The notes beneath the pieces were generated by a model. The model made no database searches, was not told where the DNA came from, and worked only from the letters and a program-made list of their open reading frames with translations. Shown here one piece after another: positions 1 to 64,000 of a DNA stretch of 64,000 nucleotides. Where the stretch lies: positions 14,942,110 to 15,006,109 of the forward strand of contig NC_134030.1 of assembly GCF_964204645.1 (NCBI RefSeq), given 5' to 3'. This DNA comes from Tubulanus polymorphus. Its lineage: Eukaryota; Animalia; Nemertea. A program made the translations under genes and the position numbers. The stretch's first letter is position 1, and each line of letters opens with the position of its first letter.

Positions 1-936
1 AGACCCTATTGATATTCGCATGTTTATTGTTATTATTTGAAACTTAGTCAAAACTGCTAAGGCTTTCTTACCTTAGCGCTGTTTATTCCGATACAAACCG
101 TTTTATTTCATTTAGCTCACTTCGACCTACTGCTTGGGAATTTTGATGAATCAACGTTACAAAAGCAGTGTCCCGCCGTAAACATCGAAAATTGAGCCCC
201 ATTCAATGGGGCGACATGTTTTTCTGATTCGTCATCCCGAAAACCACCGCAGGCTGCTCGTCACTTCCATTATCAATTCAAGTATAAATAAACAAATTTA
301 TTACCACAAGACTTCACTTTAGCCTCGGTCTTCAAACAGTAATTTTATCAATTACCTACTTCTTCATCGCTTACACTTTGCCGATCCACAGGATATTTAC
401 TACTCTAAATATTATACGCACTGTCGAGCTGTAAACATCGATGAATCAACGTGTGTCTTTACGTCGTCGTTCCGTGGATACGCTGCGAGTTCTCCTTGCT
501 ATGATAATCAAATCAAGTACAAATAAATTTATTACTCCCAGTGATTTGGCCGCGGGCTTCAAACTGTATTCTAATTTATTTTACCAAATTTGCCGGATAT
601 TTACGACGATGAATCATTTCAGTACCGGCGCCAGCCGTGGGCCTAAACTAAACACGCTGAACAGACGCAGCGGAGAAAAGTTATAGTGTTGACGAGGTAT
701 TAAAATGAATGAATTTATTACTACCAGTGATTCGGCCGCGGACTTCAACCAAATATCAATATTCTATTTGTCCTACAGTACATACCGATTTTACCAAATC
801 CACAGGAAATTTACTGAATACCTGTTTATAACACATTCTTATCCATAAGCTGAACTCACGCTTTATATTCGGATTCAGTGTTTCCAATACCGCGGGTGAT
901 AGGAGATCGTTTCTAGGCCGCTTGAATTATCTAGTG
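1..936. mobile_element. Possible Helentron/DINE-like non-autonomous relic with degenerate internal repeats
   Basis: Starts AGACCCTATT..TTATTGTTATTATT. Three degenerate copies of an AAATTTATTAC..CAGTGATT.GGCCGCGG.CTTCAA-like unit at ~295, ~525 and ~710. Ends ..GGCCGCTTGAATTATCTAGT. No coding signal. Confidence 0.3.
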
Positions 937-1723
937 AGGTCCTACGCGACCTTTGGGCTTTACTTTTTCAAACAAACACAATATAATTGTTGTGTTTATC
1001 AACGGACACATGGATTGAACTTCAAACAAAATTTGCAACAGAAAATCAGGCAACATTGCTAAGACACGTAGCACAAAAGATTTGTTTCTTATCCGAAAAT
1101 GAAATTGCTTTTACAAATCGAATACTCCATGAGACCTTACCCTATTTAATAAAGGTGTAGGAATACGATGTTTAGGAGGGTTATAGCGTAATAGGCCTAA
1201 GCCTCATTTGTCCGGATGCTAGGCCTACGCGCATACGTAGGCCAACATAGGCTTAAATGAAGATTTCTTTTAAAAAGCTGTTTGCATTTTCTGACCATTC
1301 GTATAAGCGCAAGAATATCATCAACAATATCACCCCCCCCCCAAAAAAAAAAACTTTGTGACCTCCAAATTTCTCGCTTCTCTTGTACTCCCGTTATATT
1401 GATTCCCTCCATTGGGTGCCTTCAATATCGCTTGCTTGTTTCCACTCCCTCCCTGATTATCTAATGTTCCTTCTCTTTGTTTTCATCTGATTACCCCTTA
1501 GCTTGTACTCACGTTTTCACTTTAGTTTTTGTCTTTTGTTTTATATTACTTTAATACTAATTTATATTACTTATAGTTGCCCCTAGTTTGCCTTTGCTAA
1601 CTTTACTATTGTTTTCCAGCTGTTATGTCATTACTTTCATCTATTCTCCTTTCAACATTTTAATTCGCTTTGTTTCTATTGTATTGGTCTTGTAACGATC
1701 TTCTAATATTCTCCTGTTCTCAA

Positions 1724-1766
1724 AACGCCTGATGATGGATTATAGTCTAAAAGTCGAAACGTTGCA
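1724..1766 (+). ncRNA. Degenerate Penelope-type minimal hammerhead ribozyme motif
   Basis: CTGATGA, then a weak stem TGGAT/GTCTA, then GAAACGTT; downstream of a T-rich tract and followed by AATAAA. Stem I is weak. Confidence 0.4.
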
Positions 1767-1917
1767 CAAATATAAATACTCTTCTATTCAAGTTTCTCGA
1801 ATTTATTGTGGGATTTCTCTCGTTACTCTTTAAATCATTTATCAGGACTGTGAAGAGAAGGATACTACATTGAGTGACTCCACTAGTTAGATCTACTTAT
1901 TTCCAAGAATAGACAGT

Positions 1918-2272
1918 TGTGTTGATTTCGGCCCCCTGTTTTCGATCGGAGAAAACAACTGAGCCATTTAAGCGACCCATCATTGATACCATTTCCTAGA
2001 GGCTTGTCTAGTAATAGCTGATGTAGTGCCTTATAAAATCTTTTTCGAAATCCATAAAGACTATATAAGGCCTAACATTCGATTTCCCAGAGTCAAATAA
2101 CCTGTCGGCGAGTCCATCGCTTAAATGGTTGTTGTACGTTTGACGACACGCAAGCTGCCCGCCGCTCATCTCGCTGTTTCAATCTGTGTAATGGATTATG
2201 TTGTGATTTGTAAATGAACTGTTGTAAATACTGTATTAGAGTCTTCTACTTTCTGTCCTGCAAACGCTGACA
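1918..2272 (+). repeat. BEL 5' LTR (left edge approximate)
   Basis: TG start; ends ..GACA just before the PBS; no second LTR to confirm the left edge. Confidence 0.6.
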
Positions 2273-2275
2273 GAA

Positions 2276-2293
2276 TGGTCCCTCGAGCCGGAT
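2276..2293 (+). promoter_or_regulatory. Primer-binding site, tRNA-Tyr
   Basis: TGGTCCCTCGAGCCGGAT, one mismatch to the complement of the tRNA-Tyr 3' end. Confidence 0.8.
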
Positions 2294-2354
2294 CTTGAAT
2301 AACGTTGGATTATACAATGGTGGAATTTGTGAACTATTAAAATTTTGCGAACTA

Positions 2355-3119
2355 TGGCGGATGAACAAGCTGAAATGGATCTCCTGAAATCCAAACGGAA
2401 GTCTTTTAGGAGCGTCACAACCCGGTATTTAAACGATGCTTCAAGCATTTTAACAACGACGTTGGGTGATTTAGATATTACCACTACTAAAGCTAAACTC
2501 GAGAACATTGTCTCTAAAGTGAAATCCAACAGAGAGTCATTAAATTCGGTGCACGCAGATTTATTGAACGCTACAAAAGTCGACACGGATTTTGAGAGCC
2601 TAAATGAAGATTATGATGTTTATGACCGTAAGATACAGGACGGTTTAGTGCACATTGGGGCATTCATATCCGCCTTAAAAGTTAACGGCAGAGACAGTAG
2701 TGATAATGGCCACAAAAGTCCGAGTATAAGATTGCCCAAAAGCCTGCCTAAGTTTGACGGAGATCCTCTCACATGGACTAAGTTTTGGGATTCCTTTGGT
2801 GTGGCGATTAATAAGAACGATGATTTGCCTGATATAAACAAATTCAGGTACCTACAGGATCATCTGACTGGTTCAGCTCTTAAATCAATAGAGGGATTAA
2901 CGGCTTCGAGTAAAAACTACGATGAAGCGTTGAAAATTCTGAAATCTAGGTTCGGCCAGTCGGATACACAAATAAGCGCATTAATGGAAGCATTACTACA
3001 TAGGAAACCGCCAGAGAATAACGCTACATCGTTGCGGTCGTTTCACGATGACATTGTCAGTTATGTTCGGACATTGTCTAAGCTAGGTCAAAGCACTAAC
3101 GCAATAGGGGATTTACTGG
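2355..3119 (+). pseudogene. gag: BEL gag N-terminal part (DUF1759-like)
   Basis: LPKFDGDPLTWTKFWDSF..KFRYLQDHLTGSA..NYDEALKILKSRFG; cut by the insertion at 3120. Confidence 0.9.
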
Positions 3120-4422
3120 AGTAATAGGAAATATGTTGTTCTAGATCAAAGGTCGAAAGGTCGAGTGAGTAAAAAATGAAAAAGAAATTCTCGCACACTC
3201 GAATTTATTTTTCATTTTCTACTCACTCAACCTCTCAACCTTTAATCTAGAACAACTTATTCCCTATTTCTCTTAAAATATTCATATTTAAAAAGGTGAG
3301 TAAAGTGTTAGCATAATAATCTAGAAAAATAAGATCAAATATAGATTTCGAATAATAAAAAATAAATTTTCAATATAAAAAGTGTGAGTAAAGTGTGAGT
3401 AAAGTGCAAACATAAAAAGTGTGAGAAAAAGTAACGAGTAATTAACGAGTTGTTAGAATTAAAATCAATTTTTAAACATAAAAAGTGTGAGCAAAGTGTG
3501 ATTGAAATAATTCATATTTAAATCATTGAATATTTATATTTGAATGAGTTTTAATAAAAGTTTTGTTATTAAAATGAAGAAAGAAGAAGAAGAACCCAAC
3601 TTCAAAATCGAAATAAAAGAAACCAATAAATCATTTTCACAGTAACATTAGAAATTATATTTCAGCAACAAATTTAGTGTCCGCAAGACATTATAAAATC
3701 GATAACATAACTATGATTAATCAAATATCATCAAATGAAACATATTTAATTACTGAACTAATTGATACTTTTGATAATGGTGTTAAAAATCCTAAAATAT
3801 TTAATACAGTTTTAAAATTAAAAGGAACTTTAGATGAAAACATAATAAATATTCTTAAAACTCCTTTCAATGGAAGAAAAAGTGATATGATACTTGCTAA
3901 AGATTACAATGATTTGATTAAATTAAGAATTGAAAAAAGACAATTATATTATTTCAATTTTCATAATAAACAAATTATCTATAATGAAAATTCATCAAAT
4001 ATTGGTATTCAATGTGAATTGGATAATGAACAATCATTTAAAGATGTTGCAGTTCAATGTAATTTAGATGATGAATTTAGAAAATTCAATCCTAATGAAA
4101 AAGTGTATTGTTATTGTGGTGGCAAATATTTAAATCACATAAATCAAAACATTATCAGACAATCAAACATATCGAATATGAAAAGAATAATAATTCTATA
4201 TTGAAATAAGATTAAGCTGTATGTTTCAAATATATAGTAGTTAAAGCATTGAGAAATTAGTTAATGAATAACTGTTACGTAGTAAGTTAAATTGTTATTT
4301 GATTTGAAACATATAAAGTTAAATATTCATATTCAAAATAAGATATTTCAAATTATTTTTTTTCACTTTTTACTCACTCGACCTTTCGACCTTTGATCTA
4401 GAACAACATATTCCCTATTACT
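3120..4422. mobile_element. Non-autonomous Polinton-family element A (1303 bp)
   Basis: AGTAATAGG...CCTATTACT termini; 6-bp TSD TACTGG at 3114-3119 and 4423-4428; left terminal hairpin 3120-3271. Confidence 0.92.
3574..4204 (+). pseudogene. Element A cargo ORF (~205 aa family, C-terminal CxC..H..H zinc finger), frameshifted
   Basis: Highly similar to ORFs 53755-54345 and 56284-56931. Confidence 0.75.
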
Positions 4423-6443
4423 TACTGGTTCAGGGTATTCTAAAGAAATTATCAGTCGATGTCATCCGAAATATATCACGCCACAATGACAAGGTCACAT
4501 TCACATACGATGAATTGATAACGGCGTTATCACATGAATTAGTGTTATTGGAATTTTGTGATCGCACGTCAGCCAGTTCGAACCCCAGTAGTACCGATAT
4601 TTCTGTCACTACGAATTCAACCTTAGGAAATGTGAATTCTGATGTTCTTGCGTTACCGGTGAGCGTTCAGTCGCGAAGTAAACCATCGGGTTCAGCTGTT
4701 CGTTATCCTTATTCGACGAGGACTGCGTCTATTGTAATAATAAGCATTCATCCGTAAATTGTACCAAAGTGACATCGCTACAAGATGGACTTAAATTCGC
4801 GCGTTCAAAACGTTTATGTTTTAACTGTCTGCGAGCGTCGCATCGCTTGGGCGCATGTAATTCTCAAACGCGGTGTCGGAGGTGCTCCGATAAGCACCAT
4901 ACGAGTTTATGTGCAATAAAATTTGGCAGCGGTTTACAATCACAGCAATCGACAGCTGTTAATACGTCTAGTGCCGAATACAAATCTGATGCATCCGCCG
5001 GGAATACGTCAGCACAGTGTCATCATTCGTCGGACTCAAAAAAGAATGAAGTCATGTTACAAACCGCCGTACTACAGGATATTAACTATGAACGTGAACC
5101 GTGTCAAGCTAATACTTTGTTTGATAATGCTGCAGAGGAAAGTTATATAACCCGCGAGAAATCGTCTTCACTCGGCTTACAATCGCTGGGTACCGAAATT
5201 AAATCTATTAGTGGCTTTGGCGGTAAAACTGTACAAATACTCGCGGACATTGTGAGAGTGTATCTTATAAGAAATACGGGACATATTCCTATTCAGGTGT
5301 ATGTGGTGCCATGCGTGACAGGCATGTTGAGAAATTACGCTCGGCACAAAGTGATCGAGTCGGCTACCCATTTGAGAGGGCTGAAGTTAGCTAAACCGAT
5401 CACTGATGGAGAACTTCATAATATTGATCTACTTATAGGCGCCGATAATTATTGGGACATCGTTGAAGGTCCAGTAATTAAGGGCGACGGCCCTTCAGCT
5501 GTTCAGTCAAAGATCGGGTATTTGTTATCTGGACCCATTTAACTGAAGCCAGTGCTACCGATACCATCGTCCCTACCTACCAGTTCATGCGTCACCGCAC
5601 AGTGCGTTTTTGAGTCGAATGATTCGCTCACCGCCAATGTGAGTTCTGGGAACTTGAGTCAAAGGGTATTTCAGAGACCCATGGGGATACTGACTTATTT
5701 GACTTAGAAGGGTATTGTCGAAATTCCATTTCGTTCAACGGTGAAAGGTACAAGGCACGCTTACCTTGGAAAAGCAACCATCCCCGTTACCGACGAACTA
5801 TATGCAAGCTTTACGTATAAACGAGTCAACAGTTAAGCGTTCAATGAAGCGCGGTGAGTTGAAATATTACTCGGACGTCATGCAAGACCAATTCAACCGC
5901 GGATTTATTGAAAGGGTGTATGATGTTAATAACGCTGCGAGGTCCAGGTTACACTACTTGCCCCATCATCCGGTATATCGCGCTGATTCTGTTACGACTC
6001 CGCTCAGAATCGTTTTTAATTGTAGTAGTCGCGCGTCGTCATATACTCCGAGTTTAAATGATTGTCTGGAGAGCGGTCCAGCGCTGCAAAATAACATATC
6101 GTCGATTTTGCTAAGATTACATTTGTTCGATATTGCATTGATATCTGATATTGAGAAAGCATTCCTTCAGATTTCGTTACATCCACATGACAAGACTGTA
6201 CACGTTTTTTATGGCTCAGTGATCCTGAGGACCCCACAAGTGACCTTGTGGTATGGCGATTCAAAGTGATTCTCTTTGGAGCTAAAAGCTCGCCGTTTAT
6301 TTTCAATGCGACGTTATGACATCACCTGAAGGTGGTTGAACGTCCGTGCACTCTCATGATGAACGATAATCTATATGTCGATAATCTGATAGTCAGCATC
6401 CCTGCTGGCCAAGCTCGACAATTCTATGATACAGCTAGAAGTG
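4423..6443 (+). pseudogene. pol: BEL gag zinc knuckles, aspartic protease and N-half of RT (frameshifted)
   Basis: CFNCLRASH..C, CRRCSDKHHTSLC, LFDNAAEESYIT, DLLIGADNYW, YLPHHPV..LRIVFNCS..SLNDCLESGP, DIEKAFLQI, YVDNL at ~6373. Confidence 0.9.
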
Positions 6444-6955
6444 AGTAATAGGGGTAATGGGCTTTCATACCAAAGGTCGAACGGTCGAGCTCGTAAAAAA
6501 TGAAAATAATAATAATTTACAGTTGAATTAGTCGCGCACACTCCTAATTCAACTGTAAATTATTATTATTTTCATTTTTTACTCACTCGCCCCTTCAACC
6601 TTTGATATGAAAGCCCATTACCCCTATTACTCTTAAAATATTCATATATATATATGAATAACATTTAAATTGACAGATTATTCAATATAAAAGTATATAT
6701 TTACAACATTATTTCAATATTCATATTTGTATGAGTTAGATTTTTAAACATTAAAAGTGTTAGTAAAGTGTGATTGAAATCATGCATGATATAAATCATT
6801 GAACTTCTAAAATCAATTTTAATAAAAAATTTAGTATTAAAATGGAAGCAAATAAGTACTACTGTCCAACATGTAATATCAATATAGATAAATCCCAAAA
6901 ATCAAGACACAATAAAACTAAAACACATTTAGAGAATAAATTGAAACTAGAATAT
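6444..6955 (+). repeat. Left TIR of element B with 188-bp terminal hairpin (6444-6631)
   Basis: Reverse complement of ~22990-23398; extends into the first ~38 codons of pPolB. Confidence 0.9.
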
Positions 6956-9900
6956 GAAGATGATATATTAGAAACTAAATTAGATGAATTAAAGAATGAA
7001 AAGGAAACATACAAATGTGATACATGTAATCAATCATTCAGTGATAAAAGATATTATAAAGAACATTTAAAATCTAAAAGTCATTTTAGAAATAAGAATA
7101 ATGATATTTTAGGTGAAGATTATTTTGATAAAGATAATGATAAGAAACAGAAGACAATTAAAAGCATAAAAAATAAATTAAACAATAAAAGACCATACAT
7201 AGAAGATGTAAGAAATTAATATTAATTCATTAGATAATAAAAAAGAAGTAGAGATAACCGAAGCATTTAAAAGTGATATTGGTCCAGCAGCTATCGAGTT
7301 TAAATTTCATAAAGGAAAAACATTAGAAGAAAATAAAAAACATTTAGAAAATATGAATGAAATAATAAAAATAATAACTGATGTTGAATATCCTAAAATT
7401 AGTATATCAGTTAATGTAAAGTTAATAAAATCTGAAGATAAACCAATATATAATATAAATTCTCATTCACAACATATTATATCTAAACAACATATAGATG
7501 ATAAATGTTATAATGAAGTAAAAACTAAAATAGAAGAGAAATATTTTGAAGGATCTGGTTTAATATTTGATGAAATAATATTTATGACTTTACATGTTTA
7601 TAACACAAAATATAATAAGTTAACTAAATCAAAACCAATTGATGAAAATAATGTATCATATTATAAAGAACCAGATATTGAAGCATCGAGTTATATTGAA
7701 CTACCATTTAAAACTAATGCTGTTATAAATATACAAAATGAAGATGATAAATGTTTTCTATGGGCTATAATAAGTTGTTTACATCCAACAGAAGATATTA
7801 CACATAGTTTTAGATTAACTCATTATAAACCATTTGAAAATAATTATAAGATAGATAAGTATCCTGTCAGAATTAAAAACATCCCAAAGATAGAAAGAGA
7901 TAATAATTTAAGAATAAATGTATTTGATTTAATCAAATTACCAAATACAAAAGGTAACAATATAAAACATTATACATTAGAACCTTTATACCTATCAAAA
8001 GATTATGATTCAAACGATGTTATAGATATATTATATTATGAGAATCATTATATGTGGATTAAACAAATAGATTTATTTTTTAAATCAGAAAATGATCACC
8101 ATAAAATATATCTTTGTAGAAAATGTTTACATCGATTCAGTAATGAAAGTACATTATTAAATCATAAACAATTATGTGATAATCATGATTATTGTAAATT
8201 AGTTTTACCAAATGAAAAAGATAAAATATTAGAATTCAAAAAATATGATTACAAAAATAAAGTTCCATTTGTTATATATGGAGATTTTGAATCATTAAAT
8301 AAAGAACTAACTGATCAAGATAGAAAAGAAATATATTATAAAAGAAAGAAATTAAATTCAAATGAAAATGATTTTTCAGATGACCCACCAAAAACAAATA
8401 CTATTAAAAAGATTCATCAATCAGCTGCAGCTTTCGGGTTATATATAAAATCTGATTATCCAGAACTAATTGAAAGTGAATATTATGATTATAGAAATGA
8501 AAATGTTATCAATCATTTTTGTGACTTATTAATTGAATATGAAATAAGATTTAGTAAATTATTGAATACAAATATAGAAATTATAATGACAGAAGAAGAT
8601 AAAGAAGAATTTGCGTTTGCAGATAAATGTTATTATTGTGAAAAGATATATAATTTTAGAGATAAAAAAGTAAGAGACCATGATCATTTGAATGGAAAGT
8701 TTAGAGGCGCTGCGCATGAGAATTGCAATTTGCAAGCTAGGAAAATTAATTTTGTACCAGTTATATTTCATAATCTATCAGGATATGATGCACATTTATT
8801 TATCAAACAGTTATGCCATAAAATAGAAGAAATTAATAATGAAATAGAAAGATTAAATTCAAATAGATCAAAAGATAAAATACCAACTTATAAATTTAGA
8901 ATGTTAGCTAAAACATCTGAGAATTATATATCATTCCAATTTGGTTGCCTAAGATTTATAGATTCATATAGATTTTTACATAGTTCATTAGATAACTTAT
9001 CAAAATCATTAGTTGATGATGAATTAAAGATATTAAAAGAATATTACCCAAATATTGATGATTTTAAATTAATGAGATATAAAGGTGCAATTCCATATTC
9101 ATTTTATAAATCACATAATGATTTCAATATAACTGAATTATTGAAAGAACAATTTTATGATGAATTAAAAAATGAATATGTTAAAGATGAAGTCTATAAT
9201 AGAACATTGAATATTTGGAATCATTTCAAAATAGAAAATCATGGCCAATTAGTAGATTTATATTTAAAATCAGATGTATTATTATTAACCGATATATTCG
9301 AAAGGTTTAGAGATGTAAACCTAAAATATTTTAATATTGATCCTTGTCATTGTTATTCATCACCAGGTTTAACATGGGATTGTGGATTGAAATTTACAAA
9401 TATAAAAATGGATTTGTTAACAAATATAGATCAATTACTATCATTTGAAAAATCTATAAGAGGAGGAGTTTCAGGTGTATTAGGTGATAGATTCAATGTA
9501 AATGATAACCCTGGATATAAGTTATTATATATAGATGCAAATAATTTGTATGGTTGGGCAATGATGGAACCACAACCTTATGGAGTATTTGAATTAACTG
9601 AAGTTTTACAGAATGAAAATAATGATAAATTTGATTGGAAGAAAAGAATTCTAGATATTGCAGATGATTCAGATACTGGTTACTTTTTTGTTGTAGATTT
9701 AGAATATCCTGAACATATTAAATTTAAATCTAGAAATCTAGCTTACTGTCCCGAACATAAAACTGTAACTCATGAAGAATTATCAAATTATCAAAAAAGA
9801 ATTAAACCCGAAAATCATATTCATACAGAAAAGTTAATGGTATCTCAAGAAGATAAATATAATTATGTAGTACATTATAGAATGTTAAAGTTTTATCTAA

Positions 9901-10867
9901 ACAAGGAATGGTTCTAAAAAAAGTACATAGATATATTTCATTTAGTCAATCTAAGTGGTTAAAAAAATATATAGATTTTAACACCAAACAGAGAACTGAA
10001 GCTAAAACTGATTTCGAGGAAGATTTCTTCAAGTTAATGAATAATGCATTCTATGGTAAGACTTGTGAAAATATTAGAAATAGAAATGATATTGAGTTAG
10101 TCAGTAATGGTAAAAGAATTAGACATTTACAAACATATCCTAAGTTCATTGGTAACAGAATATTTGATGAAAATTTAGCCGCAGTTATGATGAGAAGAAC
10201 ATCAATGAAATTTAATAAACCAATCTATGTTGGCGCTTCAGTTTTAGAATTATCAAAATTACTAATGTATGAATTCTATTATAATATATTACAACCACTT
10301 TTTGGAGAAAAACATATAGAAATATTATATTTTGATACCGATTCTTACATATTAAAGATAAAAACTGATAACATAACTGATGATTTAAAAACATTAAAAC
10401 ATCATTTTGATTTTAGTTATTATCCTAAAGATCAAGAATTGTTTAGCAATGATAATAAAAAAGTTCCCGGTAAATTCAAAGATGAATTAGGTGGTGAAGA
10501 AATGATTGAATTCATCGGTATTAGATCTAAAATGTATTCATATAAAACTAAAGAACATGAAGCTAAAAAGTTAAAAGGAATAACCAAAAGTGTAGTAGAA
10601 AAGAATATTCATTTCAAAGATTACATCAATTGTATATTCAATGAAGAAGTTAGAAAACATAAGATGAGATGTTTAAGATCTGAGTACCACGATATGTTTA
10701 TTGAAGAAATTGAAAAGATAAGTCTAAACCCATTTGATGATTAAAGATATATTTTAGATGATGGAATTCATACAGTTGCTTATGGTTGCAATTTAGATGA
10801 ATACTTAAAATTTAAAAGGGAAGAGACAAAAGATAACGAGATAATGAAAAGAATTCTAACGTGTTAA
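6842..10867 (+). pseudogene. pPolB: Protein-primed family B DNA polymerase with N-terminal zinc fingers, OTU-like region and inserted endonuclease VII-like domain; 2 frameshifts and 1 nonsense codon
   Basis: Exo I YGDFES, Exo II FHNLSGYD, Exo III YLKSDV; Pol A YIDANNLYG, B KLMNNAFYGK, C YFDTDS; C-terminus PFDD*RYILDDGIHTVAYG; pieces are ORFs 6842-7219, 7353-9917 and 9908-10744. Confidence 0.95.
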
Positions 10868-10896
10868 TCAAATTTTAATAAAAATATGTTATTAAA

Positions 10897-11250
10897 ATGG
10901 AGAGTAAACAAGCGCACAGTGAGAAAAACAAATTATTTCTAGATAGAATAAAAGATACTACAAATATAAAATCTGTAGATTATAAATTCAAAAAGTTAAC
11001 AGAATTAACAATCCATAAGAAATATCTAATTACAAATATTGATACAGTTACTAATAACTATGGAGATAAATTAGTTATACACTTAGAATATGAAGGATTA
11101 AAAGGAAATACATATAAATTCAGAACATATTTACCGGATAGATTTCATAGATTATCAAGTGAAGACTTAGAAGAATTATGTTCTGGAGATTTCTATTTCG
11201 TATACAAAGGTAAGAATGAAAAAGGGCACCATGAAATAGATTTCGAATAA
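10897..11250 (+). CDS. Polinton 117-aa protein, possibly an OB-fold ssDNA-binding protein
   Basis: Intact ORF directly after pPolB with the same upstream motif; beta-strand-like pattern; function inferred. Confidence 0.55.
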   Translation: MESKQAHSEKNKLFLDRIKDTTNIKSVDYKFKKLTELTIHKKYLITNIDTVTNNYGDKLVIHLEYEGLKGNTYKFRTYLPDRFHRLSSEDLEELCSGDFYFVYKGKNEKGHHEIDFE

Positions 11251-11267
11251 GAAAATATGTAAAATAA

Positions 11268-12039
11268 ATGGCGGAATTAAAAGAATACAGAAAATTTGTT
11301 GATTCTAGAAGACTTACAAATTATAAATCACATAATTTACTAGTACAATTAGATAGAGAATTTAAGAATTGTGTAGATTTAAAATTAGTTAATATAAGTA
11401 TATATGTAATTCTTTTTACAATATATCGAATAAAACTATTGAACATAGAGCTTTTTTAATTTTTAATAAAAATAAAAATGAATGGGTCTATATATAATTA
11501 AAACCGGGGTTATATAATTTAGATACATTAGCACAAGAAATTAATAGAAAAGCCTGGCACAAATTAGGTAGTAGTTCTGGGTTTAGTATTAGATTTTTAA
11601 AAAGTGAGAGTTCTGATAGAATAAAGATAAGGTTGTCTAATAGTGAAAAACATAAATTTATGGTAAAAAACCTATAGCTAAACTGTTAGGAATTCTTCCA
11701 GATAGATCTTTTACAAATATTGACGCTACTACACAAAACTTAATACCTTACACACATTTTTATATTTATTGCAATTTAATCGATCCTACAAAAACATTCG
11801 AAGCAACTAAAGATATAACTTGTAATTCTGGTTTACTAAACATTTTACCATTGAAGAATGTTAAAGAATTTGGAACGCAAATAAATTATAATTTAACAGA
11901 ATGTGATTTCAAACCATGCATTCCTCGTTTTAATAATTTTAGATTAGAAATTAGAAATAATAATGGATACTTAATTGATTTAAATAATTTCCCATGTAAT
12001 TCCCTGTAATATGAATTAGTTGTTAGATGTAAAGAGTAA
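11268..12039 (+). pseudogene. Minor capsid protein (penton), frameshifted
   Basis: Across frames: FVDS..N..V.L, KLLG, FYIYCNLID, LLNILPL..GTQINY, FRLEIRNNNGYLIDLNNFP; typical Polinton mCP pattern. Confidence 0.7.
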
Positions 12040-12056
12040 TTTTTTTCACTATATAA

Positions 12057-12398
12057 ATGAATATAACTGTTGGACCGAGTATATGTTTTGGGTTTGATTT
12101 TAAACATGGTAAAGAAATGAGAATTAAACTAAATGATGTAATTACTGATATAAAAAGTAAATCATTTAACAATGCATCAATGATTAATAAAGAAAATTAT
12201 AATATAGAAAAAGTAATTGATTTAATTAAATCACCTTTAGAATATTATGAATTAAATGAAGATGGAATTATTGATGATATTAAAAACATATTATCCAAAA
12301 TATATGATAATCATCAAAGTAGTAATGAAATAAATGTTGAATTAATCATCACTAAGATAACTAAATATTTTGATGATAGTAATTTTTTTGATAAATAA
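12057..12398 (+). CDS. Polinton hypothetical protein (113 aa)
   Basis: Intact ORF starting at a T-run/TAAATG motif. Confidence 0.65.
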   Translation: MNITVGPSICFGFDFKHGKEMRIKLNDVITDIKSKSFNNASMINKENYNIEKVIDLIKSPLEYYELNEDGIIDDIKNILSKIYDNHQSSNEINVELIITKITKYFDDSNFFDK

Positions 12399-12620
12399 AT
12401 GAGTGATAATAAGTGGATAATAACTGGATTATATAATGGCGCATTACTATCAGTTGGAACTGTTGGTTATTCAATGGTATTAAAAAAAGTATTCAAAATG
12501 GGAAGTGTTAATGTTGATAGATTTGATATAAATGATATTTTAAAATTAACATTAGCAGTTACTTTATCTAATTTAACTATTGATTATTTGGAAAAACAAA
12601 AATATATTCCTCCCATATAA
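12399..12620 (+). CDS. Small hydrophobic/membrane protein (73 aa)
   Basis: Two hydrophobic or amphipathic segments; TAAATG start. Confidence 0.7.
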   Translation: MSDNKWIITGLYNGALLSVGTVGYSMVLKKVFKMGSVNVDRFDINDILKLTLAVTLSNLTIDYLEKQKYIPPI

Positions 12621-12645
12621 ATGCATAATTTTTTTTGTTAAATAA

Positions 12646-13068
12646 ATGGCTTCTGCAATTATAACTATTATAGGATCGGCAATTGTTAACGCTTTAGCAT
12701 TTACTGGTGGTGGATATTTATTTAAACATATTGATAAAAATAGTTCATTAGGAGAACAAAGAAGACATAACTTAGCATTAGAGAAATACAATAAAGCAGC
12801 GGAAGAATATAGAGAAAAACGACAAAACTATATGGATTATATTAACAAGGAATTATATGATCAGAAGATTTCACATAGAGATTTTCAATCAGTTGATGAT
12901 GCAATGAGTTTATATAACGCGGTAACAAATAAAGAAAAATTACATCTATACAATCCTAAATTATCAGATTATTATACCCCTAGTAAAGAACAACAGAAAT
13001 ATGAAATAATATGGATTTTCGGTGGAACAGTTATTGTTATATTTGTAGCGTATAAATTTACTAATTAG
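12646..13068 (+). CDS. Membrane protein: N-terminal hydrophobic helix, coiled coil, C-terminal TM (140 aa)
   Basis: MASAIITIIGSAIVNALAFTGGGYLF...IIWIFGGTVIVIFVAY. Confidence 0.75.
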   Translation: MASAIITIIGSAIVNALAFTGGGYLFKHIDKNSSLGEQRRHNLALEKYNKAAEEYREKRQNYMDYINKELYDQKISHRDFQSVDDAMSLYNAVTNKEKLHLYNPKLSDYYTPSKEQQKYEIIWIFGGTVIVIFVAYKFTN

Positions 13069-13088
13069 TAATTTTTTTGGCCAAATAA

Positions 13089-13523
13089 ATGGAAGATAAA
13101 GTTGATAATATTGATATTATTCCTCATGATATAAATAAAACTAAATTAAAAACATATTTAGAAAAACAAATATTAGAATTTGAAAGTGACTTAAAGGTAA
13201 AAAAGAAAAAATATTTAAAAAGTAAAATTATATATTATTTGATTATAAGTGGTTCGGTTACAATTAGTTCTGTAATAACATTTCTAGCAATATTCAGTCC
13301 ATTAACACCTTTAGCTATATCAATTGGTGTATTAGGATTAAGTTCAAGTGTTTTAACCGGTATAAGTTCAAAATTAAATATAAAAAGTAATTAAGAAAAA
13401 ATTAAAACTAATATAAAAGAAATTAATAAATTAACGAATACACTAGATTATATAATAAGTTTAAATGGTCATATAACAGTTGAAGAACAAGATAAATTAT
13501 TAAAAGAATTAGTTAATTATTAA
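13089..13523 (+). pseudogene. Two-TM coiled-coil protein with premature stop at 13392
   Basis: Two hydrophobic helices; the frame stays open past TAA (EKIKTNIKEINK...ELVNY*). Confidence 0.65.
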
Positions 13524-13539
13524 TTTTTTAGTTATATAA

Positions 13540-14928
13540 ATGGCAGATAGTTTTCCAAAAGTTTTCCAATATAATAAATCACTTAAATATAATATTCCTG
13601 CAATAGATTTTAATAAAGATATTACATATAGAAATGAAGTTTTAGATTCATTAACTAATCTAGAAATTTATGTCACTGAAACTAATAATTTTAATGCAAA
13701 GATGGAAAATATATTTCATGTATATTTAATTAATTTTAAGAAATTGAAAGATGAAAAACAATGGTTATTAAAATCTAACATGAAGTGTTGGCAGAACCAA
13801 TTAAATTTTGCTGTTTATTGTGCAACAACAGGATGTGGAATTAGTTGGAATGATCATTTGAATAATTCTAAATATAAATTAATTCAAAGTTTATTTAGAT
13901 TTCATACATACTTTCAAATAAGAATAATATTAAATGAATTAGAGTGCGCTTTACCAGGATCTAGATATTTTAAAGAATTAGATAATAATATTAATTTATC
14001 AAAGTTTTATAAAATTTGTAATGAATTTAATATAGATATAAATAATTCTGATTTTAGAACAAAAATTGGAACAATAAGATCACTTCCTTGCCCTAAAAAG
14101 ATTGCAGAATATTGTGCACTTCCCATACCATCTAATAGTTTTTATAATATCTATAGTAATAAATTAGGTTATGGTAAAATAGAAACTAAGGATTTAGAAA
14201 CATTAAATTTCAATAAATTACCGACATTTTATGATAATTTAAAACAAGAAAACAATAATGGTTGGGTTTATTTTATTTTAGAAAATAGTGAAGGTTTTAC
14301 TAAATCAGGTATAGAAAGAATAAATCAATCAATTAGAACTTATTTGATATGTATTTTAGGTGCGCAAGTTGAAACAAGATCCCCAATAATTGGAAATATG
14401 AATACATCATTCGATACACAAAAACAATTTAAAGTTTTATTTGAAGATTCCATACATAATGATAAAAATAGATCGATTCCAGAAAACATTGTAAGATATC
14501 AAAATTATTTAGATAAATCACATATTAGATTAAATTATTGTATAGGTCCTAATCTATTTATTATTTCTAATGATTTAGTATTAAAGATGGGAAACATAAT
14601 TTGTTATAATAATCTAATTAAAACTGCAACAATAAATAATTCATTTGGATTGAATGATATAAATAAAAAGATTATCACTGCTCCAAAATTAATGGAAGGT
14701 GAAAAAAATAAAAAACACATTCAATCAACAGAAACTAAAACTAATAATATCAAATTAAATAATGATTCTAAAATAAAAGATTACAATACATCAGAAGATA
14801 TTAAAACCGATATTATTCAACATGATATAATTAAACTAAATGATGATAATAAATCCCATGAAAATACTAAATTAGCTATAACTTGTATAGGAATTGTAAT
14901 CGGAGGAATATTATATTTTAAAATTTAA
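13540..14928 (+). CDS. Polinton 462-aa protein of unknown function with C-terminal TM anchor
   Basis: Intact ORF; WQNQLNFAVYCATTGCGIS, FRFHTYFQIR; ends LAITCIGIVIGGILYF. Confidence 0.8.
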   Translation: MADSFPKVFQYNKSLKYNIPAIDFNKDITYRNEVLDSLTNLEIYVTETNNFNAKMENIFHVYLINFKKLKDEKQWLLKSNMKCWQNQLNFAVYCATTGCGISWNDHLNNSKYKLIQSLFRFHTYFQIRIILNELECALPGSRYFKELDNNINLSKFYKICNEFNIDINNSDFRTKIGTIRSLPCPKKIAEYCALPIPSNSFYNIYSNKLGYGKIETKDLETLNFNKLPTFYDNLKQENNNGWVYFILENSEGFTKSGIERINQSIRTYLICILGAQVETRSPIIGNMNTSFDTQKQFKVLFEDSIHNDKNRSIPENIVRYQNYLDKSHIRLNYCIGPNLFIISNDLVLKMGNIICYNNLIKTATINNSFGLNDINKKIITAPKLMEGEKNKKHIQSTETKTNNIKLNNDSKIKDYNTSEDIKTDIIQHDIIKLNDDNKSHENTKLAITCIGIVIGGILYFKI

Positions 14929-14944
14929 TTTTTTTATTATATAA

Positions 14945-15681
14945 ATGGATGTAGAATTTGGAGAAGATATTCCATTGGATCCTTTAGATGAACCTGGTAT
15001 AAGTGATGAACAACAACCTGATTTTAGTGAAACAAGTTTTAATGACGGTAATGAGCCAGAATATAATACTAATTTAGGTGAAGATGATGATTATGATGAT
15101 GATTATGATGGTATGAAAGGAGAAAGTTAGCTTTAGAAAAAGAAATAGATGATTTAAAATATAACAAAGAATTACAGGAAAAAGAAAGAGATACATTATT
15201 AAAATCATATGATCTTAATCATATTAAAAAATTGAAAGTTATTTTTAAAGATTTGTTGATAAAACCAGATTCTAAAATATCATTGAAAGATAGAATAAAG
15301 TTATTATTTAAATTAGAAGGAATAACAATTCTTTCAATTTTAACAGCTGTAACTATGTTATTTACAACAATTGGTTTAGCAATATCAAATGCTTTAAAAT
15401 CTTCGCCTACTCCCAATAAACCGGATAAACCCCCAGATAATAATTCTATACAAGATAAAGTTAAAGATGGTTTAAAGAAATTAGCAAAATATTTATGGGA
15501 ACTATCTAAAAAATCTGCTGCAGCTTTACCAGGAATTATTGCATCAATTGTTGGTTTTATATTGAAATCTGCTGGGAATATTCTTAACTTTGCTGCTGAA
15601 CATATTATTTTATTTTTAATTACAGTTGTAAGTGCTATTATTTTTGGGTTAGTGAACATGATATCAAAAAATATCAAGTAA
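14945..15681 (+). pseudogene. Acidic N-terminus, multi-TM protein (broken into ORFs 14945-15130 and 15232-15681)
   Basis: TAAATG start, acidic tract, then hydrophobic helices. Confidence 0.65.
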
Positions 15682-15721
15682 ACATGATAAAAAATAAATA
15701 ATTAATTTTTTTGTTAAATAA

Positions 15722-16969
15722 ATGAGTGGGAGTTATATAAGTCCTTCTAAGATTTCTAGAATATCTAATGCTATTAAAGCAGAAAGATCACATCATATAA
15801 TTACTCATAACCCTTCTAATATCAATCCCGATGAAACTTTATATGTTAGAATTCCTAGATTAACACAAAATACTTTTTATGTTCCAAATAGTATTTATTT
15901 ATCAGCCGATATAAAAGTAATCGGTAATAATAGTAATTATGTTGTTGATAATGTTGGAAGATATTTGATTAAAAAATTAACTATAAAGATTGGTCCAGAA
16001 ACAGTTTTCTCATTAGATGATTATAATTTATTTATGCATTATAAAGATTTATGGTTAACTAAAGAAAATAGAAATAATATGATATTTCAAGGAATCGAAT
16101 CAGAAAACCAAAATAAATTAAGATCTGAAGCCAATAATGCAGTAGTAACTAATGACGTAGATAATTTGATTAAAAAGATTTATGGAAGCAAATATAAAAT
16201 TCCATTAGACTTTGAATTGATAAATAACAATGCGCCTTTATATAAATACGCAATTCAAGAAGACGTTATATTCGAAATAACATTCGCTCCTGTAAATGAA
16301 ATTGTATTATCTAGCGTTAATAAAGATATGAGTTATAAATTATCGAATATATGTTTAGAATATGATACAGTAACTGATGAAAATATTTCAAGTATAATTC
16401 AAACTCAATACAATCAAGGATTTTCATTATTATATGATTATATTGATAAATTTAAAACCGTAACTATTAATGCAAATTATGAAATAATTAATGAGAATAT
16501 TAACTTCCCAAGAAGATCTATTAAAGGTGTATTAATATTTTTTACCATTGCAACATATACTAATGGCGCAATAAATGTTGATAATTATTATAATCCTGAA
16601 ATAACAAAAGTAGAAATAACTATCGAAGGAATAGCAAATAAAATATTTTGTCAAGGAATGAGAATGATAGATCAATGGCCAGAAATTATAAAACATTTTA
16701 TGAATGAAAAAGTAAAATCATTTGAAAATTGTAATATTAATCAAATTGATTATTATACCGGTAATAAATATGCATTATGGTTAGATTTTAGAACAACAGA
16801 GGATAATTCATTACATGGTTCTGGAAAAAAATTACAAAATACAAAAGATGGAATACAATTATTCATGACAAAGAAAAGAGGAGACAAAAATTTCAAAATG
16901 CACATTTATATTATATCTGACGCGCAATTAAATATTGTAAATTCTCAATTAAATAGTGTTATGTATTAA
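15722..16969 (+). CDS. Major capsid protein (double jelly-roll, inferred)
   Basis: Intact 415-aa beta-rich ORF; THNPSNI..LYVRIP..VVDNVGRYLIKKL..YKDLWL..NICLEYD..LWLDFRT..LHGSG; position and size fit a Polinton MCP. Confidence 0.8.
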   Translation: MSGSYISPSKISRISNAIKAERSHHIITHNPSNINPDETLYVRIPRLTQNTFYVPNSIYLSADIKVIGNNSNYVVDNVGRYLIKKLTIKIGPETVFSLDDYNLFMHYKDLWLTKENRNNMIFQGIESENQNKLRSEANNAVVTNDVDNLIKKIYGSKYKIPLDFELINNNAPLYKYAIQEDVIFEITFAPVNEIVLSSVNKDMSYKLSNICLEYDTVTDENISSIIQTQYNQGFSLLYDYIDKFKTVTINANYEIINENINFPRRSIKGVLIFFTIATYTNGAINVDNYYNPEITKVEITIEGIANKIFCQGMRMIDQWPEIIKHFMNEKVKSFENCNINQIDYYTGNKYALWLDFRTTEDNSLHGSGKKLQNTKDGIQLFMTKKRGDKNFKMHIYIISDAQLNIVNSQLNSVMY

Positions 16970-17001
16970 AACTTTAACTTTAATAAATATTTATTATATA
17001 A

Positions 17002-17823
17002 ATGGAAGGAGGTAAAGTATATAAACATATTCCATACATCGATACACATGAAAATAATGATGGTTTTTATTATGTAATACCTTGTAATATAGCTTTGATA
17101 TTTGATCCTATTTTCAAAATTTATAAAACTAAACTAATAGAAATCGATAATAATAAAAGTGAAGTTGTTGATAATTTAAGTAATGTAATTGATAATAATG
17201 TAATGCCTACTACAGTAATACCTACTACATCTAATAATGTAATACCTTCTACATCTAATAATGCAATAATATTAAATGTTAGTGAAAATAGAAATTATTG
17301 TGATTATTGTAAAGATGAATATTCAAACGCTCCATCAAATTGGAATAAACATATGAATACAAATTCACATATTACTAATGTTATAGAACGTGTTCGTTTA
17401 AAAGAATTTATAGAACACCCATTTAGATATGTTACAAAATTTGTTTCAAATAAAAAAGTAAATGGTAAAGAATTATATGAAGATTTTTTATTAGCAACAC
17501 CTAATAAAGATGAATTAGATTTAACTGATGCTAATGAAATATTAGGATCAAACACTGTAAATGAAATATTAGGAGCAAACACTAATAAAGATTCTATGAA
17601 ACATAAAGTAGAAAATAATGATAAATTTGATTGGATGAATAAGCATAACAATGAAACAACTATTGATGATTCGGTAAAAAAGGTGAAAAATAAGTATAAA
17701 AATAATAGAGAATTTGAAGAAGAAAATTCGGTAGAGAATTTGAGAAAATTGTTAGGGTCTGATAATGAATTGGAGAGTGATGATGAAAGTGATTCAGAAA
17801 GTAATTATCTAACAATCAAATAA
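17002..17823 (+). CDS. Hypothetical protein with C2H2 zinc finger and acidic tail (273 aa)
   Basis: CDYC..WNKHMNTNSH; TAAATG start. Confidence 0.7.
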   Translation: MEGGKVYKHIPYIDTHENNDGFYYVIPCNIALIFDPIFKIYKTKLIEIDNNKSEVVDNLSNVIDNNVMPTTVIPTTSNNVIPSTSNNAIILNVSENRNYCDYCKDEYSNAPSNWNKHMNTNSHITNVIERVRLKEFIEHPFRYVTKFVSNKKVNGKELYEDFLLATPNKDELDLTDANEILGSNTVNEILGANTNKDSMKHKVENNDKFDWMNKHNNETTIDDSVKKVKNKYKNNREFEEENSVENLRKLLGSDNELESDDESDSESNYLTIK

Positions 17824-18189
17824 TAATAAAGGTTGAAAATTGTATAAAATAATAGTAAATAAAAAAGGGGGTTTTAAGTATTAAGGTATCTAATACATAT
17901 ATAATACGTATTTAATACATATCTAATACATATCTAATACATATTATTTGAAAATACCTTAAATTATATTTCTTTTTTAAATTTATGTTGAAACCTCAGT
18001 AATAATAAATAACCTTTATTATTTTCAAACTTATTCATATATTAGTTGAAATAATAAAAATAAATTGGTTGAAAATTGTATAAATAATATTTATTTTAAA
18101 AAAGGGGGTTTTAAGTATTTAAGGTATCTAATAGGGTATCAGGTATTGGGGTATCTAATAGGGTATCTAATACATAGGTATATAAATAG

Positions 18190-18801
18190 TTATTTCATAA
18201 ATTTATATTCATATGGAAATTGTAATCTCAGTAATAATTTTGAACCTTTATTATTCTTTAATTAATTCATATATTCATCATATAATTCAGTAGGTATAAT
18301 TTGATTTTCTTCCAATGATTGTTGCATAGATTTTCTATCTTTATTGTAGAATAAAACTAGAAATCTTATATTCTCCCTAAAGTCTTTAACAATTGCATTA
18401 TATTTTTGATTTAAAACCCATGTTGTTATCCCAAAATGTCTTCCAGAGAAAGCTAAATAACATAACTCACTTTCTCTCACTTTTGATTCATGTAAATTTG
18501 CGCAATCATCTATAATGAATAATGTATTTGATCCTTTATAAGTATCAATTGCTATTTTAATACAATTATCTAAATTTTCTTTTACTGTTTTAGGATCTAA
18601 TATAATAAACTTTTTCATCTTAACTATATCTCTATTATATGTTTTATTCATTTCATAAGTAGGACAGAATAATATTATATTATCAAAATGATTCTTATAA
18701 ATAGTTTCTAACAAGTCTAATATGAAATGTGTTTTACCACAGTTTGTTACTCCAGTAACTAACATGTTATGAGGATCAAATATAAATAAATCTTTATTCA
18801 T
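18190..18801 (-). pseudogene. A32/FtsK-like packaging ATPase with nonsense codon at 18262
   Basis: Walker A GVTNCGKT, Walker B FIIDD, GRH motif; the frame continues about 23 codons past TAA. Confidence 0.9.
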
Positions 18802-19890
18802 TTATTCTTTTAATTTTACTAGATAAAATCCATTCATTAAATTTATCATCGTATCCTTTATATTTCACCAAAGAATACTTTTTTCCTTTAAGAGTTTTGT
18901 TTTCAATACTTTTTCTATTTTGTATTCTATTTCATCTGGATTTGGTACAAGTGATAATTCGTGTTCATAGAAATAACCTAATATTTCTTCATCTTTTAGA
19001 TCTTCTAATTTATAAACAAATGGTTTAGTTAATATTATCTTTTTAATCTTAAATATTTCTTCAGTAAAATTTGGAGTATAACCTTTATAAAATGTTTTTC
19101 TATATTTAGATATTCTTACGTGTTGTCCTATTTTAAATTTAGGTTCACCGAAATCATGTGTAACAAACGCTCCATATAAATTATTCCAAACTATTTCCGA
19201 ATTATCTTCTTTTCTAGCTTGTATAGGTTTTATATTTATAGAACTATGTTTAGAATTATTATAACCTTTCACTAAATCATCTTACATATTTATAGACTCA
19301 TCGATATATTTATATGTTTCATTAGCAGTAAAATATTTCCACATTCTAGTTTTCAATGTTTTATTAAATCTTTCTATAATAGATGCTTTTTTATCTGAGT
19401 GTGTTGAAAAATAATCTACATCGTTATCAGATAATAGTTTTTTGAAATGTTTGTTATAGAATTCCTTACCTTCATCAAATTGTATCTTATCTGGAATAGC
19501 TTCTTTAAATATAGATTTAAAAGCATTTGTCACTTCTATACCAGTTTTATTTTTGATTGGAATTGACCATGCGTATTGACTGAATATGTCTATAACATTC
19601 AGTATCCAGAAATATCCTTTGTTGTATTCCTCTAAGTTCTTCATGTCAATTAAATCTGCTTGCCATTGTTGATCGATATATGAAACCATAACTTTTCTTG
19701 TTAAATAAGTTTTATCCATTTTCTTGTGGATTTGATATGTTGGTTGATTTTGTAACCATGATTTTAATTCGCTATATTTTATACCACCATTATCAGATTT
19801 AATTTTATTCCATAATTCTGAAACGGTAGAATATGATACTTCACTTTCTGGGTTATAATATAAATCTCTTAAATATTATTCTTTTTTCAT
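18798..19890 (-). pseudogene. Retroviral-like (rve) integrase with C-terminal chromodomain, disrupted
   Basis: LYYNP, QADLID, QFDEGKEF, IERFNKTLK, YNNSKHSSI, FKIGQHVRISK, YKIEKVLK..LVKYKGY..FNEW. Confidence 0.92.
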
Positions 19891-20379
19891 CTTATTTTAA
19901 TCCATTAATAATAATTTAGATTTAGTTTCAATGGTTTTATGATTTGACTTATTTTCTGGTATAATAGGTTTATTGTCTGTACACGGATAACTAAGTTTCC
20001 GATTTTCATTGGAATCATCTTTATCATCAGATTTGAATTTTGATTTATATATTACACCGGATAATATAATAACTGTGATTAACCCAATTGTAATATATAA
20101 TTTATAATTACTTCCAGCATTAGAAGAATCAGATGGATTATCATTCGAATCAATATCAGATAATTTCTGTGATTCATTTTTATCAGTTTATTTCTTTTTC
20201 TTAGCTTTTTTTAATTCTAAAGATCTTTTACCTAATTCTCTTGCCCATTTAATTTGTTTCTCTATATCAGTTAATTTCTTTTTCTTAGCTTTTTTTAATT
20301 CTGAAGATCTTTTACCTAATTCTCTTGCCCATTTAATTTGTTTCTCAGATCTAGCCTTTTTCTTAACTCCATCACTCAT
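19890..20379 (-). pseudogene. Basic repeat protein with downstream TM segment (frameshifted)
   Basis: Duplicated EKQIKWARELGKRS.ELKKAKKK unit; IYITIGLITVIILSGVIY in an adjacent frame. Confidence 0.55.
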
Positions 20380-20966
20380 TTATTTTAGTTAATTTTTGTT
20401 CTGATTCATTTTCTGTTTCGACGTTTGGTTGTAGTACATCTGTTTCGTTCTTACCTGATTTATATTCCATAGGTTTGATGTTCGAAAATGTTATGACACC
20501 AGTAGAAATTAATGTCATAACCGATCCTAATTGAAATGAAGCATAACCAACCCATTTTTGTAATTCAGTCATAACTAAGTAGTCATTTTTCAAATCACTA
20601 TATAATTTATTTTCATCATCAATTGGTATTAACTGGTTACATAACTTAGAATAACATTTGACAATACCATCACTTATAGAGTCGTTTATTCTAGCTAATC
20701 TTGACTCTTCATAAATCTTAAAATATTTTATTACTTTATCTGGTTTCATAGAGTCTAGTTCTTGAAAAGTAATGATTCTATTTAAAAACTCATTAACCGG
20801 CAATCAATAGTTCTATATGGTGCTTACAATATAAATAGTATTCATAATCTATATTGTTATTAACTTGAATAAAATTAGAAACAACTGTATCTTTATTATC
20901 ACTAATACCTAAATCATCTAATGTCTTTTCAATATCAATACTATTCTTACTCGATTTCTTTGACAT
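20372..20966 (-). pseudogene. Hypothetical protein with C-terminal hydrophobic segment (frameshifted 5' part)
   Basis: ORF 20372-20803 plus an upstream TAAATG start at 20966. Confidence 0.6.
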
Positions 20967-22016
20967 TTATATTAGAGAAATTTAATAAGAAAAATATTAT
21001 AAGTATTATAAAATGATACTAGCTAGTTAAAACTAAAGAATTCTAGTATTGACTACTGATACTAGCTATTTGAGTTTAAAGAATTTCTATTCGGATCTAT
21101 TCAAAATATAAAGTATTCTCTTTTGAAAAGAAAGTATTAGAAATATAATAGAATTCACTAACTAGTTGAAGTTATTGTTTTTTAAATACTTTTTATTTAA
21201 ATTAGGATTTAGATTATCTAACTACTATTGTCTATCTATTAGGAGCAGTAATTATAACTGTCCAGATAAGTCATTTCGGATTCTCGATAATAAATCCTAA
21301 AACTGAAAATAAATTCAAAGAAACGACTGTTGGAAATACTATTTCATAAACACACGTATATTTTATTCTACAATCATTATCGATTTCCACATTCCAAGCC
21401 GCTCCAGAGAGGAGCGGTAAGGTATGCGTGGAATGCAGGAATCAATAAAATACAATACAACATCTGTCACTGTGCGACATTAACAACAGCTTAATGACGC
21501 AATTGACATTCCGACAAACGTAATGCATTGAAAGCCTATACAGTATGGCTAAACTGCTACAGTCTCATGAGTTGAAATATCCATTATTTCTGATTCCACA
21601 TCCATCGATCTTCACTTTCTTGATTCAATAGTCTTCATTTAGTTATCTAAAAGATAAATATCTAGCGTAGAATAAAACTAACTTGAAGTTGTAGTTGTAA
21701 AATATTAATTACAACACTTAAACATGACCATTTTGTGGCGCATCTTACCAGGATAAGTTTTACATGTTTAGCGTTTTCCAACGCCTTAATAACAACAAAA
21801 ACAGTACTTACATTTATAACTGTAAACTCCTAAAATTGTGTTTATAGAGAGAATATCCTATACGTTTCTATGCTTATGTGCTGCGCGTTTATAACTGCCA
21901 GTTATTCACTAGCTAAACACTGTCTGGTGCAACAGATGTTCCTTTGTTTTTTTATGATTAATCCTTTTCAACTGAAATAGCACAATCGATCAATATTCAA
22001 ATGAGGTGCGCCCCAT

Positions 22017-22775
22017 TCAACTGAATATGAAATACGGCACAGATGTTTTTGTAAACAACCTAATACAATTACATACAGGCGGTTTGACATAGATCGAGAG
22101 AAACCGGTTTTCTAAGCGTTTAACATCAACGTATTTTTCATTATGTGTTGAGTTCCATAATTCAACAAATGTCTTTGCTTTATCCAGTTGATCTAAATAT
22201 AACTGTAAATCTAGTTTATTAGATTTAATTATGTTTTCCTTCTTTTCTAAAGGCCTTAAATTTCTCCAACCCCAAATAAGTTTTTTTTTGTATTCATCAT
22301 TCATGTTAAATTTAGAAATCGGCAACACGTGATCAATATGAAAGTATTCACCATAATCATCTATATTCATTTTATCATCGAATTGATATATTATCCATGA
22401 TTTTAAGAATTCATCTGTACAACCCAATAAATAAGATAGTGTTTCTGAATGTGTTTCTTTGTTGAATAATTGTGTTAATCTAGATCTTAAGCATTGTTTC
22501 AATCTAAAATTAATATCTGTTTGATATCTTTCTCTCATATATTCTGTCATATAATCATTATAAGCTTCTCTATTATCCTCTCGGTATTGTTTGGTATATA
22601 GTTTAAAACAAGTTTTACAGCAATATTGAAAACCATCTTTGCTAATCTTACGCTTACTAAATTCTGTTAAAGCTAATTTATCTAATTCACATTTAGAACA
22701 CTTCTTGCAATATATATTTATAACACCAGCAGTGTTATTTGTAATATTGATAATTTGTGGTTGTTCTGGTTCCAT
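22017..22775 (-). CDS. HNH endonuclease with N-terminal zinc finger, large-DNA-virus type
   Basis: CSKC..F.K...DG...CKTC; LLGCT; FHIDHVLP..NLRPL...EN..KSNK. Confidence 0.8.
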   Translation of the reverse strand: MEPEQPQIINITNNTAGVINIYCKKCSKCELDKLALTEFSKRKISKDGFQYCCKTCFKLYTKQYREDNREAYNDYMTEYMRERYQTDINFRLKQCLRSRLTQLFNKETHSETLSYLLGCTDEFLKSWIIYQFDDKMNIDDYGEYFHIDHVLPISKFNMNDEYKKKLIWGWRNLRPLEKKENIIKSNKLDLQLYLDQLDKAKTFVELWNSTHNEKYVDVKRLENRFLSIYVKPPVCNCIRLFTKTSVPYFIFS

Positions 22776-22852
22776 TTATTATATGTATTTTTTACTAAAT
22801 TGGTTAATATTTTAGAATCCTCTTCCATTTCTTCGACCAACGTCATCCTTTT

Positions 22853-23104
22853 TCATTCCTCGCTGCTTTTGATAAGTTGTTTCGATTCCTTGATATCAAA
22901 TTCCTCAACGTATTGTTCATTATTTGGATCATTATTCCATAATTCAATAAATTTCTTTGCCTTTGTTAACTGTTCTGAATATAACTGTAAATATTCTAGT
23001 TTCAATTTATTCTCTAAATGTGTTTTAGTTTTATTGTGTCTTGATTTTTGGGATTTATCTATATTGATATTACATGTTGGACAGTAGTACTTATTTGCTT
23101 CCAT
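22853..23104 (-). CDS. Chimeric 83-aa ORF: pPolB N-terminal zinc finger joined to an HNH-like tail
   Basis: First 38 aa identical to ORF 6842; the tail resembles the C-terminus of ORF 22017-22775. Confidence 0.55.
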   Translation of the reverse strand: MEANKYYCPTCNINIDKSQKSRHNKTKTHLENKLKLEYLQLYSEQLTKAKKFIELWNNDPNNEQYVEEFDIKESKQLIKSSEE

Positions 23105-23398
23105 TTTAATACTAAATTTTTTTATTAAAATTGATTTTAGAAGTTCAATGATTTATATCATGCATTATTTCAATCACACTTTACTAACACTTTTAATGTT
23201 TAAAAATCTAACTCTATATATATATATGAATATTTTAAGAGTAATAGGGGTAATGGGCTTTCATATCAAAGGTTGAAGGGGCGAGTGAGTAAAAAATGAA
23301 AATAATAATAATTTACAGTTGAATTAGGAGTGTGCGCGACTAATTCAACTGTAAATTATTATTATTTTAATTTTTTACGAGCTCGACCGTTCGACCTT
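22990..23398 (-). repeat. Right TIR of element B (terminal ~29 bp and an internal ~78 bp missing)
   Basis: Near-exact inverted copy of the left TIR, including the hairpin from 23240. Confidence 0.9.
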
Positions 23399-24275
23399 AT
23401 ATTATTATGTGCTATCGTGAAACTGTTCGTAGAATTGGCCGCACAACACCCCTTGCCGTCGTTCTATGCGTTGTTAAAATGGACGCGTGGATCAAATGCG
23501 TTCAGTCAAATGATTATACTGAAGAAATAACGAAACTGAAACTGGATCAAAGAAACTTGATCTATTCTTGGAAGTTGGTTTTGTTAAAGCTTAAGGGCGA
23601 TTAGACAACGCTTTCTTGGAAGATTGCGCGAAGCATCCGATTGTGTTACATCCGAAGAATGCATTTACGAACTTGATAGTAACTGATTTACATGCGAACC
23701 CTGTACATAAAAACTTAGCCTGTACGATGGTTAAAGTTCGTGAAAATTACTTGGTCCCGACTCTTAGACAACTAGCAAAGAAGATCATTGATAAATGTGA
23801 CCCGTGTAATAGGGCCGATGAAAGACCATATGCGAAACCCGTTCCAGCACCGCTTCCGGAATTCCGAGTACAACTTACTCCACCGTTCGCTACCACCGGA
23901 GTCGATTTCTCGGGAGCAGTTACCGTTCGGAAATCTGATATTGTGAATACAGAGCAGGCGTACATTTGCTTATTCACGTGTGCGCGGTCACGAGATTTAT
24001 TCACTTGGAGTTAGTCCCTGATATGTCGGTTCCCAACTTTCTGTTAGCGTTTCGGAAGTTAATGGTATCGGATAATGCGCAAACGTTTCTTGCGACAAAG
24101 AATCAGCTAGGAATGTTGGAGAGGTTCGTTGCTGAGCATGGCTGTAAATGGGACTTTATCCCAAAAAGGCCCCGTGGTTTGGTGGCTATTACTAACGTTT
24201 GATAGGCCTTACGAAATCTGCGTTGCGTAAAGTTTTGTGGAAGACAAAACTAGAGTTCTTCGAACTTATGTTTAA
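23399..24275 (+). pseudogene. pol: BEL integrase region (frameshifted, truncated)
   Basis: HPIVLHP..H..C..C zinc domain, GVDFSG, YICLFTC..RFIHLELV, SDNAQTF. Confidence 0.85.
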
Positions 24276-27200
24276 TTATGTTTACGGTAAATTGGATGAT
24301 ATGATGATACGTTATTTGGTAATGAAACAAAAATACATCTGGAATGCAGCGATGATAGGTTTTTCGGAACAGAGCTGCGGCCTTCGCATTCGAACTTAAA
24401 ATGACGTATTTTAATTTCAAGGATTCGAACATTCATGTACAAACCAATTAGTTACTATTGATTCCTGAAATGTTTTAATTGAGAATCATTCAACTTTCAT
24501 TCATATTTAGTCAAACACTATTTCACACGTATTTATTTTATTTTTCAAAGTGGATTATAGGGTTATTCAAAGGGTTTTTATGACTTTCAAGGGTACGGTT
24601 TAGAATAAACCTATACGCAAATTGCGCATAGTTTGCGTATTAAAGGCGTCGCGTCACCATTTATGTATAATACCATACGCATTGTTCACATTATTGGAAT
24701 GCGTTTTTCGGCTCTGTATATTAATCGCGTTTAGTTTCTTTGCTTAAACCAAAACTGAAAATAAACGATAAAGATGTTTCGTCGATTCTAAGCTTTACCG
24801 CATGCAGGTGCAAATCCAGGGAGAAAGACACTAAGTAGTGGGATGGTTGTATCAAAGCTGTGGTAGTTTGTTGAATGGGCACTGTAGTGTGATCTGAGTG
24901 CATTTGTGACCAGCACACAGATCACAACGATCATAGTTAGTGTAGTTAACATCCAGGAGGCAACATGTGAAATAAAGTAATAAAAAAGGGTAACAAGTTT
25001 ATTTCCAATGCCCATTTTCCAATGCATTTCTTTGGAAATATCGAATTACTTAGATATTATCCTTTATTTTCGATCACTCATCATCGTACGAGATATTATT
25101 TTTTCCATTTCAAGCACGAGCGGGGAGGCCGATCACACGTGCGATCATTTGAAAGCTTTACGATTTTCTTTAATTAAACCTCCGAAAGTTGAGTTGAAAT
25201 ATATGAATGACATACGTGGCAAAAAATCAATTTTTCATATGTTCAGAGAACAATCTTAACTACTGGGGGTCCCCCGGTATGCTGATAAACACGTTGAAAC
25301 ACTAGATATACGAATACAAATGCGAAAACGGAGTCAGAAATTGATCATGTACTGTAAAATCGTAGATGTAAAATCGTGGGAAAGGTGCCCAGGTTGGCGG
25401 GTTCCAATGGCTCTTTGACGATGTTTTGTTTGTAGGTTGAGAACCGCGAACGCTGATACACCGAGTGTTGTGTACACGTCGTGTGGATTGTGTTTACAAA
25501 AAGCATGGGGAGCGTGCGCACCGCAAACAAGATGGCGGAAACTCTCTTGAAAAAAAAATCGCGACCCAGGCAACCATCGCGGCCAAACATACTGATCGTA
25601 AACATGCAATTGTTTATAAATCGGCACTTTGTGGCGGATAAATTATGAATATGTACAAAGAAATATGTATGATTCTGGCCGCGTACACTCAATCGGGACA
25701 GTTCGTGACTAGCTTCACCGCGGCATTATTATTTATCAACATCGCCATATTACATCATCCAGTCATATTGTTCCTTGAAACCCTCACGACTGAAATGATT
25801 GAAAGTGATATACAAGTTCTAATATTGAAAATTCAAAAGGTATTCATGTTCAAGGTGTTCAAAAGGTGTTCATTTGTGTTTGTTTATGCTGCTTCGCGTA
25901 AATCCCGTGCGGTGGCGCAACCGCGCGGAGTGGGGCCAATACGTCCAGGTTTCCGAAGAGGAGGGTACTACCAGTACGAGTGCGCGAGAGGGTGGGATTT
26001 TTTTAAATATCTGATCCCGAGATACGTTTTTCGACATACCTAGATGTAATATATCTGACATCTCGGGATGTCTAAAATTGTATTTCGGGAGCTTAAATTT
26101 AAAAAAAAATCTTTAATGCTATATTTCATCAGGTAATAAATAAGGCTTGATTGAAAATTAGGTGTCCATTACCACTTATTTGAGTGTGATTATTCAAGAA
26201 AATTGTGGATTAATATTATAATATTGACCATTAAAAATTCATAAGTGGCCATCAACGGCCGTTTTGAAAAATATAAAACGCCCCAGAGTAGCCACAGGTA
26301 CAAATCGCGGTACTACTCACAAAGCTTGAGTAATTGAGTTACACTTGAATTTATTCAAATCTTTATTCAAATCTTTAATCGGTGGCACTTCTAAATCCTC
26401 CCTGAAACCAGACACTGAAAGAACGCTGGCATATTCAGGAACATAGCATTAAATATAGATTTAAAAACATTTGCATTTGGTGGATGGCGGCGGCCATTTT
26501 CAAAAATTATTATCGTGGTAATAATTGGCGATGGCCCAACTACTCACAGGATAGCATATCCTGGCAATATTTGTCACTTCACTGCTCTACTATTTACGAT
26601 TATTATCGAACGGAAAAATTGCAAGTATCAGACATGTTTGATTTGATGCGAAGAAATCGGATCAGATATTACCGGATATATTTAGGATAATACGATGGAC
26701 CTACATTATGCGTGTGACCAAGAGGTATCATGCGATGCATCGCACAGGCGAACGGCTTTAAGATACAGTAAGATGTCGGTCCCGCAGAAAATTGTTGACT
26801 CCAAACTGGACGCACATCTTACGATGAATCGCAAAAGGTGTGCGACGGGCTTATGGAAGAAGGTTCAGCACCCAAAGCACCCCATCTGGATCCGCACCTG
26901 GTATCCTACATTTAGGTTTTTCGTATCACTAAGAGCACAACCTGTACATGTCACTCAGCACTGGGCTGAGTATTCGAAGCCGTATTAATCGTCTCATTTT
27001 GATGAATGAAATTTTAACTAGAAAAATATTTCTAGTTTCATGAATGAATATGTGACGGTTTTAGTAAATATCTTTATATATCAGGCCTTGGCCTAGAGAC
27101 CAATGAAACTCATATTCGGAACTGATCCGATCAAAACTGGGACAAGCTATTTACTGAAATTTTATAAAACTTGTTTCGAACTTGACAATACAATCTTTAA

Positions 27201-27720
27201 AGTTCCTATAATTCCCTCATCTCGAATATGCATGGTGTCGAAATGCAGAATACCCGTTATCGTTGGTTTGAAGCTTCTATTATCATTATGGGGCTTTGCT
27301 GCAATTGGGGGATACTTTATTGTAATTCTCGTGATTCGAAATATTCATTTTCGCCAATAAACCCGCAGCTGTTCGTAAAATGTATGATATATCAAATTCT
27401 ATCAAACTACTGATAGCTTTCAAATTCAATGCCACGGCGTTTGACTCGTAGTGTGCAGACTTCGAGTTAGAGTCCAGGCATATAATTTAAGCATGCACGA
27501 ATACAGTTGTGATCGGTCCTCGACAAATTGATGTCGCCATTCATGTCGGGTGTCGTCTCTTTTCTCTGGTTGTATGAGGAGAATAAATTGGGTGATCCCA
27601 ATTCCTTCGGGTAGAGTACGCAGCTTTGGAGAATTTAATGTGGAAGATGCTGCCAAGCAGAAATTCCATAATTGTTGCTAGTCTTCTTAATTTCTTAATG
27701 TTCTATCTTTCTCCTTGAAG

Positions 27721-27825
27721 ACTTATATGTGTAAATGGTGTGGAACACGCTACTGCAAGGAATGTATGAAAGGAGATTTTGCGGGACCCATGCTGGACCC
27801 GTTAAAATGTCGTGTTTGTAATCAG
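27721..27825 (+). CDS. Candidate internal host exon (105 bp, phase 0) of a Cys-rich protein
   Basis: Pyrimidine tract and AG acceptor, CAG|GTAAAT donor; TYMCKWCGTRYCKECMKGDFAGPMLDPLKCRVCNQ. Confidence 0.6.
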
Positions 27826-29914
27826 GTAAATCTTAATATACTAGTTATTACTTCATAATTAATGCGTCAATACAAGCGCAGCAGATAACTCTCATTTTGA
27901 GTATAAGAATGAACTAAAATGTGGATAAACTAGAAGACAGTGGAGCGGTTCAACTACACATCGGCAACAGCTTCTCGTGTCATCATGTCAAGGCATATCA
28001 AAATATCAATATTTTTGGCAAATATTCATATGGCAAATATGTCTGTTGACTATTTATGATCACCTATTGACAATAAACATGACAATGAAACTAACTGGAA
28101 AGTGTATTAACGCCTTGAAAATCAACACACATATTGCTTAATATCGAAAATAAAAAAGATGATACTAATTATCTAACCCCGATATTGATGACGTAGCACA
28201 CGTCCTCCCAAAACTGAGTATTAAAATCTATCAAAGATAAAATAAGAGTGGAAATATATAGAGATTGAATATATTATTTAGTTACAAAACTAATGCAAAA
28301 ATCCCACAATTGTTATAACGATAATATTGATGACGTAGTGCACATCAACTCATACACCCCGCAGACTAGATAACAATGTTTATACGTAGACATTATTTAA
28401 ACGGTTCATATGGCGTCAAAAATGTGAGTCGTTTAACTCATACTGCCATTGAAATTGTGTTATTGTGGTTATTATGAATGCCACGTAACCTGATGATTAG
28501 TTTAGGGGCTCCAGTGGAAATATGATCTACTTTTACCACGAAATACCAATGGAAGCATGGTTAGAAAAACGTTCGATCGTGAAACTTCAGTGTTTTTGTT
28601 AGAGTTATTATGAGCAACAAATTCACAATTCAAAGTATTTCAAAAGCATAGAACAATGAGCAACAACTCTACTGTTGAGAGATGATTCAAAATGTTATTA
28701 CCCTTGAGGTACTTGTTATGGCTAGAAAAAGCCAAAGCACACATACAACTCGGAAGACTGCCATCTACATAACAACAACAACTTTATTATGAAACAGAAC
28801 TGAACTGCTGTATAGCAACATTACGGACATTTAAACCCGCGCCAACAACGGAAGCACTCATGTATTAAAAGGAGATTTTAGACAACAATAACTACAATAC
28901 CAACAATACATGATCACCAACAACAACGTAGAAGTTCACAAATCGTACAAAATAGGAATTCCCAAATCGTTGATGTTTGACAAATATCCATACCGAATAC
29001 GTACCAGTACTTTGAATGGCAGTTTAAGATAGGAATCGTTGATGTTTGACAAATGTCTCTACCGAATAGGTAACAGTACTTTGAATGGCAATTCAAGACG
29101 AAGGGAACATGAAACCTCTAGCCTTTTATAGGTTTCATAATAAACCTATATATGCGTAACACATTTCCGATTCAAGGGATCCCGAATGTGAAACATACAA
29201 ACTGAAATGCAAAGTGTGAATGTTGTTATTTTTTTTTTGTTATGTCAACGGTCTGGCCGATCGATAATCATTCGTATGCTTAATACACTACGCTCGAAGC
29301 TATTTTAACACAACACTCGCAATTTCATTAGCCTGTAATTTCACTACTAATGAGCGAATTGAACGGATTAAGCAAAAAATATTTCGTAATTAGTTTTTCT
29401 TTATGATGCGCAAAGTTGAAAGCCGTAGGTTTTATATTTTTTGAGAAATTTACCAAAAAGTTTCAAAAATTCGATTTATTTGAGCACGTTTTTTGTGCAG
29501 CATTTATACAACTGTCCAAAATAACACATGTAGAAATTCAATGCTTTTTGCGTCGGAAGAACTTTATATCGCCAAGATCCGACGCTTGGTTCGGTAGTTA
29601 TGGGCTTTAAAAGACGAAACGCCTCAAAATCTTGGATCTATAAATTTGTGTCGAACTGGTTTTGATTTCCATCATGACGTCATAACATTGAACGAGGTGG
29701 ATCAGCTGGTGCGCGTTATTTCACAAACAAAATGGCGGCACGATTGAATAGGTTGATATTCATCATTTCTAGCGCGAAAACTGATATTTAAGGCGTATGA
29801 TATAACGATTTATTGTGTGCGATGTGTTCAATAATTCATCTAGTTTTAATATCCCGTGCATAAGGTAACGTTGCATCAAGATATCTGACGAAAATGTGGT
29901 TTCAAAATGCGGAA

Positions 29915-30170
29915 ATTTTTTTGCCAAAACAACGAAAAACATCCGATTTTCTCTAAAAGTTCGTTTTGGCGTGCCAAAACAAAGATTATTTCGCTTTGGC
30001 GCGGTGTGCGGTTTGATCCTGTGTGTAATTTGCATAAATTTGCAATATTCGGAATATTCTTTCTTTTTGGCGCGCCAAAACGGATTTTTAGAGAAATTTC
30101 GACGTTTTTCGTTGTTTTGGCGGGGGAGCCAAAATGAAAAACGGAATATTCTTTGTTTTGGCGCGCCAAA
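29915..30170. repeat. Degenerate repeat rich in TTTTGGCGCGCCAAAA palindromes; continues at 36179-36270
   Basis: Copies at ~29965, 30066, 30116, 30156, 36214 and 36246; 30081-30126 is repeated at 36180-36225. Confidence 0.7.
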
Positions 30171-30370
30171 ATCACAATTTTTAGAATTAAAATTTGTATT
30201 CCCGAAATACTTACCTGTAAAAACATACAAGCCAGCACTAGCTTGGCCGGAAACCCGCCAGAAAATTACGACTTTGAGACCTAGCGGTGGCGCCCTCCAC
30301 CAGAAACCACAATCTTTTTTTCACAAGGTTCAAGTGAAGCCAAGAGGGGTAGGCGGGAGGGACTAAAACG

Positions 30371-30467
30371 TATATTTTTACGGGTAAGTATTTCGGGAAT
30401 ACAAATTTTAATACTAAAAATTGTGATATTCCCGTCAATAGCTTCCCTGTAAAAACATACTAGCCAG
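30371..30467 (-). repeat. DIRS internal complementary region (ICR)
   Basis: Complement of the 30171 end (..TTGTGAT) fused to the complement of the 36178 end (ATTCCCGTCAATA..). Confidence 0.9.
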
Positions 30468-30661
30468 AATCCCAAAGCAAAAGGAGGTGGGTTGGCCTCA
30501 AAGTCGCAAGGAGGAAAAAGATATATATATATATATATATATCGTTCCAGACCCTCGGGAGATCGTACAATAATTAATTACAGAGAGAAGGTAACTCCCT
30601 TCTCCGGCCGTAACGAAAAATTCGAATATCTAACTATGTACACTAACGCTACCCGAACGCA

Positions 30662-31924
30662 CTAATCCCCGGGACCCGGGACGAAGGGGTCAGGAGAACT
30701 AAGTGTAGAAGAGGTCTTAGCCGGGAGGCGCCTCCTCTGAGCCAGAACTACCGGCCCAACTGACGACAAGGAGCCTAATTGGCCCGAAACGTCCTTCAAG
30801 TAGAACAAAGAAAAGGTCGAAGGCGAAGCCCAGAAGTTCGCCCTACAAACCTGATCAAGAGATCCACCGGAAAACACCGCCAAGGAAGTGGCCAGAGCAC
30901 GAACCTGGTGTGAAACAACGTCCTCAGACGGAGGAGCCCCTTCCCGACTGAGGGCTTCTTTGATCAGAGACACGATCCAACGAGATACTGTGTCTCGAGA
31001 AATATCTACCTCAGACTTATCTGACAAAGGCAAAAATAATCTTTCCCTTCCTTTACGGAAGGGGGCCGACCGGGCTATGTACGCCTACAAAGCCCTGACC
31101 GGGCATAAAAAGCCGTCCGAACACTCGCCGGACACCCTGTGCGTAAGAGCCTCGATCTTCCATTCCCGACCCGCCGAGGCCGGTTTTTGGTTCTTCGCTA
31201 AGAATGAGAGACTGGGGCGTAGAGTGACCGTCCTGTCGCGGGGTCCGTAAACGATATGACCGGGACGTACCGACAAAGCGTGTAGTTCGGACCTACGAGC
31301 CGCCATGGCCAGACATAACAAAAAAGCCGTCTTCTTGGTAAGACGAGAAAACAACAAAGAGTCTAAGGGCTCATACGGAGCCGCCATCAAATATTTCAGC
31401 ACGACGGTGAGGTCCCACGGGGGGACATGTTTAACCGCCTTCGGACGAGCGACCGAGAAACCTGCAATCAGGTTAGATATCCGAGTGTCCGATGTTATCG
31501 ACGGCAAACCCGCGGCGCGATGCGTATGAGATATGGCAGAGCGATAACCCTTAATAGTACTCATCTGCAAACCTTTCTCTTTGAACAAGAACAAAAAGAA
31601 ATCGGCTAAATCAGCTACAGGGGGAGCGCAGGGATCCACCTGTCTTCCACGACACCAATGGCTGAAGAATTCCCATTTTGAATCATAGACCAGTCCTGTC
31701 GAAGGTCATTTCGAAGCGACGATATAAGAGGCAGCGTCCTCCGAAAAGCCTTCATCTTGGAGGTTACGCTTGACAGCGGCCACGCGTGAAGGCTGAGCCG
31801 CCGCAGATTGGGGTGGCGCTTGAAACGACCTTGCGACAGGAGAGTTGGGAATACCGGAAGTACCCTGCGGTAGTCGCATAGGAGATACAGGAGTGGGGTG
31901 AACCACGACTGGACTGGCCAGCAA
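30662..31924 (-). pseudogene. DIRS tyrosine recombinase (frameshifted)
   Basis: STIKGYRSAIS, ARRSELHAL, FLAKNQ, LCPVRAL, HQVRALATS, W.SPSTF..FY. Confidence 0.9.
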
Positions 31925-33328
31925 GGTGCCACCAGAACCACTTCGCAGCTGACCGCCCGCTCTACCCGCGATAGTGTCTGGCCTATGAGTGGAATAGGCG
32001 GAAACGCGTACGCGTTGAAACCTTCCAATCCAGGGCCAGGGCGTCTACCGCCCAGGCCTGGCTGTCCGGGAAGGGGGAGATGAAAGTCGGACACGGGGTG
32101 TTGTACCGGGTTGCGAAGAGGTCCAGGACCGGCATTCCGGTCAGGGATCTCACCCGGTTCGCGACTTCTTGATTCAAGGACCATTCCGTCGGAATGGCCG
32201 GTCTAGACGTGAGAGAGCGTCGGCCAAGACATTCAATTTGCCTGCTAGGTGGGCTACTGACAGGGAAACTCCTTGGGCTTGAGCCCACAGAAGAATCTGA
32301 GAGGATAATCTGGTCAGGGAGTATGACCTGGTTCCTCCCTGGTTCTGGAGATTCGCCCGGACCGTGGAATTGTCGGTCAGACGACTAACGTGGTGACCGG
32401 CGATCTTCCTTCGAAAGTGTTTCAAAGCCTTCCACACTGCTAGCATTTCCAGGAAGTTGATATGCTCCTTTCTCTCCTCCAGGAACCATACACCCGACTT
32501 TTTCACATCCTCGAGGTGAGCCCCCCAGCCGTAGTGGCTGGCGTCCGTGCACATGACCACAGGCGCTCGGAGGGGGCCAAGGATGAGCCTCTCTTTAAAT
32601 TTCCCGAGAGAGCCCACCACCGAAGGCTGGGGCGGAGGTCTGCCGGAGGAAGAGGAAGAAGCGCGTGGACTAAATCCAAAGTCTTCTGAATGGCATCGCG
32701 ACACTCCTGTTCGGAGTTCACGACCACCAGCCAATCGTCTAAGTACACGAACAGCTGAATTCCCTTCTTCTGAAGCTTTTTCTGAATCGCCTTTACCAGT
32801 TTCGTAAACACCCATGGTGCTGAAGCCAGGCCGGAGGGGAGGGACGTGAACTGGTAATGGATGCCCCTCCACTTCACCCGGAGATATTTCTGAGATCTCC
32901 GATGAACCGGTACCTGAAAATAGGCGTCCTTGAGATCGATCGAAGCAGCCCATTGCCCCGGTTTCAAGCTCTGAATGACCTCCTTGGGGGTCGTCATTTT
33001 GAACTTGGGGCAATCCAGGTATTTGTTTAACATTGAGAGGTCTATAACCGTCCGAAGACCTCCCGAGGCCTTCGGAACGGTAAAAATCCTCGAATACCAA
33101 CCCCAGTGGGGACGACCCCGAATGCGATGTAGAGCTCCTTTCTCTATTAGCTCTTGAATCGCCGGGGCAATGCGCTGCTCCTGACCCCTTTTGGGGTGCA
33201 TGTCCGGAGGAGAGCTCGTTAAGGGAGGTCTCCTTCGGAAACGAATGCGATACCCGGCAGAGACAGTGCGTGTCTGTCAGGTATCGCCAAAGGCGTCGTA
33301 CCAGCGGGAAGCGGCGTGGCGAAGGCAC
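31615..33328 (-). pseudogene. DIRS RT, RNase H and methyltransferase-like domain (frameshifts, internal deletion)
   Basis: IDLKDAYFQV, YLDDWL, TDASHYGWG, HINFLEM, DNSTV, NVLADALSR, DLFAT, YAFPP. Confidence 0.9.
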
Positions 33329-33352
33329 GCCCCCACTGGAGAGTAACCTTCA

Positions 33353-35627
33353 TTAGTTCCCTTTTGTTTGTTTCCGAAAGGGCTTACCCTTTCTAGGGCC
33401 CGTGCCCGTAAACTTTTTACCGGGCATTTGGTTATTCGACGCATTATTAACCGAATTACCAGACCAACTGGATTGCTTATCCTGGGAGGAGCGGTTAGCC
33501 CCCTCCTGTAACGTTACTACGATCGATTGACAGTTGGAAGAGGCGTTAGACTTCTGAGCTGATTCCTGCTTTTTCGGAATGCGAAAAGGAGCCGATTTCG
33601 GTTGGGTCTCCTTGAGCTTCTGAGCCTGCTGTGCTGCCGTGCCGCACCAGCCGGAGGACAAACGGCTAGAGAGCCCAAGCGAGGCTCTGTACAGATTTTG
33701 TCTTACCGGTTCTGGTAGCTTAATATCCTTTAATAAGGAATGCCTTGCCACCAGAGCTAGATTCGCCTGAAGCCTGACCGCGACCGGGACCTGATGGCAA
33801 ATCGTCTTTGCCGACGACCGTAACAGCCTGTCAAGGGTGGCTACTGCATCGGCCGCTGCATCCAAGTCCGGGCTAGGTGAGGCGAGCTGTGCCTTAACGG
33901 CCGCCAGCTCCCCGTGCATGGCTACTAGAGCAATACCTTGAAATGAGCTGGCATATACTCTCGGCCAGTGACTGCATGGCCGCCATAGCCTGCTTCGGCA
34001 TGGAATAGTGAGCCGGGTGCAAAACCGGGATACCCAGAGCGGAGGCATCGGCGTCAATGGAACTGTCCGGCTTAAAAGACGAACCGGGGGTCACGTAATA
34101 GCTTGGTCTGAACCCAGCTATGGGTGGATCCACGCAGGAAAAGTACTTTAATTCCTTGATTCCTGACTCGAGAGGGGGCCAGGACCACTCTTGAGACGTC
34201 CTTGGGACGCCCCAGACCGCTAAATCGAGAGCGTCCTGGTACTCCTCCTTATAGGCCGGATGTTGTGCGAGAACAACGGCCGACGGGTCTTCCGGTTGAT
34301 GAAAGATCTGGGAGGCTAGACCCCTGGGTTGTGCCACCTTAGGTTTGGGTATGGTACCCTGGTACTTAGAGAAAACATCTTTTATCATGTCCGAGAAAGG
34401 CATATCTCCGGCCGCTAACACTTCCGTCGTGACAGAAGGGGTCGGTCGGTGAAGCCACCCTCTTACTACGAGAGGGGTCGGACTCAGTGGCAACTTCTCC
34501 TTCGACTGAACCCGAGACTGCGCCGTGACGCCCAGGGGCGAGCTGGGGGCCAGAGGCTCTTCGTCGAAATCATTATCCTCGTCTAACTCTAACTCTGGTG
34601 AGACCTCCTCTTCGTAAACCGGAGGGTCTACCGCGGAACCCTGGGAGTGTAGAGCGAGCGGTTCCGCCTGGAACTGAGACATCTGAAGCATAATAGCTTC
34701 TAGGACCGACGACACATCCTCGGAGGGCGGCTGTTGCCTCCGTGCCGAACGCGCTATGGGAGAGAACGAGACCGAGACCGAGGTGCAAGCGACGAGTTTC
34801 TTCTGCGATATCTCTCAAATTCCCTATACATTTTGCCCATGGGTGGGAGATGCCCTATTGGGCGCACGAGAACGATTACGCCTTCGGGAGCGAGGACCCT
34901 TAGAGCGTTTACAGGATTCCCCGTGCTTATATTTGTGTCCCCTGCGAGGGGAGCGTGGTAGAGAACGTCGAGAATAAACTGAAGACGATCTGACCGACTC
35001 AGAGAGCGAATCTGAGACGGCCGGCGAAACTGACCGGCTCGGTGACCGGGAAAGAGAGACCGACCGGGCCGTTGACCGGACCGGCGACCGGGACTTCTCC
35101 CGTGACCGGGACTCGAGCGGGACATCCGAAAGTCCTTTGAGAGCAGCCTTACTTTGTGTCTTGACCGGGAACCGGCGCGGAGTGCGAGACCGCGACCGGG
35201 TAGCCGGTATACGGACCGACCGGGACCGGGACCGGAAATTTTCCCGGGACCGGACCGGCACTTTGTCGTCCGATCCATTAGCGCCGGGAACACTTTGTTC
35301 CTCGGTCTTTGAGCGTTTCTGGGAGGCTCTAGACGGCCTTGCGAGGAGCGACTGAGCCGACGAAACTTCAGAAGCGACAGATATATCTGCTGCTTTGGAT
35401 TTAGCTTTACGTGACTGGTATGAGCGAGAATTATCCGCCCGTTGCCAGGTGGACTCCTCCCACTCGTCACATATAGAGCATCGGACAGATCTCGAACAGG
35501 GGTGCCCGTTCAAAGCGTAGCGGCAGGTTTGACAGGTGGGGTGCGAGTCCCACAAGCCAAGTATTTTTGAGCACGAAGCTCCCGCACAACGCTTCTGCCC
35601 CTTAGGGACAGAACCTCTGTCCGACAT
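33353..35627 (-). pseudogene. DIRS gag-like ORF1 (Cys-rich N-terminus, RS-rich linker), frameshifted
   Basis: ORFs 34824-35627, 33894-34715 and 33353-34057; C..C..DSHPTC..C..H.C....C..C..W. Confidence 0.75.
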
Positions 35628-37585
35628 TATACTGAAAACTGAAGTACGCTAAAACTTTAGTTATAAACGAAGTGTGTTATTTATTTTACTTTATTATGAA
35701 AAAAAAACGGAATCGATGAAAACGACGATAAAAAACACCACGGAATATAAGTTAGGACCGAGGCCTTTGAAACCCCGGGAGGTAGCGTGTACTCAATTTA
35801 ATTTAATGTTTAGAAAACGATGGCACGACCGGGAGGAAATTTTTTTTATGAAATCGAGAAATCGAAAAATTTCGGATTAAAAATTGATAAGAGAACGATC
35901 TCACCGCCGGCCGATCGATGAATCACCCGATTCCACTGTTTATTCTTCTTTTGTTAGTCAACACAAAGCCGACATACACACGTCTATAGCGTAAATTATT
36001 CACGATTTTCCGACCATTAATAAACGAATACAATGTGCGTTCACGCCAGTGAAAAAAAGATGCCGGTTTCCGGTGGAGGGCGCCACCGCTAGGTCTCAAA
36101 TTTGTAATTTTCTGGCGGGTTTTCCGGCCAAGCTAGTGCTGGCTAGTATGTTTTTACAGGGAAGTTATTGACGGGAATACGGATTTTTAGAGAAATTTCG
36201 ACGTTTTTCGTTGTTTTGGCGGGGGCGCGAAAACGAAAGTTCGTGTTGGCGGGGGCGCCAAAACGAAAGTGTACTTATACTCTCGTGTTCACTGCGTGTA
36301 TGTATCAAGAGTACGCGCGCCACGGTGTAGGTCGCGCATGACAACGATTTGTCTGGTTGAAGATGTAAGCTACAGCAATCCTATCGTGAAATTATTAAAA
36401 ATTATCAGTCAATCAATACACTTTAGTCAGTCAATACACTTTATTTCGTCAGTAACCGGCACTGACTGGCCTCAAATTTGAAGAACTTGGGAGCTTCTGT
36501 CCTGATTGGTCCGTATGATAGAAAACCTAATTATTCCGTATTAGCTAACAAAGCTAAGTTTTTTCATTTCATTTGAATGAATTCTCAACTACAGTAATTC
36601 TAATTCTGAATAGTTTTTCTTATTGTTTGGTAATTCCTTGCAAATCTCGTTTCTTCGTTTCATACAAGAAGTAGTTGAATGAAAGTACAGTTAGGCTGAA
36701 CCTGACAACCCATAATAAGTGCTAGCATCGAAATTTTATTATATCGATTTTATTTTCGATGTCATTGAAATTCGCAAATGAAGGTTCAACCGTTATTGTA
36801 CTTAGCATACTATGCTATGATAGCTTCGATTGGGTTTCATATGTCTACAAGGAGGAGTCTCAAAGTGTCGTCCCCGGTTTGAGGTCAAAACTTGGTTTAC
36901 TTTCTCTGCTGGAGATTACCAATTGCATTCATGCCTCGATTTGTCTGGCCTATGAGAGTCGAACATTTTCCGATACACAGGCTTGGCTTTAGTGTAGATG
37001 AAGGCTAGGCACTGCAGCACAATGTGGGTTAACTGGAACGAACTCTAAAATCTCAAAATTAAGCGAGTCAACGAGAAAGATCCAATAATTGAACGTTTAT
37101 CTAACTATATTAATTAACAGCTGAAAATATACATCATACATTCTGCAAGAGTACAGAAAAGAATTCAGTTCTACATTTTATTAGAATCAAACGTTAAAGC
37201 CACAGATTCGCTTAGCTTGGGTTTGAATTCTGGTTTCATTGCACCGTACTCTATTGAAATCTCCTTGGTTACCTCGGAATATCGCTTAGCTTTTAATGAC
37301 TAGAAATTTGGTCCCAGGAAAACCAAGTAAAGCGGGGTCTACTATACATCAGCTGTTGACTTATTTTTCTCTGGTTTAAAACATACAACGTATGGAATGA
37401 TCAACTGTCATCTGTTTTGGAATAAATAAAATATGTGACTAAAATTTAATAGAATTTTGTTCACATTTCTGGTTTTTACGGTAAAATTTCAATCTTAAAA
37501 TCTAAACCTATTTCAATCTTAAAATCTAAACCTATTTCAAAATTGATTTATAATCTATCATTACAATAATGCCTCTCTCCCACCC

Positions 37586-38007
37586 ATCTCTAGGGCGAGA
37601 TCGAAACGTCGTGTATTTTATATTTTAGATTGTTTGAATAAATATATTCTCGATTTTGAAATTCTTTAATTTAGGTGGGTTTTTTTATCTACCCCTGTCC
37701 TCTGTTGCAGAGATGAAATTTTATTGAATCTCTAGGTCGAGATCGAAACATCGTGTATTTTAGATTTTGGATTGTTTGAATTAAAGAATTCTCGATTTTG
37801 AAATTATCTAAGTTAGGTGGGTTTTTATCTACACCTCTCCTCTGTTGCAGAGTTGAAGTTTTATTGAATCTCTAGGGCGAGATTGAAACGTCGTGTATTT
37901 TAGATTTTAGATTGTTTGAATATATAAATTCTCGAATTTAAAATTTTTAAATTTAGGTGGGTTTTATCTACATCTCTCCTCTGTTGCAGAGTTGAAATTT
38001 AATTGAA
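37586..38007 (+). repeat. Three tandem ~141-bp units, likely partial Penelope-type terminal repeats
   Basis: Units start at 37586, 37728 and 37868; each has GAAAC(G/A)TCG near its 5' end. Confidence 0.6.
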
Positions 38008-38488
38008 ATTTTTGGAATGATGTAGCAGTGGTTTAAATGGGAGGGATGATAGTGCTATCCAGTAAGTATATGGTTTGGATGCGTGCCTGGCCTATTAGGC
38101 CCGCCATATGTCCTGTACATTTTGGGACTCGAACCCACTTAAAAGTAATCTTCGATATCACTTAAAACCTGGACTGGATTCTATATTTCACCCTAAACGA
38201 AATAACCAAAGGGCGGTTAGACGTATGTTCTTTAGACAGACCCCACCATCACATCGAATATGGCGACGTACATTACGTAGGATATAGTACATGTAGTACA
38301 TCTGTCATCTGTTCATGATGATGTAATGATGGACCCGGAAGCATTTCTTTCGTGTATTTTCTTGCAAAACATTTAAAAATGCTTTCCAAGGACAGAAACC
38401 GAAAGCGGAAGCACAATAAGATGCTTGCTGTTGCTGCAAAATGCAGCAAAATTGGATGATATTTCGGGTAAGCATTAGCATGCCATGT

Positions 38489-38620
38489 ATGGGGTCCTCC
38501 TAATTACCGAGATGACACAAAGTGTTCAAATCGATGAGAAATAAATAACTATATTATATTTCATGTCATCTCGGTTGATATCGGTAAATTGCATCATCTC
38601 GGTAATAAGGAGGACCGCAT
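38489..38620. repeat. Short inverted repeat / MITE
   Basis: ATGGGGTCCTCCTAATTACCGAGATGA pairs with TCATCTCGGTAATAAGGAGGACCGCAT. Confidence 0.5.
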
Positions 38621-39161
38621 GTATGCCATATAAAATAGTATTTTCTACCTACTAGTCTCATTATTACACGATACATTACAGTACCTGTGGTGGTACAGTC
38701 GTTAGTACAGTAGGCCTACAGTTCTATGATTTGTAAGACAGTATAATACAAAAAGGTATTGTAAATGAAAAGGGGCACTTTTGCGGCAAAATTATTTTTC
38801 AAAAGGGCACCTTATGCGGCAATTTTTGTATCGAATAGGGAAGATCTGGATTGAAAAGGGCACCTTTGCGGCAAATTTTTTTTTTCAAAATTGAACATTT
38901 TTCACAAAAAAAGGCTGTATGTTGAATGAAAAAGGGAATAGCTTTAAAAATGACAATTTATTTTCTTTCCACAGAACCGCCACGAATACAAATAATAATA
39001 ATGAAGAAAAAACGAGTGAAAAAGTAACAATGACCAAGACCATGATGAATATATGATCTAAGATGAGTGATAATGCGGATGATGATATAAACAACAATCA
39101 CAAGCGTGTAAATTAGTCAATTTCCTTTAAATATATTTTCAATAACAAATTAGTAACCCTT

Positions 39162-40370
39162 TTGGTAACCCTTATTTCATTTTTTAGAAATTCTGATAAA
39201 GCTACCGGTAGTACTGGTTCCATGAGACAGATGCTTCCAACGGATATTTCTCCGTATGCTGATAAAAAACCCAAGCGAAATGATGTCGAACTAATGCATG
39301 TTTTAGACAACCTATGGACTCCAGAAGACTTTGAATTTCCGAAACAAAAAGGCGGGACAAGAAACAGGAGTTTTCGTTATGAGTGGCTCAAACTGTATCC
39401 CTGGCTGTGTTACTTTGAATCTGTTGATGGAGCCTTCTGTCGTTGCTGTGTACTGTTTGGCAAGCAACCTGTCGTATCAAAACGATAACGTAAAATAATT
39501 CATAAGACGAAAAGTAAATTAGATATGACTCGTGAGTGTAGAATAAGATGAGTGCAGCCTATCTGGGGCTCGATTATGTATTTAGTTCATTAGGTTAAAT
39601 TTATGTGTATCTTCTCGATGTATCAGTAGTTTAATAGTGTTCTGTGTCACCTTTTGGCCGAGGCAGTGTCGGGTTCGCCAAACCGATAGCGTGAGATTGT
39701 TTATGTTTCACCTTTCTCAGGTCAGTAAGACACATGTGTAGTAGTGGCGAGCTCGACCCCCATGTAGTAGGTCGAATGCAAATACATATCAGAGAAATAA
39801 AGTTCAGTTCATCTTTTAGTAACCATCAGTGTTGGACGCGCTCTTTGGTTCTGCCCCCTTCACGACAAAAGAGGACTCCGGTGTACCCTGGCTCCCTAAA
39901 TCTCTAGACGGTTTCGACACAACCTGATAAACCTGGTTCACAGCTCACCCGCCTATATTCAAAACCATTGTCTAATTGGAAAATTGCTATACAAAAATTC
40001 AATAAACACACTACTTCAGCTTTTCATCAGAATGCAGTCATTGATGAGAAGAATTTCATTAAGTTGTGAGAATCAAAAGACAGTTCCTGTTGATGTTCAG
40101 ATGTATAGTGTTTACCAAGAAGTGTGTACGATCTTTCGAAATATTTCAACTGCACTCGGAATCTTGGGTACCATTCCGGTGACGAGTTGTCAATGTGGAG
40201 ATCCATTGTCTGCGATTCGTAGGTAAAATCCTACATGAGAACTACCATGACTCAAAACCGATTTAATGGCCTTGCCCTGATTACGTTACCGACATTGATA
40301 TTGAAGCAGTCATCGATGCGTTTGCCAAACGGAATAAAAGAAGAATGATCCTTGTTGACATTTTTGATGA
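39162..40370 (+). pseudogene. hAT transposase relic (TTF-type zinc finger plus dimerization domain; core deleted)
   Basis: RSFRYEWLKLYPWLCY..DGAFCRCCVLF..NWK..KFNKH; IPVTSC...KSYMRTTMTQNRFNGLAL..VIDAFA. Confidence 0.8.
39470..39919. mobile_element. Solo LTR (450 bp) inside the hAT relic
   Basis: TGTCG...CGACA ends, 5-bp TSD CAACC; the hAT frame resumes after it. Confidence 0.85.
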
Positions 40371-41045
40371 CAACGAAAAATCAGCGGTGTCTCAATAACT
40401 ATTGAATTGACGAATAGTGTTTGAACATATAAAACGAATGTTATAAACATTGTTTCCTTGATACAGAGCCTAAGCTGTGATAATACTATTTTATCATAAA
40501 CTCTTACTCTATTTTAGTAATTCAAGTAGGCTTTAGAGAATCGTCTGATTAAGTGACCATTTAAAGTATTATTCTAAAGTTTCTAATCTGCATAATCTGT
40601 ATCTTGTACGACAACACTTAACTCTTAAAAGCCCAAAGCGCCCTTTTGTGCCAGCACCCAGTATGAAGGTGGACAGGAAATGTGCGCTGACCCTGTTCTG
40701 TCCCGTCCATCATCATACTGGCTGTCCACACTCAAGGGTGCCCACTGTGTAAAATTCATTTTCAAATGTAATGTATTCACAAATATCAATTATGGAACTG
40801 GTTTGAATTTTAATTCAGCCATTACTGAAAAATATCACTTATAAATCGGCAATTTCAGCACGTGCTCACTGTTATTGTTTATGTTAGTAGGCGCGTGTTT
40901 CTGACGTCATCTCTGACAAACGCTCGCCGCTTCCAGTCATTTCAGTAGACATTTCATGCGGTATTTTATCGTTTTAGGAGTGATTTGAATAAATAAACTC
41001 TTGCCATTGTAAGTGTTTCTACCGTTGTATACGCCATGATAATTG

Positions 41046-41390
41046 TGATACGTCGGAGACTAGCTCAGAAATGTTCCAGGTTCCGTAAAATGAAACAATG
41101 TCCAATCATGAATTTGAGATATACGAGTTTATTACAACCGACTGGTCCGGATGAGTTTGGATGTGAGAATGGCGAATGATCGAGGGAGGGGTGCTACTAT
41201 ATATTCTAAAATGATAGGAGTAGAGAATCTCTCACCTTCGGGATCGGAATTCCTTACCCGATACGGTAAACTGACCGACGGTTCAACTCTCTACATGAAA
41301 TGAATGAGGAGGTGAAATGAAGATGGATCATGGAATGAAATGATGTAAATACATACACACAATCTACAATAATACATGGGCTATATATCA
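41046..41390 (-). repeat. Gypsy 3' LTR
   Basis: TG..CA; preceded on the minus strand by PPT GGAAGGTGGGGCAAC (41391-41405). Confidence 0.95.
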
Positions 41391-41999
41391 GTTGCCCCAC
41401 CTTCCAAGGATTCGACCCCGAATCGTTAAAATGAAATCATAATGCATATAGTATAGATGCACATAGCAGATGAACAATTGACTGATAGTAAAGCAAGATT
41501 AACAGCAAAATGTAAATAGTAGATAATATGTAGACAGTCGGCAGTATGTAAATAGTGAATAATAAATCTCATATGTAAACTCGTATGTAAATAGCAAACA
41601 ATAAATCTCAATCCCCTGGATCACTACACAAGAAAAAAATTAATCCTTGCATCCGCATATCCGGTGATCGCAAAACGCAGTCAGTCCATAATTGTACATG
41701 GTATTGACTCGAAACGAATGGTCTAACTGTTCACTTCATTGACGCTGTACGCAGTTCTTTTCGAATCACCCGCGAGATTATGGAAGAGCCAGCATAGTAG
41801 TTATGATAAAACGGATTGTAGGCGTGTCGATAATTAGATAATTACGTGTCCGGTACAGGTGAGTGGATCAGCCAGAATAACACTCACAGTTCGCTGCGGC
41901 TGATGCCACAATAAATTACTTGCATCACTGACACCTCACGCGATAAGCGGATAGATAAACACCTCGTGCGAGATTCCTCCGACCATAACGTAACGCACT

Positions 42000-42109
<110 letters not shown>

Positions 42110-43356
42110 TACTACTAATTTGTTCTGCGTCGGTTTATCTGACGTAAGTACACCAAGTGGTTAGGTGTTCGCTAATCGTCTTCTGCAGCAAGGCAATGCT
42201 TCGTCTTAAAAATACCGGCAAACCGTTCAATGATTGAAAGTAAACATGGCCTTCAGCGAGCATAACGTGTACTGGCCATTCGCTTTCCGATGTAATTTAC
42301 CGCCATATAAGTCGGAATTTTATCGATATCGTATCTTAGTCGGATTCCGAACGAGCGTCGAAATGAAATCGTTAGACCGACGAAATACGCAAAAGTCCAG
42401 CATCTGTTCACCGCAAATTTTGTTCACCGCTCACGAGTTGTGGATTCTACGCATTCTGCTGTTTTCGAAGTTTTCTCGCTAGTGATCCAGAGAATCAATT
42501 ATATTCTACGCACAAATAAATCTGAATATAGCAAAACATGTTTTTTTTTTTTTACATTTAATTTATCTAATCACTAAATTTTCGTCACTAATTTATCGCC
42601 TTTACCCAAACGTACCGGAGTTGATGGCACAAAAACGCGTCAGTTGATTATCGAGATACATTTCGTTACAGCAGACTCTCCCAGAGTGACCTAATCAATT
42701 ATGTCTCACAGATTTATTATCATTTAGATACTTTTACCATAAACGTACTACGTCTTAGCCGTATAGTATACATATTCATTTTCTTAAGCTTCTTTAATAC
42801 TCTTAATACATATATGTATTCTCTTTCTTTAAATTTTACTACTCTCGATATCTGTGAAATTCAGTAATACTTTAACTATACGACACAAATATCATTGTTT
42901 AACACGATATTTTCACAAATTAATTCTTTTCGTACATTTTCATAGTATTAAGTTAGATTAAGTCACTATCCTCATTTTTATGTATTCTGTGAAGTGCTCG
43001 ACCAATTTATATAACTAATATTCGAGATCGAAGTTAGTAGGGCTACCCTAACAAATCCATGCTGATGAAACTCGTGAAACTGTGGGGAATCGAACCCCCT
43101 ACTGTAAGACATGCTTGTCCCAGCAGTCGCCGCTTCCAGGATCACGGTCAAGCATAGCTCGGCAGGCGTGAACTCTGTTTAAAATCCAATCCGATAGTTA
43201 CGTAGTAGTAAAGTAAAGTAAAAAGGTAAACAACTAGCATATCGATCAGTATCATTCGAGGAACAATCTTCCGAGTAAGGAAAGTAATGTTGTTACTTAG
43301 GGCTGCAACAGCATGTGCTAGATACCTGTTAACATATGTTACATTAATAATCTAAA

Positions 43357-43940
43357 CTAAACATGCGTCATTACAGGTAATGCAATCATTCTGCCGTCAG
43401 GGAACGCTAAGTAAATAAAAACAGAGAAATCGCTGGTTAAAATCTGGCTAACCCGACGGGCTGCTAACCACGGTAGTTTAAAAGTAGTGTTCAACTTAAT
43501 CGGTTTGGTGTTCCCATCAGATTTTGCGATGAGATGCGATTCTCGCCAATTTATGATTAGGCTAGGTATCCATCCCCGTTTTACATTCACGGCAAGGCCA
43601 GTCGGGTGCTGATTCATGCAATATGAATGTGGGCAATTGGGCAGCGTCAGCAGATCGATGTTCATGCAATCGTCTAGTGCTGATAAACATAATACTAATT
43701 TACAACCAAATTGCCTCTGGTAAAATCTTTTTAACAGAAGATGCGCAACCACAACTAACACATGTGAGATACAAATTAAGATAAATAGACTAATAAAAAT
43801 CCGTTTTTCGTCCTGAACGGTTGACAATATATTTTCTAGGAGTGACGCACTATGAACTGAGTCGTCATCGCTAGTAGGTGGTCCAAAATGTAGCGGGTGC
43901 TTATTTGAGACTAGTTTAAATGCGTTGGTCGCAGGTAGTT
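43357..43940 (-). pseudogene. Probable frameshifted C-terminal extension of env (second TM plus globular domain)
   Basis: The frame of ORF 43357-43827 stays open upstream and overlaps the env stop codon. Confidence 0.6.
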
Positions 43941-45899
43941 GACCCGATGACCCGCAGCTATTGTTGAAAGAGTTCGCCGCATAAACATAATTAAATAAGT
44001 TGAAAATGCGAGTGAAATTAAGCTTAGAAATAGAGATATTGACGCCAATAATCGATCCTGACTTATTCCAGGAATAAATGAATCAGTATTTGTCCATTTC
44101 GCAGATAGAAGCGCGTCCGCCTTAGTAGCGAATAGTTTTACATTTTTGTGACCATTTTCTGTCAGTTTCTTGAAATTAGCGATGAATTGTCCCTCATTGT
44201 GAGCTACCTGGTTCCATTTATCTCGAACTAATTTAATCTCCGGTAGAGTCACTTGGTGAATTTGAGACGAGTGACTTTCCGTATCCAAAATTTGTTGCCT
44301 CTTATTAAAATCAAGATGCTTGAAAAACGCCAAAATAACTGGTAGATTGATTGGGTGTGAATATATCGGTGACATATCATTTTTGTGACAATTTGTGATT
44401 TTTGCGGGGATTTTGAACTTTGATGATGTTATTCCGCAACCGCACGGCAGTTTTATCAGGCACATTGTGCATGCGGTTATAGCTTTTACAGGCTTACCAG
44501 GGCAGGTCATGGACCACGACGAGTCCCTGCCGCTTGCTAAGTATGTTCCAGATCCTAAGTCTAGGGCGCCCTCATAGAGCCCGGATTCTTGATACCTAAT
44601 ATCACAAAGACGCATGATGTTGTTGTGATCATTGAAAAAAAGTGCGCTGGCGCAACTAGATACCGAACGCGACCTCATGGACCTAGCTGTCGGACAGGTT
44701 TTCACCCCTTTACCTTCACACGTGGCATAATCGCCCGTGTCGAGTTCATTAATCATTTCGCTAATCATTTCGAGTTCAGTATAAAAGTCGCCCGAATTAG
44801 TTACACCTATGTATGCCGGTAGGTCCTTTATTAAAGTGCAGTTATCTGATGAGGCATTGACTGGTACCGGAATAGCCGATATCGAATATATATCAAATTT
44901 GGTGCTAATTTTGGAAAGTGGAAATTTGACTGCAATATGAATAGCTCTGTCTGTCCTGGTGTACAGAATGTCCCGAACCTGATAATAGTGACCAGGGTCC
45001 GAATACGATATAGAAAAACCTGGGTAATCTTGGGATAGCATATCACGGATCGACCCAATTGTATGGGCTATAATTTTGCTAGGCACAAAGCTCATCGGCA
45101 AATAGCCGTCAACCAGGGTTTGGACACCTGATAGCCAATTGCGTGCCTCGAGTTCAATTTGCATGGCTGCCTCCTGATGGGCTGCAAAATACTGAATGAA
45201 ATTGCTGATAACGGAGACTGAGGTGCTAAGGTCTGAAATTCGTGCCGAGTTACGCGAAGATAGCTGTGACAGCTTTACAAGATTGGTCTGCAGATTTGAT
45301 ATTAAGTTATGGTTATTTCCAATGGCTGTCATGACGTTTTTGAAGCGAGCCGAAGTTAGATTCATAAATGACGACATTTCGTTACCTTGTCGAATGAGTT
45401 CATTCTGCGTCAATTTGGCAAAATTTTCGAGCTTCTGCACGTGGCTTCGTATCTCGTTTACTTCGCCTTCGGTGGCCGTTCCAAACAAGCTTTTGGATAT
45501 GCTACCCACAAAATTTAATAGGCCCCGCTTAGAGCGGGGGGACACAGATAATTTTCTGGGCATCAAAAGCTTGATTTCGTTTGACATCGATTGAAATTGT
45601 GACGCTGACCGATTGCGTTGCTGGGTTAGTAAGTGTACACACTCGAGTAGTTGGTGACATACGTCGTCAGCATTTGGCGGACAGACCGGTGGTTTAAAAG
45701 AGGGGATCGGATACTTAATCCAAGGTAGTGAGTACGTGTGGCTCAAATATGAACCCGCGTTATCAATTTGGCTTTGGAAAGAGAAAAGGATGCCGTAATT
45801 TTTCCTCAAAATAACTTTTTCGTTGCCGATTTCACCATCTACTCGATTGAGCAAAATAGAAAGGTTAATAAAAACTGATAAGACTACCGCGTCGATCAT
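43911..45899 (-). CDS. env: Envelope glycoprotein, baculovirus-F/errantivirus-like class I fusogen
   Basis: Signal peptide, furin site RSKR followed by fusion peptide GLLNFVGSISKSLFG, heptad repeats, Cys-rich region, TM helix. Confidence 0.88.
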   Translation of the reverse strand: MIDAVVLSVFINLSILLNRVDGEIGNEKVILRKNYGILFSFQSQIDNAGSYLSHTYSLPWIKYPIPSFKPPVCPPNADDVCHQLLECVHLLTQQRNRSASQFQSMSNEIKLLMPRKLSVSPRSKRGLLNFVGSISKSLFGTATEGEVNEIRSHVQKLENFAKLTQNELIRQGNEMSSFMNLTSARFKNVMTAIGNNHNLISNLQTNLVKLSQLSSRNSARISDLSTSVSVISNFIQYFAAHQEAAMQIELEARNWLSGVQTLVDGYLPMSFVPSKIIAHTIGSIRDMLSQDYPGFSISYSDPGHYYQVRDILYTRTDRAIHIAVKFPLSKISTKFDIYSISAIPVPVNASSDNCTLIKDLPAYIGVTNSGDFYTELEMISEMINELDTGDYATCEGKGVKTCPTARSMRSRSVSSCASALFFNDHNNIMRLCDIRYQESGLYEGALDLGSGTYLASGRDSSWSMTCPGKPVKAITACTMCLIKLPCGCGITSSKFKIPAKITNCHKNDMSPIYSHPINLPVILAFFKHLDFNKRQQILDTESHSSQIHQVTLPEIKLVRDKWNQVAHNEGQFIANFKKLTENGHKNVKLFATKADALLSAKWTNTDSFIPGISQDRLLASISLFLSLISLAFSTYLIMFMRRTLSTIAAGHRVNYLRPTHLN

Positions 45900-46195
45900 C
45901 GTGTATAACTGCGTAAATATTCTGTGCCTGAAATAGATTTTGAACAGTTATAGTTAATTCATGGATCGAGTAAAAAAACACATTCTCCTTCATGTAGCGC
46001 GTTCAATAAAGTTTTATCTCTCTGTAATCAATAGATAGCATGCATGAGTACGAATTAGCGATTCATATCGTCAAGTGATAATAAATAAAATAATAGATAA
46101 TAAAATAATGTATACATATACGAGTAATAAAGGGGTATGGGGTACAAAGTCGGATATTGCGTGTACTTAGTGTCCGATGGGTTATTTATAGCCGG

Positions 46196-49100
46196 TTAGC
46201 GTTTTCTTTTCTTAACTTTTGACAGTCTAAGTGTTTCTATCAGCCGTTTGTCGAGTATGTTGCTGGCTGGCTCCCAGGACGGTGGATAGTCGCCGACCCA
46301 CTTGACTAAATACTGCCGTTTATTTTTTCGCTTCCGCGATTTTAACAAACACTCTACGGAATAAGTTTCGTCATTTTCACTGTGATCAGTCTGGGCGTTG
46401 TCGGGGAAGGTCTGGTATACCTCACCGATCTGATTTGTTTGCTCACCGTCGTCGTCTGACCGATCTAGGGGTCTGTCTTTTGGGTGGATATAGATTTTGA
46501 GTCTGTTTGCATGGACTGGGGCTCGCAATACCCTTCCTGCCTGAGTTTTTAGTATATAGTTGACAGGTGATACCTTCTTGGTGACAATGTACGGGCCATG
46601 ATACGGGTGTAGGAGTTTCTTAGTGAGGCCCTTGATGTTTCTAGAATTATGGAGCCAAACTAAGTCACCCTCCGCGTACGGCGGTTCGGTGGCCTTAAAT
46701 CGATTATCGTATTGTTGTTTTGTCTTTTGTTGGGTTTTCTCTAGATTTAGTTTGGCCCATTTACGTGCCTCCGTTAGTTTGATAATTACGTCGTTGATGT
46801 ATTCATTCGACGACTGAAATTCGTGTTCGGGTGGCAATAGCATTACGTCAATTGGCGTGCGAGCTTCTTGTCCATGCATCAGATAGAACGGCGTATAACC
46901 CGTGCTTTTGACAACTGAGGTTCGGTATGCGTGGAGCATAGCAGGAATAAACTCATCCCAGTCAGTTTGTTCAGAGTTACAAAACATACTTAAGCCTTGG
47001 ACCAGAGTCCCGTTGTACTTCTCCGTGAGGCCATCAGTACACGGATGATAGGATGACGTACGCGCCTGATTGGTTCTACAAAGCTCACACAGTTCTCTGA
47101 CTAGGGAAGATAGAAAATTTTGATCTCGGTCACTAAGGATTGTGCCGGCTGCACCATGAGGACAGAAAATTTCGTCAAAAAGTATGCGGCCGATGACTGG
47201 CGCAGTTATTGATTTCGTGGGAAACGCTTCTGTCTATCTAGTTAAATAGTCAGTAATAACGACGATATATTGATTCCCTCTCTTGGAGCGATGTATTGGG
47301 CCCACGCAGTCGATAGAAATTCTGTCAAAAGGGGCTGCAACAGCTCAATAGGTATTGGTATCTGCGGTGCTATCTTTTTGTGTTTTGGTGTTTTTCGGGT
47401 AGAACATGGGACACACGATTTGGTCCAGTGCAATGTGTCCTCATACATTCCAGGCCAATAGTATTTTGCTCTAATTTTCTCATATTTTTTTTCAAAACCA
47501 AAGTGGCCCCCCGTCACGTCATCGTGATATGCGGCGAGGATGGAAACCCTTAGCGACGTTGGTAAATATATTTGCATACCGGAGGGATTGTTTCGCCGTT
47601 TACGGTTTAACAACCCGTTCCGGTCTACGCAGTAAAATTCCGAACTTGGGATCACTTCTCTAGCTAGGCTGTCATCGGCAGGAAGCTCGCGAGATACTAG
47701 ATAGTTAGTGCGATAGAAGGTCGCAGGACCTAGGATCGTCTCGTTTAGCCTGAAATATTATAGGGATTTGGTCGTTCAATATGCGGGTTGTCCCAGTATC
47801 AAGTACTGGTTCGGATTGTGAATCGGGATTGTCCAGTGCATTTACATATTGTCGTCTAGACAGGGCATCGGCATTGCAGTGTACGCGGCCGGCTCTGTGG
47901 ACTATCTCCATGTCGTATTCTTGAAGAGCTCAACGACAAAAGCGACCCTGGGGTTCCTTCAGTGTCATGAGCCACCTTAGGGCATTGTGGTCGGTTACGA
48001 CTCTGAATCGGCGCCCATGGAGGCATGGTTTAAATTTCTTAATCCCCTCCATAATTGCGGCCATTTCGCGTTGCGTCGTATCCCAGTTCTTTTCGCGGGG
48101 TAGAAAATTTCGTCCACCGTAGGCAATCACGCGTTCGTTGCCGTCAATACGTTGACACAGAACAAGACCAATCGCGGTCGCGCTTCCATCAGTGTGCAGC
48201 TCGAAAGGTTGGTTAAAGTCCGGAAAGGCTAGGACTGGAGGACTCGTTAGCCTGACGTTGTTGTGGGGACTGGGTACTCGTTTATTGCTCGACATTTCTC
48301 TGGGTCAGGCTTGATGCCTTCACCACTGATAATATGGCCCAAATACAAAACGCTGTCGAGAGCAAAATGACATTTATCGGGTTTTAACGTGAGGCCCGCA
48401 TCTCGAAATCTCATAAAAATCTGTTCAAGGTGAATTAAATGTTCCTCAAAAGTTCGTGAAAAGACGACGACATCGTCTAGATATATTAAACAGATTTTCC
48501 AGCTTAGGCCTCGGAGCACATTCTCCATCAATCTCTCAAAGGTGCCTGGACTATTGCACAAGCCAAATGGAAGACGATTGAATTCGAATAGGCCCCTGCT
48601 ACAAGCAAAGGCGGTAATCGGCTTGGATTCCTCGTCAACTTCCACTTGCCAATATCCTGATCGTAAATCAAGAGACGAGAAATATTTTGGTTGTGTCGCA
48701 CCGAGGCTACCGAGAATATCGTAGCACCTTGGCATTGGGAATGAATCTTTGCGTGTGATGGAATTTACTTTACGGTAGTCAACGCAGAATCGCGTTTGGC
48801 CGTTTTTCTTTTTTACCAAGACGACCGGGCTACTCCAGGGGGAGTTTGATTCGCGTATGATATCTGCCTTGACCATTTTGTCAACCTCATCTTCCTCTAT
48901 TTTTCTCATTTCTGGGGTTCTACGGTAGGCTCTTTGTCGAATCGGTGGGTGACCATGAACGTCAATATGGTGTTTGATTAATGAAGTGTTGCCTAACTCA
49001 CTGTCGTCATTCGCGAAAACGTCGCGATATTCGCTAAGTAGGTTCGTCAGTGTCTGTTTCTCGCCCTTCGTCAGCTTGGCGTCGCTCAAGTCCACGTTAG

Positions 49101-50330
49101 GTGGGTTTAGGTTTGGCTTATCGTTTCTAGTACTTATGTGGCACATATTGCATCTTTCCTGGCTGACTGGCGGGGTGTCAGTTTCTTCCAGGGTTGAGTG
49201 AACTTGGAACAACTCAGTCGACAGGTGCCCCAGCGTTGTACCCTGGAACAGCTGTATAGGATTGACCGTAAGGTTACAGATTCGAAAAGGGACAGTTTCG
49301 TTCTTTACTAAGGCAATTATTTTAGCCCCGATTAAGCTCGACTTTTTTAATTGTGTACTTGGGTCTATGTAGCACTCCGTGTCATCTCAAATTCTGTCGA
49401 CGACCTTAGCAGGGATAACTATTTCAGTGAATGGGGGACGACTGTTGTCTCTTGAATGCAAATTTTAGTGTAAATAACTAGGTCGAACTGTCTCTGTAAT
49501 GATAGTGGTCTACTCCCTGGAAATTGAATAATACCGACCCCCAGATCCAATATAGCGTTGTGGGATGTAAGAAAATCCATACCTAAGATGACATCATAGG
49601 CCAACCCTGAAGCTACGTGCGCGTCAATCGGGAAGCCTATGTTACCAATATCCAGACTGAAACTTATTTTCCCTAACATTTTAATCGGCGAGCCATTGGC
49701 TGAATGGACATTGCGACTTGTGGGCAGGTCCAATTGTTTATTCTTAAAATAATCTAAAAATCCAAAAACATTTTCACTTATGACAGTTATCACTTATTTT
49801 CAGTTATCTCGCTTCCGCTATCTACGAGGACAGTGACGGTGTTAGTGCCAATTTTCCCGTGCACTGAGTTAGCTACTGAGGCCAGAATTGTCTTTGGCCT
49901 ATCGGCATCAACCGTTGGATTACGGGCGACATCTGAGTCGACTGGCCCCAAGACCATATCAGGGTCTCTCGATGCATTCCGTACATTAGCTACAGAATTT
50001 TGAAGTAGAGTCCGGTAAAATAATAGACTAGAATCGAGTTTAGACATTTGCGAGGACACGTAAGATAAAGCATATTTCGATTTCGAGTATAAGTATGTAG
50101 TGAGTATATATGAATAAGATATAAATAATGATGCAGTACATATGACAAATATGTGTGTCCATCTGAACACTGTAGCACAAGATAATTTCACAAGGTTAAT
50201 CATACAATATAACAAACCAATAAGTAAAATTGACCATTCCCGAATAAATCTCTCTCGGGCTCTTAAGGTATCTGGCGTAGGATTTAGATTGGACAGCCCG
50301 AATGAACCCACATTTAGACGGGCTTCACTT
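46196..50330 (-). pseudogene. pol: Gypsy Pol (PR-RT-RH-IN-chromodomain), several frameshifts
   Basis: LVDSGS, ILGMDFL, LDLRSGYWQ, YLDDV, TDGS, TDHNAL, H..GH..CVPC, GPY, YLVKWVG..SWEP. Confidence 0.95.
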
Positions 50331-51561
50331 AGTTTCCCCGCTTCGTCGAATACACGTTATCTGTTAGCGCACCCCGTGGTTGGTAGTTTTGATTTCCGGG
50401 ATTATGATAGTTCGTAGGGCGCCCACGACGCGATCGAAAATCACGCCCATCTCTACAATAGGTCGCCGTGTGACCGACACGATTACATCGGCCACAAATA
50501 GGATCACCCGAGGTCGTTCGCTGGTTCCTATACTGATCAGGAGGACGAACGTTCTGGGGAGGTCGTTGGTTGCGCATTTCCCTCACCTCGTTTCTCAGGG
50601 AAGCGATCTCATCCCTTAAAGATTGGACTAGTGACTTATCGTCAGACATGGCTGCGACGGTTGCTGGCGGATCAAGCTGGTTAATTAATTCAGCCGTCAG
50701 TGCGTGGTTCACAGCCTCGTCCACATTTTTAAGGTGCTGTGTGATGACGAATTTCCTAATATCGGACCGTTGACCAGACATAAAAATATGAAGCCGAGAA
50801 GCGGCTGGAGTACCCAGTTTAGTAAATTTTGAAGTCAGGTCTTGAGAAGAGGGGCGGACTGGCTCGTGTGGACCCTGTTTTCGGCCAAGAAGTGCCTGCT
50901 CTTGTACCCAGTACAAATCTTGAGGATCTAGCTTCCTTTGTAGCCCCGCCTTAATAACAGAATATGTAGGGGGGTCTGGACCAGAGTGCTGGGCCATTAC
51001 ATCGTCATAGTGGTCGCGTGCAACACCTGTCAAATAGGCTGGGAGCGCGGCGGCCTTCATGTCGCTACCCCAACTGTTCAGCACGGATAGGCCTTCAAAG
51101 TCTCTTATGAAACGAGAAAAATCCTCCGAGGCCGATCCAGAAAATTTATCTAATTTCGGTGGCTGGAATGTGGGTCTCTGAAGACGGTGCACAATTGAGT
51201 CGATAGACCGTATATATGGTTCGGCCTCACGAGCAGTAGTTGGACTCGGTACAGAACCTAAAGGGGATTGCGGACTCGGTGATCGGGGCCGTGGTCCTGA
51301 TGGAAACGGGCCGGTCGGACCGAGCCGAGAGATGGCCGTGCGAGGAGTACTCGATGAGAAGTGCACCGCTGTTTTGACATTAGAGGGAGATGTTACAGCC
51401 GGGAGGATCTCCCGCGTAATCGCTGCGGGTCGGACAGTGACCGTCCCCGAGTCAGTGCTACTATCGCTGGTACCGGTCGATACATCTGTCACCTCCATGA
51501 TAAAAATATAGGCAACGTGGATAGGTTCAAAGTAATATAGGTACCAAAAATATAGACACAA
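50329..51561 (-). CDS. gag: Gypsy Gag
   Basis: LDKFSG..DF..F, YLTGVARDHY, Q...E.V, CGRCNRVGHTATYC knuckle; the true start is probably the ATG at ~51498. Confidence 0.9.
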   Translation of the reverse strand: MCLYFWYLYYFEPIHVAYIFIMEVTDVSTGTSDSSTDSGTVTVRPAAITREILPAVTSPSNVKTAVHFSSSTPRTAISRLGPTGPFPSGPRPRSPSPQSPLGSVPSPTTAREAEPYIRSIDSIVHRLQRPTFQPPKLDKFSGSASEDFSRFIRDFEGLSVLNSWGSDMKAAALPAYLTGVARDHYDDVMAQHSGPDPPTYSVIKAGLQRKLDPQDLYWVQEQALLGRKQGPHEPVRPSSQDLTSKFTKLGTPAASRLHIFMSGQRSDIRKFVITQHLKNVDEAVNHALTAELINQLDPPATVAAMSDDKSLVQSLRDEIASLRNEVREMRNQRPPQNVRPPDQYRNQRTTSGDPICGRCNRVGHTATYCRDGRDFRSRRGRPTNYHNPGNQNYQPRGALTDNVYSTKRGN

Positions 51562-51727
51562 TAGCTAATAATCCGAAAGCAAGACGATATTGACTAGACA
51601 AAAAACAGTGATCATTAGCTAGGACTGCAATAAATCAAAATCATTAGCGGTAGAGCACACGCTTGGTAACAGCAAGAAAGTGTCTGAAATAAAGAAACTG
51701 ATGGTTAGAAAAAATAACACTCACCAG

Positions 51728-51745
51728 GACCGTGGTTCTCCACCA
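51728..51745 (-). promoter_or_regulatory. Primer-binding site, probably tRNA-Ala
   Basis: TGGTGGAGAA 2 nt after the LTR. Confidence 0.7.
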
Positions 51746-51747
51746 AA

Positions 51748-52092
51748 TGATACGTTGGAGACTAGCTCAGAAATGTTCCAGGTTCCGTAAAATGAAACAA
51801 TGTCCAATCATGAATTTGAGATATACGAGTTTATTACAACCGACTGGTCCGGATGAGTGTGGATGTGAGAATGGCGCATGATCGAGGGAGGGGTGCTACT
51901 ATATATTCTAAAATGATAGGAGTAGAGAATCTCTCACCGTCGGGATCGGAATTCCTTACCCGATACGGTAAACTGACCGACGGTTCAACTCTCTACATGA
52001 AATGAATGAGGAGGTGAAATGAAGATGGATCATGGAATGAAATGATGTTTATACATACACACAATCTACAATAATACATGGGCTATATATCA
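51748..52092 (-). repeat. Gypsy 5' LTR
   Basis: Direct repeat of 41046-41390. Confidence 0.95.
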
Positions 52093-52486
52093 ATTGTATA
52101 TAAGTGAGTAGCACTGTAGGTCAGTGAATACAGAGAACAAATGATGTTTATTTTATCGATTATGCATAGGCTACGCGTACTAGCGCACACATGTGCTTGT
52201 GTTGATTGTCATAGTTAACATCATAAATAGCGCCACCCGCGGGTTGAATATGAACTATACGCACGGAGTGAAGGATAAATAGGTAACTATTCCGCTAACT
52301 ATTACGGCTAATTCGTGTTCCTTTTTTCAATAAGTCACATCTCAGGTCGCTATATGATTACTAAAGTTTCTTCTGGTTAAGAAATCGCGGAAAGTACAAT
52401 TTTGATGGTATTTGCCCTTTAAAGATGATTTTGAATTGTTTGTACATTTCAAGTTCTGAAATCTCCAGTCTCCTGAGTGTAATATT

Positions 52487-52493
52487 AATAATG

Positions 52494-52559
<66 letters not shown>

Positions 52560-52580
52560 TAATAATAACAATAATAATAA
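52487..52580. repeat. (TAA)n microsatellite next to a possible Helentron/DINE-like end (ATATAGCTGCAAGCAGCGAT)
   Basis: Repeat seen directly; the element assignment is tentative. Confidence 0.8.
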
Positions 52581-53754
52581 ATATAGCTGCAAGCAGCGAT
52601 AACGGGTTTCTGCCTTTCTGGATAGAATGTCGTTCAGGGATGCGAGCAAAGATTTCACCCGAAATCAGTTCGTTACATTCCGTTTTTGAAAGAGCGCCAC
52701 CTAGGGGTCAACTCCCAACATGGATATGTCGACCCACATGTGCTACTACGCGCAAAGTACTAATGTGCCAGGTTTTGGGGGAAATAACATCGAGAAGAAG
52801 GAAGCTAAGGTGTTTTTACCATTCCCTAGTGACAGTTCAAGCGCATATTCGATTATAATTAGTTCCGAAAAAAGTCGACATTATGAGAAAACCGAATTTG
52901 GCCCAAAGCACAAATTTGGCCTATAGGGTAAACTATGCAGGAGGGAAGGCCTTATAGTGTTACTATTAGTAGAGGAGTGACAAGTCAGTCTGACAAGTCA
53001 AGCGATCAGATGGGGACTGCAATTCACATATGAAATTGACGTCCAATAACCATTATAAAAACATAATCACGAACGGTACCATCACTCCCCATTACTTACT
53101 GTCACTGGTCTCTGGCTAGCAATCATTCTTTATCGGTGCAGTGGGTAGGTATTTTCACCTGACTTTGTTCTTCTATGACATTACCATCTACGCTGCGTCA
53201 CGATGTGATGTACATGTACAAGAGACATCCAATTTGTAATGTATGTAATGTATAAACTGACATTAGACCGTTTAATATCGACGATAACAAGGTATCACCG
53301 ACGCTGACATTTTCTGACGCTAACTAGTATGACCCATACATTAAAAAATGAAAAATATGAAAATAATAACAATTTCTACTTGAATTAGGAGTGAAACTCA
53401 TAAAAAATGAAAAATAATTCTCACACACTCGAATTTATTTTTCATTTTTACTCGCTAGAAAAAAGTGTGAGTAAAGTGTGAGTGAAATAAATTCGAGCGT
53501 GTGAGAATTATTTTTCATTTTTTATGAGTTTCACTCCTAATTCAAGTAGAAATTGTTATTATTTTCATATTTTTCATTTTTTAATGAACTCGACCATTCA
53601 ACCTTTAACCTGAAAGCCCATTACCCCTATTACTCTTAAATTATTCATATACATGAATAAAATATATATGAATAACATATAATTTGATAGATTATTCAAT
53701 ATAAAAGTGTGAGTGAAATAATTCATATTTAAAACATTGAATATTTATATTTGA

Positions 53755-54404
53755 ATGAGTTTTAATAAAAATTTTGTTATAAAAATGAAGAAAGAAGAAG
53801 AAGAACCCAACTTTAAAATCGAAATCAATGAAACCAATAAATCATTTTCACAGTTTAACATTAAAGATTATATTTCAGCAACAAATTTAGTGTCCGCAAG
53901 ACATTATAAAATCGATAACATAACTATGATTAATCAAATATCATCAAATGAAACATATTTAATTACTGAACTAGTAGATACTTTTGATAATGGCGTTAAA
54001 AATCCTAAAATATTCAATACAGTTTTAAATTTTAAAGGATCTTTAGATGAAAACATAATTAATATTCTTAAAACTCCTTTCAATGAAAGAAATGATGATA
54101 TAATACTTTCAAAAGATTACAATGATTTGATTAACTTAAGAATTGAAAAAAGACAATTATATTATTTCAATTTTGATAATAAACAAATTATCTATAATGA
54201 AAATTCATCAAATATTGGAATTCAATGTGAATTCGATAATGAAAAATCATTTAAAGATATTGCAGTTCAATGTAATTTAGATGATGAATTTAGAAAATTC
54301 AATCCTAATGAAAAAGTGCATTGTTATTGCGGAGGTAAATATTGAAAATCACATAAATCAAAGCATTATGAAACAATTAAACATAAAAACTGGTGTAAAG
54401 AGTA
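53755..54404 (+). pseudogene. Cargo ORF, left copy (nonsense codon at 54343)
   Basis: Near-identical to 56284-56931. Confidence 0.8.
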
Positions 54405-54589
54405 ACAATTCTACATTATAATTATTGAATTGAGTTAAATGATTTAAATATCTAATAGACTGTTAAAAGGATAAATTGTTTGACAGTTGAAATGATAAAT
54501 TGTTTGACAGTTGAAATGATAAATTGTTTGACAGTTGAAATGATAAATTGTTTGACAGTTAAAATGATAAATTGTTTGACAGTTGAAAT

Positions 54590-54724
54590 GCTCAATTTTA
54601 TATTTTCATTAATCAAATCCTTACTGATATTTTCATAATAAAAGAAAAGCGCAGCCAATATTAATCCGCCTGCTACTAAATAATGTTTCAAATCACTTTT
54701 CCCAGTTGGGATGAAACCATCCAT
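54590..54724 (-). pseudogene. 5' fragment of a small TM-protein gene running into the repeats
   Basis: T-run + ATAAATG start; MDGFIPTGKSDLKHYLVAGGLILAALFFYY. Confidence 0.55.
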
Positions 54725-54847
54725 TTATTTAAGAGAAAAATTAAACAGTTTATAAAATATTTGCTAGTTTTTAATTAAATATTTTATAATCATTTTAAAA
54801 ATATTAAACTTTTAAATGATTAAATCAAATAACAATTAAATTTACAG

Positions 54848-56230
54848 CCAAACAATTTAACATTTCAACTGTCAAACAATTTATCATTTCAACTGCCAAA
54901 CAGTTTATCATTTCAACTGTCAAACAATTTAACATTTCAACTGTCAAACAATTTAACATTTCAACTGTCAAACAATTTAACATTTCAACTGTCAAACAGT
55001 TTAACATTTCAACTGTCAAACAATTTATCATTTCAACTGTCAAACAATTTATCATTTCAACTGTCAAACAATTTATCATTTCAACTGTCAAACAATTTAT
55101 CACTTCAACTGTCAAACAATTTATCACTTCAACTGTCAAACAATTTATCATTTCAACTGCCAAACAATTTATCATTTCAACTGTCGAACAATTTATCATT
55201 TCAACTGTCGAACAATTTATCATTTCAACTGTCAAACAATTTATCATTTCAACTGTCGAACAATTTATCATTTCAACTGTCAAACAAATTATCATTTCAA
55301 CTGTCAGACAATTTATCATTTCAACTCAAACAATTTATCATTTCAACTGTCAAACAATTTATCATTTCAACTGTCTTATCATTTCAACAGTCGAACAATT
55401 TATCATTTCAACTGTCAAACAATTTATCATTTCAACTGTTAAACAATTTATCATTTCAACTGTCAAACAATTTAACATTTCAACTGTCAAACAATTTATC
55501 ATTTCAACTGTCAAACAATTTATCATTTCAACTGTCTTATCATTTCAACAGTCGAACAATTTATCATTTCAACTGTCAAACAATTTATCATTTCAACTGT
55601 CAAACAATTTATCATTTCAACTGTCAAACAATTTATCATTTCAGCCGTCTTATCATTTCAACTGTCAAACAATTTATCATTTCAACTGTCAAACAATTTA
55701 TCATTTCAACTGTCAAACAATTTATCATTTCAACTGTCAAACAATTTATCATTTCAACTGTCAATTTAACATTTCAACTGTCAAACAATTTATCATTTCA
55801 ACTGTCTTATCATTTCCACAGTCAAACAATTTATCATTTCAACTGTCAAACAATTTATCATTTCAACTGCCAAACAGTTTATCATTTCAACTGTCAAACA
55901 ATTTAACATTTCAACTGTCAAACAATTTAACATTTCAACTGTCAAACAATTTAACATTTCAACTGTCAAACAGTTTAACATTTCAACTGTCAAACAATTT
56001 ATCATTTCAACTGTCAAACAATTTATCATTTCAACTGTCAAACAATTTATCATTTCAACTGTCAAACAATTTATCATTTTAACTGTCAAACAATTTATCA
56101 TTTTAACTGTCAAACAATTTATCATTTCAACTGTCAAACAATTTATCATTTCAACTGTCAAACAATTTATCATTTCAACTGTCAAACAATTTATCATTTC
56201 AACTGTCAAACAATTTATCATTTTAACAGT
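54848..56230. repeat. 24-bp minisatellite AAACAATTTATCATTTCAACTGTC (~55-60 units); about 5 inverted units at 54465-54590
   Basis: Direct observation; no spacers. Confidence 0.97.
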
Positions 56231-56283
56231 CTATTAGATATTTAAATCATTTAACTCAATTCAATAATTATAATGTAGAATTG

Positions 56284-56931
56284 TTACTCTTTACGCCATT
56301 TTTTATGTTTAATTGTTTCATAATGCTTTGATTTATGTGATTTTAAATATTCACCTCCGCAATAACAATGCACTTTTTCATTAGAATTGAATTTTCTAAA
56401 TTCATCTTCTAAATTACATTGAACTGCAATATCTTTAAATGATTTTTCATTATCTAATTCACATTGAATTCCAATATTTGATGAATTTTCATTATAGATA
56501 ATTTGTTTATTATCAAAATTGAAATAATATAATTGTCTTTTTTCAATTCTTAAGTTAATCAAATCATTGTAATCTTTTGAAAGTATTATATCATCATTTC
56601 TTTCATTGAAAGGAGTTTTAAGAATATTAATTATGTTTTCATCTAAAGTTCCTTTAAAATTTAAAACTGTATTGAATATTTTAGGATTTTTAACGCCATT
56701 ATCAAAAGTATCTACTAGTTCAGTAATTAAATATGTTTCATTTGATGATATTTGATTAATCATAGTTATGTTATCGATTTTATAATGTCTTGCGGACACT
56801 AAATTTGTTGCTGAAATATAATTTTTAATATTAAACTGTGAAAATGATTTATTGGTTTCATTGATTTCGATTTTAAAGTTGGGTTCTTCTTCTTTCTTCA
56901 TTTTTATAACAAAATTTTTATTAAAACTCAT
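56284..56931 (-). CDS. Cargo ORF, intact right copy; C-terminal CYCG..H..H zinc finger
   Basis: Intact 215-aa ORF (probably starts at the second Met after TAAAAATG); three copies in the window. Confidence 0.75.
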   Translation of the reverse strand: MSFNKNFVIKMKKEEEPNFKIEINETNKSFSQFNIKNYISATNLVSARHYKIDNITMINQISSNETYLITELVDTFDNGVKNPKIFNTVLNFKGTLDENIINILKTPFNERNDDIILSKDYNDLINLRIEKRQLYYFNFDNKQIIYNENSSNIGIQCELDNEKSFKDIAVQCNLEDEFRKFNSNEKVHCYCGGEYLKSHKSKHYETIKHKKWRKE

Positions 56932-57811
56932 TCAAATATAAATATTCAATGTTTTAAATATGAATTATTTCACTCACACTTTTATATTGAATAATCTATC
57001 AATTTATATGTTATTCATATATATTTTATTCATGTATATGAATATTTTAAGAGTAATAGGGGTAATGGGCTTTCAGGTTAAAGGTTGAATGGTCGAGTTC
57101 ATTAAAAAATGAAAAATATGAAAATAATAACAATTTCTACTTGAATTAGGAGTGAAACTCATAAAAAATGAAAAATAATTCTAACACGCTCGAATTTATT
57201 TCACTCACACTTTACTCACACTTTTTTCTTGCGAGTAAAAATGAAAAATAAATTCGAGTGTGTGAGAATTATTTTTCATTTTTTATGAGTTTCGCGACTA
57301 ATTCAAGTAGAAATTTCTATTATTTTCATATTTTTCATTTTTTATGAGCTCCACCCTTCGACCTTTGGCCTGAAAGCCCATTACCCCTATTACTTCTGTG
57401 CAACTGCGTTAATAAGAGGGCAGATTGTTCCAAAAAGTTGGAGCAGCCGAAGCAAAAGCTCTTTATATTATTATATAGCACTATTGTCTACTTTTCTTAA
57501 CTGCATTTATGCAATTGAATCTGCGGGGAGAAGAATGATTTGAAATTAATACAAGGAGGGTTGAGATATTGAGCTTTTGCATGTTTATTCAAAGTGTTTT
57601 TCAACTTCAAGTTATCTTATCTCTATGATTTTAGCTGTTCTTTCATATTTCCATATAGATTTGAAACGATTTAAAAACCTTTCACCTATCAATTAATTAC
57701 AAACATATTACATTAGAATGGTTTAAGTGCAACTATCATCTTTTCGGAGAGATGCTATGGAACGATTGTTGTATATATGGTTTTTTGTATGTTATTCAGA
57801 TTTTATTTCAG

Positions 57812-57813
<2 letters not shown>

Positions 57814-57902
<89 letters not shown>

Positions 57903-57907
57903 TATAT
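57814..57907. repeat. (TA)n microsatellite
   Basis: Direct observation. Confidence 0.98.
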
Positions 57908-58190
57908 GTTACGGAGTCAGTGAGTGCAGGTTTGGCAATATTTCCAGGTTAAATTTCAAGGAGTAAGAGTCGAGTGCGTAACAGGTCATCGTAAAGAAAC
58001 AGAAGGCATGGAAAATGGTGGCAAAATGGGTTCCAAAGGAAGAAGTGGGAAACCGACGAAGAAAGGAGGGACGAAAAAGGGTGGAGCAAAGAGAAAAGCA
58101 GGCAAAAAGAAAAAGAAAAAATAAAGAAAATTTCTGTCAGAAAAAGTTTTCCCTTCATATACAGACATTCGTACAATACTCATTTCAATG

Positions 58191-58543
58191 TAGCGTCTCA
58201 TCCTCCCCCGGCAGGGATTCGAACCTGATGGCATCGAGATTGCCACTGTAATAATCCCTGCCACGCTAGACTGAGTGCGCCGAGATACTCGCGCAGTTTA
58301 GATGATATCATTATCAACCAATCAGAAATCGCGTTTTATTTTAGCCCAGGTTTTCCCAGGTTTTCCCCTTCGTGAAATCTGCCTTAGCGATTTCTCAACG
58401 AGCAATCCGATAGATGCCGCAAGTTTTCGTGCGGCAAAGCTGTACCTTCGCACCCAGTCTAGTGTGGCAGGGGTTCGTGCCGTGGCTGAGTGTAGCGATG
58501 CCATCGGGTTCGAATCCCTGCCGAGAGAGGGAGGTATCGTCTA
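58191..58543. mobile_element. Foldback MITE
   Basis: CGGCAGGGATTCGAACC.GATGGCATCG..CCCTGCCAC.CTAGACTG.GTGCG and its inverted copy at ~58459-58524. Confidence 0.7.
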
Positions 58544-58962
58544 TACCCGGCTATATGTTCTATGTGCTAAAAAAATGATCTGTTCATTTGTGCAAGAACA
58601 TAGGCGTGCTAATAAATACCGTGTATTTTCCATTTACATAGCAGTCTCTTAATGCCAAAGTGTGAACATTTTGTCAGAACACAGCCATCCATCATTTTGA
58701 TATCAATGGAGCCTCACGAGTCAGGAAAGTTTTGGTACCAACTGTGCACTGGTCGTCTTCGTTGCTATGGCAATGTATGGATAGACAATGTTACAATGTG
58801 GGTTGCTGGGTAGAGAAAATTACGAAATTCTTGTTTTCAGTAGAGAAATCATTTGTCTGCTTTTTAAAGAAAAATTTATAGACGAAAGATGAATATTGTA
58901 TTGACTTCAACGTAAGGCTTCCTCGTCGAGCAATCAAGTAATGATACATTCCTATTCATATT

Positions 58963-59932
58963 AGTAATAGGGATAATAGGGTTCAGGCCAAAGGTCGGGT
59001 CGAGCACACTCTCCCCAACCTTTGGCCTGAAACCCCTATTATCCCTATTTCTTTTCAGTACTTTTATGTGTTAAATTCTTATAAAAGTAACGAGAAATTA
59101 ACGAGTGAAATAATTCATATTTAAATCAGTGAATATTTATATGTGCTAAATTCTTGATTTTAACATAAAAGTAACGAGTAATTAACGAGTTGAAGAAAAT
59201 TTCAATTTTAATGAAAAATATGTTATTAAAATAGAAGCAAATAAGTACTACTGTCCGACATGTAAAATCAATATAGATAAATCCCAAAAATCAAGACACA
59301 ATAAAACTAAAACACATTTAGAAAATAAATTGAAATTAGAATATAAAGATGATATATTAGAAACTAAATTAGAAGAATTGAAGAATGAAAAAGAAATATA
59401 TAAATGTGATACATGTAATCAATCATTCAGTGAAAAAAGATATCATAAAGAACATCTAAGATCTAAAACTCATATTAGAAATATGAATTATGACTTAAAT
59501 AATATAAAAAGTAACGAGTAATTAACGAGTTGAAGGAAATATCAATTTTAATAAAAAAATGGCTAATAAATGAATGAACAGATACTACAATTCAAACATA
59601 TCGATTTAAATGAATTAGAAAAACATTCACTGATTTAAATATGAATTATTTCACTCACATTTTACTCACTCGACCCTGTGACCTTTGGCTGATATTTTCT
59701 TCAACTCGTTAATTACTCGTTACTTTTATGTTAAAATCAAGGATTTAGCACATATAAATATTCACTGATTTAAATATCAATTATTTCACTCGTTAATTTC
59801 TCGCTACTTTTATAAGAATTTAACACATAAAAGTACTGAAAAGTAATAGGGATAATAGGGGTTTCAGGCCAAAGGTTGGGGAGAGTGTGCTCGACCCGAC
59901 CTTTGGCCTGAACCCCTATTATCCCTATTACT
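58963..59932. mobile_element. Non-autonomous Polinton-family element D (970 bp)
   Basis: AGTAAT..ATTACT ends, TSD CATATT (58957-58962 and 59933-59938), ~240-bp TIRs with ~90-bp hairpins; contains a pPolB 5' fragment (59231-59521, ATG changed to ATA). Confidence 0.93.
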
Positions 59933-59966
59933 CATATTTGCAGATAGAATGAAGTTAATAGGCTAG

Positions 59967-59968
<2 letters not shown>

Positions 59969-60002
<34 letters not shown>

Positions 60003-60051
60003 GAGAGGGGGAGAGGGGGAGAGGGGGAGAGAGAGAGAGAGAGAGAGAGAG
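59969..60051. repeat. (GA)n/G-rich microsatellite
   Basis: Direct observation. Confidence 0.95.
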
Positions 60052-60391
60052 TCAATTTTATCTTTCATGTATAAAATTTGCATACGACATGCGGTTATTT
60101 TCTCTTCAAGACTACAGTTCGATGCAGATTTCGCAGTTTTGTAAGGATTATTAATGTATTAACATTTATAATAATATAGTCCAGTAGCCGTGGCAGTTTA
60201 GATGGATTTCTCTGTTATAGTTTTTTTCTATGTTGATTATTCATCTATAGGATGTCTGTGATGAAGTCCAAGTGGGTGTAGGGTCGTCACCCTTGGGCAA
60301 TTCCAGAAATCCAAGATGGCCGCCGACAGCCATTTTGTAATTTATCAAAAATCAACTTTCTTACCGATTGACCTACAAGTAAATGTGATAC

Positions 60392-61163
60392 TATTGGGGT
60401 GATAAATTAGTAGTTTGCATAGAGGGAGGGAAGCCAGAGTTCAGGGCAGTGGCTGAAGTTAGTAAACAACCTACGTAGATGCTTACGTCGCACATAAGAC
60501 ACTGAATAGAAGATAGGTGGAAGTGACGTGAGTATCTGCGTAGGGTTGCTGGTTATAGCGGCAGCCTTGAGCTCTGGTATGGCTAGGAAGTAAACAAGTA
60601 ATAAACTCGTGACGTATAACATATGTAGAAGTATACGTCACGAGTAACATGAAATAAGATAAAAAGGGAGGGTCAGCACAGTAAGGGGGAGATAGATGCT
60701 AGAGTGGCGGAGAAGCCTAAAAATACGAGCTGTAGGAAGGAATAAGAATTGTGCGGGAAAATAAAGAAAGAACGTAGACCCACGAGAAGAGTTGTTATTA
60801 TTCCGGAGTCAGAGGGATATCACTTATCGGATTAATCGGAACCAACAACGACAACACGAGGGGAGAACGCAACGTGGCCCCCACAACATTGTTGGAGAAC
60901 CGAAAGCAACCCCACAACACTGGTGGAGAACAGTAGTGTATCCTGCACCTCTCGCTGCCAAGCGATCGTGTATATTTGGTGAGTGAGCAGGGGTGAAGTA
61001 AAAGTATAAGATGAACTGATGATGAGTGGGGTGTGTTGCTTAGTTTAGGTAGAAGTTATGTGGGATTGGATAATGGGGGAAAACGCAACGTGGCCCCCAC
61101 AACAATTGGTTGAGAAACTCAACCCCACAACATTGTTGGAGAACCGAAAGCAAGCCCACAACA
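60392..61163 (+). mobile_element. Internally deleted LTR element inserted in the Academ end
   Basis: TSD ATAC (60388-60391 and 61164-61167), TATTG..CAACA ends, PBS-like TGGTGGAGAAC at 60921; the empty site is reproduced at ~61301. Confidence 0.7.
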
Positions 61164-61688
61164 ATACATCTTTTCTGACTAATTTGATGTTGAGGAATCC
61201 ATTTCTGATGTTTATTTTATGATTTGACGTAACCATGGCAACGGAATCCAAGATGGCCGCCATTTTCACAACTTTGTTGCCGATTGACCTACAAGTCAAT
61301 GTGATACATCTTTTCTGACTAATTTGATGTCTAGGAATCCATTTCTGATGCTTATTTTGTGATTTGACGCAACCATGGCAATGCATTTAACCTCAAATAA
61401 TCAACAATTTAACCCACAAATTGATGTTTATGTACTATTAACACATGTACATCTATTTATTTTCCGAATCAAACAATTTCTTAGTGCATTCATTACAACA
61501 TAACCTTTAACCCTGACAGAAAATGTATTTAACAGCAAATTGATTTTAAACTGAGTTTTCTGTACACGTCTATTTATAACGTATCTAACAACTTTTAAAG
61601 TGCTCTCATTACAACCAGCATCGTTTACCCCGTATTCAACATCTAATTGATTGAATGACACTGTTTTTCATGTACACATCTATCTATT

Positions 61689-63968
61689 TTATGTATCCAA
61701 CAATTTCTTAGTGCATTCATTACAACAAGAATCGTTACCCTGACAAACACAAAATAATGTACACGCTAATCCAGCACGACTGCAACTACACCTCTGTGTT
61801 TTACAAGGCACATTGGCCGAACAAGAGCATTTGATTAATTTGAGCAACTCTTGCGGAGCTAAAGAAGTGCGATTTTAGCGATTAGCGATTTTCGTTCCCG
61901 AATCCATCCAAATTCGGTTGGATCTAATTCAGGAGGGTTTGGTAGGAGCGCATGCCTCCAAACTGTAGCCTGGAAATGTGCGCGTGCTACATTTGCTTCG
62001 AAAGCTTCATTTGTAGGTGGCAAAGAAGCTAACTTTGGCGCTGAAGCCACACTCTGCCCTACTTTGCTTGACCATCCTTTTTATCTTGCTTCTGTCATCG
62101 ATTCATAATTGGACTGTCCATAACATTCTAGAACGAATGGTATCGCCTGTGCTACTACCTCAGATAAGCTACTAGTACTACCTAACTTGGACAAGGAGCA
62201 CAAACCACTTCTGAGTACTTATAGCATTACACCTTTGCCAATTCCGAAGTACGGTGCAACGGTATCACAACCACTGAGACAATGAGCTGCCAACAGATCA
62301 GGAATAATGGGGCAGTGCTTTTCGATTGTCGCATTTATGTCAATGACTGCCCGTCCATGTATTGGGGAGACCATGAAAACACAGCCAGATATGTCACCAG
62401 AGAAATGGAAATGCAACAACATCACAAATATATCCGTGTCATCCGCGATAACAATCGATGTAGCAGCATTCACTGTTGATACTTGTTGCACAATAAGTGT
62501 ATCTCCTTCCTCCTGAGTTGTAGTCATATCATTCCGCCGAATAACTGTTCCAGAGTTAATGTGGACTGGTGTCAGATCACTAGCTGTAACTATGAGATTG
62601 TTCCCATTGAATTCTCCAGAATGGGCGGCAAGATGTGCAGATATCATGTTGATCAATTGCAATTTGTTGGCTGAGACAGTGAGCATTACTTTCTGTGGTG
62701 GAAGTTTTGTAGTGGGAATCAATGTGTAAACTCGACTTGCACCTTGTTCTCTGCCATGACGTGTGGACTCCTTGATGCTACCATCTTGGTATCTGTCAAA
62801 TACAAGGTATATATTGCTAGTTTTCAGTTTACTGTGGATGTAAGAACGGAACCGATCTAGGAAGTCTTGTACATTTCCATTGGGCCAAGGTATCACCCAT
62901 AGTACTGCACAACCATCGAGGAAGGTGGCATCGATCTCACTGTCTGCGATCCTACTTGAAATCTCAACTTTGGGTGAGTTCTTCAAATTAGATTTTGTCT
63001 TTGGTTCACGCATGTGGCCAGATGCTTCGAACATCGACGCTGGGTATGGTGCTAACTCGTGAGCTAAGATGCTGTTGATGTCAAGGTCACGCGAGCTATA
63101 CTGCAAGCCCATAGCCCTGGCATAAATCATTTCAGGGTCGTACACCTTCACTTCACCGACTTTGATGTGTTTCCGCGAGACTGACATCGTGATCACAGCC
63201 CTTGGAATAGTCTCATGAAAGCTACCAGGCCAACTCTTTTCAAAAGACTGCATTTGTGACTTGCCTAGTGAAACTGCATTGTCGACATTTAATGTTGGAT
63301 GACTGACCAACTTCCCTGATTCGATGTTGACTATACCATCTGATGAGTGTAGATCGGGCTTTAAAGGGTCTTTACATAGCTCCAGCTTTTCCCGAAGTAA
63401 CATTCTGTGATCAACATCAGTCTTTATTCTTGACTTCATTTCCTCTTTGGCAGTTCATCATACTCTCTCATCTGGTTCAACTGGTGAATAATCGCATTGC
63501 ATGTATGTAAACTGTATGCCCATGTTTTGAGCGTATTCGGCTTGAGTGTGATTCCGATTATTCCATTACGACCGTGACCATACCGCATAAATGTGGTCTC
63601 AATGGCCATATCACTCCAGATACCATTGAACAGTCCATCTTTGTGGTGCATTGTGTGCTGTGCCTTCATGGAATACTCCCGTACGTCAGCTGGCATCGAC
63701 TCCATTGAGCGCAAGTAATAGAGCGCATACCTGGCATAGTGAACATGGTTTGCTGCAAAGAACATGGGTACCATCTCCTTAACAACTACAAGATGGAGCG
63801 GCCAATCGGCTTCGTGTTCAGCTCGTATGTATTTCATTATAAGGAAGACTGGCCTAATAAGACAGTCAACCCAGAGTTTGGCCGTTCTGCTCTTTGAAGA
63901 AATGTCATCAAGCACACATTGAAGGTCTGCCATGCCTGTAAGTTCCTGTGATTCAAACAATGGTCGCA
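61689..63968 (-). pseudogene. Academ protein C-half: helical region, XPG/FEN1-like nuclease, Cys-rich CXC domain
   Basis: WPLHL..HVHYARY; FLDG, LVFD, EEGDT, DDTD, H3TH LSGCDT..FGIGK; RAHFQATVW..FGW; CSCSANVPCKTQRCSC..CTLFCVC. Confidence 0.8.
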
Positions 63969-64000
63969 AGTAATAGGGGTAATGGGCTTTCAAGCCAAAG
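63969..64000. mobile_element. Terminus of a fifth Polinton-family element (E) inserted in the Academ ORF
   Basis: AGTAATAGGGGTAATGGGCTTTCAAGCCAAAG matches the element B and C termini. Confidence 0.85.

Follow-up and report, generated by a model that had tools for sequence, protein, structure and literature searches.

Imperfect fold-back termini of fixed orientation in a Polinton family and in distantly related Polinton lineages

Group-2 (pPolB2) Polintons encode a pPolB polymerase with terminal-protein and viral OTU (vOTU) domains and a nuclease insert, an RVE integrase and an A32 ATPase, and they end in terminal inverted repeats (TIRs) with an AGT-type motif and a 6-bp target duplication. 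The family described here (elements A to D) shares these features and differs from group-2 Polintons as published in that the outer 90–343 nt of the TIR form a fold-back with a fixed asymmetry. We know of no demonstrated mechanism for Polinton excision or for the start of Polinton replication. In the working model, as cited in the accessible text of a preprint on Halocafeteria virophages (bioRxiv 10.64898/2026.07.28.741278), two distant TIRs pair into a racket. The same text reports palindromes within TIRs, beside the target duplication, in four Halocafeteria virophage subtypes and one PLV subtype (the drawn example is 52 nt long), and proposes hairpin priming for elements with mostly non-pPolB replication genes. 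Terminal palindromes are thus already known in this virus group from the part of the preprint available; a preliminary description of this locus had contrasted its hairpin ends with the simple TIRs with which Polintons are modelled. An (AGT)2 end motif close to that of the present family is given in the accessible text of Barreat and Katzourakis 2021 (PMC8097293).

The window, by which we mean the whole 64-kb stretch of DNA that was analysed, contains these elements together with the features collected in Table 1. Every fold-back that had been placed in it was recovered at its coordinates: the five full hairpins reach −35 to −129 kcal/mol with DNA energy parameters, the two partial ones −38 and −111 kcal/mol, and all seven have z scores of −11.8 to −27.3 against 100 dinucleotide shuffles each. 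In the predicted folds, the terminal fold-back provides a paired 3′-OH with template beyond it. The outer arm reads AAAGGTCG in all seven outer arms that reach nt 35 (B right begins one base into the motif) and the inner arm reads AAAGGTTG in all seven inner arms; orientation is fixed, with every outer and every inner arm of one type, and this also holds in the reads. The single mismatch near nt 35 that had been proposed as common to the elements turned out to be one of several, clustered at nt 27–52, and the asymmetry between the arms is conserved. The CACACTC motif assigned to the loops is present, but it is not invariant (reads also carry CACGCTC, CAAACTC and CAAGCTC) and in C it folds within the stem.

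Five of the eight ends are complete and three are not. At the right end of A there is an outer arm alone and no hairpin, C left lacks its outer ~48 nt, and B right, described at the outset as the mirror of the left hairpin from position 23240, does fold back there but without its outermost bases (Table 1). In A and D the 6-bp target duplication abuts the outer arm on its outside, from which it follows that the outer tip is the integrated end; these two elements have the AG..CT ends and 6-bp duplication of Polinton-type TIRs. No target duplication was seen for B and C, each of which has one truncated end. Additional local fold-backs lie outside the Polinton elements at 25998–26107, 29923–30121 and 30171–30427. 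Within the outer arm, a stretch at 3146–3163 and 6471–6487 repeats AGGTCG, which we take to resemble nuclear-receptor half-sites; by analogy, a host-factor site there would be a counterpart of the auxiliary region in the adenovirus origin.

Table 1 Coordinates of elements, fold-backs and genes in the window, with the terminal fold-backs of outside lineages
Feature	Position	Strand	Remarks
Element A, non-autonomous	3120..4422		152-nt left fold-back; right outer arm only; duplication TACTGG
A left fold-back	3120..3271		Full
Element B, 17-kb Polinton	6444..23398		TIRs roughly 510 nt; inserted in Pao/BEL retrotransposon
B left fold-back, 188 nt	6444..6631	+	Full; outer arm first; asymmetry cluster nt 27–52
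B right fold-back	23240..23398	−	Partial; outer 29 nt missing; orientation as at left end
Element C, non-autonomous	53339..57394 (start approximate)		343-nt nested right fold-back; left truncated
C left fold-back	53336..53636		Partial
C right fold-back	57052..57394		Full
Element D, non-autonomous	58963..59932		90/91-nt fold-backs at both ends; duplication CATATT
D fold-backs	58963..59052 and 59842..59932		Full
Further family end	63969..64000	+	Start only; cut by the window edge
pPolB gene of B, three pieces	6842..10744	+	Frameshifts near 7218 and 9900
Candidate double jelly-roll capsid gene	15722..16969	+	Lead only; Atlas feature score 0.97
A32-like packaging ATPase	18262..18801	−	PF04665, E = 3.6 × 10−12
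RVE integrase, two pieces	18865..19875	−	PF00665, E = 4.7 × 10−9
Possible stand-alone HNH-like nuclease gene	22017..22775	−	Adjoins right TIR; faint HNH_4 match, E = 0.33; motif by eye
Outside lineage L157			129-nt fold-back at one end; endonuclease-VII-type polymerase, about 31–44% alike
Outside lineage L237	291–15427		Complete, 15.1 kb, 6-bp duplication; 174 nt at both ends, same orientation; Vsr-like insert
Outside lineage L236			286-nt fold-back at one end; HNH insert in polymerase, E = 0.0027
Outside lineage L148/L224			159 nt at both ends, same orientation; ACACAC-type tips; endonuclease-VII-type polymerase

That these elements form a real Polinton family, as first described, is borne out by the polymerase, RVE integrase and A32-like ATPase found in B and by the TIRs and 6-bp duplications. 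The polymerase comprises zinc fingers, a terminal-protein-like domain with a GSG motif, a vOTU domain, an exonuclease with an endonuclease-VII insert (Pfam PF02945, E = 3 × 10−5) and a palm. B likely also encodes a double jelly-roll capsid protein, to judge from the candidate gene, whose product is 35% alike to its homologue in the outside lineage L237; the Atlas clusters behind its feature score hold capsid families in only 10–24% of their members, and it has no Pfam match. No adenain-type protease was found in the element by Pfam on the scanned ORFs or by tblastn with the protease domain of another locus (L139), and no HUH family (Rep/NS1 type) among the element ORFs scanned by Pfam, which covered short ORFs in part. 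The zinc-finger and HNH-like ORF beside the right TIR of B is another candidate nuclease for the ends. Between TIRs of about 1.25 kb, C contains a long 24-bp tandem array (54458–56230) in which a few units on the left are inverted.

The neighbouring sequence consists of Pao/BEL retrotransposon pieces, and A and B both lie inside them (2354–6443, 23399–24100). Across B, the retrotransposon sequence breaks off at the reverse transcriptase and resumes shortly ahead of the integrase zinc domain; some host sequence therefore probably went missing together with the 29 terminal bases of B. A 662-aa ORF on the reverse strand (43911–45899) matches the Baculovirus F protein (PF12259, E = 2 × 10−11) and is probably the envelope gene of an LTR element.

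Intact relatives of the B polymerase are 1,319–1,365 aa long and 73–76% identical to it, and named relatives include insects, a coral and a mollusc. We modelled the first 563 residues of the longest B polymerase piece from a 68-sequence alignment (pLDDT 82). In the model, residues 22–135 resemble the Y-polymerase little-finger (LF/PAD) fold (Z = 8.7, rmsd 2.9, 103 residues aligned), residues 145–288 viral OTU proteases (Z = 7.5, rmsd 3.8, 110 aligned) and residues 454–510 a beta-beta-alpha-metal (Me) nuclease (Z = 6.3, rmsd 2.0, 56 aligned), Z values that are middling taken alone. A Foldseek structure search returned no match at E = 0.001 or below, and the vOTU residues C181 and H279 are invariant in all 68 alignment rows. 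The first two of these fold matches are the same two that define the terminal-protein and vOTU domains in the accessible text of Krupovic 2024 (bioRxiv 10.1101/2024.03.18.585575), where protein priming is assigned to that pair. The protein-priming machinery is thus predicted to be intact in the family, with the copy in B itself frameshifted, and since both domains are retained, the hairpins would accompany protein priming rather than replace it.

We followed the B left end through raw reads labelled as the same species (X6). The analysis covered about 12% of this run, and the reads represent integrated copies only. Depth is about 3,590 at nt 7–16 compared to about 16 in the flank, a roughly 220-fold excess, and about 2,620 reads leave the sequence just before the tip (2,296 before 6444, and 324). 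Flank agreement at the outer tip is just 0.34–0.36, and the family must therefore occupy many insertion sites. Whereas flip/flop isomers or solo hairpins predict host flanks at the inner tip (6631), no host-flank class occurs there among the six classes listed (smallest 317 reads; 121 further, 6 dropped at a repeat), and any flop class may be minor, below 317 reads if the classes are ranked by support. The likeness to poxvirus and AAV ends that had been drawn at the outset is weakened by this result. About 80–85% of inner-arm reads continue into internal sequence, by arithmetic on bin depths. At the inner arm, depth reaches about 38% of the outer-arm value. A full hairpin may therefore be missing from many ends, though mapping and library bias against fold-backs could also explain the figure. 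Joints within reads also reveal shorter hairpins cut at mirror positions, such as 6506/6569, 6509/6566 and 6479/6596.

Two trivial origins of the structure were rejected. An assembly artefact is at odds with arms that differ at fixed sites, duplications that flank the tips and raw reads, from a study other than that of the contig runs, that cross the loops. A solo hairpin MITE inserted at the ends is at odds with the lack of a host-flank class among those listed for the inner tip and with arms that differ by subfamily.

Comparing one outer and one inner arm from each of A to D, we found 5/104 differences within elements at nt 1–26 and 42/156, 39/156 and 81/312 between elements (about 26%), in agreement with the initial observation that both arms change together. 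At nt 27–36 the relation is reversed, with 8/40 differences within elements against 3/60 between outer arms, and over nt 27–52 the reversal fades (21/93 within compared to 28/123 between outer arms). Among the read variants, 10 of the 17 outer-arm positions listed have a mirror variant, which is complementary in nine of the ten (unphased, from 40 of 107 entries). The left outer arm of C carries inner-arm sequence at three sites where its right outer arm differs, which at the sequence level is direct evidence of copying from arm to arm. With such copying seen, covariation needs no selection for pairing; copying between the arms is the better reading of it, ahead of compensatory changes kept by selection. 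The feature that needs an explanation is the short stretch, nt 27–36, that copying has spared.

We searched by alignment for related polymerases, scanned the 28 viral and 72 genome loci so found for fold-backs and drew on 51 further stretches; the survey was drawn with an alignment of nuclease-type polymerases, and nuclease-free Polintons lie outside the sample. Ends could be placed in five outside lineages, whereas L123, L145, L220, L222, L223 and most of the 100 loci count neither way. Four of the five have a terminal fold-back (z −10.5 to −30.9; Table 1), so the feature is not special to this family; L283 is a second version of the L148/L224 type with other arms. In all four, the stem pairs perfectly over its first 18–29 bp. 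An outer C then faces an inner T at nt 29 in L237, nt 30 in L236 and nt 24 in L157, as at nt 27–28 and 35 in the window; the first 60 bp of L237 contain just one mismatch, a G.T on the 3′ strand, and L148 has a one-base bulge at nt 20 in place of the C/T pair. A nuclease lies inside the polymerase in all five lineages with a placeable hairpin end (window included). The Vsr-like label of the L237 insert comes from one weak NCBIfam match (TIGR00632 Vsr, E = 0.028) and from Jeong 2023, and neither solved structures nor the Atlas yielded a useful match to the insert.

One multi-copy family, G007 (L293 2900–9426; ends at L303 8002 and L306 3887), shows no terminal fold-back (z −1.5 to −2.0). Its TIRs are 540 nt long and contain 53-bp tandem repeats, and it carries a terminal-protein motif and an endonuclease-VII motif that looks intact; it is atypical in its ragged TG or GG ends, with no duplication in the one copy checked. 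Its polymerase gene is in exon-like pieces, and its vOTU region seems to be without the catalytic cysteine.

At L139 a single 184-nt fold-back (4657–4840) links the integrase end to the polymerase start and reflects either an assembly collapse or a true junction of the kind that a circle would have; one ORF of this locus (2740–4251), read by eye, fuses an adenain-like protease, an RVE integrase and a chromodomain-like tail. A 499-nt fold-back at L285 (16868–17366), with AGTAGTAGGG tips and 73-bp arms, lies 3.4 kb from capsid gene remnants and is probably another decayed Polinton end. Pattern scans of metagenome contigs gave 116 matches, none of which folds back (best score 23, compared to 50–66 for five full window ends) and which we judged to be chance. 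Scans of viral contigs gave 3 matches without a fold-back of at least 80 nt and 15 matches of which none is a hairpin, and searches for loci with single proteins found none. Altogether, the end structure is real, conserved and apparently widespread in group-2 Polintons.

L148 and L237, from one assembly, share integrase at 84%, ATPase at 86% and capsid at 92%, with 89–99% nucleotide identity over large central blocks, whereas their polymerases are about 22–24% alike and their hairpins are unrelated. At the sequence level, the comparison of L237 with L224 3805–L148 9383 is a clean swap of the replication module, Vsr-type with AGTAGT tips against endonuclease-VII-type with ACACAC tips, and in this one natural pair the hairpin sequence appears to follow the polymerase and not the integrase or capsid. 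L148 also contains a tandem duplication of about 4.7 kb (11500–21000; the C-terminal half of the polymerase plus the integrase), which is real or an assembly error.

Our preferred reading, to which we give slightly less than an even chance, is that the imperfect, fixed-orientation fold-back acts as a local replication origin on single strands and carries a polarity mark. Once a strand is displaced or set free, its 3′ end would anneal to the inner arm 90–340 nt away and so rebuild a duplex origin for terminal-protein priming, with no need of the other end 17 kb off. The polymerase would trim and refill the paired 3′ end, and through template switching in the stem one arm would be copied from the other; such copying would account for the joint changes of nt 1–26 and the inner stem and for the symmetric growth and shrinkage of the loops. 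The difference at nt 27–36 would survive as the polarity mark. In duplex DNA it would distinguish the two arms, outer and inner; in single strands it would distinguish a 3′-end hairpin (G.T) from a 5′-end one (C.A), a role comparable to that of the bubble in the left-end hairpin of minute virus of mice (MVM). What has been observed in favour of the model is the structure itself with its fixed polarity, the use of the outer tip as the integrated end, the retention of the priming domains, arm copying and recurrence in distant lineages. An origin-type role, which had been proposed from the start, gains support from the retained terminal-protein-like and vOTU domains and from the hairpin following the polymerase, an argument drawn from one element pair (L148/L237). 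The local origin has to prevent simple extension of the paired 3′-OH into the template beyond, and against it stand A right, which has no inner arm and yet a perfect duplication, the lower depth of inner arms (about 38% of outer) and G007, which is of endonuclease-VII type with a terminal-protein motif and has no fold-back.

The geometry that offers a paired 3′-OH with template beyond would suit an unlikely alternative, in which the folded 3′ end primes itself, the polymerase-fused nuclease resolves the hairpin or dimer junction asymmetrically and the terminal protein only patches the end. All five hairpin lineages carry a polymerase nuclease (endonuclease VII, Vsr-like or HNH), and the left end of C resembles a product of fold-back extension. 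Vsr nicks T.G mismatches, the substrate class to which the sole G.T in the first 60 bp of L237 belongs, and endonuclease VII cuts junctions and mismatches. The nuclease inserts are catalytically conserved and are given no function in the accessible text of Jeong 2023 (10.1101/2023.08.22.554363), and a mismatch combined with a fixed orientation is what the MVM left end shows, going by the available part of PMC1185569. Simple nick-and-transfer at the mismatch was rejected on paper, since its products would be an inverted end and a lost mismatch, neither of which is seen; G007 has an endonuclease-VII motif without a hairpin, the bulge of L148 replaces the C/T pair, and the association with nucleases comes from a sample drawn with a nuclease-type alignment, outside which nuclease-free Polintons lie. 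In its full form, which we also regard as improbable, group-2 Polintons would use a hybrid route undescribed for any virus, combining a 3′ fold-back, an asymmetric cut by the fused nuclease and patching by the terminal protein, with endonuclease VII, Vsr and HNH domains recruited three times to read a G.T on the 3′ strand 24–35 nt from the tip.

Strands are released through end hairpins in IS200/IS605 elements, and there is a smaller chance that the fold-back is likewise a release signal, its stem base at the element–host junction letting the integrase or a structure-specific nuclease free one strand, with the mismatch selecting which. The stem base is indeed the terminus beside the duplication, near-identical integrases accept unrelated hairpins, as would fit recognition of shape, and the one-sided terminal losses of B and C suggest cutting there; however, shape recognition leaves unexplained why the hairpin changes with the polymerase, ordinary fragility of palindromes would also cause such losses, and A, one of whose ends is plain, still has a perfect duplication. 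Lower again we place the chance that hairpins are tolerated, functionless by-products of fold-back or template-switch errors at linear ends. Their four-fold length range, freely varying loops, visible arm-to-arm copying and the ends and one family that do without them speak for this, but the same architecture recurs with unrelated arm sequences in polymerases 22–44% alike, and copying perfects the flanks while sparing nt 27–36, whereas a neutral process would end in perfect palindromes. The least supported of the roles suggested initially, and one we think very improbable, is a packaging or maturation signal in the style of vaccinia telomeres, whose mismatches are needed for maturation and whose structure outweighs sequence (accessible text of PMC8956199). 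An A32-like ATPase is present, yet poxvirus ends are closed flip/flop pairs, whereas orientation is fixed here, and a duplex genome with protein-capped ends would hide the fold. The proposed roles of origin, self-priming, release and packaging are not mutually exclusive.

A local asymmetric fold-back provides a defined short DNA substrate and named domains, which makes these readings testable with oligonucleotides and isolated domains, and it gives the nuclease inserts of group-2 polymerases a first candidate function. If the hybrid route were true, it would account both for the nuclease inserts of pPolB2 and for the exit of Polintons from the chromosome. Such ends may have been overlooked as fold-backs can stop or collapse short-read contigs, as possibly at L139, and as TIR finders compare the left with the right end and never an end with itself.

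The word 'hairpin' is absent from the main texts, supplements aside, of Krupovic 2024 in its bioRxiv version (the PMC version has one occurrence), Jeong 2023, Starrett 2021 and Barreat 2021. In the portions of the literature accessible to us, bidnavirus repeats are said not to form hairpins and Barth 2024 mentions only poxvirus hairpins; the 'hairpins' of a Bamfordvirae preprint, considered as a precedent, are protein beta-hairpins. Among the texts compared, we found no precedent for such ends alongside an intact priming apparatus, nor for their fixed polarity, their spared mismatch or their link to the polymerase module; Kapitonov and Jurka 2006, Pritham 2007 or Repbase entries may describe ends of this kind.

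The Halocafeteria virophages and PLVs are alike in having TIR palindromes next to the target duplication, and from what the accessible text of that preprint gives, the fold-backs of the window differ in being longer, in occurring with a terminal-protein-bearing pPolB and in their conserved arm asymmetry and polarity. Poxvirus, asfarvirus and AAV ends are likewise AT-rich imperfect hairpins accompanied by a nuclease of junction-resolving type, but they occur as flip and flop isomers, whereas no such class was seen here among integrated copies. The Tap/Tpg telomeres of Streptomyces also combine a terminal protein with palindromes that fold in single-stranded DNA (PMC2993542, accessible text); they have several short palindromes and an internal origin, in contrast to the one long fold-back and self-encoded pPolB of the window family. 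At the MVM left-end telomere, also an imperfect hairpin, the mismatch makes one arm the active origin and resolution is asymmetric, according to the accessible part of PMC1185569. Whereas MVM uses the HUH nickase NS1 and a single-stranded genome and the window family has a terminal protein, with no HUH family among the ORFs scanned, the left-end trait of a conserved mismatch in a single fixed orientation is present here as well.

Follow-up and report, generated by a model that had tools for sequence, protein, structure and literature searches.

A two-part signal like that of poxvirus genes expressed after DNA replication stands before nearly every gene of an integrated Polinton/Maverick provirus in the nemertean Tubulanus polymorphus and of many of its relatives; transcription in these elements therefore probably relies on a borrowed RNA polymerase, that of a large helper virus, as in virophages. 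The provirus, element B, lies in a stretch of 64,000 nucleotides of contig NC_134030.1 (the window), numbered here from its first letter. Judged from its promoter sequences, the element probably owes its transcription to a cytoplasmic Nucleocytoviricota helper, itself probably pox-like, and to that helper's post-replicative machinery, as part of an integrating, virophage-like lifestyle. Given a helper, a pox-like virus is the favoured candidate, and another member of the Nucleocytoviricota is a somewhat less probable but substantial one. This reading starts from what the DNA directly displays, namely a gene set, element ends, many insertion sites, a conserved start motif and a missing polymerase gene. 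Element B and its genes are listed below.

6444..23399, unstranded: element B, an integrated Polinton/Maverick-type provirus of ~17 kb, decayed, within a BEL/Pao retrotransposon, right end truncated
6444..6631, unstranded: terminal imperfect palindrome, 188 nt, foldable into one hairpin (DNA fold -74.1 kcal/mol, z=-22, 0/200 shuffles)
6842..10867, +: protein-primed PolB (pPolB); N-terminal zinc fingers, endonuclease VII insert (Pfam zf-C2H2, Endonuclease_7)
10897..11250, +: 117 aa protein, candidate single-stranded DNA-binding protein (SSB-like); A-rich-core TAAAATG start
11268..12009, +: penton (minor capsid) gene, fragmented; TAAATG start, degenerate A-rich core
13089..13523, +: two-helix membrane protein gene, fragmented; weak SLATT-like match in the L003 homolog
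15722..16969, +: major capsid protein (MCP), double jelly-roll, open frame; structure model pLDDT 82
17002..17823, +: gene o17002, function not assigned; A-rich core and TAAATG, class kept in L001, L002 and L005
18262..18801, -: A32-type packaging ATPase (Pfam Pox_A32, E=3.6e-12); TAAATG start
18865..19890, -: rve integrase, fragmented (Pfam rve, E=4.7e-09)
19897..20966, -: two conserved genes without assigned function, fragmented; starts 20379 and 20966, both TAAATG
22017..22775, -: HNH-like gene, TAAATG start; homolog L001:5568 has a weak HNH match (E=0.0055)

With a pPolB, an rve integrase, a capsid pair, an A32 ATPase and terminal inverted repeats (TIRs), element B is a member of the Polinton/Maverick group (Polintoviricetes). 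It falls outside the Lavidaviridae / Virophaviricetes, as it has no virophage-type major capsid protein: its MCP is 9-13% identical to the mavirus and Sputnik capsids, and its sequence relatives are animal Polinton capsids. The MCP model retrieved the PBCV-1 capsid (E=1.7e-15) and the mavirus MCP (E=5.7e-12) in Foldseek. The predicted fold of the penton homolog L003:565 resembles a PBCV-1 chain (Z 13.4), the mavirus penton (Z 10.9) and Sputnik (Z 10.5); as modelled on this homolog, the minor capsid protein of element B is a single jelly-roll. The nearest named ESM Atlas cluster of the 117 aa protein is Phi29_Phage_SSB (score 0.85), a lead rather than an assignment, and the L003 homolog of the 13089 gene matches SLATT_fungal at E=0.0013, under the curated cut-off. 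The Atlas held no usable match for a gene of 442-462 aa, and comparison of L028:1788 with solved structures gave no convincing one. No Pfam match to an adenain (Ulp1-like) protease was found in 31 ORFs from the window and 28 from relatives. The earlier note's statement that the element encodes no RNA polymerase holds: element B has no DxDGD motif in six frames, no Pfam match to such an enzyme and no polymerase-sized ORF other than pPolB. No relatives turned up in viral_contigs or in the prokaryote genomes.

The copy is decayed, with pPolB, penton, ATPase, integrase and other genes fragmented. The pPolB gene is split over the frames 6842-7219, 7212-9917 and 9881-10744, and a stop precedes its tail; full-length homologs of 1319-1365 aa are 73-77% identical and have a zinc finger as N-terminus, while PF03175 is matched by L028 and by homologs that are more distant. 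The A32 ATPase reads 179 aa up to the first stop, compared with 204 aa in relatives. Owing to this decay, the earlier description of the ORFs as intronless depends on relatives that are intact and colinear, L003 for example. The left terminus starts with AGT, and the TIR arms pair 6473-6655 with 23216-23398 (99%) and 6716-6955 with 22991-23234 (97%). Since the right end is truncated, the element's own target duplication is not visible; duplications of 6 bp are present at the sister elements A and D. Within the read scope of 6000-14800, 1899 same-species reads break off loosely at 6444 with unlike flanks. The reads place the family at many chromosomal insertion sites, and hence it reaches the nucleus.

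An ATAAATG motif overlapping start codons had been noted in the window, and ATAA indeed lies immediately 5' of ATG at 14/14 of the positions named. A longer pattern, TAA-T6-8-N5-7-ATAAATG, had been ascribed to consecutive genes up to the MCP and was found in 7/7 of them.

12038..15724, +: seven successive T-run promoter-like signals, for the starts 12057, 12399, 12646, 13089, 13540, 14945 and 15722 (MCP)

Within element B, the full T-run signal precedes 7/16 scored starts and 0/677 other ATGs, and TAA stands immediately 5' of ATG at 13/16 and 37/677, respectively (Fisher p=1.4e-13). The signal of 12399 falls within the 3' coding end of the preceding gene. The 16 scored starts exclude that of the integrase (19890, -), which reads TAAAATAAG-ATG, without TAAATG in this copy; the TAAATG start of the gene is present in L001, L003 and L037. 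All 17 starts together comprise 13 TAAATG, three TAAAATG (one a TIR duplicate) and one with neither. The start list is that of the earlier note; its short ORFs at 11268, 20379 and 20966 are confirmed by intact homologs, and 14945 is backed by position and similar first few residues.

As far as sequence can tell, the promoter layout agrees with chordopoxvirus post-replicative promoters to within one base. Across the element and its relatives, T occurs nine bases 5' of TAAAT at 74/88 starts versus 33/117 internal TAAATG (p=4e-16), and ten bases 5' at 62/88 (control 36/117), so that the peak sits at nine. Poxvirus late promoters have a conserved T ten bases 5' of TAAAT, set among further Ts (PMC11980589), and the chordopoxvirus peak lies at ten in 68% of 177 starts; the comparison covers chordopoxviruses. 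An I7 protease search for invertebrate poxviruses returned 31 proteins, every named one of which was from a chordopoxvirus. Profile correlation with chordopoxviruses is modest: r is 0.50 without a shift, 0.63 with a shift of one and 0.69 with a shift of two. The element shares with vaccinia the TAAAT(G) across the start codon, the upstream T peak, the A-rich alternative core with a TAAA initiator and back-to-back promoter pairs 25-31 nt apart. It differs from vaccinia in its T peak at 9 rather than 10, in a strong A/W bias immediately 5' of TAAAT and in lacking early-type promoters; moreover, about nine in ten of its genes use TAAATG, compared with about a quarter of poxvirus ORFs (177/668). 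Giant-virus contigs other than poxviruses also have TAAATG starts (L154 6/12, L146 8/21; both loci picked by motif), with the T peak absent. Because these contigs share many such starts, a pox-like helper is favoured but not established. The proposed helper-dependent, virophage-like lifestyle thus gains from the exclusion of AT content and packing (below) and from the pox-type layout, while the pox-like identity of the helper is only favoured. Motif scans of viral_contigs yielded no Polinton and no obvious helper, with a single HNH-like match.

A second, A-rich upstream class, TTTAATAAA-N-TAAA(A)TG, is real. It occurs at 6842, 10897, 3574 (element A), the TIR copy 23104 and 53785/56901 (element C). 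The A-rich core also precedes TAAATG starts (17002, 59570), so that the class is defined by the upstream core and cannot be told apart, as had been suggested, by TAAATG versus TAAAATG. The signal of pPolB and the related elements of the window are as follows.

6817..6844, +: pPolB A-rich-core promoter-like signal TTTTAATAAAAA..TATTAAAATG, within the TIR; mirror copy at 23104 (-)
3120..4422, +: element A, a short non-autonomous relative with a 6-bp target duplication; A-rich-core TAAAATG start at 3574
53342..57394, unstranded: element C, a non-autonomous relative; cargo gene with A-rich core in both TIRs, 343-nt terminal palindrome
54724, -: T-run TAAATG gene of element C
58963..59932, unstranded: element D, a 970-bp derivative with a 6-bp target duplication and a pPolB-start fragment; A-rich-core TAAATG at 59570

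The pPolB signal has the length and core position of the vaccinia G8R intermediate promoter (PMC12917281). An intermediate-type layout, with an AT-rich core between roughly -26 and -13, a TAAA initiator and no T at ten, is found at 6842, 10897, 3574 and the o17002 homologs, a match of sequence in few independent genes. The A-rich class of o17002 is kept in 4/4 copies and is probably conserved for pPolB too. The SSB-like gene changes class in L003, and the penton is A-rich in L003 and of the T-run class in L008/L039; the two classes map poorly onto replication versus structural genes. For the staged expression put forward earlier, the conservation of the A-rich class in some genes thus speaks in favour and the class switches of two others against. 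That A-rich-core genes are expressed first and T-run genes later is a fair guess on which we would not rely.

The motif extends beyond element B. In two sets of relatives TAA lies 5' of ATG at 63/69 and 8/9 starts, compared with 0/116 in sister loci; in an unbiased tally of 80 loci, 33 had at least two scorable starts, of which 9 showed the motif at every start, 20 at none and 4 were mixed. The motif is kept in relatives spanning 20-44% GC and survives gene shuffling. Six of the nine head-to-head gene pairs in which both partners carry it (of 14) are spaced 25-31 nt, as are those of poxvirus loci. Sister loci use another start-proximal motif, TATA/TATAG, which resembles the asfarvirus late initiator. 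The TAAATG trait does not form one clade and, together with the sister motif, gives a hint of helper switching among lineages.

That the motif simply results from AT richness and close gene packing has a negligible probability, despite the 21-25% GC of element B. AT-matched ATGs are preceded by TAA in 12/155 cases (p=2e-10 against the starts), and in 100,000 resamplings of the upstream bases TAA-ATG averaged 1.4 and reached 8 at most, where 13 were observed. The motif is present at 40-44% GC (L006, L007) and missing at 26-28% (L022, L025). The AT-content explanation thus fails on the matched control, the GC range of relatives and the motif-free AT-rich sisters. Stop-start packing fails as well, as TAA doubles as the upstream gene's stop in 1/13 cases (12399) and the motif also occurs in head-to-head pairs. 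These counts likewise tell against reading TAAATG as a signal for translation, by stop-restart or by leaky scanning of polycistronic RNAs, instead of a promoter. Intergenic gaps of merely 0-50 nt and the exact stop-start of 12057/12399 would suit this reading, yet 9/14 head-to-head pairs carry the motif twice without an upstream cistron and the fixed T nine bases 5' is a spacing of DNA-helix type, which makes it very unlikely.

Less remote, though still improbable, is an autonomous nuclear virus in which TAAATG would act as initiator for the host's RNA polymerase II, perhaps assisted by a factor that the element encodes, yielding almost leaderless mRNAs, and the pox likeness would be convergent. 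Many chromosomal integration sites, several conserved ORFs without known function and a weak VLTF3-like gene in the sister loci L016-L018 (E=3.6e-05, under the cut-off) are in keeping with it, as are the TATA-box-like and poly(A)-signal-like hexamers that lie within TATAAATG or AATAAATG, the sequence of about half of the starts. However, a TATA box adjoining the ATG would place the Pol II start downstream of the ATG. Position -3 is T in 93% of TAAATG-locus starts, opposite to the A found in 66% of sister-locus starts; AATAAA is not depleted in 11.7 kb of coding DNA (50 occurrences, O/E 1.01); and the T peak and head-to-head spacing agree with poxviruses. In yeast, pGKL1 uses the polymerase of pGKL2; both differ from element B in being capsid-less and non-integrating and in having their own polymerase, on pGKL2. 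A capsid-less cytoplasmic linear element of this kind, rather than a virus, is a very unlikely source of the polymerase here. The yeast elements do have a linear form, a pPolB, a polymerase related to that of poxviruses, 5' poly(A) leaders and a pox-like TAAAAT initiator (PMC6831550), and they descend from polintons (PMC11161782). They are known from yeasts only, according to PMC10328495, and the motif upstream of their genes is similar to pox early promoters (PMC6831550), whereas the T peak of the element is late-type.

If a helper virus does supply the polymerase, its intermediate/late factors would bind the upstream core upon infection of the cell. Initiation would occur inside the AAA of TAAAT, and slippage would produce a short 5' poly(A) leader abutting the AUG; such a leader would explain the T at -3, a poor context were a longer leader scanned. 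Genes with an A-rich core (pPolB, SSB-like gene, o17002) would be switched on first, followed by the T-run genes of the MCP cluster. Copying the genome would fall to pPolB, filling the jelly-roll capsid to A32, and returning copies to host chromosomes to the integrase. A nuclear integrated copy could meet a cytoplasmic polymerase through helper factors entering the nucleus or through excision, both of which are possible.

Mavirus, Sputnik and PgVV use helper promoters, and for Mavirus helper dependence was read from a helper-type promoter at nearly every gene (10.1101/2022.07.28.501842 and PMC10328495). Mavirus, a virophage of CroV that is reactivated by the giant virus, shares with element B pPolB, the rve integrase, the core gene kit and integration. 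It has a protist host and a mimivirid helper, in contrast to the animal host, poxvirus-type signal and solely inferred dependence seen here, and the Polinton-type MCP of the element is ~9% identical to its own. Polinton-like viruses (PLVs) occur in entomopoxvirus occlusion bodies, and one lineage of these poxvirus-tied genomes branches within maverick-polintons; they differ in their ~12 kb size, the presence of adenain and an rve integrase that was not detected (PMC11296320). That study contains no promoter analysis in main text or supplement (Barth et al. 2024, PMC11296320). Adintoviruses / Polintoviricetes likewise have pPolB, rve integrase, hexon, penton, ATPase and TIRs (PMC8502044), and named homologs in molluscs and arthropods are 32-38% identical; the element differs in its long terminal palindromes and in the adenain not found in the ORFs searched. 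Promoters, helpers and satellites are not mentioned by Starrett et al. 2021 (PMC8502044), and in the literature we found no report of poxvirus-type start signals for integrase-bearing animal Polintons.

The mode of expression of animal Polintons and their ability to replicate alone are an old open question, and the usual picture is nuclear. A helper-type promoter at nearly every gene makes this lifestyle question directly testable; it would extend the virophage lifestyle from protists to integrase-bearing animal elements, offers a sequence-only route to predict which type of large DNA virus infects a host, and bears on the debate that sets the nuclear-escape scenario against the virophage-first one (PMC10328495). 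Tentatively, a large part of the animal Polintons might be, rather than autonomous nuclear viruses, integrated virophages of animal-infecting Nucleocytoviricota, each lineage with the promoter dialect of its helper (pox-type TAAATG, or asfarvirus-type TATA/TATAG in the sisters) and with repeated switches along the capsid tree. If so, expression in these Polintons would follow a programme of two steps, intermediate and then late; the elements could serve as inherited defence against large DNA viruses, and from their start motifs one would predict that marine invertebrates have pox-like viruses yet to be discovered.

The T-run was also considered as a terminator of the upstream gene and rejected, since it precedes genes with a divergent neighbour as well (L008, L010, L011, L003:10981) and no T-run follows the stop at 17823. 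Codon-shuffle tests that looked for nuclear or cytoplasmic selection on AATAAA, T5NT and splice donors gave no separation of the two locus groups: AATAAA had an O/E of 0.97 in TAAATG loci and 0.86 in the other loci, and T5NT was low on either strand. Close to the stops of TAAATG loci (within 60 nt), AATAAA is enriched (27/67; shuffle mean 16.6, maximum 24); these hexamers could be host poly(A) signals, though the AATAAATG of the next gene itself contains AATAAA.

The TAAATG start motif of element B, a decayed Polinton provirus, is real and well above chance. All 14 ATAAATG starts listed in the earlier note are present as described, and so is its row of seven consecutive T-tract starts. TAA directly precedes ATG at 13 of the 16 scored starts; in a background check this was the case for 37 of the 677 remaining ATGs and for 12 of 155 matched for AT content. 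At 1 of these 13 starts this TAA is also the stop codon of the upstream gene, and the integrase start, which lies outside the scored set, is devoid of TAAATG in this copy. The A-rich core TTTAATAAA, the second upstream signal besides the T-run, precedes 4/16 scored starts versus 0/677 other ATGs, and each of its nine sites within the window lies inside element B or its relatives. That the element carries no RNA polymerase of its own was borne out by a sequence search, in which the polymerase motif was absent.

6444 to ~23399: element B, AT-rich Polinton bounded by inverted repeats

Element B is a Polinton because of its gene set, which comprises a protein-primed PolB (pPolB) that carries zinc fingers plus an endonuclease VII insert, a capsid protein of the double jelly-roll type, a penton assigned from a folded homolog, an ATPase of A32 type and an rve integrase. 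Named homologs of its proteins are found in molluscs and arthropods; together with env-bearing and BEL retroelements, they suggest that the host is an invertebrate. The element is enclosed by a BEL/Pao retrotransposon (DUF1759 match), its GC content is 21-25% across most of its length, and this copy is decayed, with many genes fragmented. Raw genomic reads of the same species, analyzed over 6000-14800, reach ~105-560 per direction over the element, and the flank bin has 5-8. At 6444, 1899 reads stop with flanks unlike one another; therefore, the element B family has many insertions. Target duplications of 6 bp accompany elements A and D, two short relatives. A segment of ~1 kb (20980-22020) with higher GC is unmatched in 80 related loci and is possibly a host insertion.

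Relatives of element B were collected as 80 metagenome loci in a capsid-based scan. Among 49 loci sorted after inspection, with 31 duplicates or fragments excluded, TAA precedes ATG at 63/69 and 8/9 starts in two sets and at 0/116 in a third. An ungrouped tally of all 80 loci yields the same split, since 9 loci have the motif throughout, 20 lack it and 4 are mixed among the 33 in which two or more starts could be scored. TAAATG is found at 40-44% GC (L006, L007) and missing at 26-28% GC (L022, L025), is kept when gene order changes, and, among 14 head-to-head pairs, precedes both partners in 9. The trait shifts three times or more on a 35-row capsid tree, and a topology uniting the 20 TAAATG rows is rejected (AU p=1.2e-4), in a test where the group was named after tree inspection, some branches are long and L020 counts among the TAAATG rows. 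Synonymous-shuffle tests did not distinguish TAAATG loci from other loci. A close relative harbours a deoxynucleoside kinase (L003:10340-10981; Pfam dNK, E=1.7e-31), which is a gene type typical of large DNA viruses and here begins with TAAATG of the T-run class. Both relative groups encode a two-helix membrane protein (13089-13523 in element B; the L008:2348 family) with a weak SLATT-like match, a candidate abortive-infection effector.

Poxvirus late promoters are described as having TAAAT(G) across the start codon and, ten bases upstream of it, a conserved T; for intermediate promoters the description is an AT-rich core plus TAAA without this T (PMC11980589, PMC5294985, PMC12917281). Chordopoxviruses yielded 177 distinct TAAATG starts among 668 ORFs (21/37 loci), with a T peak at ten (68%), counts that are not independent, as the genes are orthologous. 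In the elements the T peak lies at nine (74/88 TAAATG starts, control 33/117). Their architecture is pox-like, yet one base shorter than that of chordopoxvirus promoters, which fits a related pox-like virus as putative helper rather than a known chordopoxvirus. Back-to-back starts are spaced by 25-31 nt in six element and six poxvirus pairs, and in the pPolB signal the TTTWAATAA core and ATG are as far apart as in the vaccinia G8R promoter (PMC12917281). In motif-selected giant-virus contigs, TAAATG occurs at 104 of 992 ORFs in 80 loci (maximum 6/12 per contig), and no T peak was seen among 29 scored TAAATG starts. Motif scans of viral contigs turned up no obvious helper.

The TAAATG elements are probably transcribed by the post-replicative machinery of a cytoplasmic Nucleocytoviricota helper. 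The putative helper would provide transcription, initiation inside TAAAT and slippage would generate a poly(A) leader adjoining the AUG, and the element's own genes would drive replication, packaging and re-integration. In vaccinia, initiation within TAAAT, slippage and poly(A) leaders are described (PMC6831550, PMC7163114). Naked DNA is not known to use poxvirus promoters of other than the intermediate and late classes, and start codons are subject to a Kozak context preference. That host Pol II reads the TAAATG starts appears unlikely. TAAATG loci have an excess of AATAAA close to their stops (27/67, shuffle mean 16.6), which probably arises because the next gene's start contains AATAAA, although a poly(A) role is conceivable. 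TAAATG as a translation signal seems very improbable; a plasmid as helper is slightly more improbable still. The class of the SSB-like gene and the penton differs between relatives, and therefore the proposed staged expression is about as likely as not.

At sister loci, Polintons without TAAATG, 32 of 52 starts have TATA <=20 nt from ATG, where 11.2 would be expected from AT-matched sequence. TATAG occurs at 12/52 starts versus 42/3538, and TATA/TATAG stands 5-12 nt 5' of ATG (L015-L032, L045-L057). Asfarviruses use TATA as their late initiator, and the leaders are short (PMC7163114). Judged by sequence, the sister starts possibly represent an asfarvirus-type dialect, and this comparison suggests that Polinton lineages carry helper-specific promoter dialects. 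With host polymerase, an A-rich Kozak-like context could also play a part at these starts. AATAAA is not enriched after sister stops (9/103 versus 7.0). A gene with a weak match to the poxvirus late transcription factor VLTF3, just under the curated cut-off (L018:5082-5579, E=3.6e-05; also in L016 and L017) was noted, and no such gene was seen in TAAATG loci.

Helper promoters are known from Mavirus, Sputnik and PgVV (10.1101/2022.07.28.501842), and CroV-like promoter motifs from protist virophages (10.64898/2026.07.28.741278). Entomopoxvirus occlusion bodies yield PLVs, described without promoter analysis in the searched text and supplement (PMC11296320). Text searches of PMC8502044, 10.64898/2026.10.13.758929 and 10.1101/2024.03.23.586382 returned no mention of promoters. 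In the literature covered, which comprises open-access papers, among them PMC11161782 and PMC10328495, and bioRxiv main texts, poxvirus-type promoters were not found reported for animal Polintons that carry an integrase. If confirmed, TAAATG Polintons would constitute a new form of virophage lifestyle.

The element ends are long imperfect palindromes (~87-343 nt), forming one hairpin each (z -22 and -27).

6444-6631: terminal palindrome, DNA fold
57052-57394: terminal palindrome, DNA fold
58963-59049: terminal palindrome

Together with the endonuclease VII insert of pPolB, they hint that replication may be primed, or resolved, through hairpins. Protist PLVs, mostly ones that lack pPolB, have been reported to carry terminal palindromes (10.64898/2026.07.28.741278). 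Four further elements with shared AGTAATAGG ends are a non-autonomous derivative family nested in the window, and some carry a cargo gene under the A-rich promoter class.

3120-4422: element A, AGTAATAGG ends
53342-57394: element C, AGTAATAGG ends
54434-56221: tandem array of 24-bp units in element C, in frame on the minus strand as an eight-residue repeat
58963-59932: element D, AGTAATAGG ends
63969-64000: further element, AGTAATAGG ends
43911-51500: Gypsy-type retrotransposon, baculovirus F-like envelope gene and chromodomain

Direct repeats of the Gypsy-type retrotransposon are located at ~41046 and ~51748.
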